A DNA stretch of 64,000 nt from an uncultured Thermoleophilia bacterium. Lineage in GTDB: Bacteria > Actinomycetota > Thermoleophilia > UBA2241. The DNA lies in contig CAVQSP010000011.1 in the NCBI GenBank assembly GCA_963715985.1, positions 96,001-160,000 on the forward strand, written 5' to 3'. Below are positions 1 to 64,000 of the stretch, in pieces (the first letter of the stretch is position 1; each line of letters starts with the position of its first letter). A program made the position numbers and the translations under genes. A model generated the notes under the pieces. It was not told where the DNA came from. It searched no databases and saw only the letters and a list, made by a program, of their open reading frames with translations.

Positions 1-209
1 GCCTGGGTGGCCTTGCGCATGAGGCGCTTGAGGCCGCGTGGCGCCTGCTCGATGGGCACGTCGTCCGGGCCCTTGACGAGGCGCCCGAGGTCGGCGCCCC
101 GTGTGGTCTCGACGATCACGCGATCGCCGACGGAGACCTCGAGGTCTGCGGCCTCGAACTGGTAGACCTTGCCGCCGCCGCGGAACACGACACTGGCGAT
201 CCTAGGCAC
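1..209 (-). CDS. PSP1-domain / stage 0 sporulation family protein (RicT/YaaT-like), N-terminal part, runs off the window
   Basis: Translates from GTG 209 as MPRIASVVFRGGGKVYQFEAADLEVSVGDRVIVETTRGADLG, a typical PSP1 N-terminus; conserved position after holB. Confidence 0.85.
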   Translation of the reverse strand, partial: MPRIASVVFRGGGKVYQFEAADLEVSVGDRVIVETTRGADLGRLVKGPDDVPIEQAPRGLKRLMRKATQ

Positions 210-1335
210 TTGCTGCGACCTCCTCGAAGCGCGCGAACATGGCTTGCAGTGCGAGCTTCTGGTCGATGTTGAGATACAGGTCTTTGCGCGTCCGGGCGAT
301 GACGGCGAGCAGCCGTGCGTAGTGCTCCGGAGCAGCGACGGCCGCTTCGACCAGTTTGTCGGTACGGTCGCAGTTCCAGAGTACATCGGATGCCCCGCAG
401 GCGACCACCCAGAGGTCGCGGACCCAGGCGGCCAGGAGATCGACGGCGTCCTGGGCGGCCACGCGGCGAAGTCGCGTGGCCTCGCGCTTGGCGCGCGCCT
501 CGGCACGGTCCCGGTGCCACTTGAGGTCGCGCTTGTCCGAGAACTGCAGCTCGAGCTCGGACAGCTTGGCGGCGAGCTGCTCCTGCACGCGCTCATCGAC
601 CTTCTTGACCTCGCGGTCGAGCACCTCGATGAAGGCGGAGGGGGGATCCGGCGTCTTGCCGCCGCGCTTCAGGGCGACCGCGTCGGCCGCGTACTTGAGG
701 TAGTCCTCCCGCAGGCCCGCGCCGCGCGCGTCCTCCGCCAGACGCGCGGCGCGCTCCACGGCGCCTCCGGAGAGCCGCGCGATGGTCTGCGCCTGGACGT
801 CCTGCAGGTCGTACTGCCGGCGCAGGTACTCCTCCACCTCCACGTCGCTGAGCGGGTGACACTCGACCAGCTGGCAGCGCGAGACGATGGTCGGCAGCAC
901 GCGCTCCAGACGGTCGGTGACGAGCAGGAAGACCACGTAGGCCGGCGGCTCCTCGATGCTCTTGAGCAGCTCGTTGGCGGCCGCCGGGTGCAGGTGCTCG
1001 ACCTCGGGGATGACCCAGACCCGGCGCGGCGCGGCGAACGGCCGCAGGCTCAGGTCGGCGAGCACCGGCTTGACCTGCTCCTCGCGGATCACGTCGCCCT
1101 CCCTCTCGATGACGTGCAGGTCGGGGTGCACGCCGCGGCGCGCGCGCTCGCACTCCGCGCACACGCCGCAGCCGCCGCACGACGTGACGAGCGCGACGCC
1201 CAGCTCCCGCGCGAAGACCGTCTTGGCCAGCCCCTCGCGGCCGGCGAACAGATAGGCGTGGCTGAGCGAGTCGTCGCGCAGGGCTCGCGCGAAGAGCTCC
1301 TTGACCTGCCGCTGGCCCGGCACCGATTCGAACAC
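202..1335 (-). CDS. holB: DNA polymerase III subunit delta'
   Basis: HAYLFAGREGLAK, CGVCAEC zinc site, HPDL, AANELLKSIEEPP, TIVSRC; tmk-holB-PSP1 synteny. Confidence 0.95.
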   Translation of the reverse strand: MFESVPGQRQVKELFARALRDDSLSHAYLFAGREGLAKTVFARELGVALVTSCGGCGVCAECERARRGVHPDLHVIEREGDVIREEQVKPVLADLSLRPFAAPRRVWVIPEVEHLHPAAANELLKSIEEPPAYVVFLLVTDRLERVLPTIVSRCQLVECHPLSDVEVEEYLRRQYDLQDVQAQTIARLSGGAVERAARLAEDARGAGLREDYLKYAADAVALKRGGKTPDPPSAFIEVLDREVKKVDERVQEQLAAKLSELELQFSDKRDLKWHRDRAEARAKREATRLRRVAAQDAVDLLAAWVRDLWVVACGASDVLWNCDRTDKLVEAAVAAPEHYARLLAVIARTRKDLYLNIDQKLALQAMFARFEEVAASA

Positions 1336-1341
1336 GGCCCG

Positions 1342-2007
1342 TCAGCTCCCCAGACGAAGGCCGGCGGCGCCCACAGCCTCGAGCGCCGCCGCCTCGACCT
1401 CTGCGGCCACGAGGTCCACGTCACGGAAGCCGTCGATGAGGCGCACCCGATCGGGATACAGCCGGGCCACCACCGCGAAGCCGGCCGCGACACGCTGCTG
1501 GAAGTCGAGACCCTCGGCTTCGATGCGGTCGGGGGCGCCGCCGGTACGGGCGAGCCCGACGAGCGGGTCCACGTCGAGGACGAGTGTGAGATCGGGGATG
1601 AGCCCGCGCAGGCCCGGCTCGTTGACGGCGAGCACGGCGTCCACGCCCAGCCCACGTGCGAAGCCCTGGTAGGCCAGGGAGGAGTCGACGAACCGGTCGA
1701 GCACGAGCACGCGGCCGGCGCGCAGGGCGGGCAGGAGCACGCGCTCGACGAGCTCGGCGCGGGCGGCCGCATAGAGCAGCGTCTCGGTCCACGGCGCGAG
1801 CTCGGCCGGGCCGTGCAGGAGTAGGGTGCGCACGGCCTCTCCGGCCGCCGTGCCGCCGGGCTCGCGGACCACCGTTCCCGGCGCATCCACGGGACCCACG
1901 GGAAGCCCGCAGGCGGCGAGGCGCTCGCAGAGCAGCGCCGCCTGCGTACTCTTGCCGCAGCCGTCGCAGCCCTCGAGCGTGATGAGCACCCCGGGCAGTT
2001 CGCTCAC
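1342..2007 (-). CDS. tmk: Thymidylate kinase
   Basis: ITLEGCDGCGKSTQ P-loop, REPGGT, DRFVDSSLAYQG; AAGGAG RBS before GTG 2007. Confidence 0.95.
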   Translation of the reverse strand: MSELPGVLITLEGCDGCGKSTQAALLCERLAACGLPVGPVDAPGTVVREPGGTAAGEAVRTLLLHGPAELAPWTETLLYAAARAELVERVLLPALRAGRVLVLDRFVDSSLAYQGFARGLGVDAVLAVNEPGLRGLIPDLTLVLDVDPLVGLARTGGAPDRIEAEGLDFQQRVAAGFAVVARLYPDRVRLIDGFRDVDLVAAEVEAAALEAVGAAGLRLGS

Positions 2008-2059
2008 GACGGTCTCCTTTGAGGCCACCGGGCCGGGCGGCGTCGGCCGCCGGGCGCGG

Positions 2060-4333
2060 TCAGTCCTTGGTGCGCGCCTTGGCCCGCGCGCGATACTCGG
2101 CCTTGCTCGGGCACTCGATATCGATGCAGAGCACCCACGGCCGGCCGCGGCCGCCGGCGCCCACCACCTTGATCTCCGGCCACCCGCAGGCGCCGCAGGT
2201 CTTGCCGGTGGGCGTGATGGTGCCGCGTTGCGGCAGGGGGAAGGTCTGGCCGCAGCCGCGCCGCGGGCGTTCGCCCTCGGCGGCTGGCTTGGGCTCCTCA
2301 CCCTCCTTGCCCACGCAGGCCACGAAGCGCTTGCCCGTCTTGCCGCGCAGCACGCGCAACTGGCCGCCGCACACCTTGCACTCGCCCAGGGTGAGGTCCT
2401 CGCGTACACCACTCTTGATGCGGTCGCGGATGTCGGTGACGTGAGAGTCCAGGAGCTTCCAGGCCTGCTCGAGCATCTGCGTGCTCTCGGCCACCACCTC
2501 GTCGCGGCGCAGCTCGCCTTCGCTGATGCGGTCCATGCGCTGCTCGAGCTCCGAGGTCATCTCGCTGGACGAGATGTCCACCGGCGCCTTCTCCATGGCG
2601 GCGTCGAAGGCGGCGATGAGCGCCACGCCCAGCTCGGTGGGCTCCACGGGGTTGTCGCGCACGTAGTTGCGGTCGTAGAGGTGCTGGATGATGTCGGCGC
2701 GCGTGGCCTTGGTGCCGAGGCCGAGATCCTCCATCTTCTCGATGAGTTTGCCCTGCCCGTAGCGTCCGGGCGGCTGCGTCTCCTTGGCTTCCGAGCGCAG
2801 GTCCAGCACTTTGAGCACGTCGCCGGGCTGCAGGGCAGGAAGCGGCCTGTCGCGCTTGGCCGCGTACTTCTCGTAGACCTCCAGGTAGCCCAGAGAGGCG
2901 ACTCGCGCGCCGTAGGCGAGGAACGGCTCCTCACCGATGCGGATGTCCACCCGCTGGCGCTCGATGACCGCCGCCGGCAACAGCGTGGCCAGGAAGCGGC
3001 GCACGACGAGGTCGTAGACCTTGGCCTGGTCGCCGCTGAGCTCCTTGGCGGGGACGCCGACCGGGTAGATCGGCGGGTGGTCGGTGGTGCGCTTCTTGCC
3101 GCGCGAGGCCGTGAGCTTGTCCTGCCCGTGGAGCCGTGCGGCCGTGGCCGCGACGGGCTGCCAGCGTGAGAGCTCGCTGAGGCTGCCGCGCAGGTCCAGC
3201 GACGGCGGGTACACCGTGTTGTCGGTACGCGGGTAGCTGATGAGACCGTCGAGGTACAGAGACTCGGCGGCGCGCATGGCCCTGGCCGGCGTCATGCCGG
3301 ACCCCGAGGCGGCGCTCATGAGCGCCGTGGTGTTGAACGGCGCCGGCGGCTTGTCGTCCTTGGGCTCGGCCTTGTAGGCCGTGACCTCAGCCGTCTCGAC
3401 CTGGGCACGACCGAGGGCGGTCTCCATGGCCTCTTGCGAGTCGAAGCGTCCCCTGGCGTGCGCCACCTCGAAGGGCTCGCCCTCGTGGTCGAGCGTGGCT
3501 TTGATCTCCCAGTACGGTACCGGCAGAAACGCGCGGCGCTCGAGCTCGCGCTCGACGACGAGGCGCAGCGTGGGCGACTGCACGCGCCCGACCGCGAGGT
3601 ACTCCGAGCCATAGCGGTACGACGCCAGCGACATGAAGCGCGTGAGCACCGCGCCCCAGATGAGGTCGATGTCCTGGCGCGAGTGCGCCGCCTCGGCGAG
3701 GTTGAAGTCCACGGTGGACGGCTTGGCGAACGCGGCCTGGACCTCTTCTTTGGTGAGCGCCGAGTACCGCACGCGCACGTGCCGGTCCACCGCCGCTGCA
3801 GGCAGCATGGGCTTGACGTGCGGGTCGCCGTTGTCCTCGAGGGCGGCCGGAGGCTCGGCCGCGGCCTTGCCGCGGCCGGTGGCGCCGGCCGCCTTCTTCC
3901 TGGGCTTGCCCGGCTTGTCGTCGGGGTGGCGCTTGAGCGCGTCGCCGCGCAGGATCTCGAGCGCTTCGTGGCCGATGAGCTCGCCCTCGCGATCGTAGTC
4001 GGTGGCGATGACCACCTCGCTGGCGCCCTTGGCCACCGTGCGCAGAGCGGCCAGCGTGCCCGCGGCGCCGGCGTCCACGACCCACGCCAGGTCCGGGGCG
4101 TCGATCATCTCGCCGAGGTGCTTGAGGCTCCAGCGGCGGTACCGGTCTGGGAAGACCGTCTCCATGACGTGCCCGCGCAGGCCGATGGCCACGGCGTCGT
4201 CGCCCTCGTAGACGAAGTGGTACGAGCGGACCTTCTGGCGGCCGCGGCCGTGCTCCTTGACCGTGACCTTGGCGCCGAGGATGTCGGCGATCTTGCGAGC
4301 GGCGTCGGCCTTCTCTGTGACGATGAGCTTCAA
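2060..4333 (-). CDS. topA: Type IA DNA topoisomerase with C-terminal zinc ribbons
   Basis: TOPRIM (TEK, ATDYDREGE), GRVQSPTL, ISYPRTD catalytic Tyr, LGTKATR, C-terminal CxxC pairs. Confidence 0.93.
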   Translation of the reverse strand: MKLIVTEKADAARKIADILGAKVTVKEHGRGRQKVRSYHFVYEGDDAVAIGLRGHVMETVFPDRYRRWSLKHLGEMIDAPDLAWVVDAGAAGTLAALRTVAKGASEVVIATDYDREGELIGHEALEILRGDALKRHPDDKPGKPRKKAAGATGRGKAAAEPPAALEDNGDPHVKPMLPAAAVDRHVRVRYSALTKEEVQAAFAKPSTVDFNLAEAAHSRQDIDLIWGAVLTRFMSLASYRYGSEYLAVGRVQSPTLRLVVERELERRAFLPVPYWEIKATLDHEGEPFEVAHARGRFDSQEAMETALGRAQVETAEVTAYKAEPKDDKPPAPFNTTALMSAASGSGMTPARAMRAAESLYLDGLISYPRTDNTVYPPSLDLRGSLSELSRWQPVAATAARLHGQDKLTASRGKKRTTDHPPIYPVGVPAKELSGDQAKVYDLVVRRFLATLLPAAVIERQRVDIRIGEEPFLAYGARVASLGYLEVYEKYAAKRDRPLPALQPGDVLKVLDLRSEAKETQPPGRYGQGKLIEKMEDLGLGTKATRADIIQHLYDRNYVRDNPVEPTELGVALIAAFDAAMEKAPVDISSSEMTSELEQRMDRISEGELRRDEVVAESTQMLEQAWKLLDSHVTDIRDRIKSGVREDLTLGECKVCGGQLRVLRGKTGKRFVACVGKEGEEPKPAAEGERPRRGCGQTFPLPQRGTITPTGKTCGACGWPEIKVVGAGGRGRPWVLCIDIECPSKAEYRARAKARTKD

Positions 4334-4425
4334 GGTGCTACCTCTTGGGATATCCCAGACGGCTTCGGGCGATGGCAGTTAATACCACCGCCGAAACCCC
4401 AGTGTCGAGATGACGATGCGCCGGG

Positions 4426-4776
4426 TCAGGCGAGCGCGGCGACGGCGTCCTCGAGCGTGTCGTGGATGGTGAACACGCGGTCCAGGCCCGTGATGGACAG
4501 CACGCGGCCCACCGGCCGCGTGGTGACCACGAGTGCCATGGCGCCGCCGGCGGCGCGCAGGCGGCGCACGCCGCCGATGAGCACGCCGAGCGCGGTGGAG
4601 TCGATGAAGGTCACGCCGCTCAAGTCGATGACGACCTTGGCGGCGCCTTCGTCGATGAGCCCCAGCATGCTCTGCTTGAGCTGGGGCGCCGTGTACATGT
4701 CCACCTCACCCGAAAGCCGGACGACACCTACACCGTCGTCCCTGCGCTGCGCCTCCACGCCGAACAGCTCGTTCAC
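4426..4776 (-). CDS. STAS-domain anti-sigma factor antagonist
   Basis: GEVDMYTAP, DLSGVTFIDSTALGVL motif. Confidence 0.92.
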   Translation of the reverse strand: MNELFGVEAQRRDDGVGVVRLSGEVDMYTAPQLKQSMLGLIDEGAAKVVIDLSGVTFIDSTALGVLIGGVRRLRAAGGAMALVVTTRPVGRVLSITGLDRVFTIHDTLEDAVAALA

Positions 4777-5435
4777 GGCGCGGTCCCCGTGCTCGAAGGG
4801 CTTGGGGACGGCGTCGGCGATGCCGTCGCGGAGTCGATCCAGCCCTGGACGGCCGCCGCGTCAGGCGACGATGGGTCGAGCTCGAGGAACTTGGTGAAGG
4901 CGAGCAGGGCCGTGTTCTTGTCGCCGGCGTTGATCGCGATGGTGCCGAGGTCGAAGTAGGTCTGCGGGTCATCGGGGCGCATGCTGGACAGTTGCTGGTA
5001 CACCCCGACGGCGCTCGAGTAGTCCTTCATGAGGAGGTAGACGCTGGCCAGCTGCTCGAGGGTGTCGAGACGCTTCTGGCGCGCCACCGTGTCGCCCTTC
5101 TGCTTCTTGAGCAGCTTGATGGCCGACTTGTACGCATCCGCCGCCAGGAGCCAGTCGGTCCTCTGGGCGGTGGAGCCCTCGGCCTGCTGGTTGGCGCGCA
5201 GCACGTAGTTCTCGGCGAGGTTGATCCAGGCGACCTCGTTGGTGGGGTCGGCGGCGGTCTGCGTCTTGTACTTGGTGATCTCCTTGTCGATCTGTTCCAT
5301 AGCGGAGGTCGTCGAGCCGCCACAGCCGAGGCTGCGGTTGATGGGGATCATGACGAGGAAGCCGGCCATGATGAGTGCCATGAAGCCGAACACCCACTTC
5401 TGCCAGAACTTCACCCGTTTGCGGTCGAGCAGCAC
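4773..5435 (-). CDS. Membrane-anchored TPR protein
   Basis: N-terminal TM helix, TPR-like helices (YFDLGTIAINAGD...ALLAFTKFLELDP), Pro/Ser/Thr tail. Confidence 0.8.
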   Translation of the reverse strand: MLLDRKRVKFWQKWVFGFMALIMAGFLVMIPINRSLGCGGSTTSAMEQIDKEITKYKTQTAADPTNEVAWINLAENYVLRANQQAEGSTAQRTDWLLAADAYKSAIKLLKKQKGDTVARQKRLDTLEQLASVYLLMKDYSSAVGVYQQLSSMRPDDPQTYFDLGTIAINAGDKNTALLAFTKFLELDPSSPDAAAVQGWIDSATASPTPSPSPSSTGTAP

Positions 5436-6935
5436 TTAGGGGGTCTCCTCTCCTGAGACGGCGGTGGTGTGCCACCAGCCGGATTCCGCGGCGCCGACGC
5501 GCACGTCTCCTGCGTGCACGCGGTCGCGGAGCTTCTCGCGCACGGTCACCGCCGCACGCCTCACAGCCTCTGCGTCGAGGCGCGTGTGGTGGTGGTCGGC
5601 GAACAGCACGTCCCCGCCCACCACTGTGAGCAGGACGTCGTCCTGGTTGGCGCCGTAGACCAGCGCCGAGTATGGATCGTCGATGGGCGCGAAGTGCGAG
5701 GTGCTCACGTCCACGGCGATGAAGTCCGCGTACTTGCCCGGCACCAGACTGCCGATGTCGGCGGCCATGCCGAGCGCCTCGGCGCCGCCGAGCGTGGCGA
5801 TGCGCACGCACTTGGGCGCGTCGAGGACCGTGACGTCACGCTCCACGGCGCGGTGCAGGAACAGCATCGTGCGCATCTCGTCGAACATGTCCATGATGTT
5901 GCTGGAGGCCGGGCTGTCCGTGCCCAAGCCCACGCGCACACCCTCGTGCAGCAGGTCGGCCAGCGGCGCCACGCCGCAGCCGAGCTTGGCGTTGCTCTTG
6001 GGGCAGTGCGCCACGGCGACGCCCTTGCTCTTGAGGATGCGGATATCGTCGCGGCTGAGCAGGACGCAGTGGACGGCGAGGAAGTCGGCGTCGAACACGT
6101 CCCACTGCTGCAGGTACTTGATGGGGCTCACGCCGAAGGGCTGGACGAGCATGCGCTCCCAGCCCATCTTCTCGCGATAGTCGTGAGCGAACTTGCCCGA
6201 GCCCGAGCGCACGTAGGTGGCCTCGTCGCGGCTCTCGGCGACGTGGCTCATGACTTTGAGGCCGCGCTCGCGGGCGAGCGCCGAGACCGCCTGGTACAAG
6301 CGGCTGGAGACCGTGTACGGCGCGTGCGGCGCCAGCCCGATGTCGATGCGCGGCGGCGCCGCCGCCTGCGCCGCTCGGAGCCGGCCTTCGATGTCGGTCA
6401 GCGTCTCTTCCAGGCGCTTGTCGTCCACGCCGAAGACCTCGAGATAGATGCGGCCGCGCAGACCGGCCTCGGCGGCCGCCTCAAGGGCGACGGCGCCGTA
6501 GCTGGTGTCGGCGATCGTGGTGATGCCGGAGGCGATGGCCTCGAGCGCGCCCAGCCGGGCGCTCAGCAGGTATTCGTCGGGGGTCAGCGACGCCTTGACG
6601 TCGACGAGGCTGATGATCCAGTCGCCGAACTCGGAGTCGTCGAGGATGCCACGGAACGAGGTGTACTCGATGTGGCTGTGGCAGTTGACGAAGCCGGGCA
6701 TGATGACCGAGCGGCCCAGGTCGACGAGGTCGGCGTCGGGATAGGCAGACGTGACGTCGGCCGCCGGGCCCACGCCGACGATGCGCTCGCCGGAGACGGC
6801 GAGTGCGCCGCCGGCGAGCACCGGTGCGTCGACAGGCAGCAGCCAGTCGGCGCGATAGATAGAGATGTCGTGGCCCGTGATGACCGCCTCGATCGTCGTC
6901 TTGGGGCACGGCGGCGTCCACGGGGGGACCCGCAC
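5436..6935 (-). CDS. Amidohydrolase, MTA/SAH deaminase (MtaD)-like; start uncertain
   Basis: PGFVNCHSH, APHAPY, HVAES, HCPKSN, GTDS, ATLGGAEAL motifs. Confidence 0.85.
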   Translation of the reverse strand: MRVPPWTPPCPKTTIEAVITGHDISIYRADWLLPVDAPVLAGGALAVSGERIVGVGPAADVTSAYPDADLVDLGRSVIMPGFVNCHSHIEYTSFRGILDDSEFGDWIISLVDVKASLTPDEYLLSARLGALEAIASGITTIADTSYGAVALEAAAEAGLRGRIYLEVFGVDDKRLEETLTDIEGRLRAAQAAAPPRIDIGLAPHAPYTVSSRLYQAVSALARERGLKVMSHVAESRDEATYVRSGSGKFAHDYREKMGWERMLVQPFGVSPIKYLQQWDVFDADFLAVHCVLLSRDDIRILKSKGVAVAHCPKSNAKLGCGVAPLADLLHEGVRVGLGTDSPASSNIMDMFDEMRTMLFLHRAVERDVTVLDAPKCVRIATLGGAEALGMAADIGSLVPGKYADFIAVDVSTSHFAPIDDPYSALVYGANQDDVLLTVVGGDVLFADHHHTRLDAEAVRRAAVTVREKLRDRVHAGDVRVGAAESGWWHTTAVSGEETP

Positions 6936-7050
6936 GTGAGACAGGAGTATAGGGGAGCGCCTCGCACAGTGGCAAACAGCGGTGGCGCGCGGCCGCCGGG
7001 CGCCGCCGGGCCAGCGGTATACTGCATCCGTCGACGACGGGAGACGAGCC

Positions 7051-7389
7051 GTGCACGAAGGACCCCCCAGCTTCTCGGCCGATGTCATCACCAGCAGCGT
7101 GTGGGACGCCATCAAGGACATCCCCGGCGTGAGCGACCTCTACCGCAATCCGCTGCAGTCACTCGGCGAGCGCGTGCACATGGAGCGGCGCGGCCCGGTG
7201 CGCCTGGAGCACGACGAAGACGGGCCGCTGCTCGAGATCCAGATCATCGTCGACGAAGGGGCATCCCTGGCAGCCGTGGGCGAGGCGGTGGCCCACGCCG
7301 GCGCCACGTACCTCGCGCGGACGACCGGCACGCCCATCACCCACGTGGAGGTCGTGGTCGCCGACGTCGGCGTGGTCGGCGGCCCGTGA
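7051..7389 (+). CDS. Asp23/Gls24 family protein
   Basis: DVITSSVWDAIKDIPGV...TGTPITHVEVVVADV pattern, 112 aa. Confidence 0.7.
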   Translation: MHEGPPSFSADVITSSVWDAIKDIPGVSDLYRNPLQSLGERVHMERRGPVRLEHDEDGPLLEIQIIVDEGASLAAVGEAVAHAGATYLARTTGTPITHVEVVVADVGVVGGP

Positions 7390-7985
7390 GAGCGATCGAC
7401 CTCACAGGCGCCACCCGGGACCTCCTGGCGCCGTGCTGCCGTGACTGTGTCTGGTGGCAGACCCTGCCGGGCGCCACGCCCGCCGCGGGGCTGCGCGAGA
7501 CCTGGGAGCACGAGGCGGAGGCCGAGGCCGGCTTCTTCGGACGCGCCCTGCTCGAGGACGGCGCGGTGATCGGCTGGATGCACGCCGCGGCCCCCCGCCT
7601 GCTGCTGCGCACCGGTTGCCTGCCCGCCGGTCCGCCCTCCGCCGATGCCTACGTGCTCACCTGCTCGTACCTGTACGACGAGGAGTACCTGCGCGGCTTC
7701 CAGTTCCTGCTCCAGGAGATCGAAGCCTCGCTCAAGTTCCGCCGCGTGAAGGCGCTGGAGGCGTTCGGCCTGGACCGCGCGCGTCCCGGCGACCCGTTCC
7801 GCGGGTACGTGCGCGAGCTGAACCTCTTCCACCCGGAGGTGCTGGAGGGCAGCGGCTTCCGCCGGGTGCAGGTGAAGGGCGAGATCGCGCGCTTCCGTCT
7901 GGACCTCGCCACCATCGTGGAGGCGCCGCGGCACAGTGTGGCCTGGGAGCGGGTGGAGGCGCCGGCGGGGGCGCAGCCGGTCTGA
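7386..7985 (+). CDS. GNAT-fold protein, actinobacterial CxxCxxW type
   Basis: CCRDCVWWQ, GPPSADAYVLTC, VKALEAFG, GF...RFRLDL; GTGA overlap with upstream gene. Confidence 0.65.
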   Translation: MRAIDLTGATRDLLAPCCRDCVWWQTLPGATPAAGLRETWEHEAEAEAGFFGRALLEDGAVIGWMHAAAPRLLLRTGCLPAGPPSADAYVLTCSYLYDEEYLRGFQFLLQEIEASLKFRRVKALEAFGLDRARPGDPFRGYVRELNLFHPEVLEGSGFRRVQVKGEIARFRLDLATIVEAPRHSVAWERVEAPAGAQPV

Positions 7986-8034
7986 CCGGCGCCGCAGGTC
8001 CCTGCGCGGCCGGCGTCCGCGCGCGCCGGCGCCG

Positions 8035-9297
8035 TCAGCGGAAGATGCGCGGCAGCCGCTGCTTCCAGTCGGCCGGCAGCACCGCGTCCAGCGCGTCGTC
8101 CAGCGTGACGATGCCCAGCGGGCGGCGCTGCTCGTCCACCACCGGGATGGCGAGCAGGTCGTACTTGACCATGATGCGGCCGACCTCCTCTTCGTCGACC
8201 TCGGCCGTGACCTGCACCACGTCGTCCTCCATGAGCTCCGCGACCTGCAGGCCCGGCTCGGCGAGCACGAGATCGCGCAGGCTGGCGACGCCGGTCAGGC
8301 TGCCGTCCTCGGCGACGAAGTAGAGATAGGTCATGGCGTGGTGCTCGGGCCGCTCGCTGCGGATCCACTGCAGCGCCGCGTCGGCTGTGAGCCCGTCGGG
8401 GAGGGCCACGAAGTCCGTGGTCATCAGCGACCCGGCGGTGTGCTCAGGGTGGCTGGCGAGCTCGCGAAGATCCTCCTCGCGCTCGTCCGGCAGGCACGCG
8501 AGCAGCTGCTGTGAGAGTTCGTCGGGGAGGTCGCTGAGGATGTCGGCGGCCTCGTCGGCCTCGATGAGCTCGAGCACGGCGGCGGCGCGTGGCAACGGCA
8601 TGTCCTGCAGCGCCGCCGAGCGCAGCTCCTCGTCCATCTCCTGCAGGGTGTCGGCGGCGAGGCCCGGGTTGAGCGCGGCCAGCACGGCCGCGCGCTCGCG
8701 CGGGCCCACCTGGCCGACGATGTCGGCGATGTCCGCCGGGTGCAGCTCCGCCAGCTCGGCGAACGCCTCCACGAAGTTGAGCCGCGAGAGCCGCAGCGCG
8801 ATGAGGTTCACGTCGGCCCACGGCACCAGGTCGCCGCTGCGCCGCGGCAGGCGGCGCGAGAGGAAGCCCAGCCCAAAGCGCTTCGCGAGGGCTCCCGAGC
8901 TGGCGTCCACGCCGAGGACCGCGAGGCTGCCGTCGCGCGGCTCCAGCAGGACGTCCTGGGCGCGCACGAAGACGCGGCGGCGCATGTCCAGCACCTGGTT
9001 GTCCAGCACCGACTCGACGAGGGCGAGCTCGTCGCCGCGCAGCGAGGCGGGCTCGAGATCGGCCGCTGCGCAGCAGAGGTGCAGCCGCTCGCCGTCCACG
9101 TCGATCTCGGCGACCTGCTCCCACGAGGCGCGCACCTGGTCGTCGTCGCGCGCGATGAAGAACGCCGTGACGAACGGGGCATCGGACGTACAGAGGGCGA
9201 GCACGTCGAGCAACTCGCCGACCTGGACGCCGGCGCTGTCGACCACCTTCATGTCTTCGAGTTCGGAGAGTGAGAGCGAGCCTAAGTGGTCGTCCAC
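8035..9297 (-). CDS. PRC-barrel + MgtE intracellular N domain + CBS pair (no TM domain)
   Basis: LHPADIADI, TAGSLMTTDFV, YDLLAIPVVD..GIVTLDD. Confidence 0.85.
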   Translation of the reverse strand: MDDHLGSLSLSELEDMKVVDSAGVQVGELLDVLALCTSDAPFVTAFFIARDDDQVRASWEQVAEIDVDGERLHLCCAAADLEPASLRGDELALVESVLDNQVLDMRRRVFVRAQDVLLEPRDGSLAVLGVDASSGALAKRFGLGFLSRRLPRRSGDLVPWADVNLIALRLSRLNFVEAFAELAELHPADIADIVGQVGPRERAAVLAALNPGLAADTLQEMDEELRSAALQDMPLPRAAAVLELIEADEAADILSDLPDELSQQLLACLPDEREEDLRELASHPEHTAGSLMTTDFVALPDGLTADAALQWIRSERPEHHAMTYLYFVAEDGSLTGVASLRDLVLAEPGLQVAELMEDDVVQVTAEVDEEEVGRIMVKYDLLAIPVVDEQRRPLGIVTLDDALDAVLPADWKQRLPRIFR

Positions 9298-9526
9298 GCT
9301 GACGGCTCACATCCTTTCGCCGGCCGGACCCTCAGGACGCTGGCGAGGATACCCGCGGCGCCTCACCCCGTCAACGCCGCAGCCCTGGCGCGACCCCTGA
9401 GGGCAGCGCAGATCGCCCATGTCGCTCGCGGGCGCCGAGTGCTATAGACTTCCCCGGTCCAAAGTCCATCGCCGGGGTGCGCTGTCAGGGGCGTCGCACG
9501 ACCGGCCCAGCGAAAGGAGCCGTTGC

Positions 9527-10978
9527 ATGGCGGCCGAACCGACCGTCGCCTCAGGAGGTCTCGACAACCTGTTCCACTTCAAGAAGTGGGGCACCAGCCT
9601 CACGCGCGACATGCTCGCCGGGCTCACGACGTTCATCGTCATGTCCTACATCATCTTCGTGAACCCGAACATCCTGGGCCTCGAAGGCAAGGGTCTCCCC
9701 TTCGCCGCGGCGCTCACGTCCACCTGTCTCGTGGCCGGCGTCATGACGATCATCATGGGCGCGTTCACGAACCGCGCCTACGCCATCGCCCCGGGCATGG
9801 GCCTCAACGCCGTGGTGGCCTTCAGCCTGGTCCTCGGCCAAGGCCTCACGTTCCCGGAGGCGATGGGCCTCATCTTCCTCGAAGGCGTCGCCATCCTCAT
9901 CCTCGTGCTCACCGGCTTCCGTGAGGCCATCTTCAAGGCCATCCCGCTGGAGCTGAAGAAGGCCATCGTCATCGGCATCGGCTTCTTCATCCTCTTCATC
10001 GGGCTGGTCGACGGCGGCATCGTGGTGGTCGGCAGCGGCACCCCGTTGACGCTCGGCACCTTCGTCGGCGTGCCGGTGGTGGTCACCATCTTCGGCCTCG
10101 TCATCACCATCATCATGCTGACGCTGCGCTGGCGCGGCGCTGTGATCCTCGGCATCATCTTCTCGACCGTCTTCGCGATGATCCTCAACTACGCCTACGA
10201 CAAGACATCGTTCGCCGAGGGCATCGCCGTCGTCCCCAGCAAGATCGTGGCCATGCCCGACTTCAGCCTGCTGGGCCAGTTCGACTTCGGCGCCTTCAGC
10301 AAGCTCGGCGTGACGGCGGCCATCCTGTGGATCTTCAGCCTCATGCTGTCGGACTTCTTCGACACCATGGGCACGCTCGTCGGCGTGGGCGGCCAGGCCG
10401 GCTACCTCGACGAGAAGGGCCACCTCAAGAAGCTCAACCGCCTGCTCGCCATCGACTCCATCGCCGCCATCGCCGGCGGCGCCGCCTCCTCGTCCTCCGC
10501 GACGACCTACATCGAGTCGGGGGCCGGCGTGGCCGCCGGCGGGCGCACGGGCATGGTGAGCATCGTCGTCGGCGTCCTGTTCCTGCTGGCCATGTTCTTC
10601 TCGCCCATTGCGGGCATCGTACCGGCCAGTGCGACGGCGCCGGCCCTCATCATCGTCGGCTACCTGATGATGGCGACGCTCACCGAGGCCGAGACCGAGG
10701 CCGAAGACGAGGAGTCGGGACGCGGCTTCGTGAGGCGCGCCGTCTCCGGCATCGACTTCGGCGACATCGCCTTCGGCATCCCCGCCGTGCTCACGATGAC
10801 CATCATGCCGCTCACCTACAGCATCACGAACGGCATCGGCTTCGGGTTCATCTCGTACACCTTGATCCGCATCTGCCAGGGCAAGACCAGGGAGGTCAGC
10901 TGGATGCTGTGGATCGCCACCGCGGGCTTCATTCTGTACTTCCTCGTGCCGCTGTTCCAGGCCAAGGGCTGGGTCTGA
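9527..10978 (+). CDS. NCS2/AzgA-family purine permease
   Basis: AGLTTF, APGMGLNA, DFFDTMGT, TYIESGAGVAAGGRTG, MPLTYSITNGIG; AAAGGAG RBS. Confidence 0.93.
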   Translation: MAAEPTVASGGLDNLFHFKKWGTSLTRDMLAGLTTFIVMSYIIFVNPNILGLEGKGLPFAAALTSTCLVAGVMTIIMGAFTNRAYAIAPGMGLNAVVAFSLVLGQGLTFPEAMGLIFLEGVAILILVLTGFREAIFKAIPLELKKAIVIGIGFFILFIGLVDGGIVVVGSGTPLTLGTFVGVPVVVTIFGLVITIIMLTLRWRGAVILGIIFSTVFAMILNYAYDKTSFAEGIAVVPSKIVAMPDFSLLGQFDFGAFSKLGVTAAILWIFSLMLSDFFDTMGTLVGVGGQAGYLDEKGHLKKLNRLLAIDSIAAIAGGAASSSSATTYIESGAGVAAGGRTGMVSIVVGVLFLLAMFFSPIAGIVPASATAPALIIVGYLMMATLTEAETEAEDEESGRGFVRRAVSGIDFGDIAFGIPAVLTMTIMPLTYSITNGIGFGFISYTLIRICQGKTREVSWMLWIATAGFILYFLVPLFQAKGWV

Positions 10979-11069
10979 GTCACCTCTGAGGGCCGCCTGC
11001 CGGCGGCCGTCAAGACCGGGGGCCGGCCGCCGCAGGCGGCCGGCCCCTTCTGCTATCCTTGCCGCCGTC

Positions 11070-12069
11070 ATGTCGGTCCTCCTCCTCATCTTCGCGCTCG
11101 GCATCATCTTGCTGTCGGCCGAGCTGTTCACCAACGGCGTGGAGTGGTTCGGGCGCCGCTACGAGCTGGGCGAGGGCGCGGTCGGGAGTGTGCTCGCGGC
11201 CGTGGGCACCGCTCTGCCGGAGACCCTGGTGCCCATCATCGCCATCGTCTTCACGGGCAGGCCAGGCGGCCGACGACGTCGGCATCGGCGCCATCCTCGG
11301 GGCGCCGTTCATGCTCTCGAGCCTCGCCATGCTCGTGACCGGCGGCGGCCGTGGTGATCTTCTGCGTGGCGCGGCCGCCGCAAGCCGGCACGTCACCATC
11401 AACGAGGGCGTGATGCGCCGCGACCTCAGCCACTTCCTCATCGCCTACGCGCTGGCGATGGGCGCCGGCCTCGTCGCACGTGCGCACGCTGCACTACGCG
11501 CTCGCCGCCGGACTGCTCGTCTTCTACGGCTACTACGTGTGGGAGACGATGCGCGCGGAGGGCGACCTCGGCGACGACTGCAAGCCACTGTACTTCCACC
11601 GGCATCCGGAGATGCCGCATCGCTACCGCATCTTCACCCAGATCGGCGTCGCCATCCTGGGCATCGTGCTCGGGGCAGAGATCTTCGTGCACGAGGTCCA
11701 GCTGCTCAGCGAGACGCTGGGCGCGGCGCCCCTCGTGGTCTCGCTGCTCATCACGCCCATCGCCACCGAGCTGCCCGGAGAAGTTCAACTCGGTGCTGTG
11801 GATCCGCCAGAAGAAGGACACGCTGGCGCTGGGCAACATCACCGGCGCGATGGTCTTCCAGAGCACCTTCCCGGTGTCGATCGGTCTCGATCTTCACCAC
11901 GTGGCAACTGACCGAGACGGGCCTCGTCAGCGGTGTGCTCGCGCTCGTCAGCGGCACCGTGTTCTACCTCACCCTGCGCTTCAGGCACACGCTGACCTGG
12001 TGGTCGCTGGGCGGCGCGGGGACGGTGTACGCCGCCTACCTGGTGTACGTCTTCGGCTTCGCCAAGTAG
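11070..12069 (+). CDS. Sodium:calcium (CaCA, YrbG-like) antiporter, several frameshifts
   Basis: GTALPET, GAILGAPF, PIATELPE(K)FNS and ALGNITGAMVFQ alpha-repeat motifs spread over different frames. Confidence 0.85.
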
Positions 12070-12128
12070 CGTGGCATGCGAAGGGCCGGGCGAGCGGCGA
12101 CGCCGCCCACCCGGCCCTGGAGCTGGTC

Positions 12129-14040
12129 CTACTTGGCGATGGTCAGCACGACCGTGGAGCCCTCCGCCACCACCGTGCCCGCGTCGGGCACCATCTTGAC
12201 GACGGTCCCCTGTGGCTGGCCGGTGCCGGGCCTCTGCTTGATGACCACGCCGAAGCCGGCGGCGTTGAGCTGGCTCGTCGCCGACGTGGAGTCCATTCCG
12301 TACACGTTGGGCACCTCGACGCCGCTGACCGTGGGGCTCGGCGTGGGCGTGGCCGTGGGTGTCGGCGTGCCGGACGAGATCACGATGTTCACGGCCGCAC
12401 CCTTGGCCACCTTGGTCCCGGCGACCGGGTCCTGACGGATGACCTGTCCGGCCGGCACCGACGTGCTTGTCTCCTGGTCCACGCTGCCCAGGGTGAGCTT
12501 GGCGTCGGTGAGCGCCTGCTGGGCGTCCGCCTGGGTGAGGCCGGTGAGCACCGGCACCGCCACCTGCGGCTCGCCGCTGCAGACCCAGTATGTGACCACG
12601 TCGCCGCGCCTGACGTCCGTGCCGGCGGCGGGCTCCTGCTTGTACACCTGGCCCTGCGGCACCGCCGACGTCTTGCCGGACTTCTGCAGGCCGCTCAGGC
12701 CGTTCTGCTTGAGGTAGTCCTGGACCTCCTGCGGCGACCACCCCGTGAAGTCCTCGAGGGCCAGCGTCTCGGAGCCCTTGCTCACCCACAGGTCCACGGT
12801 CTCGCCCTTGGCCAGCTCGGTGCCGCCCGTGGGCGCCTGCCGGCTGACCACGCCCTTGTCGTACTTGTCGGAGAACTCCTCCTGGACGCTGGCCTTGAAC
12901 CCGGCCTGTTCCAGTGTGGACACGGCGACGCTCTGCGTCTTGCCGACCACGGAGGGCACCGGCTCTCCCCCGCCGCCGCCCATCACGCGGATGAGGCCGT
13001 AGGCGGCGGCCGCGATCACCAGCAGCAGGATGACGATGACGACGATCCACGGCCAGCGGCGACGGGGCGGCCGCCGCTCCGTGCCGTAGGGACCGGGGGC
13101 CATCATCGAGGTGGCGCCGGCGGCGGCTCCCGCGGCGGCGCCGGAGACGCCGGCGCCCATGAGCCGCGTGGCCTCGGCCGAGGAGTCGAAGCGCGGCCGC
13201 CGCGACCGGCCCGCCCTCGGCGGCGGAACGCAGGTCGCGGGCGAACTGGCCGGCCGTCTGATACCTCAGGTCCGGGTCCTTGGCGATGGCTTTGAGCACG
13301 ATCTGGTTAAGGGAGTACGGCAGCCCGGGGACCAGCTGCGCGGGCTCCGGAGCCATCTCGTTGACGTGCTTGAGGGCCACCGTTACGGCGCTGTCGCCCT
13401 TGAACGGCACCGTGCCGGTGAGCATCTCGTAGAGGACGATGCCCACCGAGTAGAGGTCCGAGCGCTCGTCCACCTGCATGCCGCGGGCCTGCTCCGGCGC
13501 GAGGTACTGGGCGGTCCCGAGGATCGAGCCCACCTCGGTCATGCCGGAGTCGCCGGCGCGGGCGATGCCGAAGTCCATGACCTTGACGTTGCCGCCGCGG
13601 TCCAGCATCACGTTCTGCGGCTTGATGTCGCGGTGCACGATGCCCTCGCGGTGGGCGAACTCGATGGCCGCCAGCAGCTGCAGGCCGATGCGCACGGCGT
13701 CGTTGCCGCCCAGCCTGCCCTGGCGGCGGATGAGCTCCTTGAGCGTCTCGCCCTCCACATACTCCATGACGATGAAGTAGGTGCCGTCCACCTCTCCCCA
13801 GTCGTAGATGCTCACGAGGTTCGGGTGATTAAGGCCTGCCGCGGACTTGGCCTCACGGCGGAAGCGCTCGACGAAGGTCGGGTCGCTCAGGAAGCGCTGC
13901 AGGAGCACCTTGAGCGCCACCCGGCGGCCCAGGGTGAGGTCCTCGCAGAGATACACGTCGGCCATGCCGCCGCCGCCCAGCTTGCGCAGGACGCGGTAGC
14001 GGCCGCTCACCACCTGGTCTGGCTGGAACACGTCGCTCAC
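12129..14040 (-). CDS. pknB: Ser/Thr kinase with TM helix and PASTA repeats, frameshift near 13190
   Basis: GGGGMADVY, HRDIKPQN, DFGIA, GTAQYLAPEQ; TM and PASTA repeats in ORF 12129..13160. Confidence 0.93.
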
Positions 14041-14101
14041 GTCTCGTTACCTCGCTCGTCTAGCCACAGATACTGTCCCGGGCGCCGTCTCCCTGCCGCG
14101 G

Positions 14102-15541
14102 TCACGGCAGGGCAGGCTGCGCCAGTGCTGTCTTGATCACGTCGGCGGCGAGCGGCGCAGCCGCCTCGCCGCCGGTCGATTGCGTGTCCTCGATGACCAC
14201 GGCGATGGCCACCGTGGGGTCCTCCGCCGGGGCGAAGGCGATGAACCACGCCAGGTTGGTGCCGTCTCCGACCTCCGCCGTGCCGGTCTTGCCGGCCACC
14301 TGGATGCCCTCGAGCGCCGCGGCCGTGCCCGTGCCGGCGTTGACCACGCGCTGCATCATCATGTTGAGCGTGCTCGCCGTGGCCGCGCTCATCGCCACCT
14401 TCCACTGCCTCGGCGTGGCCTTCTCCACCACGGTACCGGAGGCGGACACGATCTCCTGCGTGTAGTAAGGCGCCATGACGCGGCCGCCGTTCGCCACACC
14501 GGCGGCCACGAGCGCCATCTGCAGCGGCGTGGCGAGGAGCTGCTCCTGGCCGCACGCCGCCCAGGCCACCGCCAGCGGATCCATGAACGCGTCCGGCGAC
14601 AGCAGACCCTTCTTGCCGTAGCGGCCGCTGGGCACGACTTCGCCGGAGGGCAGCGGCAGCGGCGGGGTCGAGTAGAAGCCGAAGCGCTGCGACGCGGCGA
14701 TGAGGCGTTTGCGCCCCACCAGATTGCCGACCTTGCCGAACGTCGTGTTGATGGAGTAGGTGAGGGCGGTGGTGAAGTCGTTCTTGCCGAACACCGCCCC
14801 GCCGTAATTGGTCACGGTGCCGCCGAAGACGACGTAGGTGCCCGTGTCCACGAACTCGGTGTCCGGCGTCACCCTGCCGCTCTCCAGCCCGGAGGTGGCG
14901 GTGACCGCCTTGAAGGCCGAGCCCGGCGTGTAGAGCCCCTGGGTCGGCCGGTTGAGAAGCGGCGCGTCGGTCTCACTGCTGAGGCGCGCCCACTGCTCTT
15001 CGAGGTTGGCCGGGTCGTAGGTGGGCGCCGAGGCCGAGGCGATGAGGGCGCCGGTGGTGGGATCGAGCACCACGATGGCGCCCTTCTGGCCGGAGAGGGC
15101 CTTCTGGGCCTCCTTCTGCACGGCCGGCACGATGGTCAGCTTGACGGTGGCGCCCTTGGGCTTGCGCCCGAGCAGCCGGTCCACCCAGTTCTGCACGCCG
15201 AGATCCGTGGACTGGCCGGTGAGGGCGTCGTTGAGCTCCGCCTCGATGCCGCTGCGCCCGTAGCGCACGCTGTCGTAGCCGACGAGCTGCGGCGCCAGCG
15301 TGCCCTGTGGGTAGTAGCGGTAGTAGTAGCCGGAGCGCCGCTGCGAGCCCACGACCGTGGAACCGTCGAAGCCCAGGATGTCGCCGCGCTTGATCTTCAT
15401 CTCCTTGGCGATGCCGAGCCGGTTCTCCGGGCGGTCGGCGTACCACTGGGCCCGCCCCGCCATGATCCACGTGAGATTGACGATGAGCGCCGCGAAGAGC
15501 ACGACCCCGACGATGAAGATGCGCGCGATGGCCTTGTTCAC
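14102..15541 (-). CDS. pbpA: Class B penicillin-binding protein
   Basis: PGSAFK (SxxK), SIN (SxN), KTGT; synteny. Confidence 0.92.
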   Translation of the reverse strand: MNKAIARIFIVGVVLFAALIVNLTWIMAGRAQWYADRPENRLGIAKEMKIKRGDILGFDGSTVVGSQRRSGYYYRYYPQGTLAPQLVGYDSVRYGRSGIEAELNDALTGQSTDLGVQNWVDRLLGRKPKGATVKLTIVPAVQKEAQKALSGQKGAIVVLDPTTGALIASASAPTYDPANLEEQWARLSSETDAPLLNRPTQGLYTPGSAFKAVTATSGLESGRVTPDTEFVDTGTYVVFGGTVTNYGGAVFGKNDFTTALTYSINTTFGKVGNLVGRKRLIAASQRFGFYSTPPLPLPSGEVVPSGRYGKKGLLSPDAFMDPLAVAWAACGQEQLLATPLQMALVAAGVANGGRVMAPYYTQEIVSASGTVVEKATPRQWKVAMSAATASTLNMMMQRVVNAGTGTAAALEGIQVAGKTGTAEVGDGTNLAWFIAFAPAEDPTVAIAVVIEDTQSTGGEAAAPLAADVIKTALAQPALP

Positions 15542-15550
15542 GGCCGCCCC

Positions 15551-16873
15551 CTACCCGCGCTCCGCCAGGCGCCGGCGCTCGAGGTCGGTGCCCCCACGCA
15601 CCACGTTGGCGCGGTGGGAGATCATGAGCAGCAGGGCCACGAGCATGAGGTTGGCGGTGATGGAGCTGCCGCCGTAGCTCACGAACGGCAGCGTGATGCC
15701 GGTGAGCGGGATGAGGCGCGTCACGCCGCCGAGGATGATGAAGGTCTGCAGGCCGAAGGCGAAGGCCAGGCCGGCGGCCAGGAGCTTGGAGAAGCCGTCG
15801 GGCGCCCACACGGCGATGCGAAAGCCCCGCCACATGAAGAGCAGATACACGAGGATGATGCCGACGGCGCCGAGCAGGCCCATCTCACTGGCCACGGCGG
15901 CGAAGATGAAGTCGGTCTGCAGGTCCGGCACCACGGGCTGGTGATTGGCGTAGAGCAGGAAGCCGCGCCCGAAGCCGGCCCCCAGGATGCCGCCGTCGGC
16001 GATGGTGAACAGCGACTGCAGCAGCTGGTAGCCCGTGGTGGAGGCGTGCGGCCACGGGTCGAGCCACACGCTGAAGCGGTCGTTGACGTGCGGCACGAGG
16101 AAGACGGCCACGGCGGCGGCGGCGGCAAACAGCCCGGCGCCGAGCACCACGTACACGATACGCGTGGTGGCCATGTACATCAGCCCCACGAAGATGGACA
16201 TGAACAGCAGGGCCATGCCGAAGTCCTTCATGAAGACGAGCATGGCCAGCGAGAGCACCCACATGATGAGCAGCGGGCCGAAGTACTTGTAGGCCGGCAG
16301 CGGCACCCCGAGCAGGTGATGCGTGGGCACCGAGAGCAGCACCTTCTTGTCGTTCAGGTAGCCGGCGAGAAAGATGACGATGGCGAGCTTGGCGAACTCG
16401 GAAGGCTGGATGGAGAAGCCGAAGGCGTGGATCCACAACTTGGAGCCGTTCACGGTAGTCCCCAGCGCGATCGTCACCACGAGCAGGGCGAGGCCGAGGG
16501 CGCCGATGAGGTAACGATACCGGTCGAGGCGGGCGTGGTCGCGGACCACGACGATGGTGAGCACGAAGAGCGCCGCCCCGACGAGGAGCCACTGGCCCTG
16601 CGTGAGGGCCAGCGACGGGCGGATGCGGAAGATCTCCGTGAGCCCGACGGCGGCCAGCAGGGCGGTGATCGGCAGCAGGAACGAGTCCGCCTGCGGCAGC
16701 AGGAAGCGCACCAGCAGGTGCAGGAGGAAGAAGATGGCGACGAAGACCAGGCCGTAGATGATGGAGACGCGGTTGATCTCGCGAAAGCGGCCCGCGTAGA
16801 CGGACACGTAGGCCATGGTACTGACGGCGCCGGCGATGACGAGGAACAGCAGTTCCACGTTGCGCCGGCTCAA
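15551..16873 (-). CDS. rodA: SEDS family protein RodA/FtsW
   Basis: QPSEFAK, DFG, TDFIF, PLTGITLPFVSYGGSS. Confidence 0.92.
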   Translation of the reverse strand: MSRRNVELLFLVIAGAVSTMAYVSVYAGRFREINRVSIIYGLVFVAIFFLLHLLVRFLLPQADSFLLPITALLAAVGLTEIFRIRPSLALTQGQWLLVGAALFVLTIVVVRDHARLDRYRYLIGALGLALLVVTIALGTTVNGSKLWIHAFGFSIQPSEFAKLAIVIFLAGYLNDKKVLLSVPTHHLLGVPLPAYKYFGPLLIMWVLSLAMLVFMKDFGMALLFMSIFVGLMYMATTRIVYVVLGAGLFAAAAAVAVFLVPHVNDRFSVWLDPWPHASTTGYQLLQSLFTIADGGILGAGFGRGFLLYANHQPVVPDLQTDFIFAAVASEMGLLGAVGIILVYLLFMWRGFRIAVWAPDGFSKLLAAGLAFAFGLQTFIILGGVTRLIPLTGITLPFVSYGGSSITANLMLVALLLMISHRANVVRGGTDLERRRLAERG

Positions 16874-18236
16874 GGGCTCATCCCCAGATAGGTGGCGAGG
16901 GCGAGCGCGTCGCCGCGACCGCGCAGAGCCCGCTCGTCCACGAGCTGCCGCTGTTCCGGCGAGAGCGTGGCGTAAGCGACGGAGCTGCGCCGGTACACAG
17001 CGTGAAGGTGCAGCGGCCCCACGTTGGCGGGCAGGCCGCTGTACAGGGCCAGACGGCCGTCGTCGACGCCCACGTAGTAGACGGTGCTCAGGGTGACGGC
17101 GCCGCCGATGCCGAGCAACACAAGCAGGGCGAGCACGACGGTGAGGCAGCCGAGCCCGCGGCGGCGTGGCTCCGCGGGAGAGGCCGCGTCCGGGAGCTCG
17201 GGGACGGGGTGCACCGGTGCGGCCGGCGGCTCGCGGCGGCGGCGATCGCGGCCTCGACCTCCTCGACCGGGATCTCGCCGGTGTCCTCGTCGTCGTCCGG
17301 GTCGTCGCCGGCGGTGGTGGCCGCTACGGCAGCCCCCGCGGCCGCGACGACCGTATCGCCGAACGGCGCGGGCTCGACCAGGCCGGCCGCGGCCGCCGTC
17401 GCAGCGCCGGCGACGGCGCCGCCCTCGGCACCGGGCCCGGGCGCGAGCGGCGCCGGTGCCGGCTCCGCCACGGTGACGGCCTCGTCGGCGGAGACCGCCA
17501 GCGTGACTTCGTCGTCGTCGCCTACCGCGCCCGGGTCGGGCGTCTCGAGCCGCACCACGACGGCCGTGATGTTGTCGGGACCGCCCTGTTTGCGCGCCTC
17601 GGCGATGAGCCGGCGCGCGGCCTCGTCCGGGTCCGACCGGCCCAGCGCCTTCGCCAGCTGCACGGCGTCCACGACGCCGCTGAGGCCGTCGCTGCAGAGC
17701 AGCAGCACGTCGCCGCCGCGCAGGTCCACCTCGAACTCGTCGATGCGCACGGACGGCTCGGTGCCCAGGGCGCGGCTGAGGATGCTGCGGTGGGGGTGGG
17801 TGGCCGCCTCCTCTTCGGTCAGGCGGCCCTCCCGCACCATCTCCCCGACCAGCGAATGATCGTCGCTGAGCTGCTGCAGCTCTCCCTCGCGGAGCAGGTA
17901 GGCACGGCTGTCCCCGATGTGCACGAAGTGGGCGACGGCAGCCTCCAGCACGAACGCCGTGAGTGTGGTGCCCATGCCGCTGTGGTCGACGTCGCCGCTG
18001 GCGCGCGCGTACACGGCGGTGTTGGCGGCCTCCGCGGCGGCGAGCAGGGGCTGCCCCGCCGCCACCTCCGCGGCCAGCGTCTCCGACGCCAGGGCACTGG
18101 CCACCTCGCCGGCCTGCGCTCCGCCCATGCCGTCGCACACCGCGAACAGCGGCGGAGCGACGACGTAGGCGTCCTCGTTGGTCTTGCGGTGCAGGCCGAT
18201 GTCGGTGAGGGCGCCTGGGCGGGCGACGAGCGTCAC
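16870..18236 (-). CDS. pstP: PP2C Ser/Thr phosphatase with acidic/Ala-rich linker and TM, frameshift near 17230
   Basis: NED, CDGMGG, GMGTT, GDSRAY, CSDGL, GGPDNIT; TM and YYVG extracellular part in a second frame. Confidence 0.9.
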
Positions 18237-18243
18237 CGGCGCT

Positions 18244-18789
18244 TCACTCCTCGAAACGGAAGACGGTCTCGCCGATACGCACCCGGCTGTCCGGCTTGAG
18301 CTGCGCTTCGGTGACCTGTTTCTCGTTCACGAACGTGCCGTTGGTGCTACCCAGGTCCTCGACGTAGTAGAACTGGCCGCGCGGCACGAAGCGTGCGTGA
18401 GTGCTGGACACGAAGTGCTCGTCGAGCACGATGTCGCTGGTGCGGGCGCGGCCCACCGTGACCCATCCTTCAAGCGGGAACATCACGCCCGGAGGGACGA
18501 TCGTGCTCTGCTCGACGATCAGTCGAGGGTCGATGTGCCCGGAGAAGTCGAGCTTCTCACCGGCCACGGTGCGCTCCGAGAGGCGCTCCTCGCGGCGCGC
18601 GTCGCGCTCCGCCGGCGTGTACGTCGCCAGCGCCCGCGTCCCGTCCGGCAGCGCCACGTCGGGCGCCGCGACCGCGGCGCCCGCCGGCGTGCGCACGTTA
18701 CCTACGGCCGTCCTGACCACCTGCCAGATGAACAGGTAGAGCAGCACGAGGATGCCTATCTTGAGGACGAGCAGGACGATGTCGATCAT
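18244..18789 (-). CDS. fhaB: Membrane-anchored FHA protein
   Basis: N-terminal TM, GR...VSSTHA...DLGSTNGT. Confidence 0.88.
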   Translation of the reverse strand: MIDIVLLVLKIGILVLLYLFIWQVVRTAVGNVRTPAGAAVAAPDVALPDGTRALATYTPAERDARREERLSERTVAGEKLDFSGHIDPRLIVEQSTIVPPGVMFPLEGWVTVGRARTSDIVLDEHFVSSTHARFVPRGQFYYVEDLGSTNGTFVNEKQVTEAQLKPDSRVRIGETVFRFEE

Positions 18790-18852
18790 GGGCGTCTCCC
18801 GCAGCGCGGGCGGCCGCGTGGCACAGCGGCCGCGTTCACCTCGGCGCCGGCG

Positions 18853-19662
18853 TCACGGCAACCTCTCGAACATCAGCTCCGTGGTGCCCAGCTCGATGCG
18901 GTCGCCGTGCTGCAGCACGGCCTGCTTGACGTCGCGCCGATTGAGGCGCGTCCCGTTGGTGGAGCCGAGGTCGCGCAGCATGAAGCCGTCGTCCTGGCGC
19001 CGGATCTCGGCGTGCTGGCGCGAGACGTTGGGGTCGGCGAGCACGATGCCGCAGCGCCGGCTGCGGCCGAGCACGGTGACCGCTTCGTTGAGCTCCCACT
19101 GGCCCTGTGGGCCGCGCAGCGCGGCGCGCATGGTGCTCCCCCGAGGCGGGGCAGGGGCGGCGGCCGCGACAGGCGCCGCCAGAGGCGCGGCCTCCTGATA
19201 CAGCACCGTCTGGTCGAGCAACGGGCCGGCGCCCTGCGGGGCCGCGGCTGGGGCGGCCGGCGGCACGTAGGCCGCGCCGGGCGCCTCGAGCGGCGCGTTG
19301 ACCGTGCGCGTGGCGATGCCGAACTCGCCCACGCGCAGGTCGTCGTCACAGTGCAGGTCGATGCGCGGCGGGGCCACCAGCGTCCAGCCCTCGCGCCGCG
19401 CGAAGGCGGTGACGTAGTTGGACAGCTCCGACTTGAGAGCGTCCGAGAATGCCGAGAGCTGCGTGTAGTCGGCCTCGCCGAGGTACACGTCGAACTCGTT
19501 GGGCACGTAGACGTTGGAGACTCCGACCGTCTTGTGGTCGCCCATCTCCTTGGCGAGCTTGTGCGCCAGCTCCACCGGTTGCACGCTCGACTTGAAGGCG
19601 CGTCCGAAGCCGCCTTCCACGAAGCCCTCGAGCTTCTTCTCAGCTTTCCTGAAGATCCCCAT
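18853..19662 (-). CDS. fhaA: DUF3662 + FHA protein
   Basis: VQPVELAHKLAKEM, VPNEF, GRS..SRQHA..DLGSTNGT. Confidence 0.9.
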   Translation of the reverse strand: MGIFRKAEKKLEGFVEGGFGRAFKSSVQPVELAHKLAKEMGDHKTVGVSNVYVPNEFDVYLGEADYTQLSAFSDALKSELSNYVTAFARREGWTLVAPPRIDLHCDDDLRVGEFGIATRTVNAPLEAPGAAYVPPAAPAAAPQGAGPLLDQTVLYQEAAPLAAPVAAAAPAPPRGSTMRAALRGPQGQWELNEAVTVLGRSRRCGIVLADPNVSRQHAEIRRQDDGFMLRDLGSTNGTRLNRRDVKQAVLQHGDRIELGTTELMFERLP

Positions 19663-21342
19663 CGTCGCGTTCCTCCGGCGCTTCTCCCGGCGTCAGGACC
19701 AGGAGAAAGAGTATCACGGCCGCGGCGAGTGCCACGTTCAGGACGAGCGGTGTGAGGGTCGCAGGGTACCCCCACACGGCCACGGGCACGATGCGGTACG
19801 CGCAGAACACGGCGGCGAAGGCAAAGGCCCAGACCCAGAGACGGGTCTCGAGGCGGCGGCGCGAGAGCGCGAAGCCCACCGCTGCCGCCAGCCCGGCCCA
19901 CACGACGACCTGCAGGAGCGCGGCGGGCGCGATCGCCACCCCGGCGACGTGGGCCGCAGCGCTGAACGGGTCGCCTGCCGCGGCGGCCTCGGCGCCGACC
20001 CTCCAGCGCGGCTGGAACAAGGTGAACGGCCCGCGCGGGGCGCGCAGGAGGAGCAGGTACACGAGCGTGCCGGCGCCGGCCCAGGCGGCGGCCAGCGGGC
20101 CGCGGATGCGGCCCAGCAGAGCCGCCCCCGCCGGCGCCAGCAGCGTGAGGTAGAACGGCGAGAGCACGAGGGCGAGCGTTGGCCACAGCGCGACGATGGG
20201 CCGGCTGCGCGTGAGCAGGAACAGCGCCACGGCGAAGACGAGGTAGGCCACGCCCAAAGAGAGCGACACGTTGAGCACCGGGAAGGCGAGGGCCCCCAGC
20301 AGGAAGGCCAGCCCGGCCTGCGGCACCACCGCCCAGCAGGCGGTGGCGACGGCCACGATGGGTAGGGTCCAGGTAGGTGGATAGGCCGGCAGCGCGGCCA
20401 GTACCACTCCGCTTGTGACCGCGGCCAGGGCCGCCCCACCGGCGCGCTCCACGACCACGCCGGTGCGGAGCAGGGGCCGCAGCATGCGCTGGACGCCCAG
20501 CAGACGACGGGTGTGCAGGCGGCCGCTGTGCAGGAGGTCGTCCAGCGCCCCTCCCAGATCGGCAGCCGTCGGCCGGTCGCCGGGGCGCGGCGCGCAGGCG
20601 TCGTCGATGAGGTCGACCATGGCGGCCGGCAGGTCCGGGCGCAGCGTGCGCAGCGACGGCAGGCGGCCGGCGGCCACGTTGGAGAGGGTCTCGGCCGGGG
20701 TCTGCCCGCGGAGCGGGTGCTGCCCGGCCAAAGCTCGAACAACACCATGCCGGCCGAGTACACGTCGCTGGGCGGCCCCACCCGGCGGCCTGATGCCTGC
20801 TCCGGCGACATGTACGCCACGGTGCCGATGACGTCGCCGTCCTGCGTGAGCGTGTCGGCGTCCAGCAGGCGCGCGATGCCGAAGTCCATGACTTTGACGT
20901 GGCCGTCGTGGTTGAGCATCACGTTCTGCGGCTTGACGTCACGGTGGATGATGCCCTGGCTGTGGGCGAAGGCGAGCGCGTCGAGCAGCTCCACGCCCAG
21001 CGCGGCCACGTCGGCGTCGCCGAGCTTGCCGGAGAGCTTGTCCAGGGAGTCGCCGTCGACAAGCTCCCACACCAGTACCGTGCGCTCGCCGTCCCCGAAC
21101 CAGTCGTACAGGGCGACGATGTTGGGATGCGAGAGCGCCGCGGCGGCCTCGGCCTCGCGCGCCACACGGCTGGAGACGCCGCGGCGCTCGGGGACGATCT
21201 TGAGAGCGACCCGCCTTTCGAGCACGATGTCGCGGGCCGCGTAGACATCGGCGAAGCCGCCGCTGCCGATCCTCTGGAGGTCCTGGTAGCGGTCGCGCCA
21301 ATCGGCATACAGGGGCGTCGTACTATGTGCTGCGGCGGGCAT
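19640..21342 (-). CDS. Ser/Thr kinase fused to a multi-TM C-terminal domain, frameshift near 20730; start uncertain
   Basis: GSGGFADVY, HRDVKPQN, DFGIA, YMSPEQ; continues as AGQHPL then many hydrophobic helices. Confidence 0.88.
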
Positions 21343-21411
21343 GCGGCGGGCGGGGTCCTTTGCCGTTTGGTCGGTATTCGGTGTGGTACAATCCGAACCC
21401 TGTACGAGCTC

Positions 21412-21498
21412 GGGCGAGTGGCGGAATTGGCAGACGCGCTAGGTTCAGGGTCTAGTGCACTTACGTGCGTGCGGGTTCAAGTCCCGCCTCGCCCACCA
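21412..21498 (+). tRNA. tRNA-Leu(CAG)
   Basis: GGGCGAG/CTCGCCC acceptor, CTAGG-TTCAGGG-TCTAG anticodon arm, long variable arm, GGTTCAAG, CCA. Confidence 0.97.
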
Positions 21499-21524
21499 TC
21501 TTCCTGACGACGGGGGTCCGCGGA

Positions 21525-22619
21525 GTGGATTTCTTCGACGACGACGCGACCAGCGTGTCATCGAAGCGTGACTCCGACGCACCCCAGCCCGCTCCTCCCC
21601 GCCGCCGCACCGACCGCCGGCGCACGCGCATCCAGCGCATCGTCATCCTCGCCGCGATCCTCTTCGTCATCGTCTTCGGGATGGCATGGTGGGCGCGGAC
21701 CTGCCAGCACAACCGCAAGGTCGCTTCATACCGCGACTACTTCGAGAGCGTGACCACCGCCATCGCCGACTCCTCCACGCTGGGCAAGCAGCTCAACCAG
21801 CTCGTCAACAACCCCACGAAGTACTCGCGCAAGGAGCTGGTCGCCAAGCTGCAGGAGCTGAGCGCCAAGCAGGACGAGATCGCCGTGCGCGCGGACAGGC
21901 TCGAGGCCCCGGACACGCTGGCCGCCGAGCAGAGCGCCTTCGCCGAGGGCATGCGGGTGCGCGCCGACGGCTACAAGCAGCTCGAGACGGCCATGCTGGG
22001 CCTGCTCGCCAACAAGAAGGTCAGCGCCGGCGAGATCGCCGCGCTGGCCGGCTACTTCAGCGGCCCGGACGCGTACTACATGAGCCGCGTGTACCTGCCC
22101 GCCCGCAACGTGCTCAGCAAACAGGGCGTCTCCGACGTGGCCGTGCCCACCGCCACCTGGTACCTCAAGAGCCGGGTCTTCGACCTCGCGCGCCTGCAGG
22201 AGATGCTGGCCAGCGTGGGCAGCTCCACCAAGCTCTCGGGCATCCACGGGGTAGGGCTCGTGAGCGTCACCGCCCAGCCCGGCGACGTCGCCCTCATCAG
22301 CAACGGTACGACCACCGTCACAGCCACCGCCGGCCTCGGCTTCGACGTCGAGGTGCAGAACCAGGGTGACGTCAACGAGAACGACGTCACCGTCACGGCG
22401 CAGCTCAAGCTGCCCGGCGGCGACGTGCTCACGCAGACCGGCTCCATCGCCACCATGCCCGCGGGCAAGACGCAGAAGGTCACGATCACCGGCTGGGCCA
22501 TCCCGGCCCAGGCCCTGAGCAAGGTCAGCACGCTCAAGGTCACCGCCGGCCCTGTGGAAGGCGAGCGCGTCAAGACCAACAACACGGCCCAGTACAAGAT
22601 CCTCCTGCAGCTCCAGTAG
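21525..22619 (+). CDS. Membrane-anchored protein with C-terminal CARDB/Ig-like domain
   Basis: TM helix; FDVEVQNQGDVNE...VEGERVKTNN CARDB-like end. Confidence 0.75.
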   Translation: MDFFDDDATSVSSKRDSDAPQPAPPRRRTDRRRTRIQRIVILAAILFVIVFGMAWWARTCQHNRKVASYRDYFESVTTAIADSSTLGKQLNQLVNNPTKYSRKELVAKLQELSAKQDEIAVRADRLEAPDTLAAEQSAFAEGMRVRADGYKQLETAMLGLLANKKVSAGEIAALAGYFSGPDAYYMSRVYLPARNVLSKQGVSDVAVPTATWYLKSRVFDLARLQEMLASVGSSTKLSGIHGVGLVSVTAQPGDVALISNGTTTVTATAGLGFDVEVQNQGDVNENDVTVTAQLKLPGGDVLTQTGSIATMPAGKTQKVTITGWAIPAQALSKVSTLKVTAGPVEGERVKTNNTAQYKILLQLQ

Positions 22620-22623
22620 CGGC

Positions 22624-23493
22624 GTGCAGGTGCTGCGCGACATCGCCCCGTACGTGGCCATGGCTGCGGCCGCGCTCTCCCTGGCCTTGCTCATCGTCGT
22701 CATCGTGATGTGGGTGCGTCTGCGCCGCGTGCGCCGCGCCCAGGTCGTGGTCATGGGCCGCCACGAGCAGCGCGACATCGTGGAAGAGGTCGGGAGTCTG
22801 GACTCGCAGGTGCGCAATCTGCGCGAGGCGGTGGAGATCCTCACCGACCAGCTCGACGAGCACAAGGCGCACCTGGACCGCGCCCTCACCCGCCGCGCCA
22901 TCGTGCGGTACGACGCCTTCCGCGACTCCGGCGGCGAGCAGAGCGCGTCGTTCGCACTTCTGGACGACTACCGCTCGGGCGTCGTCTTCAGCGCCATCGC
23001 GGCGCGTGACTTCGCACGCATCTACGTCAAGCACCTCGATCACGGCGTCGCCGACCGCGAGCTCTCGCCCGAGGAGCGGCAGGTGGTGGCGGCCGCGGTG
23101 CCGCGGCCGCTCGGCCCCGGCGAGGACGGCGCGCGCGCTGCGCGCGCGCCGAAGTCCGCCGGCGTCCCGCGGCCGCCCGCCGCGGCCGCCGAGCCGGACG
23201 CGCTCGAGACCGCCTCCGCAGCGCCCGGCCCGGCGAGTGGCGCCGCGGCGCACGCGGCTGCTCCGGCCACCGGCTCCTCGCAAGGGCAGCCGGGCCCGGA
23301 CGGCGCCCGCCGCGCGTTCGAGTCCCTCGCCGAGGTGGAGGCAGCGCCCGCCGACGGCGACGAGTTCACCTGGGAGAGCGGCGTGCCGCCGCGCTCGCCG
23401 GGGCGCGGCCCGGCGCCTGCCGACCCCGGCCCGGCGCCTGCCGGCCCCGGCCCCGGCGCCGACGGCGGGGACGCCGGCGGCCGCCAGGCCTGA
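22624..23493 (+). CDS. DUF4446-family protein with Pro/Ala-rich tail
   Basis: VRYDAF...GGEQSASFALLD..GVV...RIYVK...LSPEE. Confidence 0.85.
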   Translation: MQVLRDIAPYVAMAAAALSLALLIVVIVMWVRLRRVRRAQVVVMGRHEQRDIVEEVGSLDSQVRNLREAVEILTDQLDEHKAHLDRALTRRAIVRYDAFRDSGGEQSASFALLDDYRSGVVFSAIAARDFARIYVKHLDHGVADRELSPEERQVVAAAVPRPLGPGEDGARAARAPKSAGVPRPPAAAAEPDALETASAAPGPASGAAAHAAAPATGSSQGQPGPDGARRAFESLAEVEAAPADGDEFTWESGVPPRSPGRGPAPADPGPAPAGPGPGADGGDAGGRQA

Positions 23494-23582
23494 CGTCCTC
23501 CCCGCCGGCCGCACCGCACTCCGGCCGCGCGCACGTCTGATAGCCTTTGCGCGCAGTCGCAGCGACGCGTAAGGAGGTGAGC

Positions 23583-24425
23583 GTGACAGTGGAGACCGGT
23601 CGAGTGGCGTTCCTCGGGCCCGAGGGCACGTTCACCGAGGAGGCCCTCCTTGCCAACCCGCCCGTCACCCCGCTCGCGCCGTTCCCGTATCCCTCCATCG
23701 AGGACGTCATGGACGCGGTGTCGAGCGGCGAAGCCGAGCTCGGCGTGGTGCCCATCGAGAACTCGCTGGAGGGCTCCGTGACACGGACCCTGGACCGGCT
23801 CGCCTTCGGCGACGACGCCTTCGTCATCGTGCGCGAGATCACGCACCCCATCAGCCACCAGCTCATCGCGCGACGGGAGTTCCAGCTGGCCGAGATCACC
23901 AAGGTGGTGAGCATCCCCATCGCGTATGGGCAGTGCCGCACCTTCATCCAGCAGAACCTGGCCGGCGTGGAACACGAAGCCACGGATTCCACCGCCGAGG
24001 CGGTGCGGCGCGTGAGCCGTGTGGACCGCCCCTGGGCGGCCATCGGCACGCGCCTCTCGGCCGACCTGTACGAGTGCGTCGTCCTGAGCCCCGGCATCGA
24101 GGACTCGCACGACAACCGCACACGCTTCGTCTTCCTGTCGCGCGAGGCGGCGCCGCAGGACCTCGAGGGCCGCTACAAGACCAGCATCGTGTGCGGCATC
24201 GGTGCCGACCAGCCGGGCGCCCTGCTGCTCATCCTCAGTGAGTTCGCCCACCGCTACGTGAACCTCACCAAGATCGAGTCGCGGCCCTCTCGGCAGGGCC
24301 TGGGCGACTACATCTTCTTCATCGACGTGGAAGGCCGTCAGAGCGACCCGCCCATCGAGCAGGCCCTCAAGTGCCTGCGCTGCAAGCTGCCGTGGGTGAA
24401 GGTGCTCGGGTCCTTCCCGGCTTGA
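23583..24425 (+). CDS. pheA: Prephenate dehydratase
   Basis: AFLGPEGTFTE, VPIENSLEG, NRTRF, NLTKIESRP ACT domain. Confidence 0.95.
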   Translation: MTVETGRVAFLGPEGTFTEEALLANPPVTPLAPFPYPSIEDVMDAVSSGEAELGVVPIENSLEGSVTRTLDRLAFGDDAFVIVREITHPISHQLIARREFQLAEITKVVSIPIAYGQCRTFIQQNLAGVEHEATDSTAEAVRRVSRVDRPWAAIGTRLSADLYECVVLSPGIEDSHDNRTRFVFLSREAAPQDLEGRYKTSIVCGIGADQPGALLLILSEFAHRYVNLTKIESRPSRQGLGDYIFFIDVEGRQSDPPIEQALKCLRCKLPWVKVLGSFPA

Positions 24426-24444
24426 CGAAACGGAGGGCGGCGAC

Positions 24445-25581
24445 GTGACCGAGGAGACCGGAGCTTCCGTGCCCGTTCAGCCCGGCGCTCAACCCGCGCC
24501 TCCGGCCGATCCGGCGGCGCCGGCGCGCGGCTTCTTCGTGCGCCGCGTGCAGGCCGCCGGCCAGTTCGAGATCTTCTTCGTCTCCGCCATCGGCACGATC
24601 CTCATCGTGCGCGCGGCGCTGGCCATCACCGGCTGGCCCCAGCTGGGCGGCGGCAAGATCCACTTCGCCCACCTGCTCTGGGGCGGGCTCGGCATGCTCA
24701 TCGGCATCGTCCTGTTCATCGCCCTGCAGGGCCGCCTCTGGGGCCTCCTCGCCACACTGGCCGCCGGCATCGGCTTCGGGCTCTTCCTCGACGAGCTGGG
24801 CAAGTTCATCACCTCGGACAACGACTACTTCTTCCAGCCCACCGTGGCCATCATCTACCTGATCTTCGTGGGCCTGTTCTTCCTCTTCCACTGGCTCGGC
24901 AGCGTGCGCTACCTGTCGCAGCAGGCCGCCCTGGTGAACGCCTTCGACTACGCCAAGGAGGCCGTGCTGAGGAACATGGACGAGGGCGAGCGCGCCGAGG
25001 CCCTGTTCCTGCTCGGCAAGTCCGACCAGCGCGACCCCCTGGTGGCCTCTCTCACGCAGACGCTCCAGGCGATGACGGCGCTGGCCCCACCCATCGATAC
25101 GCGCCTGCAGAAGGTGAAGGGCCGGCTCACGCGCTTCTATACCCGGCTGCTGCACCGCCGCTGGTTCAAGGTCGTGGTCGTCGGCTGGTTCCTGCTCATC
25201 GCTCTGGTAGGACTCGCCGGCGTCATCGCCAGTCTCGCCACCGACCTGCAGCTCTCGTTCGCCGAGGCCGGACTGGCGGTCACGAGCCTGATCAGCGGCG
25301 TGCTCGTCGTGATCGGCGTGGTGCGCTTCCGGCAGTCGCACCTCAAGGCGTACCGCTGGTTCGAGCGCGCCGTCCTGGTCAACATCTTCCTGGGCGGCTT
25401 CTTCAGCTTCTACATCCAGCAATTGGGCGCGCTGTACGACCTGCTCTTCCTGCTGCTCACCTACGCCACCATCCGCTACATCATCGCGGAGGAGATCAAG
25501 AGGGAGGCCGGGGACCTGGCCGCCGAGCAGGCGCAGGCGCGCGAGGAGGGGCCCGAGGCGCCCGCGTCGTCCCCCGCCTGA
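24445..25581 (+). CDS. Integral membrane protein of unknown function
   Basis: Multiple TM helices; HFAHLLWGG, GFGLFLDELGKFITSDNDYF. Confidence 0.75.
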   Translation: MTEETGASVPVQPGAQPAPPADPAAPARGFFVRRVQAAGQFEIFFVSAIGTILIVRAALAITGWPQLGGGKIHFAHLLWGGLGMLIGIVLFIALQGRLWGLLATLAAGIGFGLFLDELGKFITSDNDYFFQPTVAIIYLIFVGLFFLFHWLGSVRYLSQQAALVNAFDYAKEAVLRNMDEGERAEALFLLGKSDQRDPLVASLTQTLQAMTALAPPIDTRLQKVKGRLTRFYTRLLHRRWFKVVVVGWFLLIALVGLAGVIASLATDLQLSFAEAGLAVTSLISGVLVVIGVVRFRQSHLKAYRWFERAVLVNIFLGGFFSFYIQQLGALYDLLFLLLTYATIRYIIAEEIKREAGDLAAEQAQAREEGPEAPASSPA

Positions 25582-25678
25582 GGGACGGCTCCGGGAGGTC
25601 GGGGCACACCCATCCGCTATATCATCGGACGGCAACTGGAGAGTCAGGGCGGAGATCCGGCCGCCCCGGGCGCAGGAG

Positions 25679-26149
25679 GTGAGGATGGACCGCCTCAAGT
25701 GTTCGCTGCGAGCGGTCACCGACGACGACCGCAGCATGATCGCCCTTCTGGCCGACGAGACCCTGCGCCCGCTCGCCGCCGGCGCCGGCCACCCCGAGCG
25801 CTACCACGCCGAGGAGCTCATCGACCTCCTCGATCGCGCCGAGGTGTACGTGGCGGAGGCCGAGGGCGAGGTGGCCGGGTTCGTGGCCGTGGAGGCGGAA
25901 GGCGATGCGTTGGCCGTACGCTGCGTGTGCGTGAACCCGGCCTTTGAGGCGCGCGGGGTGGCCAACCAGATGCTCGACTGGGCCGAGGGCGTGGGCATCG
26001 ACCGCGGCATGACACGGCTCACCGCCCACGTGCCCGTGGCCGATAACCCGTCACGGCACCTCTATCAGCGCCACGAGTTCTGCGCACTCGGCGGGCCGAG
26101 CGACGAGATGCTGCAACTGGAGAAGCGACTGCCGCACGTGGAGGACTGA
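25679..26149 (+). CDS. GNAT acetyltransferase
   Basis: VAGF, VNPAFEARGVA, N..SRHLYQRHEF. Confidence 0.8.
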   Translation: MRMDRLKCSLRAVTDDDRSMIALLADETLRPLAAGAGHPERYHAEELIDLLDRAEVYVAEAEGEVAGFVAVEAEGDALAVRCVCVNPAFEARGVANQMLDWAEGVGIDRGMTRLTAHVPVADNPSRHLYQRHEFCALGGPSDEMLQLEKRLPHVED

Positions 26150-26153
26150 GTCC

Positions 26154-27074
26154 GTGCTCCTCACGCTCATCGCGGTGCCCTACGACCTCGGTCGCGAGGG
26201 CGTGGGCAGCGGCCACGGGCCGGGCGCCTACATCGAGGGCGGCGCCGCCGAGGCGCTGCGCGACCGCGGTCACGCCGTGGAGGTGGTGACCGCCCAGCGG
26301 ACCGGCCCGTTCGTCGACGAGCTCCAGGCCGTCCTCGCCGTGGACGCGGCGGTGGCGGAGCTGGTCACCGATGCCCTCGCGCACGGCCGCCTGCCGCTGG
26401 TGCTGGCCGGCAACTGCAACGTCACGCTCGGCGTGCGCGCCGGTCTGTTGGCGGCCGGAGCGCACGGCCCGGACATCGCCACCGTGTGGCTGGACGCACA
26501 CGGCGACTTCAACACGCCGGAGACGTCCGCGAGCGGCTACCTCGACGGCATGCCGCTGGCGATGCTCACGGGGCGGGCCTTCCCCGAGACGTGGCAGCGA
26601 CTCGGCGGGTACGCCTGCGACGAGGCCTTCGTCGTTCACGCCGGCGGCCGCGACCTTGACCCGGCAGAGGCAGATGCCCTGTCGCTGTCGCGGATCGCCG
26701 TGGTGAGCGGCGCGGAGATCGGCTACCGCGGTCTCGGTGAGGCCCTGGCGCCGGCGCTGGACGACCTGGTCAAGAGGATGGGCGAAGGCGGTCATCACGC
26801 CGCCCGCCCCAAGGTGCACCTGCACGTGGACATCGACGTGCTGGACCCAACGCTCGCCCCTGCCGTGGGCTTCCCCTCGCCGGGCGGCCTCACGGTGGCC
26901 GAGCTGCTCGCCGCCGTGGAGATGACGGGCGGCCGCTTCGACCTGCGGGCGCTCTCGCTGACGTCGTTCGACCCCGAGGCCGGCGACCGCGCCAAGACCC
27001 TGCGCGCCGGCCTCTCAGTGCTCACGACGGCGGCGAGCGCGGCGGCCGTGTCGGCGGCGGACTCGCGGCGCTAG
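26154..27074 (+). CDS. Arginase/ureohydrolase family protein
   Basis: WLDAHGDFNTPETS, HVDIDVLDP, PGGL. Confidence 0.88.
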   Translation: MLLTLIAVPYDLGREGVGSGHGPGAYIEGGAAEALRDRGHAVEVVTAQRTGPFVDELQAVLAVDAAVAELVTDALAHGRLPLVLAGNCNVTLGVRAGLLAAGAHGPDIATVWLDAHGDFNTPETSASGYLDGMPLAMLTGRAFPETWQRLGGYACDEAFVVHAGGRDLDPAEADALSLSRIAVVSGAEIGYRGLGEALAPALDDLVKRMGEGGHHAARPKVHLHVDIDVLDPTLAPAVGFPSPGGLTVAELLAAVEMTGGRFDLRALSLTSFDPEAGDRAKTLRAGLSVLTTAASAAAVSAADSRR

Positions 27075-27157
27075 ACGGCGGCGCCCGCGGTCGTCAGGAC
27101 AGACCCGCAAGAAGGCGGGCGCTCAACGGGAGCGCCGGCGCCGGGCGGTCTCGTGCC

Positions 27158-28438
27158 TCAGTGGTAGATGTAGAGCTGCTCGCCCACCCAGGATTGGTCG
27201 TACATCCACTGCGCCACCCACATGGGCTCGCGCACGCAGCCGTGGCTGGCCGGGTACGGCGGCACCGGCGCGTACCCGTGCATGGCGAAGTCGGCGTAGA
27301 ACCCCATCGAGCGGAACAGCTGGCCGCCGAAGTTGGACGGCGCATACAGGCTCTTGACGAAGATGTGGAAGCTGCCCTCCGGCGTGTTGCCCGTCGCCCC
27401 GGTGGAGACGGCGATGATGCCGTACACGGCGCCGTTCTTCACGACCATGGCGATCTGCCGGCCCTTGTCCACCTCGAGATGCGTGGACGGGCTCGAGTAG
27501 CGGGGCCTGATGACCTTGGCCGTCTCGAGCCTGCGCCAGGCCTGCGGGCCGAACACGTAGTCCCGCGAGAGCCCGTAGGCCTTCTGGAAGGCCACCACGG
27601 CGTCGGCGCACTGGCTGTTGAAGGTGCTGCCGATGTACGGCACGCGGAACTTGAGCCGGTCCAGCTGGGTGAGCAGAGCACGGACGCGCGGCCCCGAGGA
27701 CCCGGTGGACACCTTGGCGTCGCTGACCTGCACGGTGGCTTTGGCGCTGCGGGCGCCGAAGCCGTCGGCGGAAGGCAGAGAGAGCTCGACCGGGAAGGCG
27801 CCGACGCCGCGCAGCGGCAGCTGCACCACGGCTCTGCCGTTGCGTGTGGCCGCCTTGATCGTGGTGACCGTGGCGCCTCGGTGGCTGACCACGGCCGTCA
27901 CGGTGCCGCTGTACTCGGCGGGGACCACCTTGACGATGAGCGAGACGTTGGCGAACGGCACGGGCGTACCGTAGGACACGCTCACCTTGGGCTTGACCAC
28001 GAGGCGCGTGGCCTCGCTGCGCGTACCGTCCGCGAGCTTGGCCACGAGCTCGCCGCTCTTGCGCGGCGTGACCTTGAGGCTGAAGGCGCCGGAGGCGTCG
28101 GTGAAGGCGGACCCGAGCCTGACGCCGCCGAGCGCGACGGCGACCTCCTGGCCGGCGACGGCCGGCCGCACAACGCCGGACACCGTGACCTCCTGCCCAT
28201 ACGTCAGCGTAGCGGCAGACGCCGCGGCGGTCACGGTCTGCGCCGGCGTGGGCGTGGGTGTTGGCGTGGGCGTAGGGGTCGGTGACGGCGTCGGCTCCTC
28301 GGTGGGCGGCGCGGTACTCGCGGGAGCGGGTGTGGCGCCGCCCCAGGCGGCGGCCGGCACGAGCAGCAGACCCAGCACGAGGACGGCGGCGAGCGCGGGA
28401 AGGCGAAGGCGCGCGTGCTTGGACGGGATGGATGACAT
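27158..28438 (-). CDS. Secreted L,D-transpeptidase with peptidoglycan-binding domain
   Basis: Signal peptide, PT repeats, AVVAFQKAYGL, TPEG, MHG...SHGCVR. Confidence 0.9.
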   Translation of the reverse strand: MSSIPSKHARLRLPALAAVLVLGLLLVPAAAWGGATPAPASTAPPTEEPTPSPTPTPTPTPTPTPAQTVTAAASAATLTYGQEVTVSGVVRPAVAGQEVAVALGGVRLGSAFTDASGAFSLKVTPRKSGELVAKLADGTRSEATRLVVKPKVSVSYGTPVPFANVSLIVKVVPAEYSGTVTAVVSHRGATVTTIKAATRNGRAVVQLPLRGVGAFPVELSLPSADGFGARSAKATVQVSDAKVSTGSSGPRVRALLTQLDRLKFRVPYIGSTFNSQCADAVVAFQKAYGLSRDYVFGPQAWRRLETAKVIRPRYSSPSTHLEVDKGRQIAMVVKNGAVYGIIAVSTGATGNTPEGSFHIFVKSLYAPSNFGGQLFRSMGFYADFAMHGYAPVPPYPASHGCVREPMWVAQWMYDQSWVGEQLYIYH

Positions 28439-28607
28439 GGATCGGGCTCCTGGTCTCGCGCGGGGCGCGGGTAGTGGCGTCCGAAGAGAGTAGCACGAGG
28501 CTGAGGCTACGGTCGAGCCGGAAGGGCCGGTGCGACGGCCGGCTCAGGCGACGGCCGGACCGGTGCGATACCATGGGACGCCATCACAACGACCGCGAGG
28601 AGTCACG

Positions 28608-29870
28608 ATGCTCGACGTGAAGATGGTGCGCTCGAACCCGGACGAGGTGCGTGCGGCGCTGCTGCGCAGGGGCGCCGCCTCCACCTCGTCGCTGGACGAG
28701 TTCCTCACGCTCGAGGAGGAGCGCCGCCGGCTCCTCACCGACGTCGAGAGCATGCGCGCGGCGCGCAAGCGCGCCAGCGACGCCATCGCCACGGTCAAGA
28801 AGGCCGGCGGCGACGCCGACGCAGCGATCGCCGAGATGCGCTCCCTGGGCGACACCATCAAGGAGCGCGAGGCGTCGCTGACCGAGGTCGAGGAGCAGCT
28901 CCGCACCATGCTCCTCGAGATCCCCAACATCCCGCTCGCGGACGTGCCCGACGGCGGCGAAGAGGACTCGGTCGTGCTGCGTCACGTCGGCGAGCCGCGG
29001 GTCTTTGACTTCGAGGTCAAGGACCATCTCGACCTGGGCCTCGCCCTCGATCTCATCGACATGGAACGCGCCGCCAAAGTCAGCGGCTCGCGCTTCGCCT
29101 ACCTCAAGGGCGACCTCGTCATGCTGCAGTTCGCCCTCGTGCGGTACGGCCTCGACATCATCCAGGCCAAGGGCTTCGTCCCCGTGATCCCTCCCGTGCT
29201 CGTACGCGAAGAGGCCATGTACGGCACCGGCTTCTTCCCCACCGACCGCGCCCAGGTGTACGAGACCGTGGACGGAGATTGCCTGGTGGGGACCAGCGAG
29301 GTCCCGCTGGCGGCGATGCACCTGGAGGAGTTCCTCGAGGCGGAGAAGCTGCCGCTGCGGTACGCCGGCTACTCGAGCTGCTTCCGCCGCGAGGCCGGCG
29401 CCGCCGGACGCGACACGCGCGGCATCCTGCGCGTGCACCAGTTCGACAAGGTGGAGATGTTCAGCTTCTGCCTTCCCGAGCAGAGCGCGGCCGAGCACCA
29501 GCTCATCCTCTCGGCCGAGGAGGAGATCCTGCGGGGTCTGGGCATCCCCTACCGCGTCGTGAACATCGCCGCCGGCGACCTCGGCGCCCCGGCGGCGCAG
29601 AAGTTCGACTGCGAGGCCTGGATGCCCGGCCAGGAGCAGTACCGCGAGGTCACGAGCTGCTCCAACTGCACCGACTACCAGGCACGGCGCCTCAACTGCC
29701 GCTACCGCACCGAGAAGGGGCCGCGCTTCGTGCACACCCTCAACGGCACCGGCATCGCCGTGGGGCGCACGCTGATCGCCATCATGGAGAACTATCAGCA
29801 GGCCGACGGCAGCATCGCGGTGCCCGAGGTGCTGCGACCCTATTTGGGCAAGGACGTGCTGGCGGGCTGA
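28608..29870 (+). CDS. serS: Seryl-tRNA synthetase
   Basis: GTSEVPL, FRREAG..GRDTRGILRVHQFDKVE, SCSNCTDYQARR, HTLNGT. Confidence 0.97.
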   Translation: MLDVKMVRSNPDEVRAALLRRGAASTSSLDEFLTLEEERRRLLTDVESMRAARKRASDAIATVKKAGGDADAAIAEMRSLGDTIKEREASLTEVEEQLRTMLLEIPNIPLADVPDGGEEDSVVLRHVGEPRVFDFEVKDHLDLGLALDLIDMERAAKVSGSRFAYLKGDLVMLQFALVRYGLDIIQAKGFVPVIPPVLVREEAMYGTGFFPTDRAQVYETVDGDCLVGTSEVPLAAMHLEEFLEAEKLPLRYAGYSSCFRREAGAAGRDTRGILRVHQFDKVEMFSFCLPEQSAAEHQLILSAEEEILRGLGIPYRVVNIAAGDLGAPAAQKFDCEAWMPGQEQYREVTSCSNCTDYQARRLNCRYRTEKGPRFVHTLNGTGIAVGRTLIAIMENYQQADGSIAVPEVLRPYLGKDVLAG

Positions 29871-29979
29871 GCGGCGACGCGGCGCGAGACTGCGCCCGCA
29901 ACGCTCCCATCAACGTCACCCGTCCTAGGCCTTGATGCTATGATGCGGTGCGTGTGATGCTTTGGTGCATGGAGGTCCG

Positions 29980-30273
29980 ACGCGCACGACGCTGACCATC
30001 GAGGACTCGCTGCTGGCCGAGCTCAAGCAGCTGGCCGCTCGCAGCCACCAGAGCCTCAGTGGCGTGATCCAGGACGCCCTGCGTGAGGCCCTGGCGGCAC
30101 GACGGGCGCGCGGCTCACGGGAGCCCGTCGACCTCCCCGTGTTCCGCGGAGGCAGGGGCCTGCAGCCTGGGGTCGATCTGGACAGCACGGCCGCGCTGCT
30201 CGACTTCATGGAGCAGGCGGACGCGGCCCTCGGTCGCGACCCGGAAGAGGACTCTCCCGCGGCTGTCTCGTGA
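29980..30273 (+). CDS. Ribbon-helix-helix antitoxin (VapB-like); expected start codon reads ACG
   Basis: (M)RTTLTIEDSLL...SLSGVIQDALR...LPVFRGG..GLQPGVDLD; GGAGG at 29971. Confidence 0.8.
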   Translation, partial: TRTTLTIEDSLLAELKQLAARSHQSLSGVIQDALREALAARRARGSREPVDLPVFRGGRGLQPGVDLDSTAALLDFMEQADAALGRDPEEDSPAAVS

Positions 30274-30697
30274 TCGTCCGGACGTCAACGTCCTTCTCTA
30301 CGCGTTCCGGGACGATCTGCCCGCCACGAGGACTACCGGACCTGGCTCGTCGAGAGGCTCGCCGGGGAGGAGGCCGTAGCGCTGCCGGGCCTGGTGCTGG
30401 CCGGCTTCATGCGCGTGGTCACGCATCCGAGGGTCTTCTCGCCCCCGACACCGACGGTCGAGGCGGCGGCGTTCATCGAGGCCCTGCGCGCGGCCCCCAG
30501 TTCGGTCACGCCCAGCCTCAGCGCCTCTCACATCGACACGTTCTTGCGCCTCTGCACTACGGGCCAACGCCAAGGGCAGCCTCGTCGCAGATGCCTACCT
30601 CGCGGCCGTCGCCGTCGAGCTGGATGCGGTGCTCATGACCAGCGACCGTGACTTCGCGCGGTTCCCGGGTCTGCGCTGGAGGCATCCGCTCGGCTGA
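30270..30697 (+). CDS. PIN-domain toxin (VapC-like), several frameshifts
   Basis: DVNVLLYA, FMRVVTHPRVF, ADAYLAAVAVE, TSDRDFARFPGLRWRHP across frames. Confidence 0.85.
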
Positions 30698-30947
30698 CCG
30701 GGCCGCGTCTATCAGACGCGGAATGGCATCGAGGGCGGCGATACGCGCGAGGTCGCGGACGTCGCGCCGGACAACGGCGTGCCGGTGGTCGCGATGCCAG
30801 CGCGTGCGTCTCCTCAAGAGCGGCTCACGGCTGATCGCAGGGTTTGCAGACGGCAGCGGGCAGTTCCCTCTGGACGGAGCAGACGCGACCCTGCGCTGCG
30901 GATGGAGGCGACTGCCCGCACCACAGTGAGGCGCCGAAGGGAGACGA

Positions 30948-31431
30948 TCAGTCGCGGGCGATAGCCTCGAGCGCGTCGGCGAAGTCGCTGAGCCGTTCCG
31001 CGACGGCCGCCCAGAGGGCCGGGAGGTCGGCCACAAGAGCACCGACACGCTGCGGATCGAGCCTTTGCGCGTACACGTTGCGGACCACGTGACGGAACCC
31101 GCGGTACGGCTCCAGCCGGGCGGCCAGCCCGGACTCGAGCACGGCCGGCCTCACACCCGGGATCTCCGTCGCCATCTGCTGAAGCAGCTCCTGATGCCAG
31201 TTCGCTCCGCCCGGCAGCGAGGCATCGACCCTCTCGGCGACGAGGACGAACGTCCGTTCCAGCCCGGCGTAGAAGCCGTGAAGGTTGAGCGCCGCGGCAT
31301 CCACGAGGTAATCGTCCGCCGCCCCCGTGGCCGTTGACCCAGGCACCCTGAGCTCGCGCGACCACCTCGCCGAGTACCGGTAACTCCTGACGGATGCGGG
31401 CCGCCGCGGCCCTGTAGTCGCCTGGGCTCAC
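30948..31431 (-). CDS. HEPN/HepT-like ribonuclease toxin, frameshift near 31340
   Basis: ALNLHGFYAGLE, WHQELLQQM, RPAV, RGFRHVVRNVY. Confidence 0.85.
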
Positions 31432-31802
31432 AGAGCCACGCCGCGCGCGGCGATCGCCTCGCCGAGGCTCCGCGGACACGTGTCGAGGTCGACGAGGTCG
31501 AACTCGAACTCCGCGGAGAGAGTCAGCAGGCGGCCGAGGGCGGCATAGAGGCCTGACCCCTCGATCCCGCGCGCTGCGAGATCGATGTCGGAGCGCATCC
31601 CGAACTGGTCGTCCTCCGCCAGCGAGCCGAAGAGCACGACATCGGTGGCGCCGAACTCGGCGCGCAGGAGCGCTGCCGCCTGGTACGCCATCTCGCGAGC
31701 GGCCTCAGCGCGAACGCGGCGGCGCTCCGCTTCTTCGGCGGCACGTCGCCGGCGAGTGGCGCGGTATCCTTCAAGCTGCTCGGGTGTCATCGTGAGCGTC
31801 AT
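31428..31802 (-). CDS. Minimal nucleotidyltransferase (MNT) antitoxin
   Basis: VVLFGSLA...SDIDLA...FDLVD; overlaps HEPN start. Confidence 0.88.
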   Translation of the reverse strand: MTLTMTPEQLEGYRATRRRRAAEEAERRRVRAEAAREMAYQAAALLRAEFGATDVVLFGSLAEDDQFGMRSDIDLAARGIEGSGLYAALGRLLTLSAEFEFDLVDLDTCPRSLGEAIAARGVAL

Positions 31803-31959
31803 CGCCGTGAGTATACCGCCGCTTGCCCTGGGTGGTCCGACGGACGCGCGTGGCCCTCGACAGTACACCCGCAGGGGATGCGCTCGTCATGCGATGCCAC
31901 CAGCTGTGTCGGGCGAGAGTGCCCACGGCGAGCGTTCGCCGCGGCGCCCCGCGCGTAGC

Positions 31960-32370
31960 TCAGTCGACCGCCTCGGCGGCGCCGAACGCCGCACCGCCGC
32001 CGTTCTCGCGCCACGGGATCACGAAGCAGCGCACGTCCACGTCGGGGAACGCGTTCTCGAGGAGGGAGCGCACGCGCTGCAGATCGCGCGCCAGCAGCTC
32101 GCGCTGATCGAAACCGAGCCCGCCCAGCGCGCGCTCGTAGGCGGCGCAGTCCTGATGCGAGACGAGGTAGATGGTGCGGATGCCGTGCACGTCCATCTGC
32201 GTGCGCACGCAGTCCAGAGCCACGCGGCGCTCGTTGCCCGGCCGCGTGAGCACCAGCGGCCCGCCCGGCACGAGCAGGCGGTCGGCGCCGGGCTCGCCCT
32301 CCTGCTCCTGAAGAGCGGCAAGGGCGTCGGCCACACGGCCGTCGCTACAGGCGATGAAGAGCGCGTTCAC
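31960..32370 (-). CDS. Small beta-carbonic anhydrase-like protein
   Basis: CSDGR...PGG...HQDCAAY (CxDxR and HxxC zinc ligands). Confidence 0.7.
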   Translation of the reverse strand: MNALFIACSDGRVADALAALQEQEGEPGADRLLVPGGPLVLTRPGNERRVALDCVRTQMDVHGIRTIYLVSHQDCAAYERALGGLGFDQRELLARDLQRVRSLLENAFPDVDVRCFVIPWRENGGGAAFGAAEAVD

Positions 32371-32526
32371 GAGGCGGAAGTATGCCAGATGAGCGCGCCC
32401 GGTACTACTCGGCTCGCAAGAGCCGGATGCGCCGCGGCCGCGGGACCGCGCTCTCTGCGGGCGCGTCTCCGGCGGGTCGGCCCGAATGGCCGCCGCCCCG
32501 GGCCGTTGCTAGACTGAGGGCTCCGC

Positions 32527-32616
32527 GGAGGGGTGGCAGAGCGGTTCATTGCACCGGTCTTGAAAACCGGCAACGGCGCAAGTCGTTCGTGGGTTCGAAT
32601 CCCACCCCCTCCGCCA
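32527..32616 (+). tRNA. tRNA-Ser(TGA), island integration site
   Basis: GGAGGGG/CCCCTCC acceptor, CCGGT-CTTGAAA-ACCGG, long variable arm, GGTTCGAATCC, CCA. Confidence 0.97.
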
Positions 32617-32698
32617 TTTTGCAGGGGTTTTGTGTAGACCGACCGCGCCCCATCGGGCCTCGAGACCGCGAGCAGTCGCCCGTTGGTTGCCATCTCGT

Positions 32699-33490
32699 TC
32701 AGTTCGTTCCGCGCCCAGCCTTGCTCATGGCCACCGCCAGAGCACCGTCCAGGAGCTTCACAGCCTCGTCCTGCATATCAGGAAGCACGTGCGAGTAGGT
32801 GCCCAGCGTGATGCCGACGGTGGCATGGCCGAGGCGCTCCGAGACGACCTTCGGATGCACGCCCTGCCGCAGCAGCAGGGTCGCGTGCGTGTGACGGAGA
32901 TCGTGGAACCGCACGTCTTTGCCCAGGGCCGTGACGGTCTTGCGCCAGCTGATCGAGAACTCGCTCGGTGACCAGGGCTGGCCCTCGTCCTCGCAGAGCA
33001 CGAGACCGCGGTCCTGGTACGCCGGTCCCTGTTCGAGGCGGCGAGCAGCCTGAGCGGCCTTGTGCTGCGTCAGAGCAGCAATCGTCGAGGGCATCAGCGA
33101 CACGGATCGCTGACCCTTCGCGGTCTTTGGAGCCTTGAACAGCAAGCCGGCGCCGGTCTCCTGAAGGTTCTGCCGCACGGCCAGTTTGCCGGCCTTGAGG
33201 TCGACATCCTGCCAGCGGAGGCCGAGGAGCTCGCCGCGCCGCATGCCAGTGCCGATGGCGAGGAGCGCCGGCAGGTGGAACCGCGTGCCTTCGAGTGCGC
33301 GCAGCAGCTCGGCACTGCCCGTCTCGTCGAGCACCCGAATGGGTTGACGAGCAGCGCGCGGCGGCCGCACAGCATCAGCCGGGTTCACCGTCAGCATCTG
33401 CCACCGCACAGCCTGGCGAAGAGACTCACGCAGTACGCGGTGATGATGGACCACCGTCTGCGCGGAGAGGCTGAGGCTCACAGCCTTCGG
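32699..33490 (-). pseudogene. Tyrosine integrase, N-terminally truncated
   Basis: GMRRGELLGLRWQD, PKT, FHDLRH, LGH, TYSH all present; similarity stops near 33490 with no arm-binding domain or start. Confidence 0.88.
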
Positions 33491-33572
33491 CTCCCCACCC
33501 AGCGCTTGGCAGTGATCGACCGTGACGAGTCGTCTCGTCGGGACCGCGTCGGCAACACCGGCTGCGACAGAC

Positions 33573-33600
33573 GCGGGGGCCGGCACGTGCCGGCCCCCGC
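33573..33600 (-). terminator. Perfect palindrome after the surface protein gene
   Basis: GCGGGGGCCGGCACGTGCCGGCCCCCGC, just downstream of the stop codon at 33624. Confidence 0.6.
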
Positions 33601-33623
33601 ATGACTCGGTCGTTGTTGCCAGA

Positions 33624-36600
33624 TCACCTGGAGACGTGCACGTAGCCGCCGCCGAGGACCGTCGTCGGATCGGCGTCGTCGGCCGCGCCGCCGTGCGAGT
33701 CGTAGATGAGTGCACCGTCCGCTTGCTTCCATATCTTGATGCGGAACGTCGACTTCCTCCCCGCGCCCGCCGCCTCGCCGTCGAGCGCGGAGACGAGGAA
33801 CCCGTAGGTGCCCTTACGGTTGATCCGCCCTGTGCCCTGGTAGACCACCTTAGGACCGGAGATGACCAGCGAGCTGCAGCTCGTCGAGGCGAAGTCGAGG
33901 CAGGCCGCCCAGAAGGTGAACTCGGTGGGCGCCATCCGCTCCCGGTCCTTCTTCGTCGAGTCGACGGAGAACTCGAAGCTAGCCTTGCCCTTGAGCGTCG
34001 GCTTGGCCGGGTAGGCACCGGCCGGCGACTCGATCCAGCCGCGGCCGACGGCGCTGCCCGTCGCGGTGGGCGCGGTCACCAGGCACTGCGCAGTGGCGCT
34101 GCCGACGCCGCCGTCCTTGTCGGTCACCGTGAGCGTCACGGTGTAGGCGCCGGCGGCGGCGTAGCTGTGCGAGCCGGCGACCCTGCCGGAGCCCTTGCTC
34201 TCGCTGAGCGTGGCGGGCGAACTGGTGCCGTCGCCCCAGGTCCAGACCGCGCTGTGCGTGTCGAGGGCGCCGGGGTCGCTGAAGGTCCCGCTCCAGGTGG
34301 TCTGGCTGCCGGGCGTGACGCTGCCCGCGCAAGCGCTGTTCAGCGCCACCGTGGGCGCCACGTTCAGGACGATGAGGTCGAAGCTGGCGGTCGCGAGCCC
34401 ACCCTTGCCGTCCTTCGTAGCGATCGTCACCTTCCGCGAGTCGGCGGGGCCGTCGCTCGTCTTCCAGCTCCACGCCCAGGTGCCGTCGGCCTTCTTCGTC
34501 ACGCAGCCGACCGAGGCGGAGAGGCTGACGGGGTCGTAGTCGGGGTCGCTCCAGGTGCCCGCGTTGGTGGCCGTCTGACCTTCGCCAACGCTCACAGAGG
34601 CGTTGGCCGCGGCGATCCCGGGCGGCCGGTTCGACGGCGGACTCACCTGGATCTGCGCGTAGAGCTCGGCGCCGCCACCGACGGCGATGCGCAGGCGGTA
34701 GATGCCGCTCACCAGCACCTTGGTGCTCAGGTTGTAGATGTACTGCTTGGCCTGCGTGTCGTAGCGGAACACGGTGCCGTCCTTCGGCGCCGAGGTCGAG
34801 GTGGGGTCGAAATCGGGGCCCCAGAGGTCACCCGTCATCAGCTTCGCCAGGTGCAACACCGGCGTGAGCGTGCTCAGCGGCTTGCCGCCGCTGTCGAAGA
34901 TCTGGAAATTGACGGGCGCGCTGCCCCCATCCACGACGCTGATCTTGGTGGGGCTCAACGGCGAGAGCACGCCGGCACTCGCGAAGGGCACGAGTAGCCG
35001 ACCGTCGTGGTCGTACCGTTGCAGGCCACGTCGATCGCCGTGACGGTGAAGCTCTTGGCGCCGAAGGTCGCAGTGTCGATCAGAGCGCCGCTGAGCACCG
35101 TGCCGACTGAGTAGCCACGCCTGAGTGGGCGTCCCGCACCGACCAGTCGGCGCTGACCGCCTGGCCCTTGAGGTAGGTGGCGCCCTCCTTCGGCATGATC
35201 AGGGTGATGACCGGCGGGGTGGTGTCCATGAGGACGATGGCCGGGCCGCCGGGATCGACGACCCTTGCGTCGGTCGTGAGCACGGCGTCGCCCCGTTGGC
35301 CGTCGATGTAGTGGAGCACGATCACCGTCCGATCGGCCTCGTGGGTGATTCCGGCGCCAGTGACGCCGTCGAACAGGAACTCATACCAATGGTTGACCGG
35401 ATACGCCGTGGTCGGCCCGTACTTCCAGTAGGAGTCGATCTCCGGGGTCAGCGGCAAGTAGTGAGTGACCGTGACCACCGCTCCCGTACCGACACCTTCG
35501 ACCGCATAGCTCATGAGGCCGTACGGCATCTCGATGGTGTCGGGTGGGTCTTCGGGCGGGACGATTGCCTCGACCTCGGTCAGGTGTGTCCCCGCCGGCG
35601 ATTCGACGGTCACGTACTGTCCGTCGACAGCATTCGGCAGCGATGCGACGTTGCCTTGGTCGCGGTCGGGTACGCCGTCGGCGTTGCCGTCACCGCTGTT
35701 GGGAGCTCCATCCTCGACAGGTCCGGCGATGCCGTCGGCGTCTTCGTCCGCGAAGGCGGCGTGGTGCTCGGCGATCTCTGCGTCGGAAAGGGCCCGGACG
35801 TGGACCGCCACCTCGTCGATGGTCCCACCGAGCATGGCTTCGAACTCGAACCACAAGGAGTGAGCGCCGATGGTGAGACTCTGCCCCCAGTCGGCATCGG
35901 GCCCGAAGCCGGCGTTGATGCCGGTTTGCTCAGTAGCCAATGCACCGTTGACATAGAGACGCGTAGCGAAGCCGTTGTACGTGCCGGCCAGGTGATACCA
36001 GTTGCCCGGCACCAGCACCGGATCGGACGCAATGCGTCGGGTCATGTTGGACGTGTCCACTGACCACCGGACCCGACCGTCGTCGGTCACGTCCAGGTAG
36101 TAGTTCCACCCATTCCTCGCCAAGATGTCGCCATTCTGCAGCACTGTGCCAGAGGAGCCCTCCGCGGGGAGCTCGTCGAGCATGACCCAGGCCTCGACCG
36201 TTACCGCATTGGTCGGGTAGAAGTCCGCGTGGTAGGGAACCGTCACCACATCGCCGATCCCGTCGAAGGACAGCGCCGAGCCCGACACCCCGGTCGTCCA
36301 CGTGGCCCCGACCACAGTGCCGTCATGCCCGCGGCCCGTAGCGTCGATAGCGGTCGTCCCCTGGCCTTCGTCGAAGGGCCAGGACGCCACCGTGGCCGAC
36401 CCGACCTCTACCGTGACGGTGTAGGCGGTGGTGCCGCCGTCCTTGTCGCGGATGCGGCCCGCCACGGTGCGGACGCCGCTCGCGGTGGTCGGGAAGGTCA
36501 CGGAGGCGGTGGGGCCGTAGGCGCCCAGGCCGGAGCCGTCGCCGCAGTCGAAGGCGTACCCGAAGCCGGCCGCGGTGTCGGCGGCCGAGGGGTCGGAGGG

Positions 36601-39600
36601 AGCCGACAGCTTCAGCACGATGTCTTGGCCGGCCACCACCGAGGCCGGTGCCTCGAAGGTGGCGGTCGGGGCGACGTTGGTGATGAGCGCCGTGGTCGTC
36701 GCGGTGCCGGTGGCGCCGTGCGTGTCGGTCACCCGCAGGGCGACCGGGTAGGTGCCGTTGTCGTCGTAGGTCCAGGCGGCGGTGGAGCCGACGGCGTCAT
36801 CGAAGATGCCGTCGGCGTCGAGGTCCCATGCGTAGGAGACGATCGAGTCGCCGCTCCCCTGGTCGGGGTCGCTCGAACCCCTGCCGTCGAGCATGACGGA
36901 CCCGCCCTCGGAGGCCGCGTAGGGGCCGCCTGCGTAGGCGATCGGCGGATGGTTCGGGGGCGTCACCTCCACGGTGGCCGAGTAGATGGTGGTGCCGCCG
37001 TCCTTGTCGCGGATGCGGCCCGCCACGGTGCGGACGCCGCTCGCGGTGGTCGGGAAGGTCACGGAGGCGGTGGGGCCGTAGGCGCCCAGGCCGGAGCCGT
37101 CGCCGCGGTCGAAGGCGTACCCGAAGCCGGCCGCGGTGTCGGCGAACGAGGGGTCGGAGGGAGCCGACAGCTTCAGCACGATGTCTTGGCCGGCCACCAC
37201 CGAGGCCGGTGCCTCGAAGGTGGCGGTCGGGGCGACGTTGGTGATGAGCGCCGTGGTCGTCGCGGTGCCGGTGGCGCCGTGCGTGTCGGTCACCCGCAGG
37301 GCGACCGGGTAGGTGCCGTTGTCGTCGTAGGTCCAGGCGGCGGTGGAGCCGACGGCGTCATCGAAGATGCCGTCGGCGTCGAGGTCCCATGCGTAGGAGA
37401 CGATACTGTCGCCGCTTGCGGCGTCGATGTCGAACGAATTGCGGCCTTCGAGCGCGAATGACCCGCCCTCGGCGGCGGTGTAGGGGCCGCCTGCGTAGGC
37501 GATCGGCGGGTTGTTCGGCGGCGGAGTGACCGTGATCGTCACCGTGGCGGTGGCGCGCTGGCCGAGGGCGTCGACGGCGGCGTAGGTGAAGGCGTCCATG
37601 CCGGCGAACCCCGCCGCCGGGACGTAGGTGAACGAGCCGTCGGCGGCGAGGGAGAGCGTGCCGTGGGTGACGTCGTCGCCCAGCGCGGCGGTGAGCGGGC
37701 CGCCCTCGGGGTCGCTGTCGTTGCCGAGCACGCCGGGCGCGGGGACGGTCAGGCTGCCGGACTCCACCACGGTGTAGGCGTCGCCGGCGGCGAGGGGCGG
37801 GTCGTTGGCGAACTCGGCGTGGTGCTCGGCGATCTCGCTGGCGGACAGCGAGCGGGCGTGGATCGCCACCTCGTCGATGGCGCCGGCGAGCATCTGGCTG
37901 AGCGCGGAGCCGTAGTAGTAGGCGCCGATGGTGAGCGGGTAGCTCCGGCTGATGAGGGCGGCCGTGATGCCGGTCGCTTCGGCGGCGAGTTCCCCGTCCA
38001 CGTACAGGCGGGAGGCCGAGCGGTCGTACGTGCCGGCCAGGTGATACCAGCGGCCCGGCACGAGCGCCGTATCGGACGTGATCCTCCTGATCCCGTCACC
38101 CGTGAACAGCGACCACTGGACGTGGCCGCCCTCGATCGGGGACAGGTAGTAGCTCCACGTGCTGGCAACCCCGTTGCCGTTCAGCAGCACGGTGGCGCCA
38201 GTGCCGGCCGCGGGGAGCCTGTCGAGTTTCACCCAGGCTTCCGCGGTGACCGACTGGGTCGGCCAGAGGTCGGGGTGGTAGGGAGCGGTCACAACGTCGT
38301 TGACGCCGTCGAAGGACAGCGCCGAGCCCGACACCCCGGTCGTCCACGTGGACCCGACGACGGTACCGTTGTGGCCGCGGCCCGTAGCGTCGAACGCGGT
38401 CGTTCCCTCGCCTTCGTCAAAGGACCAAGACGCCATCGTGAGCGACGCGACCGTGATCGTCACCGTGGCGGTGGCGCGCTGGCCGAGGGCGTCGACGGCG
38501 GCGTAGGTGAAGGCGTCCATGCCGGCGAACCCCGCCGCCGGGACATAGGTGAACGAGCCGTCGGCGGCGAGGGAGAGCGTGCCGTGGGTGACGTCGTCGC
38601 CCAGCGCGGCGGTGAGCGGGCCGCCCTCGGGGTCGCTGTCGTTGCCGAGCACGCCGGGCGCGGGGACGGTGAGGCTGCCGGACTCCACCACGGTGTAGGC
38701 GTCGCCGGCGGCGAGGGGCGGGTCGTTGGCCTCACGCTCGACCACGAACGGATCCCATCCTGAATCGGAGACGTCGTCCCAGCCAATCGGGGGCTTGTTC
38801 CAAATCCTGGCCGCGTCTTGGCCTCCATGGTAGTCGTTGGGCTCGTCGGGGAGCCATCCGGTGAAGGTGACCGGCTCGCCGCTCGCCCAGACCCATGTAC
38901 CTTCGATAGCACGGTCATTCATGCCGATGTAATACTCGGTCCCGAACGTGGCGATGAGCCAGCCGTTCTCGGCCGCGTCGCTGACCGTCACGAGATGGCC
39001 GCCGAGCGAGACCGCGTAGGCTTCGGCATCGGCCCAGGGCCTGCCGTCCTCGACGAACAGGTAGTCGTGGCCGGTGGCGGGGTTGTGCTGCCAGCCCTCG
39101 GGCCGCGGCACCTGCCAGGCGACCACCGTGGCGTTGCCATCGTCGTCGAACTGCGCGGCGCCTCCGGCGATGCCCGGCACGATGTCGACCGATGGCTCGT
39201 CGGGGCCACCGGCCACCGAGAAGTCCGCCATCCACTGACCGGAGGCGTCGGCGGTGATGTTGCGCTCCGCGCCGTCGATGACGTCGAAGAACAGGTGCAC
39301 CGCGCTGTCCGGCGTGGGCACCGTCCCAGACACGCGGTCGGCAGCGACGTCGACGGACGTGACCCGGAGGTCGATCACTATGTGTGACTTCGTCGTGGTC
39401 CCGTCAGTCACGCTGACCACGTCGCCCGCTTTGATTTCGTGCTGGACGTCGAACCAGCCGCCATAGCCCACGTCGGTCCACTCGACGGCGACGAACTCGG
39501 TCGCGTAGTCGGGCGACGGCGCGGTCAGGGGATCGTCGACCGTCACCGTGAGCGTGCTGTCGGCGGGCCAGAACTTCGCGAAGATGCCGGCAGCCCCCAC

Positions 39601-40716
39601 GCCGGGGTGCGCGTCGAACGACGGCAGTGGTGGCGCCTGCCAGCCGACATTCGTGCTGTCGCCGTCTTCATCGGCCTGCGCGGCAATGCCCGTCGTGCCC
39701 GGCACGATGTCGAGGACGGCCGAAAGATCGACTATCCAGGTGCCATCGCCTGCGGCGAAGGTGGAGAACCCCCCAGCAGCATCGTTCCACAGTGAGACCT
39801 CGGTGCCGGGCGAAGCCGTGCCGCGCACCACGTCCGCGGCTTGGTCGACCGAGATCACCGCAACGGCAGTCACGGTATGCGACTTGGTCGTGATCCCGTC
39901 CGTGACCGTGACCACATCACCCGGTTTGACCACGTAGTCGAACCAACGGCCGAACCCGTCTCCACCCACCGGATACTCCTCAGCGACGATACTCGTCGTG
40001 AAGTCCGGCGAGGCCGGAGTCGTCGGATCCTCGATCGTGAGCGCCAGCGTCTCTCCGGCGGTCCACCACTGGAAGTACACAAGGGTGCGCTCGGCGTCGC
40101 GGTGGACCTCGAACGCCGGGAGCTCCATGAGCTGCAGGTCGAAAGCGGTCTGGTCGCCGTCCGCGTCGCCGATGTTGGCCCCGACATGCGTATAGGGGGT
40201 GATGTCGACGCCGATGGCGCCGAAGTCGGCCGTCCAGTCCCCGTTGCCGTCCGAGGTGACCTCGAGGCCCGGAGTCTCATCCCCAACACCGGCGTCCACC
40301 CAGAACGTCGCGCTCGGCGGCGCGGTGCCCGTCACGGTGTCCTCGGCCGGCGAGAGCCCGTCGATGGAGAGGACCGCGAGGGTGAGCTCCCTGGTGGCCA
40401 GCCCCTCAGAGACCGAGATGCACATCCCGGGAACGAGGTCGACGCCCGGCACGGCCTCGAACCAGCCGACCGCGCCGACCAGCGCGGACCCCGAGTACAG
40501 GACCGTCCCGCCCGGCGCGTCCTTGACGACGACCGTCACCGTGGCGTACGGCGTGAAGCCGGGGCCGCTGATGGTGTCATAGCTGAGGTTGCCTTCGAAC
40601 GAAGCGTCCTCCAACTGCGCGGACGCAGCCGGCACGAAGATGAGGAGCGCGGCCAGTGCCGCCACGAACGCCAGAACGTGGAGCGCCCGGCCACCCGCAG
40701 ACCACCGAGTACGCAT
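33624..40716 (-). CDS. Giant secreted modular surface protein/adhesin (~2,360 aa): N-terminal Ig-like repeats, C-type lectin, cadherin/Ig x2, LamG x2, PKD repeats, choice-of-anchor-U-like, PxKF-like; frameshifts near 35100 and 34990
   Basis: Signal peptide after GGAGGGGG RBS; WADAEAYA..GGHLVT..EPND lectin; GVLGNDSDPEG; WYHLAGTY; YAWDLDADG; YWKYGPT; continuity ATQS(A)TVLSGALIDTATFGAKSFTV links ORFs 35080..40821 and 33624..34991. Confidence 0.85.
36427..37404. repeat. Near-identical intragenic duplication (PKD + Ig module), period 561 bp
   Basis: 36427-36843 matches 36988-37404 with only a few substitutions. Confidence 0.9.
37528..38730. repeat. Near-identical 282-bp intragenic duplication (cadherin/Ig module)
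   Basis: 37528-37809 matches 38449-38730 (offset 921). Confidence 0.9.
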
Positions 40717-40862
40717 CACAAACCCCCTCCTCGCAGCGAATACGCTGCGTCCCACCCGTCGCACGCCTGCATGCGCCCGTTCTCTCTCCCTCGCGACGTT
40801 TGGCCCCCGACACCGACCCAAGGCACCGTGCGCTGTACCTCAGAAATGCGAAGACCGGCCCG

Positions 40863-40938
40863 CGGGCCGGTCTCACCAGTGGCTCCCCGCCGGACCGCGG
40901 TGGCCGCAGTGTTACGTTCGGCGGATCACAGCCTCCCG
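40863..40938 (-). ncRNA. c-di-GMP-II-like riboswitch, GAG variant
   Basis: CGGG-A-GGC-TGTGA-TCCGCCG...GCGGCCACCGC...CGGCGGG-GA-GCC-ACT-GGTG-AGACCGG-CCCG: P1, P2, k-turn, P3, CACC/GGTG pseudoknot; lies in the 5' leader of the adhesin gene. Confidence 0.8.
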
Positions 40939-41574
40939 TATTGAGCCTTGCTCATACCAGGAGTCTCGTATCTGGTCTTTCTACCCGCTGGAGAGGGGAG
41001 TACGCCGTTCAGGTACTGTCACGCCCGCAGTTGACCGGAGCGCCGCTTTCAGTCGGTCCTGACCGGACGCTCTGTACGTGTGGGCGTAGTCCCTGAACAC
41101 GGCGGCCGCTCGAGTTACGGAGAACCAAGACCCAGGAAGAACCGCTCTCTCGGGCGGTAATCTCGATTGCAGAGTCCCCACCGTTTTCTCACGCTCGACT
41201 GCATGCGCCGCGTCGCGCCGACCTCAAGCGTGAGCCTGGCCGCCCCGGGGGGGCATCCACCCGGCATCGTGGCTCCCCCGTGCAACACCGCGTCCGTCCG
41301 CGCCGCCCCTCCCGTCGATCCGCACCTCGAGAACCGGGTACGCGGCGCAAGCGGACGTGCACGCCCGACAGATTGCACCGGCCGGCCGAGGTACGTATGC
41401 CAGGCGCCGCTCCGCCAGGGTCCGGAATCCGGTTGCCATTTGGTTGCCCAGTTGCCTGCGGCTCGCTACGGCTGGTGACAGGTGGATGAGGAAGGAAATC
41501 GCCTTGAACAGGGCTTTCTTCTGCTGGAAGCGGATACCAGCGGGAGCCTGAGGAGCAGTCTCCCGAACCTGAAG

Positions 41575-41626
41575 AACCGGCAACGGCGCAAGTCGTTCGT
41601 GGGTTCGAATCCCACCCCCTCCGCCA
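41575..41626 (+). repeat. att site: duplicated 3' half of tRNA-Ser(TGA)
   Basis: AACCGGCAACGGCGCAAGTCGTTCGTGGGTTCGAATCCCACCCCCTCCGCCA identical to 32565-32616. Confidence 0.95.
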
Positions 41627-41777
41627 GAACGCTGATCGAGCCCGTCTCCCTCCTCGGGCCCGCGCGAGCGGCCGATCTTCTGGACAAGGCCGGCTCGCTC
41701 TGCACGCCTCGTCTGGGTCCGCGCGGGCAAGTCGGCTGCACCGGCGCACCCGTGCCCGCAGAGGTTACAATCAGGCC

Positions 41778-42005
41778 ATGCTGACCGCGGCACTCTTCCT
41801 CGCCCTGGCCTTGGCGGTGTTCGTGGCCGCGACCGTCGTTGCCGTGGTGGTCATGGTCGCCGTGGGCGCGAGGCGCGGCACTCGCACCCCCAACGCGGTC
41901 GATGCCGCCACGGTGTCCCTCATCAGGCGTCGCTCCCGGAGACTCGGGCTGGCCGCAAGCACGCCGCCCGGTGACGGCGAGCCCGTCTCCCGAGGGGACT
42001 CCTAG
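41778..42005 (+). CDS. Small single-TM hypothetical protein
   Basis: Hydrophobic N-terminal helix followed by basic residues. Confidence 0.35.
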   Translation: MLTAALFLALALAVFVAATVVAVVVMVAVGARRGTRTPNAVDAATVSLIRRRSRRLGLAASTPPGDGEPVSRGDS

Positions 42006-42443
42006 CAGCGCCGTTCCGGCCGTCCCACTGCGGTGGGACGCTCGGCCTCCAGCTGCGGTACCCAAGGCGCCGAAGACCACGGCGAGACGAATCGGAAGCG
42101 CAGGCGAGCAGCTGACGGTCTCCAGTCGCGTCAGGTCACCTCCGATACCTGCCCTTCGGGACTCGTGCACTCTGCGCCGAGCCAGTACGTTCTGAGATCG
42201 GAGGGCGACCTATGATCACGTGGATGCATCTGCTTCACGACCATCTGCAGTACCTCATGAGCTTCTTCTGCGGCGGGGTCGGCATGCGCTGAGCGAAGCG
42301 CGCCGCGGCGGCTGCGGAGCGGCCCGCCGCGCGCGAGACCACCAGGCGGCCCGTTCGGCAGCTCGCTGAGGGGGCCGCCTCCTTCGTGCAGTGCGGTCTG
42401 GCCTGCCTGATCCCCGAAGCATCGGGCTGCGCAGGATCGCGGC

Positions 42444-42812
42444 TCATTCCTCCGGCGGGCGCGGGTAGAAGACCACCAGGAGGATCGGAGTCGCGATCGC
42501 GAGCACCAGCAGGATCCCCGCGGGAAGCAGCGCGTGGTCTTCAAAGACGACGCGGTACGCGATGGCCAGCGCGGAGAGCGCCGTGAAGACGATGAGCACC
42601 TGGACCATGAGGCGCTCACGCCACGGATCGCGGGAAGCCCTCAGCGCGCCGAGGCCCAGTGCGAGCAGCGCCGCGGCGAGCACCTTGCCCGACGTCGTGT
42701 CCGCCAGGTCGCCGGCGCTGCCCAGGGCGAAGGCGAGCGGGATGGCGATGACCACGGTGCCGACGGCGTACACCGCGAGCAGCAGCCTCGTCACCGTGTT
42801 CCGTTCGGGCAT
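42444..42812 (-). CDS. Four-TM hypothetical membrane protein
   Basis: GGAGG RBS, four hydrophobic helices. Confidence 0.7.
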   Translation of the reverse strand: MPERNTVTRLLLAVYAVGTVVIAIPLAFALGSAGDLADTTSGKVLAAALLALGLGALRASRDPWRERLMVQVLIVFTALSALAIAYRVVFEDHALLPAGILLVLAIATPILLVVFYPRPPEE

Positions 42813-42881
42813 CGTTTGCCTCCAGTCCGGCTCGGCCTGCACCGAGAGCGCCGACGGCAGGAGTCTATCGTCGCCGGAACG

Positions 42882-42923
42882 GCGACGGGGGCGGCGGGTC
42901 CTCAGACCCGCCGCCCCCGTCGC
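42882..42923. terminator. 19-bp perfect hairpin downstream of glnA
   Basis: GCGACGGGGGCGGCGGGTC-CTCA-GACCCGCCGCCCCCGTCGC. Confidence 0.65.
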
Positions 42924-42981
42924 ACATCAGCACTCGAGGCGGGCGGCCGGGCGCCTCAGCGCCTCGCGCCCGCGGCGACCG

Positions 42982-44316
42982 TCAGAGCCGGGAGAAGTAC
43001 TTGCGGATCTCCCAGTCGGTGACCTGCTCGCGGTACTCGTACCACTCGTTGAGCTTGTTGGTCACGAAGCGCTCGAAGACGTGGTCGCCGAGCGTGGTGC
43101 GCACGAGCTCGCTGTTCTGCGTGGCGCTGATCGCCTCGAACAGGTTGTTGGGCAGCGAGCCGAGGCCGTGCGTCTCGCGTTCGTCGGCGGTCATCTTGTA
43201 GATGTTGGGCTCGACCCCGGCGGGGAGCTCGTAGCCCTTCTCGATGCCCTCGAGGCCGGCGCTCAGCATGACGGCGAACGCCAGGTACGGGTTGGCGGCC
43301 GGGTCCGGGTTGCGCAGCTCGGCACGCACCGTGCTCTCCTTGCCCTGTACGTACAGGGGCACGCGGATGAGGGCGGTGCGGTTGCGGTGCGCCCAGCTGA
43401 TGTACACCGGTGCCTCGTAGCCGGGCACCAGGCGCTTGTAGCTGTTCACGTACTGGTTGAGCACCGAGGTGAACTCGCGCATGTGGCGGAGCTGGCCGGC
43501 GATGAAGCCTTTGGCGATGTCGCTCAGGTGGTCCGGGTCGGTCTCACTGAAGAAGGCGTTGCTCTTCTCCCGGAACAGGCTCTGGTGCACGTGCATGCCG
43601 CTGCCGTTCTGGCCGTGCATGGGCTTGGGCATGAAGGTGGCGTGCACGCCGTTGTGCGCCGCGACTTCCTTCACGATAAGGCGGATGATCATGACGCGGT
43701 CCGCCATCTCCAGGGCCTTGTCGTAGTGCGGGTCGATCTCGTGCTGCGACGGGGCGACCTCGTGGTGGCTGGCCTCCATGTGGATGCCGAGCTTGTCCAG
43801 GGTGCGCATGGTCTGCTTGCGCAGGTCGTTGCCGAGGTCGTCGGGCAGCACATCGAAGTAGCCGCCCTCGTCGGTGAGCTCGGGGTACTCGGCGTCCTTG
43901 AAGTAGAAGTACTCCAGCTCGGGGCCTATGTAGAAGTCCAGACCCAGGGCCTTGGCGCGCTCGAGCTGGCGGCGCAGCACCCAGCGCGGGTCGCCCTCGA
44001 AGGGTCTGTAGTTGCGGTCCAGAACGTCGCAGAACACGAACGCGGTGCGCTCGCTGCCCTGCGACCAGGGAAGGACGTGGAAGGTGCTCCAGTCGGGCAT
44101 CGCGACGATGTCCGACTCCTCGATCTCGGCATAGCCGCTGATAGACGAACCGTCGAAGGCGGCCCCGCTCTCGATCACGCTGTCGAGCTGGCGGTCGGGG
44201 ACCTCGACCATCTTCAGGTTGCCGAGGATGTCCGTGAACCACAACTGGATGTGCTTCACGTTCTCGTCTGCGACGACCTTGCGGATCGCGGCCTGATCAT
44301 CAGTGCTCATCGTCAT
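42982..44316 (-). CDS. glnA: Glutamine synthetase type I (GSI-alpha-like); start 44316 or 44310
   Basis: FDGSSISG, GPELEY, HHEVAPSQHE, ATFMPKP, NGSGMHVHQS, NSYKRLVPGYEAP, ELRNPDPAANPYL. Confidence 0.96.
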   Translation of the reverse strand: MTMSTDDQAAIRKVVADENVKHIQLWFTDILGNLKMVEVPDRQLDSVIESGAAFDGSSISGYAEIEESDIVAMPDWSTFHVLPWSQGSERTAFVFCDVLDRNYRPFEGDPRWVLRRQLERAKALGLDFYIGPELEYFYFKDAEYPELTDEGGYFDVLPDDLGNDLRKQTMRTLDKLGIHMEASHHEVAPSQHEIDPHYDKALEMADRVMIIRLIVKEVAAHNGVHATFMPKPMHGQNGSGMHVHQSLFREKSNAFFSETDPDHLSDIAKGFIAGQLRHMREFTSVLNQYVNSYKRLVPGYEAPVYISWAHRNRTALIRVPLYVQGKESTVRAELRNPDPAANPYLAFAVMLSAGLEGIEKGYELPAGVEPNIYKMTADERETHGLGSLPNNLFEAISATQNSELVRTTLGDHVFERFVTNKLNEWYEYREQVTDWEIRKYFSRL

Positions 44317-44518
44317 CCTCTCGGGTCGGTGGTGCGCTCCTGCGCATCGGTCGTGGGGTGAAACGCCGGTGACTCTATGTGGACGCGAGCGCGACGCCCG
44401 CGGGTGAAGACGCACGGCAGGGCCGCAGCCGGAACTGCGAGGAGAGGTGAGGAGGTGAAAGGAGCGGCCCCCGGACGGGGGCCTGCAAGAACGACTCTAT
44501 CGCGGAGCGCCACATGCG

Positions 44519-44569
44519 TCATGCGGCGGACTCCTCGAGGATGAAGGCGGTGTCGCCTGTGCTGATCAT
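44519..44569 (-). other. 16-aa upstream ORF MISTGDTAFILEESAA resembling the AmtB N-terminus
   Basis: GAGGAGAGG RBS, ATG 44569, TGA 44521-44519; TATACT -10 at 44621-44616. Confidence 0.55.
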
Positions 44570-44670
44570 GCCGATCCCTCTCCTCAGAGGTCACGCTGCG
44601 TCTGTGCGATGAACCAGTATATCGCGCGCGGACGGCGGCTGCCCAGCGAGAGCGCGACGGGCGCGGCGCT

Positions 44671-44900
44671 GGGGCGGGCACGGCGTTGGGGGCGGGCACG
44701 GCGTTGGGGGCGGGCACGGCGTTGGGTTCGCGAAGGGCCATTCAAGCAACGGCACTTCCAACGGTACTTCCAAACGTGCCTTCGCTTGATACGCGCCGCG
44801 CGAACATGCCCCTCCGGCGGTCACACCGGGGCCGCGCGAACATGCCCTTCCGGCGGTCCTGCCGGTGCCCCGCGACCGCGCCCCTCTGACGGTCCTGCCG
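44671..44900. repeat. Composite tandem repeats (3x18 bp, 2-3x12 bp, about 3x36 bp)
   Basis: GGGGCGGGCACGGCGTTG x3 at 44671-44724; AACGGYACTTCC x2 at 44748-44771; GCCGCGCGAACATGCCCYTCCGGCGGTC at 44795 and 44831, degenerate at 44867. Confidence 0.85.
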
Positions 44901-45058
44901 GCGCAGCGCATGCCCACCGCCGGCATGGCCGACCTGTCGCCGGAGTGGCCGGCGCGGCTGCGGCATCCGGCCCCACGCCCGGCCAGTGCTGAGCGCCTGG
45001 TCCGTCAAGGTGCCGCCGTCCGCCTGGCGGTCAGCTGGACTGCGTGCCGCCGCACGCT

Positions 45059-45076
45059 TTGTGACATTCTGCACAA
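45059..45076. promoter_or_regulatory. Rex-like operator upstream of the CODH/ACS operon
   Basis: TTGTGACATTCTGCACAA versus Rex consensus TTGTGAA-N4-TTCACAA. Confidence 0.65.
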
Positions 45077-45197
45077 TGATTGCGGCCTGAATATCCGTCC
45101 TGTACAGTGTTTTGCAGCTTCACCGGGCGCCTCCGCCGCCGTCGCGCGGCCGTGAGGCGCCTCTCATCCATTCGCATCACTTGACAAGGAGCGGTCG

Positions 45198-45521
45198 ATG
45201 GAAGAGCTGGTTCTCGCGGTGCCGGGCCTGTGGGCCGATCACCACGTGCTCACCGTGCGCGACCTGCTCAGGCAGGACGAGGCCGTCAAGGTCGTCACCG
45301 TGAGCGCCCTGGAACGCAGCGTGACGCTGGCGTTCGACCCTGCCCGCACCGACCCTCAGCGTATCGCTGCGCTGCTCGCGGACGGCGGGTACGCGACCGG
45401 GCCGGCCGAGGAACCTGACGCTCCCCCCACGAACAAGCCCGCCTGGGCGACGGCCGGGGTGCGGGTCACCCGCACCAACGCCGTCGACCTCGCGATGTCC
45501 GGAGACCACCGCAAGTACTGA
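45198..45521 (+). CDS. HMA-fold protein lacking Cys (LWADHH in place of MxCxxC)
   Basis: LAVPGLWADHHV...VTLAFDP...IAALLADGGY is a CopZ-like layout; AAGGAG RBS. Confidence 0.75.
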   Translation: MEELVLAVPGLWADHHVLTVRDLLRQDEAVKVVTVSALERSVTLAFDPARTDPQRIAALLADGGYATGPAEEPDAPPTNKPAWATAGVRVTRTNAVDLAMSGDHRKY

Positions 45522-45636
45522 CGGTCCGCGTCGTTCTCACGCTTGCCCCTCAGAAGCCAGCCGCCGCGCACGCGGCCGCAGCGCCGTCGCACCGTGACCG
45601 CGCTGCCGGCGCCCCGGCGGCAGAAGGAGACCACTC

Positions 45637-47759
45637 ATGGACGATGAGAAGAACGACGTCGTAGCGGCCGGAGCCGCCAAGAGCATCGACCCGGCGGCCA
45701 TCGAGATGCTCGCGCACGCCGACGAGTGCGGCATCGAGACGGCCTTCAGCAGGGCCGACCACATGAAGCCGTGCCCCATCGGCGAGAGCGGCGCCTGCTG
45801 CCGCATCTGCTCCATGGGCCCGTGCCGCCTGGTCGGCAAGGACGCCGAGGAGAAGACGGGCATCTGCGGCGCCGACATGGGCACGATCGCCTCCCGGCAC
45901 TTCGCGCGCCAGGTGGCCGGGGGCGTGGCCGCGCACAGCGACCACGGCCGCGACATGGCCATGACCCTGCGCGCGGTGGCCAAGGGCGAGGCCGCCGGCT
46001 ACACCGTCAAGGACGAGCAGAAGCTCCACTCCGTGGCCGGCTACATGGGTATCCCCACAGCCGGCCGCGAGGTCAACGAGATCGCCCTGGACGTGGCCGA
46101 CAAGGCCCTCGAGCAGTTCGGTCAGTCACACGGCGAGATCATCTACACCAAGCGCGCCACGCTGAAGCGTCAGGCCAAGTGGCGCGAGCTCGGTCTCACC
46201 CCTCGTGCCATCGACCGTGAGGTGGTCGAGATCATGCACCGCACCCACGAGGGCGTGGACCTCGACGCCGAGAACATCCTCAAGAGCGCGCTGCGCTGCT
46301 CCCTGGCCGACGGCTGGGGCGGCGCCATGCTGAGCACGGACATCAGCGACATCCTCTTCGGCACGCCGTCGCCCCTCGCCAGCGAGGTCAACCTCGGCGT
46401 GCTCAAGTCGGACCAGGTCAACGTCATCGTGCACGGGCACGAGCCCACGCTCTCGGCGATGCTCGTGGAGGCCGCCCGCGACCCCGAGCTCATCGCCGAG
46501 GCCCGGGCTGCCGGCGCCGAGGGCATCAACCTCGCCGGCATCTGCTGCACCAGCAACGAGATCCTCATGCGCTACGGCATCCCGGCGGCCGGCAACTTCC
46601 TGCACCAGGAGCTGGCCGTGCTCACCGGCGCCGTCGAGACCATGGTCGTCGACGTGCAGTGCATCATGCAGGCCCTCGGACCGCTCGCGCAGCGCTTCCA
46701 CACGCAGCTCGTCACCACGTCGCCCAAGGCCAAGATCCAGGGTGCGGTGCACGTGGAGTTCGACGAACACCGCGCCCCCGAGACGGCCCGCGAGATCGTG
46801 CGCATGGCGATCGCCAACTACCCCAACCGCGGCCCCATCCACATCCCCGACTTCCACGAGCCGCTCGTGGCGGGCTTCAGTCACGAGTACCTCAACTACA
46901 TGCAGGGTGGCTTCCACCGCGGCTCGTTCCGGCCGCTCAACGACGCGATCATCGCCGGCCGCATCCGCGGACTCGCCGGCGTCGTCGGCTGCAACAACGT
47001 GCGCGTCACGCAGGACGAGGGCATCGTCGACATGATCAAGCGCTTCATCGCCGACGACGTCATGGTCGTGGTGACCGGCTGCGCCGCCACCGCAGGCGCC
47101 AAGGCCGGCTACCTCAGTCCCGAGATCCTCGACCACGCCGGCCCCGGCCTGCGCGAGGTCATGGAGGCCATCGGCATCCCGCCGGTGCTGCACCTGGGCT
47201 CCTGCGTGGACAACTCCCGCATCCTCACGGTGCTCACGCAGGTCGCCACCGAGGGCGGCCTCGGCGAGGACATCGACGACCTGCCGGCGGTGGGCCTCTG
47301 CCCGGAGTGGATGTGCGAGAAGGCCATCGCCATCGGCACCTACTTCGCCGCCTCCGGCGCGCACGTCATCTTCGGCGTGAGCAGCCCGGTGAAGGCCTCC
47401 AGCGAGGCCACGCGGCTCATGACCACCGGCTGGGAAGCGATGGTGGGCGGCGACCTCGAGTTCATCCCGGACTGGGACGAGATGTACGCGCGCTCGCTCG
47501 AGCTCATCGACGCCAAGCGCGAGGCCCTCAAGTTGCCGCAGTACGACCCGGCTCAGTTCGGCGCCAGCGGCGACTCGATGTTCTTCGCCGCCATCAAGGA
47601 GTACCTGGCCGAGAAGGCGGCGGAGCAGGAGCGCGGCCTGGAGACGGTCGGCTCGCCGGTCTACCCGCTCGCCGAGGGCCACTCCCACGACCCCGGCGAA
47701 CGGGCACCCGCACGACGCACGGCGGCGACGGGCACGCGCACGGCGAGGGGGAGGCCTGA
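45637..47759 (+). CDS. cooS: Ni-dependent CO dehydrogenase catalytic subunit (AcsA/CooS); frameshift in His-rich tail
   Basis: CPIG..GACCRICSMGPC, AHSDH, HGHEP, GICCT, DVQC, GCNN, TGC, GSCVD, EKA; TGA 47757-47759 overlaps the acsB ATG. Confidence 0.95.
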
Positions 47760-50045
47760 TGTCGCGCTACATCGCCACGCGCGCGATCCGCGGCGCCAAC
47801 ACCATCCTGGCCGAGGCCGAGACCCTCGTGAACGAGGCCGTCGAAGAGCTCGGCCCCGAGACGCCGGTGGCGTTCACCAACACCGCCTACTACCTGCCGG
47901 TGGTGTACGCCTTCACCGGCGTCAAGGTGCAGACGCTCGGCGACCTGCAGGGCGTCATCGCGCGCGCCAAGGAGCTCGTGCACCCCGTGCCGGCCAGCCA
48001 GTTCTGGCTGCCGTACCTGGGCGAGACGCTGGACAGCGGCGTGGCCACCCTCTTCGCCGAGGAGGCCATCGAGGGCGTGCGCTTCGCCCGCCACCAGGAG
48101 CCGCAGATCCTGCACCTCGACCACGCCGGCAGCGACGGCGAGCGCTTCACCGGCGGCGACCTGCTGGTGCACGGCGACAAGATGAAGCTCAACGGCCCCA
48201 TCGACGACATCCAGCTGCGCGCCTGGGGCATCCAGCTGGTGGACGGGCGCATGCCCGGGTTCTGCGCCATCGTGGGCTGCGCCAAGAGCAACGAGGTCGC
48301 CGTCAAGATCGTGCGCGAGCTGCAGAGCCGCGGCATCCTCATCTTCCTCAGCGGCAACGTCAACGGGCGCAGCATCATCCACCAGCTGCAGGAAGAGGGC
48401 ATCCAGCTCGGCTACGACACCTTCACGGTGCCGTTCGGCGTGGACACCATCTCCGCCGTGTACGCGCTCGGGTTCGCGGCCCGCTCGGCCCTCACCTTCG
48501 GCGGCATGGAGCCGGGCCAGGCGCGCGACATCATGCTCTACAACAAGTACCGCGTGTTCGCCTTCGTGCTGGCCCTCGGCGAGGTGGACGACCTCAAGTA
48601 CGCCACCGCCGCCGGCGCCATCAGCTTCGGCTTCCCCACCATCGCCGACACGCGCATCCCGCAGATCCTGCCCACCGGCGTGACCACCTACGAGCACGTC
48701 GTGAGCATGCCGTTCGACGAGATCCCCGGCGCCGACGACATGGAGAAGACGGAGAAGCTCATCCAGCGCTGCATCGAGGTGCGCGGCGTCAAGGTGCGCA
48801 TCGCCAAGGTGCCCATCCCGGTGAGCTACGGCTCGGCCTTTGAAGGCGAGCGCATCCGCAAGGACATCATGTACGCCGAGTTCGGCGGCAAGCGCTCGCG
48901 GGCCTTCGAGTTCCTGCGCATGCGCCCGGCCGACGAGGTCGAGGACGGCAAGATCACCATCAACGGGCCCGACATCGACACCATGGAAGAGGGCGGAGCG
49001 GCCCCGCTGGGCATGGTCGTCGACGTCAGCGGGCGCAAGATGCAGACGCGACTTCGAGCCCATCCTCGAGCGCCAGTTCCACTACTTCATCAACGGCGTG
49101 GAGGGCATCCAGCACAACGGCCAGCGCGACATCGCCTGGACGCGCATCAGCAAGGGCACCTTCGCCAAGGGCTTCCGCCTGGAGCACTTCGGCAAGGTGC
49201 TGCACGCGCGCATCCACGAGGTGTTCGGCAACATCGTCGACAAGGTGCAGGTGCACCTCACCACCGACGCCGCCGAGGTGGACGAGCTCATCGAGGTGGC
49301 GCGCGTGGCCTACGCCGAGCGCAACGAGCGCATCGCCACACTCACCGACGAGTCGGTGGACACCTTCTACTCGTGCCTGCTCTGCCAGAGCTTCGCGCCC
49401 AACCACGTCTGCGTAGTGAACCCTGAGCGCGTGGGCCTGTGCGGCGCCTACAACTGGCTCGACTGCAAGGCCTCCTTCGAGATCAACCCGACGGGGCCCA
49501 ACCAGCCGGTGCCCAAGGGTCTCGTCATCGACCCGGTCAAAGGCGAGTTCACGGGCCCCAACGAGTACATCCACCAGCACTCCAATCAGACCGTCGACCG
49601 CGTGACGTTCTACTCGTGCATCGAGTCGCCGATGACCTCATGCGGCTGCTTCGAGTGCATCATGGTGCTCGTCCCCGAGGCCAACGGCTACATGATCGTC
49701 AGCCGTGAGGACCCCAGCATGACCCCGTGCGGCATGACGTTCTCCACCCTGGCCGGCACGGCCGGCGGCGGCATGCAGACGCCCGGCATGATGGGCATGG
49801 GCAAGTACTACCTCACCAGCCACAAGTTCATCTCCGGCGACGGCGGCATCCGCCGCGTCGTCTGGCTGAGCTCCAACCTCAAGGAGAGCATGCGACCGGC
49901 CCTGGAGGAGATCTGCGAGCGCGAGGGCGTGCCCGGGCTGCTCGAGCAGATCGCCGACGAGACCGTCGCCACCACCGTTGAGGAACTTCTTCCCTTCCTC
50001 GAGGAACATGGGCATCCTGCCCTGACCATGGATCCCATCTTCTGA
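47759..50045 (+). CDS. acsB: Acetyl-CoA synthase, frameshift near 49050
   Basis: TAYYLP, LVDGRMPG, AFEGERIRK, CLLCQSFAPNHVC, GLCGA, MTSCGCFEC. Confidence 0.95.
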
Positions 50046-50070
50046 ACCCTCGAACGTCTGGAGCGCGCAG

Positions 50071-51033
50071 ATGAGTGCAGTTGAGACCCCGGTAGAGAAG
50101 TGGTCCGGCGCCGTGCGTGAGATCACGCTCGGCAGCAGCTATGGAGGCGGCACCCGAACCAGCACGGTGACGGTGGGCGGCGAGACTGCTCTGCCGTTCC
50201 TCAGCTTCGAAGGCGCCATGCCCAACCGTCCTGCGATCGCCGTCGAGGTCACCGACGTGCGCCCGGACGACTGGTCGCCCGAGCTGCAGGCGACGTGGGG
50301 CGACCTGCTCGGCGACCCGGCCGCGTGGGCGGCGGCAGCCGTGGAGAAGGGCGCCGACCTGATCGCCCTGAGCCTGAGAGGCTGCCACCCGGACAACGGC
50401 GACCTCGACCACACGCACGCGGTGCAGGTGGTCGAGCGTGTGCTCGCGCACGTGGGCGTGCCGCTGCTCGTGTACGGCCCCGGCGTGGCCGACAAGGACA
50501 ACGACGTGCTCGTGGCGGTGGCCGAGGCCACCAAGGGCGAGCAGCTGGCGCTGGGCGTCTGCGAGGAGAAGAACTACCGCACCATCGTGGCCGCCGCCCT
50601 CGGCAACGGCCACACGGTGATCGCCGAGACGCCCATCGACGTGAACCTGGCCAAGCAGCTCAACATCCTCATCTCCGACATGGGCCTGCCGCTGGAGCGC
50701 GTGCTCATGGACCCCAACACGGGCGCCCTGGGCTACGGCATCGAGTACACCTACTCGGTGATGGAGCGTCTGCGCCTCGCCGCCCTCATGGGCGACGCCA
50801 TGACCCAGCAGCCCATGATCTGCCAGGTGGGCAGTGAGGCGTGGCGCCAGAAGGAATGTCGCGCCACTGAGACCCCCGACGCCTGGGGCGACCTCGCCAC
50901 CCGCGGCGTGGGCTGGGAGATCAGCACCGCCGTCACGCTGCTGCAGTCGGGTGCCGACATCCTCCTGCTGCGTCACCCGTCCTCGGTCGCCGCGGTGCGC
51001 GGCGCCATCGACGACCTCATGAAAGGGGCGTGA
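50071..51033 (+). CDS. acsD: Corrinoid iron-sulfur protein small subunit
   Basis: VGGETALPF, NYRTI, PIDVNLAKQLN, LGYGIEYTYSVMERLR, RHP. Confidence 0.95.
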   Translation: MSAVETPVEKWSGAVREITLGSSYGGGTRTSTVTVGGETALPFLSFEGAMPNRPAIAVEVTDVRPDDWSPELQATWGDLLGDPAAWAAAAVEKGADLIALSLRGCHPDNGDLDHTHAVQVVERVLAHVGVPLLVYGPGVADKDNDVLVAVAEATKGEQLALGVCEEKNYRTIVAAALGNGHTVIAETPIDVNLAKQLNILISDMGLPLERVLMDPNTGALGYGIEYTYSVMERLRLAALMGDAMTQQPMICQVGSEAWRQKECRATETPDAWGDLATRGVGWEISTAVTLLQSGADILLLRHPSSVAAVRGAIDDLMKGA

Positions 51034-51036
51034 CCC

Positions 51037-52386
51037 ATGGCCCTGTCTGGACTCGAGATCTACAAGCTGCTGCCCAAGACCAACTGCAAGGAGTGCGGCT
51101 TCCCCACCTGCCTGGCCTTCGCCATGAAGCTGGCGCAGAAGGGCACCGAGCTGGACAACTGCCCCTACGTGAGCGATGAGGCCAAGACGGCGCTGGACGC
51201 CGCCTCGGCGCCGCCCATCAAGCTCGTCACCATCGGCGCCGGTGAGCGCGCCTTCGAGATCGGCAACGAGGTCGTGCTGTTCCGCCACGAGAAGACCTTC
51301 TACCACCAGCCTGGGCTGGTGGCGCGTGTGGCCTGCGACGACCCGCAGCTCGCGGCGAAGGCGGCGGCGGCTTGCGCCTATGAGGTCGAGCGCGTCGGCA
51401 TGATCCTGCGCCTCGACGGCCTCGCCGTGGAGCACACCGCGGGTGACGCGGCCGCGTACGCCGCGGCGGTGGCCGCGGCCCGCGCAGCCGCCCCCGGCCT
51501 GCCGCTCGTGCTCATGACGTCCGACGCGGCGGCGGCCGACGCGGCCCTCGCGGGCGGCGCCGCCGCGGAGAAGCCGCTCCTGCACGCCGCCACTGCCGCC
51601 AACTGGCAGGCCATGGCCGAGGTCGCCGTGAAGCACGGCGTGCCGCTGGCCATCAACGTGGAGAACGGCGATCTCTCAGGGCTGGCTGAGCTCTCCGCCC
51701 AGGTCACGGGCGCCGGTGTGGAGGACCTCGTCCTCGACCCCGGCACCGGCACTCTGGGCGCGGACCTCGCGGCCTTCACCCAGCTTCGCCGCCTCGCCCT
51801 CAAGAAGGGCGCCCGCGCCCTCGGCTACCCCATCTTCGCCCTCTGCGGCGCGGACACGTGGGAGCTGGAGCTGGCCCGCGCCTCGCAGGCGATCGGCAAG
51901 TACGCCGGCGTCATCGTGCTCGACCACACCGAGCCGTCCGTCTACTACGCGCTCATCACGCTGCGCCAGAACCTGTACACCGACCCGCAGAAGCCCATCC
52001 AGGTGGAGCCCAAGCTCTACGAGATCGGCTCCCCCACCGCCGACAGCCCGATCATGATCACCACGAACTTCTCGCTCACGTACTTCTCCGTGTCCGGCGA
52101 GGCGGAGGGTGCGGGCATGCCGTCGTGGCTGCTCGTCGCCGACAGCGACGGCCAGTCCGTGCTCACCGCCTGGGCGGCCGGCAAGTTCGACGCCGAGAAG
52201 ATCGCCAAGACCGTCAAGGACAGCGGCATCGAGAACATGGTGAACCACCGCAAGCTGGTCATCCCCGGCCACGTGGCCGGCCTCTCCGGCGAGGTGGAGG
52301 AGGAGCTCCCCGGCTGGCAGATCATGGTGGGCCCGCGCGACGCCGTGGACATCCCCAACTACCTCAAGACGGTCTGGAGTGCGTGA
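51037..52386 (+). CDS. acsC: Corrinoid iron-sulfur protein large subunit
   Basis: LPKTNCKECGFPTCLAFA..CPY, YTDPQKP, TTNFSLTYF, SVLTAWAAGKF, VGPR. Confidence 0.96.
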   Translation: MALSGLEIYKLLPKTNCKECGFPTCLAFAMKLAQKGTELDNCPYVSDEAKTALDAASAPPIKLVTIGAGERAFEIGNEVVLFRHEKTFYHQPGLVARVACDDPQLAAKAAAACAYEVERVGMILRLDGLAVEHTAGDAAAYAAAVAAARAAAPGLPLVLMTSDAAAADAALAGGAAAEKPLLHAATAANWQAMAEVAVKHGVPLAINVENGDLSGLAELSAQVTGAGVEDLVLDPGTGTLGADLAAFTQLRRLALKKGARALGYPIFALCGADTWELELARASQAIGKYAGVIVLDHTEPSVYYALITLRQNLYTDPQKPIQVEPKLYEIGSPTADSPIMITTNFSLTYFSVSGEAEGAGMPSWLLVADSDGQSVLTAWAAGKFDAEKIAKTVKDSGIENMVNHRKLVIPGHVAGLSGEVEEELPGWQIMVGPRDAVDIPNYLKTVWSA

Positions 52387-52448
52387 GATCAGGTGAGCGT
52401 GTGTCTGTCTGAAGCAGCACCAGTCGTGACCGGCGCCGAAGGGCAGCG

Positions 52449-54428
52449 ATGAACGAGGCGCCGGTCACGACCAGCCGTACGGCCATGGCCACCATCACCT
52501 TCACGCCCTCGGGCGAGACGGTGGAGGTGCCGGCCGGCACCAGCCTGCTCGACGCGGCCATCCTCTGCGAGCTGGACGTCCCGGCGCCGTGCGCCGGGCA
52601 GGGCCGCTGCGGCCGCTGCCGCGTGCGCGTGCTCAGCGGCGACGTGGAGCGGCGCAGCAACGCCGGCCTCGAGACGGCCGAGATCCTGGACGGCTGGGCC
52701 GTGGCCTGCCAGACGTACGCCAGGGGCTCGGCCGAGGTGGAGGTGCCCGACCGGCGCAAGGAGAAGGTGCGCCCGCACGGGCACGCCGTGGCCGAGCCCG
52801 AGTCGCTGCCGCTCAGCTGCGACTGGCGGCAGAACCCGGCGGTGCGGACCTTCGAGCTCGAGATCGACCCGCCCACGCTCGACGACCAGACCAGCGACTT
52901 CGACCGCCTGCGTCGGGCGCTGTCGCAGCAGTACGGTCTGGAGGAGATCCGCGCCGAGCTGCCCATGCTGCGCAGACTCGGCAAGGACCTGCGCATGTCC
53001 AACTGGAAGATCAGTGTCACGCTCGAGATGCGCGACTGGGTGTACGGCACGTACCTGCCGCCGCGCCTCATCCGCATCTACCCGGGCGCCTTCAAGCACC
53101 AGAGCATGGGGCTCGCCATCGACCTCGGCACCACCTCGGTGGTCGTGTACCTGCTCGACTTCGGCAGCGGCCGCGTGGTCGACTCGGCGAGCGCCTACAA
53201 CAAGCAGATCTCCTGCGGCGAGGACGTCATCAGCCGGATCATCTACGCCAAGCGCAAGCGCGGGCTGGACCGCCTGCAACACCTCGCCGTGGAGACCATC
53301 AACGAGCTGCTCTCCGAGTTGCAGACGCGCAACGGCATCGAGCTCTACGAGATCCACGAGATCGCCGTGGCCGGCAACACCACCATGATCCACCTGCTGC
53401 TGGGCCTGGACCCGCGCTTCCTGCGCGAGGAGCCGTACATCCCCACCATCGCCTCGGCGCCCAAGCTGGTGGCGGGCGAGCTGGGGCTCAACGCCAACAT
53501 GCTCGCCCGCGTGCACGTGCTGCCGTCGGTGGGCAGCTACGTGGGCGGCGACATCACCGCCGGGGTCATCTCCTCCGGCATGTACGCCACCGACAAGCTC
53601 ACCCTGTTCATCGACATCGGCACCAACGGCGAGATGGTGCTGGGCAACCAGGACTGGCTGCTCTCGTGCGCCTGCTCCGCCGGGCCCGCCTTCGAGGGTG
53701 GCGGCGTCGTCCACGGCATGCGCGCCACCGCGGGCGCCATCGAAGACGTCTTCGTCGACGACGCCACGTGGGAGCCCTCCTTCAGGACGGTGGACGACGC
53801 CCCGGCCGTGGGCATCTGCGGCAGCGGCCTCATCGACCTCCTCGGCGAGCTCTTCGTCACCGGCCTGCTCGACAAGTCGGGGCACTTCGACCTGGAAGCG
53901 GCCACGGCCCGCGTACGCGTGCGCGACGGCGTGCCCGAGTACGTGGTGTGCCGCGCCGGTGAGGGTGGGGCCGCCAAGGACATCTGCCTCACCGAGTCGG
54001 ACGTCACCGGTCTGCTGCGCGCCAAGGCGGCCATCTACGCCGGCTACATGGTGCTGTGCCGCAGCGTCGGCGTAGAGCTGGGCGATGTGGAGCAGTTCCT
54101 CATCGGCGGCGCCTTCGGCCAGTACCTCAACGTGGAGAAGGCCATCCGCATCGGGCTGCTGCCGGACCTGCCGGTCGAGCGCTTCCACTTCCTCGGCAAC
54201 ACCAGCGCCCAGGGCGCCTACTCGGCCCTCCTGTGCGTCAACATGCGGCACGACGTGCAAGACGTGGCCGCCAAGATGACCTACCTGGAACTGAGCGCCG
54301 ACAACAGCTTCATGGACGAGTACACGTCGGCGCTCTTCCTCCCGCACACCGACCTGAGCGTGTTCCCGACCGTGCAGGCTTCGCTCGCCAAGCGCACCAC
54401 CGGTACGGCGCCGCAGGACAGCCCCTGA
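52449..54428 (+). CDS. acsV: Corrinoid reductive activator (RACo/AcsV; 2Fe-2S + ASKHA ATPase)
   Basis: CAGQGRCGRC...AC, DLGTT, GNTTM, VGGDI, DIGTNGE, SAGPAFEG, GICGSG, GGAFG. Confidence 0.9.
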   Translation: MNEAPVTTSRTAMATITFTPSGETVEVPAGTSLLDAAILCELDVPAPCAGQGRCGRCRVRVLSGDVERRSNAGLETAEILDGWAVACQTYARGSAEVEVPDRRKEKVRPHGHAVAEPESLPLSCDWRQNPAVRTFELEIDPPTLDDQTSDFDRLRRALSQQYGLEEIRAELPMLRRLGKDLRMSNWKISVTLEMRDWVYGTYLPPRLIRIYPGAFKHQSMGLAIDLGTTSVVVYLLDFGSGRVVDSASAYNKQISCGEDVISRIIYAKRKRGLDRLQHLAVETINELLSELQTRNGIELYEIHEIAVAGNTTMIHLLLGLDPRFLREEPYIPTIASAPKLVAGELGLNANMLARVHVLPSVGSYVGGDITAGVISSGMYATDKLTLFIDIGTNGEMVLGNQDWLLSCACSAGPAFEGGGVVHGMRATAGAIEDVFVDDATWEPSFRTVDDAPAVGICGSGLIDLLGELFVTGLLDKSGHFDLEAATARVRVRDGVPEYVVCRAGEGGAAKDICLTESDVTGLLRAKAAIYAGYMVLCRSVGVELGDVEQFLIGGAFGQYLNVEKAIRIGLLPDLPVERFHFLGNTSAQGAYSALLCVNMRHDVQDVAAKMTYLELSADNSFMDEYTSALFLPHTDLSVFPTVQASLAKRTTGTAPQDSP

Positions 54429-54444
54429 GACGGAGGCCCGCTGA

Positions 54445-55220
54445 ATGACCACCACCATCGCCGTCGCCGGCAAGGGAGGGACGGGCAAGACCACGCTGGC
54501 CGGTCTGCTCATCCGCCGGCTGGCGGAGGACAAGACCGGCCCCATCCTGGCCATCGACGCCGACCCGGCCAGCAACCTCAACACCGTGCTCGGCCTGCCG
54601 CTCGAGAAGACGGTGGGCGACGTGCGCGAGGAGACCGGCGAGAAGGCGCGCGCCAACCTGCTCGAGGCCGGCATCGCCAAACGCGACCTCCTCGACTACG
54701 AGATCAACGCCAGCGTCGTCGAGGGCGTGGGCGTCGACCTGATCGCCATGGGCCGCCCGGAAGGTCCGGGCTGCTACTGCGCCGCCAACAGCATGCTGCG
54801 CGGCATCATCGACGCCATCGCCGACAGCTACCCTATGGTCGTGATCGACAACGAGGCGGGCCTGGAGCACCTCTCGCGGCGCACCACGCGCGACGTGGAC
54901 GTGCTGTTCATCGTCAGCGACGCCACCGTACGCGGCCTCACCACCGCCGGCCGCATCGCCGCGCTCATCACGCGAGCTGGACACCAAGGTCGGCAAGCAC
55001 TACCTCATCGTCAACCGCGCCGCGGATGGTCTGACGCCCGAGCTCCGCGCGGCCATCGACGAGCACGGCCTGGACCTTCTGGCCGTGCTCCCCGACGACC
55101 CGCAGGTGGCGGCGCTCGACGCCGCCGGCCGCGCGATCGTCGACCTGCCCGGGCGACAGCGCCATGGCTACCGCCATGGGGCCCGTCGTCGACACCGTGC
55201 TCGCCCAGTCGAAGAAGTAG
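54445..55220 (+). CDS. cooC: CooC/AcsF nickel-insertion ATPase, frameshifts near 54972 and 55152
   Basis: GKGGTGKTT, IDADP, GPGCYC, DNEAGLEHLSR; ends ...QSKK TAG at 55220. Confidence 0.9.
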
Positions 55221-55229
55221 GAGGAACCG

Positions 55230-56150
55230 TTGCTCATCATCGGTGAGAACATCCAGATCCTCTCGCCGCCCATCAAGGCGGCCATCGAAGCCCGCGACAA
55301 GGGCCCGATCCAGGACCTGGCGGTCAAGCAGGTCGAGGCGGGCGCCGGCATCGTCGACCTGAACATCGGGCCGCAGAAGAAGCACGGTCACGAGATCATG
55401 CCGTGGATCGTGGAGGCGGTGCAGGAGGTCGTGGACGTCCCGCTCTCGCTGGACACGACCAACTTCGCGGCCATGGAGGCGGGGCTGCAGGTGTGCAAGA
55501 AGCCGGCCATGCTGAACTCGGCGTCGGCCGACCCGGACCGCCTGGACAGCGTGATGCAGCTCGCCGCCAAGTACAACGCGCGCGTCATCGCCCTCACCAT
55601 GGGCGTGGACGGCATCCCCACCACCGCCGACGGGCGCGCCGGCATCGCCATGGAGGCGCTGCTGCCGTCCGCCGAGGCCGCCGGCCTGCCGGTGCAGGAC
55701 GTCTTCCTCGACCCCCTGGTGCTCACGGTGACCTGCAACCAGGACGTGGCCAGGGAGTCGGTCGAGGCCATCCGCATGTTCAAGATGATGGCCGACCCGG
55801 CGCCCACCACGGTGGTCGGCCTCAGCAACGTCAGCAACGGCTGCCCGCCCGAGACGCGTCCGCTCATCAACCGCACCATGCTGGTGATGCTGATGGGTGC
55901 GGGTCTGGACAGCGCCATCGCCGACCCGCTGGACGCCACGCAGAACGCCTGGATCCGTGTGATCGAGGAGCGCGACGACAGCACTCCCCTGGGCAAGCTC
56001 ATCGTGGCCATGTACGACGCCACCGCCGCCATGGAGGATCTCGACCCCGACCTGGTCGACAAGAGCGATCCCGAGCAGGTCGACGTGTACAAGACCTACC
56101 GGATGCTGTGTAACGACGTCATCTACGCGGACTCGTACCTGCGCATCTGA
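55230..56150 (+). CDS. acsE: Methyl-THF:corrinoid protein methyltransferase
   Basis: IIGENI, DLNIG, LSLDT, LNS, DPLVL, GLSNVS pterin-binding barrel in acs context. Confidence 0.88.
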   Translation: MLIIGENIQILSPPIKAAIEARDKGPIQDLAVKQVEAGAGIVDLNIGPQKKHGHEIMPWIVEAVQEVVDVPLSLDTTNFAAMEAGLQVCKKPAMLNSASADPDRLDSVMQLAAKYNARVIALTMGVDGIPTTADGRAGIAMEALLPSAEAAGLPVQDVFLDPLVLTVTCNQDVARESVEAIRMFKMMADPAPTTVVGLSNVSNGCPPETRPLINRTMLVMLMGAGLDSAIADPLDATQNAWIRVIEERDDSTPLGKLIVAMYDATAAMEDLDPDLVDKSDPEQVDVYKTYRMLCNDVIYADSYLRI

Positions 56151-56213
56151 GGGCTCGCGGGAACGCCGGCGCCGTGCCCGGCACGGTGCGGGGGACGGCG
56201 CGCACGCGACGCA

Positions 56214-56258
56214 GACGACGAGGGGCGCCGGGTCACAGACCCGGCGCCCCTCGTCGTC
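56214..56258. terminator. 21-bp perfect hairpin between convergent genes (end of acs operon)
   Basis: GACGACGAGGGGCGCCGGGTC-ACA-GACCCGGCGCCCCTCGTCGTC. Confidence 0.7.
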
Positions 56259-56279
56259 AAAGTGTGCGCACGGACGGGC

Positions 56280-56453
56280 TCAGACCGCCGCGCCGGCGTC
56301 GACGTCGTCCGCCGGAGGCGTGTAGCTGCTCCACGGGTCGGTCTTGTCGCCGCCCCAGCCGCAGCAGCCGCCGTCGCCCTTGAGCATCTTCCAGGCGAAG
56401 TAGCCGCCGACGCCGAGCAGCACGATCGCAAGCAGGAACAACAGTTTCTTCAT
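56280..56453 (-). CDS. Small single-TM protein with GGCC motif
   Basis: MKKLLFLLAIVLLGVGGYFAWKMLKGDGGCCGWGG...; GGAGGAGG RBS. Confidence 0.7.
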   Translation of the reverse strand: MKKLLFLLAIVLLGVGGYFAWKMLKGDGGCCGWGGDKTDPWSSYTPPADDVDAGAAV

Positions 56454-56637
56454 TCGAGTCCCTCCTCCCTTCGGTGTGTGCATCATACCCCGAGCGCAGC
56501 GGTTTAGGCCCGCGGAGGGCCGAGGCAGGCGTGCGCGGAAGGCCGACGCAGGTGTGTTCGGCGCGCCGGTGCCCGGCTCGACACCCTCTCTGCCGGGCTG
56601 GCGCGTGCGCGACGGGCTCCCGTAGGCTCGCGCCGCC

Positions 56638-57069
56638 ATGTGGGTGAGCACACACGTCCTCGCGGGTCTCGCCATCGCCGCCGCCCTCGGCGGGCCGTGG
56701 TGGCTCGTCTTCATCCTCGTCATCCTGGCGCACGTGCTGATGGACCTCATCCCGCACTGGGACTACACCGTGTCGCGGCACCCGCTGGCCTTCGGCGTCC
56801 TGGACTTCGTCGCGAGTCTCGCCGCCTGGCTGATCGCCTGGCTCGTGCTCGGCATGCCCTTCTGGATGGCGTTCATGGGTCCCATCAGCGGCGCCCCCGA
56901 CTGGGACGTGCTGATCGCGGAGATCCGCCGCAAGCCCGAGATCCACTACTTCCCCAGCCACGTGACGAGCTTTCCGCACGGCAAGTCGGGACCGCTGTGG
57001 GGCATCAGCGTGCAGGTCGCCATCATGGTCGCCAGTGTCGCCGTGGTGCTGGCTCTGCGGCCGTATTGA
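56638..57069 (+). CDS. Membrane protein with His/Asp motif (metal-dependent hydrolase-like)
   Basis: THVLAG, AHVLMDLIPHWD, PD, H..H; TM helices. Confidence 0.65.
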   Translation: MWVSTHVLAGLAIAAALGGPWWLVFILVILAHVLMDLIPHWDYTVSRHPLAFGVLDFVASLAAWLIAWLVLGMPFWMAFMGPISGAPDWDVLIAEIRRKPEIHYFPSHVTSFPHGKSGPLWGISVQVAIMVASVAVVLALRPY

Positions 57070-57203
57070 GGGCCGGGACCGGCCGAACGTCCCCATTTCC
57101 CTCTGCGAGGAGTAGAGTCGCGGTGGGCGCAGTGGTGGGGCGCCGCAGCGGCGGCGCCGGCCCCTCGCGCCCGCACAGACGAGAGCGTCGAAGAGGAGGG
57201 GCC

Positions 57204-57662
57204 GTGGCACAAGACTTCGTCATCAAGGAGATCCCGGACCAGCAGGCGCTGACGGTGAGGAAGCGCGTGAGCATGGCCACTATCGGCCAGGCCATGGGCG
57301 AGGCGTTCGGAACGATCATGGCCCACGCGGAGGCGAGCGGCGCGCAGTACGCCGGCCCGCCGTTCTGCTACTACCCGGACGAGATCGGTGAGCAGTTCGA
57401 CGTGGTGGTGTGCTTGCCCGTGCTGCCCGGAGCGACGGCCGGACCCGGCGTGGACCTGGAGACCGTGCCGGGCGGCACCGCGGCGAGCACCGTGCACGTG
57501 GGGCCGTACTCGGCGATGGAGCCCACCTACGCGGCACTTCAGGAGTGGGTGACGGCCAACGGCAAGCGGCCCGCCGGGCCGCCGCGCGAGGTCTATCTCA
57601 ACGACCCCGCAACGGTGCCGGCGAGTGAACTCCTCACCGAGATCATCTGGCCGGTCGCATGA
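57204..57662 (+). CDS. GyrI-like small-molecule-binding protein
   Basis: HVGPY, Y..LQEW, REVYLNDP...TEIIWP. Confidence 0.85.
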   Translation: MAQDFVIKEIPDQQALTVRKRVSMATIGQAMGEAFGTIMAHAEASGAQYAGPPFCYYPDEIGEQFDVVVCLPVLPGATAGPGVDLETVPGGTAASTVHVGPYSAMEPTYAALQEWVTANGKRPAGPPREVYLNDPATVPASELLTEIIWPVA

Positions 57663-58285
57663 GCCCTCTCGACCTCGTGCGGCAGCTCAAGCCGCTGTAC
57701 GCGCCGTCGGCCAAGCATCCCTCCATCGTGGAGGTCCCCGAGCTCACCTTTCTGATGCTGGACGGGCGCGGCGACCCGAACACGTCGGAGCAGTACCAGG
57801 ATGCCCTGGGGGCGCTGTACGGCATCGCCTACACGCTCAAGTTCACGCGCAAGAAGGCGGACGCCGAGCGCGACTTCAAGGTGGCGCCGCTCGAAGGCCT
57901 CTGGTGGGCCGACACCGAGCGGCCGGACCTGGAGGAGCTGCAGACGGCGCACGACGCCTGGAACTGGACGATGATGATCGCGCTGCCGGACGACGTCACG
58001 GCCGCCGAGATTGCCGCCGCCGGGGAGGCGGCGGCGCGGCGGCGGCCGTCACCCGCACTCGGCCTCGCACGCCTCCAGCGCTTCGACGAAGGCATGGCGG
58101 CGCAGATCATGCACGTCGGCCCGTACTCGGCTGAGGCGCCCACCATCGAGCGGCTGCACGCGTTCGTCGCCGAGCAGGGCTACGAACTGCGGGGGCGCCA
58201 CCATGAGATCTATCTCGGCGACCCGCGGCGCACGGCGCCGGAGCGACTCAAGACGGTGATCCGGCACCCCGTGCGCGAAGTGTGA
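57659..58285 (+). CDS. GyrI-like domain protein
   Basis: GRGDPN, PLEGLWW, WTMMI, HVGPY, HHEIYLGDPRR. Confidence 0.88.
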   Translation: MSPLDLVRQLKPLYAPSAKHPSIVEVPELTFLMLDGRGDPNTSEQYQDALGALYGIAYTLKFTRKKADAERDFKVAPLEGLWWADTERPDLEELQTAHDAWNWTMMIALPDDVTAAEIAAAGEAAARRRPSPALGLARLQRFDEGMAAQIMHVGPYSAEAPTIERLHAFVAEQGYELRGRHHEIYLGDPRRTAPERLKTVIRHPVREV

Positions 58286-58313
58286 CGCGCGCGGGCGCAG
58301 CCTGCGGGCTACG

Positions 58314-58472
58314 CTAGCGCCCGCGGCGCCAGAGCACGACGGTGAACACCGCGCCGCCGCCGGCGACGGCCAGCATGAACACGGCGAAGGCGGTGAGGCC
58401 GACCACCCAGAGGGCCGTCGCCACGGCGAGGTCCAGCGCCGCGGCGACGGCCATGAGCTGCCACACCCTCAC
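58314..58472 (-). CDS. Small two-TM hypothetical protein
   Basis: Hydrophobic hairpin ending WRRGR; GTGA overlap with the upstream gene. Confidence 0.5.
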   Translation of the reverse strand: MRVWQLMAVAAALDLAVATALWVVGLTAFAVFMLAVAGGGAVFTVVLWRRGR

Positions 58473-59833
58473 CGCAGAAGCTCCAGCGCGAGACGCTCCG
58501 CGAAGAGCGCCTGGAACCCCGCGTCGCGCACGCTGATGCGCTCGTCCACGTTGTGATAGCGCTCGGTGACCACTTCGTAGCCCTCCTCGATGTGCGGCGC
58601 GAAGTTGTACGCCACCACTCCGGGGAACCCGGCGCGGAACCAGTTCGAGTCGGTGAACCCCACCGAGTGACTGTTGGCGAGCCGCGCCCCGGGGACGTGC
58701 CGCTGCAGCAGCCTGCGCATGGCCTCGGAGAGCGGGGTGGGAAACGGCGAGGCGTTGCCCCTCACGGCGTGGCCGATCCACTCCAGCTCCCAGGCCGCGT
58801 CCACGCCCGACAGGGCATCGCGCACCTCCGCCTCCACCTCACGCTTGTCGTGTCCCGCGAGCATGCGGCAGTCCACGCACACCTCCACGCGCGTGGGGTA
58901 CACGTTCACAGCCTCGCTGTTGGAGTGCACGATGGTCGGCGAGAAGGCGAACCCATAGAGCGGCTCGATCATGTCGGCGAGCCCGGGGGCGAGCCGCGAC
59001 AACTCCGCGAGCGCGAGCCGCGCGTGCGCGGGGTCGCGCAGACGCCGGCGCAGGCCGGGGTCGTCCACGAGCAGCTCCACCAGGTCGGCGGAGGAACCGT
59101 CCACGACCACGGGCAGCTCGTGCGCCACGAGCGCCTCCACGACGCGGGCAGCGGCCACCACGGCGTTGCCGGACGCAGCGGCACCGAGGCGTGGCCGCCC
59201 ACGCCATGGACGACCAGGCGGAACTGGGCCGTGCCCTTCTCCCCGCTCTCCAGCAAGGTAGACGGGCGCCCCGTCGTGCAGCACGTAGTGCCCGCCGCCC
59301 TCGTTGACCACGTAGTCGGTGCGGATCAGGTCCGGACGGTGCTCAACGAGCCAGCGGGCGCCGCACACCGAGCCCTCTTCCTCGTCGGCGGTACAGGCGT
59401 ACACCACGGTGCCGGCGAACGGCGCCCCGGCGGCCGCCAGGCGCCGCACGGCCACGGCGTGCGCGGCGACGAGGTTCTTGATGTCCACGGCGCCGCGCCC
59501 CCACACGTAGCCGTCCTTGATGAGCCCCGAGAAGGGCGGCACCTGCCACTCGGCAGGGTCGGCCGGCACCACGTCCTCGTGCGCCAGGAAGAGCAGCGAC
59601 GGCCCCGGCCGGCTGCCCGGGAGGCGCAGCACGAAGCTGCGGCGGTGATCAGGCTCGCCCACGATCTCGCCGTGCAGGCCGGCCTCGGCGAACCAGGCCG
59701 CCATGAACTCGGCCACGGCCGTCTCGTTGCCTGGCGGGTTACTCGTGTCGATCTGGATCAGGCGGCTGAGGAGCTCGCTGGTCTCGCGCTCAACCTCCGC
59801 CGTCACCGCCGCGTCGATGCCGACGACGTCCAT
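58469..59833 (-). CDS. M20/M25/M40 metallopeptidase, compensating frameshifts about 59170-59260
   Basis: SNPPGNE, HEDVVP, WGRGAVDIK, DEE, NEGG, GEKG/GGHAS in an alternate frame, HNVDER. Confidence 0.88.
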   Translation of the reverse strand: MDVVGIDAAVTAEVERETSELLSRLIQIDTSNPPGNETAVAEFMAAWFAEAGLHGEIVGEPDHRRSFVLRLPGSRPGPSLLFLAHEDVVPADPAEWQVPPFSGLIKDGYVWGRGAVDIKNLVAAHAVAVRRLAAAGAPFAGTVVYACTADEEEGSVCGARWLVEHRPDLIRTDYVVNEGGGHYVLHDGAPVYLAGERGEGHGPVPPGRPWRGRPRLGAAASGNAVVAAARVVEALVAHELPVVVDGSSADLVELLVDDPGLRRRLRDPAHARLALAELSRLAPGLADMIEPLYGFAFSPTIVHSNSEAVNVYPTRVEVCVDCRMLAGHDKREVEAEVRDALSGVDAAWELEWIGHAVRGNASPFPTPLSEAMRRLLQRHVPGARLANSHSVGFTDSNWFRAGFPGVVAYNFAPHIEEGYEVVTERYHNVDERISVRDAGFQALFAERLALELLR

Positions 59834-59852
59834 CTGTGACCCCTTTCGTGCG

Positions 59853-61205
59853 CTACAGCGTGCGGGCGAGCGAGCCCATCGGATCCCACGGCGGCAGCAC
59901 GACGGGCTCGCCGTCCAGGAGCGCGAGCACGTCGGCCGGCACGAACTGCCGGTCCACGACCACCTCGAACATGTACTCCTCGAACCAGTCGTCGCTCATC
60001 ACGAAGTAGCCCTTCTCGCCGTACTTCTTGCCCCACGAGTTCTCCACGCGCCACTTGAGCGGGCGCCCGGCCTCGTCCAGATCGGCGCCCGTGAGCACCA
60101 TGGCGTGCGTCATGGCCGAGTGGCCGTAGGCGACGCGCTCGGCCTTGTCCGCCACCGGCGGCACGCCGTAGATGGCCTCGAAGTCGTAGAGGCGGGCGTC
60201 GAGGATGCCCTGCTTGGTCGACCGCATCTTGCCGACGTCACAGCCGAACCAGACGGGGCGGCCGGCCAGGATCATCTCCACGGCCGCCCTGCGGAACGTG
60301 TCCATCGGCACGTTGAGGTAGCGCACCATGTCGCCGCCGCGCACGTTGCCGAGGTACTGCACCGTGTACAGGCGGCCGAACGGCTTGTCCTCGGTGGGGC
60401 AGTTGATCAGGCTCACCACCGAGTCGAGGTCGAAGCCCACGTAGCGGGCGAAGAAGTCCTGCGGCGTGACCACGCCGTCGCGGTGGAAGACGTCGTCCTT
60501 GTCGCGCCACTGCCACACGAACTCGTGCGGAGGGCGCCCAAGGTGGATGGCGAGCACGCGGTACATCGCCTCCAGCATCTCGTCCTTGCGGGCGCGGAGC
60601 GCGGCGGCGGGCTCGCCCGCCGCGTGCCGGCGACGCAACTCGACCGCCCACTCGCGCAGCAGCGTCGCGACGACGGCGTTCATGGCGTTGGTGCTGCCGC
60701 TCGAGTCCGTCTCCGGCATCACGCTCTTGGGCACCACGCCGTACTTGCGCACCAGGTTGGCGAACATGTCCCACTGGCCGCCGTCGCTGATGGGGTCCTG
60801 CAGCAGGAACCAGACGAGCCTGCCGTCGGCGGGCTCGTCCGCAATCTCGATCATCGTCTCGAGGAAGTAGTTCGACTTCTCCAGCTTGTCCCAGAACATG
60901 AGGTGGTTCTGCGAGAGCTCGAACCCCTCGAGGCCGAGGTGGCGGCCGGCCTCCTCGCGGAAGAGGTTGAGGCCGGCGAACAGCCAGCAGCGGCCGCTTT
61001 GCTTCTGGTCGGTGACCGGGCCGGTCTTGATGAGATGAGAGAAGGTCTGATCGGCGCGCACCACCGCGTCGCGGTCGCGCGCCACCTTCTGCAGGTCGTT
61101 GGCCGTCACCGCGTTCAGCAGCAGGCGGTTCCTGGGCTCGCGCGCGAAGGCCTTGTCGTAGCGGCGCACGGCGGCGGCGGTCACAGCGCTGGCGGGTCGG
61201 GTCAC
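59853..61205 (-). CDS. pepC: Aminopeptidase C / bleomycin hydrolase (C1B)
   Basis: QKQSGRCWLFA, DGGQW, THAM, ENSWG, PWDPMGSLA. Confidence 0.93.
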   Translation of the reverse strand: MTRPASAVTAAAVRRYDKAFAREPRNRLLLNAVTANDLQKVARDRDAVVRADQTFSHLIKTGPVTDQKQSGRCWLFAGLNLFREEAGRHLGLEGFELSQNHLMFWDKLEKSNYFLETMIEIADEPADGRLVWFLLQDPISDGGQWDMFANLVRKYGVVPKSVMPETDSSGSTNAMNAVVATLLREWAVELRRRHAAGEPAAALRARKDEMLEAMYRVLAIHLGRPPHEFVWQWRDKDDVFHRDGVVTPQDFFARYVGFDLDSVVSLINCPTEDKPFGRLYTVQYLGNVRGGDMVRYLNVPMDTFRRAAVEMILAGRPVWFGCDVGKMRSTKQGILDARLYDFEAIYGVPPVADKAERVAYGHSAMTHAMVLTGADLDEAGRPLKWRVENSWGKKYGEKGYFVMSDDWFEEYMFEVVVDRQFVPADVLALLDGEPVVLPPWDPMGSLARTL

Positions 61206-61440
61206 GGTGCTCCTTCGGAGTCGGCAGCCGGTCCGGCGGCGGCGAAGGCGTCGCCCGCGCCGCCGCCGGACCCAACTCTACCCCGTCTCGCTCCTGGACT
61301 TCAGCGCGCATGCCTCGGCGGCTACTCGCTCACGACGCGGATGCCGGCGGCGTCGACGCCCGTCGCGGCCGCGGTTCACACGGGCGCGAGTCTTGGGGTA
61401 CACTGTGGCACCGCGGCGCCCTGAGGCGCCCGGCACGTGC

Positions 61441-61533
61441 GGAGAAGTGGCCGAGTGGCTGAAGGCAACCGCCTGCTAAGCGGTTAAGGGGTGTCAAACT
61501 CCTTCCCGGGTTCGAATCCCGGCTTCTCCGCCA
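61441..61533 (+). tRNA. tRNA-Ser(GCT)
   Basis: GGAGAAG/CTTCTCC, ACCGC-CTGCTAA-GCGGT, long variable arm, CCA. Confidence 0.97.
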
Positions 61534-61580
61534 GTCTCATCCCCCCTCCGCGCACCTCCTCTCCCCGTCACGGAGACGCG

Positions 61581-62060
61581 ATGATCCCGACCGCAGGCTC
61601 GCCCCACTCACACCAGATCGTCGACCTGCGCGCTGTCACCCCCCAGAACTGGCGCGCCTGCGCCGACCTCGAGGTGACCGCCGAGCAGACCGCCTGGGTC
61701 GCGCCGGTGACGCGCTACCTCTGCCTCTGCCACTACGGCGACATCTGGAGCCCGCTGGCGGTGTACGAGGACGACGAGGTCGCCGGGTTCGCGATGTGGG
61801 CCGTCGACCCGGCCGACCTGAGCGGGTGGATCGGCGGCCTCGTCATCGACCGCCGCCGCCAGCGGCGCGGCCTCGGCCGCGCCACCGTCCTCGCGCTGGC
61901 GGAGCGCCTGCGCGCGACGCACGGCTGCCGCTCCTGCGCACTCAGCTACTCCCCGGACAACACGGCGGCCCGCGCCTTCTACGCCTCCCTCGGCTTCGTC
62001 GAGACCGGCGAGATGGAGGACGACGAGGTGGTCGCGCGCCTCCGGCTCGACGGCCCCTGA
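61581..62060 (+). CDS. GNAT acetyltransferase (spermidine acetyltransferase-like)
   Basis: LRAVTPQNW, IDRRRQRRGLG, NTAARAFYASLGF. Confidence 0.85.
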   Translation: MIPTAGSPHSHQIVDLRAVTPQNWRACADLEVTAEQTAWVAPVTRYLCLCHYGDIWSPLAVYEDDEVAGFAMWAVDPADLSGWIGGLVIDRRRQRRGLGRATVLALAERLRATHGCRSCALSYSPDNTAARAFYASLGFVETGEMEDDEVVARLRLDGP

Positions 62061-62178
62061 GACGCGGCCTGAGACCGCGCCGAAGGCGGCCCGGATGGCC
62101 GCGCCCGAGGCGCCGCCCGGAGCCGCCGCTCCCCCGGTTCAGCCCGTCGCCGTTTTCGGGTATACTCTCCCTCCGCGT

Positions 62179-62256
62179 GCGCACGTAGCTCAGTTGGATC
62201 AGAGCGTCGGTCTACGGAACCGAAGGCCGCAGGTTCGAGTCCTGCCGTGCGCGCCA
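62179..62256 (+). tRNA. tRNA-Arg(ACG)
   Basis: GCGCACG/CGTGCGC, TCGGT-CTACGGA-ACCGA, GGTTCGAG, CCA; TATACT at 62161. Confidence 0.97.
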
Positions 62257-62842
62257 CTTCTTTCCTGCACATCATGTGTTTCGTCGATGCCGTATCCCCT
62301 TGACGAGACAGCGGCTCCGCGTGATTCGTACTCCCCTTGTAGTCCCTCTGTCGTACAGCTCAGGCACATGCTTTCCACTGTGCCTCCGGCAGGTGGGTGT
62401 CAGTTCAGAACGCGGCTCCGGCTCCCGCGCGACGGTGGCTCCGGTAGCTGTGCCACAGCCCTGAGGTCTCTCAGCCGGCGTCAGCCCTTGCTCGATAGCG
62501 ACCCTGCAGGAGCCGGTCAACGCCAAAGCCTATCGCCTGCGGCGCTCCGGGCAGATTATAGTCCGGGGACAGGCGTGGAGGGACCATGATCGCCGCAGCG
62601 TGCGGACCGACGACTCATTGGGCCGGCCGGACGATCACCCGCGAGGGCGAGGTCTTCGTGCGCGAAGGCCACGACCCGTCTCGGCTGCCGGGTTCATCGA
62701 GTGCGACAGGCAAGCGCCTGTTGTCTGGGTAGACGACGGGCCGCGCCACGCTGCGTACCGGGTCCCAACGTGGGCTCGCCGTGAGCAGCCGCCTGTCAAC
62801 GAGCGACCAAGTCGTAGATCGACGCCGTGAGCATGACAACGA

Positions 62843-63070
62843 CATGACTGCGCATGTCGACACCGCCATGCACCAGCTCGTGGTGACGGGCCCGCAGCGC
62901 GATCGGCTCTACCAGCATTTCGGTCGCCTCTTCTGGGGGCGGGATGGGGTCGAAGTCGTCAAGGACCGCCGCGTCGCCGAGCGACGGCGGGACCGCTCGA
63001 AGACCCTGTCGAGCGCCGCTCGCACGAGCGTCGCCGCGCCGCGCCGGATTGGGCGTTCCCGCCGTCCTGA
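62843..63070 (+). CDS. Small protein with DRR/ERR repeats, probably frameshifted
   Basis: LYQHFGRLFWGRDGVEVVKDRRVAERRRDR, then ERRSHERRRAAPDWAFPPS-stop in the next frame. Confidence 0.5.
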   Translation, partial: HDCACRHRHAPARGDGPAARSALPAFRSPLLGAGWGRSRQGPPRRRATAGPLEDPVERRSHERRRAAPDWAFPPS

Positions 63071-63266
63071 AGGCGCCGTCTCCCGACCGCTCCCATGCAG
63101 GCGCACGGATTCGGTGCGCAGACGGGTTGCAGAGCGGCTCTCCGGAGGCCTCGCGGAAGGCGCGCAGGACGGGCGCAGCACGACGAAACGGCGTCGGCAT
63201 TGTCACCCCTGACAACGTTGGCTATGCTCCGAGCGGCCGAGCCCTGCGAACACCCTAGAAGAGAGC

Positions 63267-63728
63267 TTGGTGGAGTCGGCTGCACCACTCAGACTGCGCG
63301 GACGCGACCGGCGGCGAACCCGCCGGTTCGTCTTGGTCGAGCGACGCTCGGGGTTCGAGCGGCGATGGACGCTGCGCCGCACGCCGTTCGGCGTCGCACT
63401 CGACGCATCGCTCGCGTACCTGCGCGATCACCAGCCCGCGCTCGTGGCGATCCTGGCGCTCGCCAATCTGCTCAGCCTGCTTGACCTCGGGCTCACCTCG
63501 ATCGCCCTGCGTCTCGGCGTCGCCGAGGTCAACCCCGTCATGCGGCACTTCTTCGAGGCCGGCGCCACGCAGGCGGCGGCCGTCAAGTGCTGCCTCGTCG
63601 TCGCCGCGTCCCTCGGGCTCTGGACGCTGCGGCGCTACCGACGGGCGCTGATGACGGCGCTCTTCTTCCTCGCCCTCTATGGCGCGGTGGTGCTCTACGA
63701 GTTCGTCGGCCTTGCCTGGCTGAGCTGA
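63267..63728 (+). CDS. DUF5658-like membrane protein with N-terminal DRR/ERR repeats
   Basis: NLLSLLDLGLT...EVNPVM...K motif and TM helices. Confidence 0.75.
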   Translation: MVESAAPLRLRGRDRRRTRRFVLVERRSGFERRWTLRRTPFGVALDASLAYLRDHQPALVAILALANLLSLLDLGLTSIALRLGVAEVNPVMRHFFEAGATQAAAVKCCLVVAASLGLWTLRRYRRALMTALFFLALYGAVVLYEFVGLAWLS

Positions 63729-63768
63729 CGCAGGCCCTCGGGTCACGCCGCGCGCGACCGGCACGCCT

Positions 63769-63975
63769 CTAGGTCGAGACCAGCTTCTCGAAGAGCGCCT
63801 TGGCGAACTCGGTCCGCATCCCTTGGGCGAGCGCCAGGGAGACGTCGAACGCCTCGTCGCACAGCAGCCCCATCTGGAGGTCGATCTCGGAGATGCCGAG
63901 CGCCTCCCGAGCGCTCTCGAGCTCGACGCCGGAGGCCACCTGCCGGAGCAGGCGCTCGCGCTGTTCGCTGGTCAT
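63769..63975 (-). CDS. Small hypothetical protein, possibly HTH-like
   Basis: MTSEQRERLLRQVASGVELESAREALGIS. Confidence 0.45.
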   Translation of the reverse strand: MTSEQRERLLRQVASGVELESAREALGISEIDLQMGLLCDEAFDVSLALAQGMRTEFAKALFEKLVST

Positions 63976-64000
63976 CACGTGGCGAGTCACCCCACCGCCG

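Follow-up and report, generated by a model that had tools for sequence, protein, structure and literature searches.

A 107-residue protein encoded at the head of a CODH/ACS operon combines a predicted HMA (heavy-metal-associated) fold, in which the usual two-Cys metal motif is replaced by Asp-His-His, with a conserved C-terminal tail. It belongs to a family, here called DHH-HMA, that on the evidence of gene order and genome content travels with one CODH/ACS operon type, found in some Thermoleophilia and some Chloroflexota. Our preferred reading, to which we assign a probability of about 0.4 from sequences and structure models, is that DHH-HMA is a dedicated metal-handling accessory protein, its metal most plausibly Ni(II), and that its tail would anchor the protein to either CooS or the CooC-like ATPase. 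The earlier note on this DNA had proposed a nickel chaperone, an interpretation that is partly supported by the data below.

The DHH-HMA gene and its operon

The window, i.e. the whole 64,000-nucleotide stretch of DNA analyzed here, contains the DHH-HMA gene with the following features:

45198..45521, + strand: DHH-HMA gene, 107 aa plus stop (ORF; single copy in the genome)
45186..45191, + strand: Shine-Dalgarno AAGGAG, 6 nt before the ATG (read off the sequence)
45198..45407, + strand: HMA-fold domain, residues 1-70 (AF2 model, Foldseek and profile matches)
45222..45248, + strand: loop and helix start P9-G-L-W-A-D-H-H-V17, in place of GMTCxxC (HMM alignment)
45237-45245, + strand: D14-H15-H16 codons
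45435..45518, + strand: conserved C-terminal tail, residues 80-107 (KPAW...R.T.T..DL.MSGDHRKY)

The protein contains no Cys, and its 107 residues include three His. In the translation, G64-Y65 closes the HMA domain and the C-terminus reads ...MSGDHRKY, confirming the C-terminal extension ending SGDHRKY that the earlier note had described. Pfam searches on the ORFs place the gene at the head of a CODH/ACS operon, with these genes downstream:

45637..47759, + strand: cooS/acsA, Ni-CODH catalytic subunit (Pfam Prismane, E 1.8e-158; TIGR01702, 588 bits)
47704..47756, + strand: His-rich C-terminal tail region of CooS, frame-broken (comparison with relatives; reads in three frames)
47759..50045, + strand: acsB, acetyl-CoA synthase (Pfam CODH_A_N, CdhC and ACS_CODH_B_C over two ORFs)
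50071-51033, + strand: acsD, corrinoid Fe-S protein subunit (Pfam CdhD)
51037-52386, + strand: acsC, corrinoid Fe-S protein subunit (Pfam CdhD and FeS)
52449..54428, + strand: RACo, reductive activator of corrinoid protein (Pfam Fer2, RACo_linker, Raco_middle and RACo_C_ter)
54445..55362, + strand: CooC/AcsF-like MinD-type ATPase with P-loop and C-Y-C motif (Pfam AAA_31/CbiA; translation)
55230..56150, + strand: acsE-like pterin-binding methyltransferase (Pfam Pterin_bind, E 1.9e-18)

By the Pfam families of its ORFs the operon holds no cooT, cooJ or hypA, as had been noticed from the sequence earlier. Upstream of the operon, on the opposite strand, lies the glutamine synthetase gene glnA. The 780-bp region between glnA and the operon carries tandem repeats at 44658-44726 (18 nt x 3.9) and 44795-44901 (36 nt x 3.0). 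Elsewhere in the window, a 1913-aa ORF (35080-40821, - strand) encodes a large surface protein whose domains are of the Laminin_G_3, bacterial Ig, cadherin-like, PKD and C-type lectin types.

The DHH-HMA ORF is intact despite frame breaks in cooS, acsB and cooC. The cooS frame starting at 45637 misses the conserved TGA at 47757-47759, a stop codon that shares bases with the acsB ATG; as (47757-45637) mod 3 = 2, the break implies one or two single-base indels. In acsB, tblastn with the AcsB of a relative locates a frame shift near 49029-49048, and the Pfam CdhC match is split across the ORFs 47759-49426 and 48840-50045. The CooC-like ATPase is probably broken as well, its translation turning into Arg/Pro-rich nonsense past residue ~175 (~54970). 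These breaks are likely assembly indels, given the low contig number of the assembly and the similarly fragmented matches in many relatives whose assemblies are of that kind; real decay would be the other possible cause.

Around the gene, a search of 44300-45700 against Rfam at E ≤ 1 returned no riboswitch, the sole match being a chance miRNA. The 115-nt spacer from DHH-HMA to cooS has a fold z-score of -0.86, and comparison of this spacer among 12 relatives revealed nothing conserved apart from the cooS ribosome site. Look-alikes of the tail, sought in the six frames of the window, were chance matches only. Four RNA runs contained 5-6% of the sampled words, as contigs of relatives. These RNA-library contigs cover parts of the DHH-HMA ORF, one of them joining the ORF to cooS, and give a weak hint, no demonstration, of transcription of the window gene.

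An HMA fold with a rewritten metal site

In the AF2 model, built on a 48-sequence alignment, residues 1-70 adopt the b-a-b-b-a order with pLDDT values of 90-96. The top Foldseek matches of this model are MerP (1osd), CopZ (6ff2) and ATP7B domains, MerP 1osd superposing with an rmsd of 1.3 Å over 67 columns and a TM(target) of 0.85 (rmsd 1.2-1.3 Å for MerP/CopZ matches). The family profile, compared with solved structures, likewise matched HMA domains, with E-values of 2.5e-10 (CopZ 1k0v) and better. By model and profile, residues 1-70 form a genuine HMA fold, and the CopZ-like layout with GY at the domain end, suggested earlier from the translation, is borne out. In searches against family models, no Pfam family, the HMA model PF00403 included, matched the window protein at E ≤ 10, and the NCBIfam MerP/CopZ models gave E-values of 4e-4 to 3e-2, well below their cut-offs. 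PF00403 is carried by some relatives of the window protein.

The substitution falls on the metal site. In the profile alignment to HMA domains, A13 aligns to Cys1 and H16 to Cys2 of GMTCxxC, with D14 and H15 between them; the GMxCxxC motif is missing and G-L-W-A-D-H-H is aligned in its place, as the earlier note had read it. The other conserved residues particular to the family, P9, S36 and G64-Y65, presumably fall in the loops around the metal site of HMA structures. The marks of a Cu(I) chaperone, a Cys pair and a neighboring partner Cu-ATPase, are both absent from the window protein and its surroundings. Note that the three candidate ligands are consecutive at the start of a helix, so that a single protomer cannot form a good Ni site; such a lone triplet being a poor site, a dimer or a partner would have to complete it. 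D14 could also be a mere helix cap. In this model of the protein without a partner, the tail (residues 80-107) is of low confidence (pLDDT 56-74).

Conservation of the motif and of the tail

A search of 5.8 billion proteins returned 211 homologues at E ≤ 0.01, and nearly all of the 120 close homologues listed are 107 aa long. ADHH is present in 120/120 of these and WADHH in 118/120, which is beyond chance as judged from the alignments; loss of the DHH motif had been named beforehand as a result that would count against the nickel proposal, and the motif is kept. The description 'Cys-less' applies to the window protein and does not extend to the family, since 50 of the 120 listed close homologues have at least one Cys elsewhere.

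In an alignment of 48 sequences, down to 31% identity, D14, H15, S101, G102 and R105 are invariant, and P9, A13, H16, V17, S36, G64, Y65, W83, R89, T93, D97 and Y107 are at least 90% conserved. Among the 31 sequences obtained from loci, positions conserved to at least 90% amount to 17/28 in the tail (80-107) versus 22/70 in the domain. Neither His nor Cys is conserved in the tail: position 104 is H, F or Y across homologues, and the tail thus brings no conserved metal ligand. Members with this type of tail always stop at the terminal Tyr. From its sequence, a segment so well conserved and without conserved ligands resembles a docking peptide.

Exhaustive searching of 1.84 billion cluster representatives gave 163 matches at E ≤ 1e-3. 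Among the 150 listed, 93 carry [A/G/S]DHH, 41 are classical CxxC proteins, long and with several HMA domains, and 16 have neither motif; the latter are mostly N-terminal truncations, along with two variants, ADRH and ADHQ. Two tails are found on the 93 DHH-bearing representatives. Tail 1, as in the window, ends in SG[D/E]xR[K/R]Y (32/93), and tail 2 reads ...RH[T/S]...G...F...GRPLWPCPGF... (15/93); D14-H15-H16 is invariant in the alignment of the tail-2 subfamily too. The other 46 matched neither tail pattern, many being truncated and some being tail-less proteins of ~69 aa. The window protein fits the definition of DHH-HMA, with ADHH/GDHH at the HMA loop, tail 1 and a place before cooS.

Some members have additional N-terminal parts. 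An HTH_17/MerR/BldC-type domain precedes the module in 5/93 DHH-bearing representatives, with either tail (Pfam E 1e-11 to 3e-10; NCBIfam BldC 66.5 bits, for a cut-off of 77). A few others (P0143, P0152, P0175, P0261) carry a Cys-rich extension of ~100 residues with ~9-13 Cys, which matched no Pfam family at E ≤ 0.01; the best ESM Atlas score for that of P0143 was an uninformative 0.82. The whole protein matched unnamed or HMA clusters in the ESM Atlas, most commonly from Chloroflexota. In public annotations the relatives appear as 'heavy-metal-associated domain-containing protein', 'copper chaperone CopZ' or hypothetical proteins.

Gene order at DHH-HMA loci

Scanning the prokaryotes with each species represented by one genome gave 49 loci, of which 47 are true; L048 and L049 were rejected as chance pattern matches. 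cooS lies immediately downstream at 46 of the 47, and at the 47th the contig ends 52 bases past the gene. Wherever the contig extends far enough, cooS is followed by acsB, acsD and acsC. By their record titles the 47 loci come mostly from Thermoleophilia MAGs, and they include four Anaerolineae/Anaerolineales (42-46% identity) and two entries titled 'Actinomycetota' (36-38% identity). An apparent cooS-acsB fusion at locus L013 was discarded, the acsB frame being merely open across cooS in GC-rich DNA; other apparent fusions (open frames of 1263-1461 aa; L001) were not accepted either.

In a sample of 301 Chloroflexota genomes, eight contain full-length tail-2 genes, every one directly before cooS-acsB-...-acsD-acsC-RACo, and at some of these loci (L092, L093) the DHH-HMA ORF abuts or overlaps the cooS frame. 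Nine further Chloroflexota matches include five tail-1 genes directly before cooS and one degenerate copy with in-frame stops. In three related Chloroflexota genomes (L182:9759-10088 (-), L183:4638-4967 and L184) the tail-1 gene stands apart from cooS and is divergent from a 760-aa ORF; cooS and acsB are still present in these genomes, on other contigs. Metagenome contigs yielded seven HTH-fused genes; five of them have room downstream, and in 5/5 the next gene is cooS.

Co-occurrence with AcsB across genomes

We then compared the presence of the family with that of AcsB, scored by the AcsB C-terminal domain. In a sample of 301 genomes from the class to which the window belongs (the class sample), the family profile matched 68 at E ≤ 1e-10, of which 50, all at E ≤ 3e-25, were kept. 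The 18 weaker matches (E 1e-11 to 1e-14; 17 of family f6, plus G080) were considered as tail-less members and rejected: the eight that we translated are CxxC CopZ proteins, and all 18 were left out of the count, ten of them by analogy with these eight. The class sample divides as follows:

Family and AcsB: 48
Family without AcsB: 2 (in each, the gene is on a short contig of a fragmented assembly)
AcsB without family: 41 (of 89 AcsB-positive)
Neither: 210

In the Chloroflexota sample, AcsB is found in 15 of the 17 carriers, one of the two AcsB-less carriers having the gene and cooS side by side on a 4-kb contig, and the family is missing from 32 of the 47 AcsB genomes. Among 401 genomes covering the phylum Actinomycetota, only that of the window and one other of the same class carry the family. 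Six AcsB genomes of the class were inspected among those that lack the family (L176-L181). All six have the operon order RACo-cooC-...-acsD-cooS-acsB-acsC, in which cooS is not preceded by a small gene, and the N-terminal part of their AcsB is only 45-47% identical to that of the window. Overall, gene order and genome co-occurrence agree with the expectation, set out in the earlier note, that homologues would be linked to the Ni-enzyme genes cooS and acsB. The many AcsB genomes without DHH-HMA indicate that it is not a general requirement for CODH/ACS or for Ni insertion.

Other nickel helpers in the genome

The genome of the window spans 4.35 Mb in 22 contigs and is 88.8% complete. Within this 88.8% we found no match to CooT (PF10133), and neither this model nor that of HypA (PF01155) matched the window protein. 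HypA is encoded on contig C9, apart from the contig of the operon. A second cooS, on contig C8, is not ACS-linked and, the family being single-copy in the genome, has no DHH-HMA neighbor. HMA-type sequences also lie on the contig of the operon: a 700-aa HMA-bearing frame ~263 kb from the gene, which is likely a P-type ATPase, and an ordinary HMA-type match to the family profile (E 2.2e-7) at G000:C11:95179-95382 (-), ~600 bases before the window start.

The CooS of Thermoleophilia relatives ends in EGH.HDHGDGH.H...GEA* at the 26 loci showing the motif (e.g. L013:8439-8528); two Anaerolineae CooS ends (L040, L043) have no His-rich tail. This tail may be a built-in means of nickel capture on a CODH.

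Proposed role and alternatives

We propose that DHH-HMA would keep the HMA metal site at the b1-a1 loop, with the two soft thiolates exchanged for Asp-His-His. Such a set of ligands would bind a borderline divalent metal, and we infer that this metal is most plausibly Ni(II) because the enzymes of the adjoining genes need nickel in the C-cluster and the A-cluster. The conserved tail, disordered alone, would dock the protein onto a partner; CooS is favored because, at the linked loci, it is always the next gene, with CooC and AcsB as possible partners too. Once docked, DHH-HMA would hand Ni to the maturation machinery, which is the direction of transfer that we infer, or would report Ni status. 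A complex prediction of CooS (695 aa) with DHH-HMA, run without controls on 31-row alignments paired by locus, scored 0.00, a value that speaks neither for nor against binding.

Three points complicate the picture of a simple chaperone. Many CODH/ACS systems of the class and of the Chloroflexota do without DHH-HMA; with a CooC-like ATPase in the operon and a His-rich CooS tail in relatives, Ni capture may already be covered. The most conserved part of the protein is a tail in which no His or Cys is conserved. The HTH fusions, moreover, point to a sensor better than to a courier. The chaperone and sensor readings appear compatible, by analogy with UreE and NikR, in which the same fold class does both.

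On the sensor reading, which we consider unlikely though a serious rival, the protein would be the sensing half of a regulator that responds to Ni or to the state of CODH and controls acs transcription, directly when fused to an HTH domain and otherwise through a DNA-binding partner. The fusions of an HTH_17/MerR/BldC-type domain to the module with either tail type, their position directly before cooS at all five loci with room downstream, the Cys-rich N-terminal extensions of other relatives and the invariable first place of the gene in the operon are all consistent with it. The window protein, however, has no DNA-binding domain, fused forms are a minority of the DHH-bearing representatives, and genes that abut or overlap cooS suggest production nearly level with that of an enzyme subunit, something unusual in a regulator. 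A role without metal, as a small subunit or an assembly chaperone whose tail inserts into CooS or into the CooS-AcsB interface and whose DHH makes protein contacts, is improbable to a similar degree. It would explain why the tail is the best-conserved part and why, without a partner, it is modeled with low confidence, as expected of a segment that folds on binding; it also fits the adjacency to cooS in the 47-locus scan and at the tail-2 and HTH-fused loci, and the two tails on one domain could track two partner surfaces. On the other hand, three genomes hold the gene apart from cooS, and the substitution lies exactly at the canonical metal site, where Asp-His-His is invariant across subfamilies with different tails, which argues for a shared chemical role at this site.

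Asp/His sites are not specific to Ni in established coordination chemistry, and judging by the PDB titles of the matches the parent fold accommodates Cu, Zn, Cd and Hg. The metal might accordingly be Zn(II), Cu(II), Co(II) or Fe(II), for example with DHH-HMA as a scavenger shielding the labile Ni sites of the A- and C-cluster; Cu or Zn can sit in the proximal A-cluster site, and the enzyme is then inactive. With cooS, acsB and a cooC-like gene in the operon, the sole metal-specific context is that of Ni, and we regard another metal as quite improbable. Finally, the frame breaks in the window's cooS, acsB and cooC might raise the suspicion that the ORF is spurious, or the functionless relic of a decayed copper chaperone. 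The ORF itself is nevertheless intact and has a strong ribosome site, its 211 homologues are of almost fixed length, its motifs are invariant to ~35% identity across two phyla, and the alignments contradict a lack of purifying selection; a relic is scarcely credible. Beyond the accessory-protein reading that we prefer, a wider and more tentative one, which we hold to be somewhat unlikely, would make DHH-HMA a new Ni(II) unit for one CODH/ACS lineage in two guises: the free protein as a docking Ni supplier or checker, and the HTH-fused form as a Ni-responsive operon regulator. The free protein would then act at the C-cluster together with CooC and, in Thermoleophilia, with the His-rich CooS tail as well.

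Comparison with known systems

With CopZ, Atx1 and MerP (PF00403), DHH-HMA has in common the fold, sequence homology, a motif at the loop and helix start, and a G-Y before the last strand. It differs from them in having Asp-His-His where they have CxxC, in a conserved C-terminal extension of 37 residues that HMA chaperones lack, and in its neighbors, which are CODH/ACS genes instead of the P-type ATPase or mer genes found beside CopZ and MerP. The helpers of the R. rubrum type, CooC, CooT and CooJ, resemble it in another way: DHH-HMA is likewise small and encoded with a Ni-CODH, has His/Asp candidate ligands and shares its operon with a CooC-like ATPase, but it is unrelated to them in fold and sequence. 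CooJ has a His-rich C-terminal tail; DHH-HMA has none of this kind, and in its relatives the His-rich tail is on CooS instead. In addition, the R. rubrum-type helpers belong to a cooFS-hydrogenase cluster, whereas DHH-HMA belongs to an ACS-type operon.

UreE, a Ni chaperone, and NikR, a Ni-sensing repressor, have ferredoxin-like b-a-b-b-a-b domains and bind Ni(II) via His from two or more protomers. They provide a precedent for both the chaperone and the sensor readings, although no sequence match of DHH-HMA to either was seen in Pfam or NCBIfam. As for regulators of the BldC/MerR type, an HTH precedes the module in some relatives but not in the window protein.

Our literature searches found no paper on an HMA/CopZ-like gene beside CODH/ACS. 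Term look-ups in two papers on CODH genomic context (10.1101/2025.09.14.676152; PMC6344411) gave no such gene either, and their supplementary tables may list neighbor families. As a CODH/ACS-linked family defined by sequence comparison, DHH-HMA would therefore appear to be an unstudied small relative of the copper chaperones and a good candidate for a helper or sensor.

The C-cluster of CODH/ACS requires one Ni and its A-cluster two. To our knowledge, its maturation is poorly understood beyond a few model organisms, and the helpers that we know of, CooC/AcsF, CooT and CooJ, are missing from many genomes. This limits the heterologous production of CO2-fixing CODH/ACS, for which a conserved, operon-leading gene would be a concrete new candidate for co-expression. 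Nickel supply could also be approached, independently, through the His-rich tail that CooS carries in the Thermoleophilia relatives, and the HTH-fused relatives give direct access to the regulation of the acs operon in Chloroflexota. DHH-HMA would exemplify a change of metal specificity within the HMA fold, from Cys-Cys to Asp-His-His and, if the two-guise reading is true, a chaperone-sensor pair drawn from one repurposed copper-chaperone fold.
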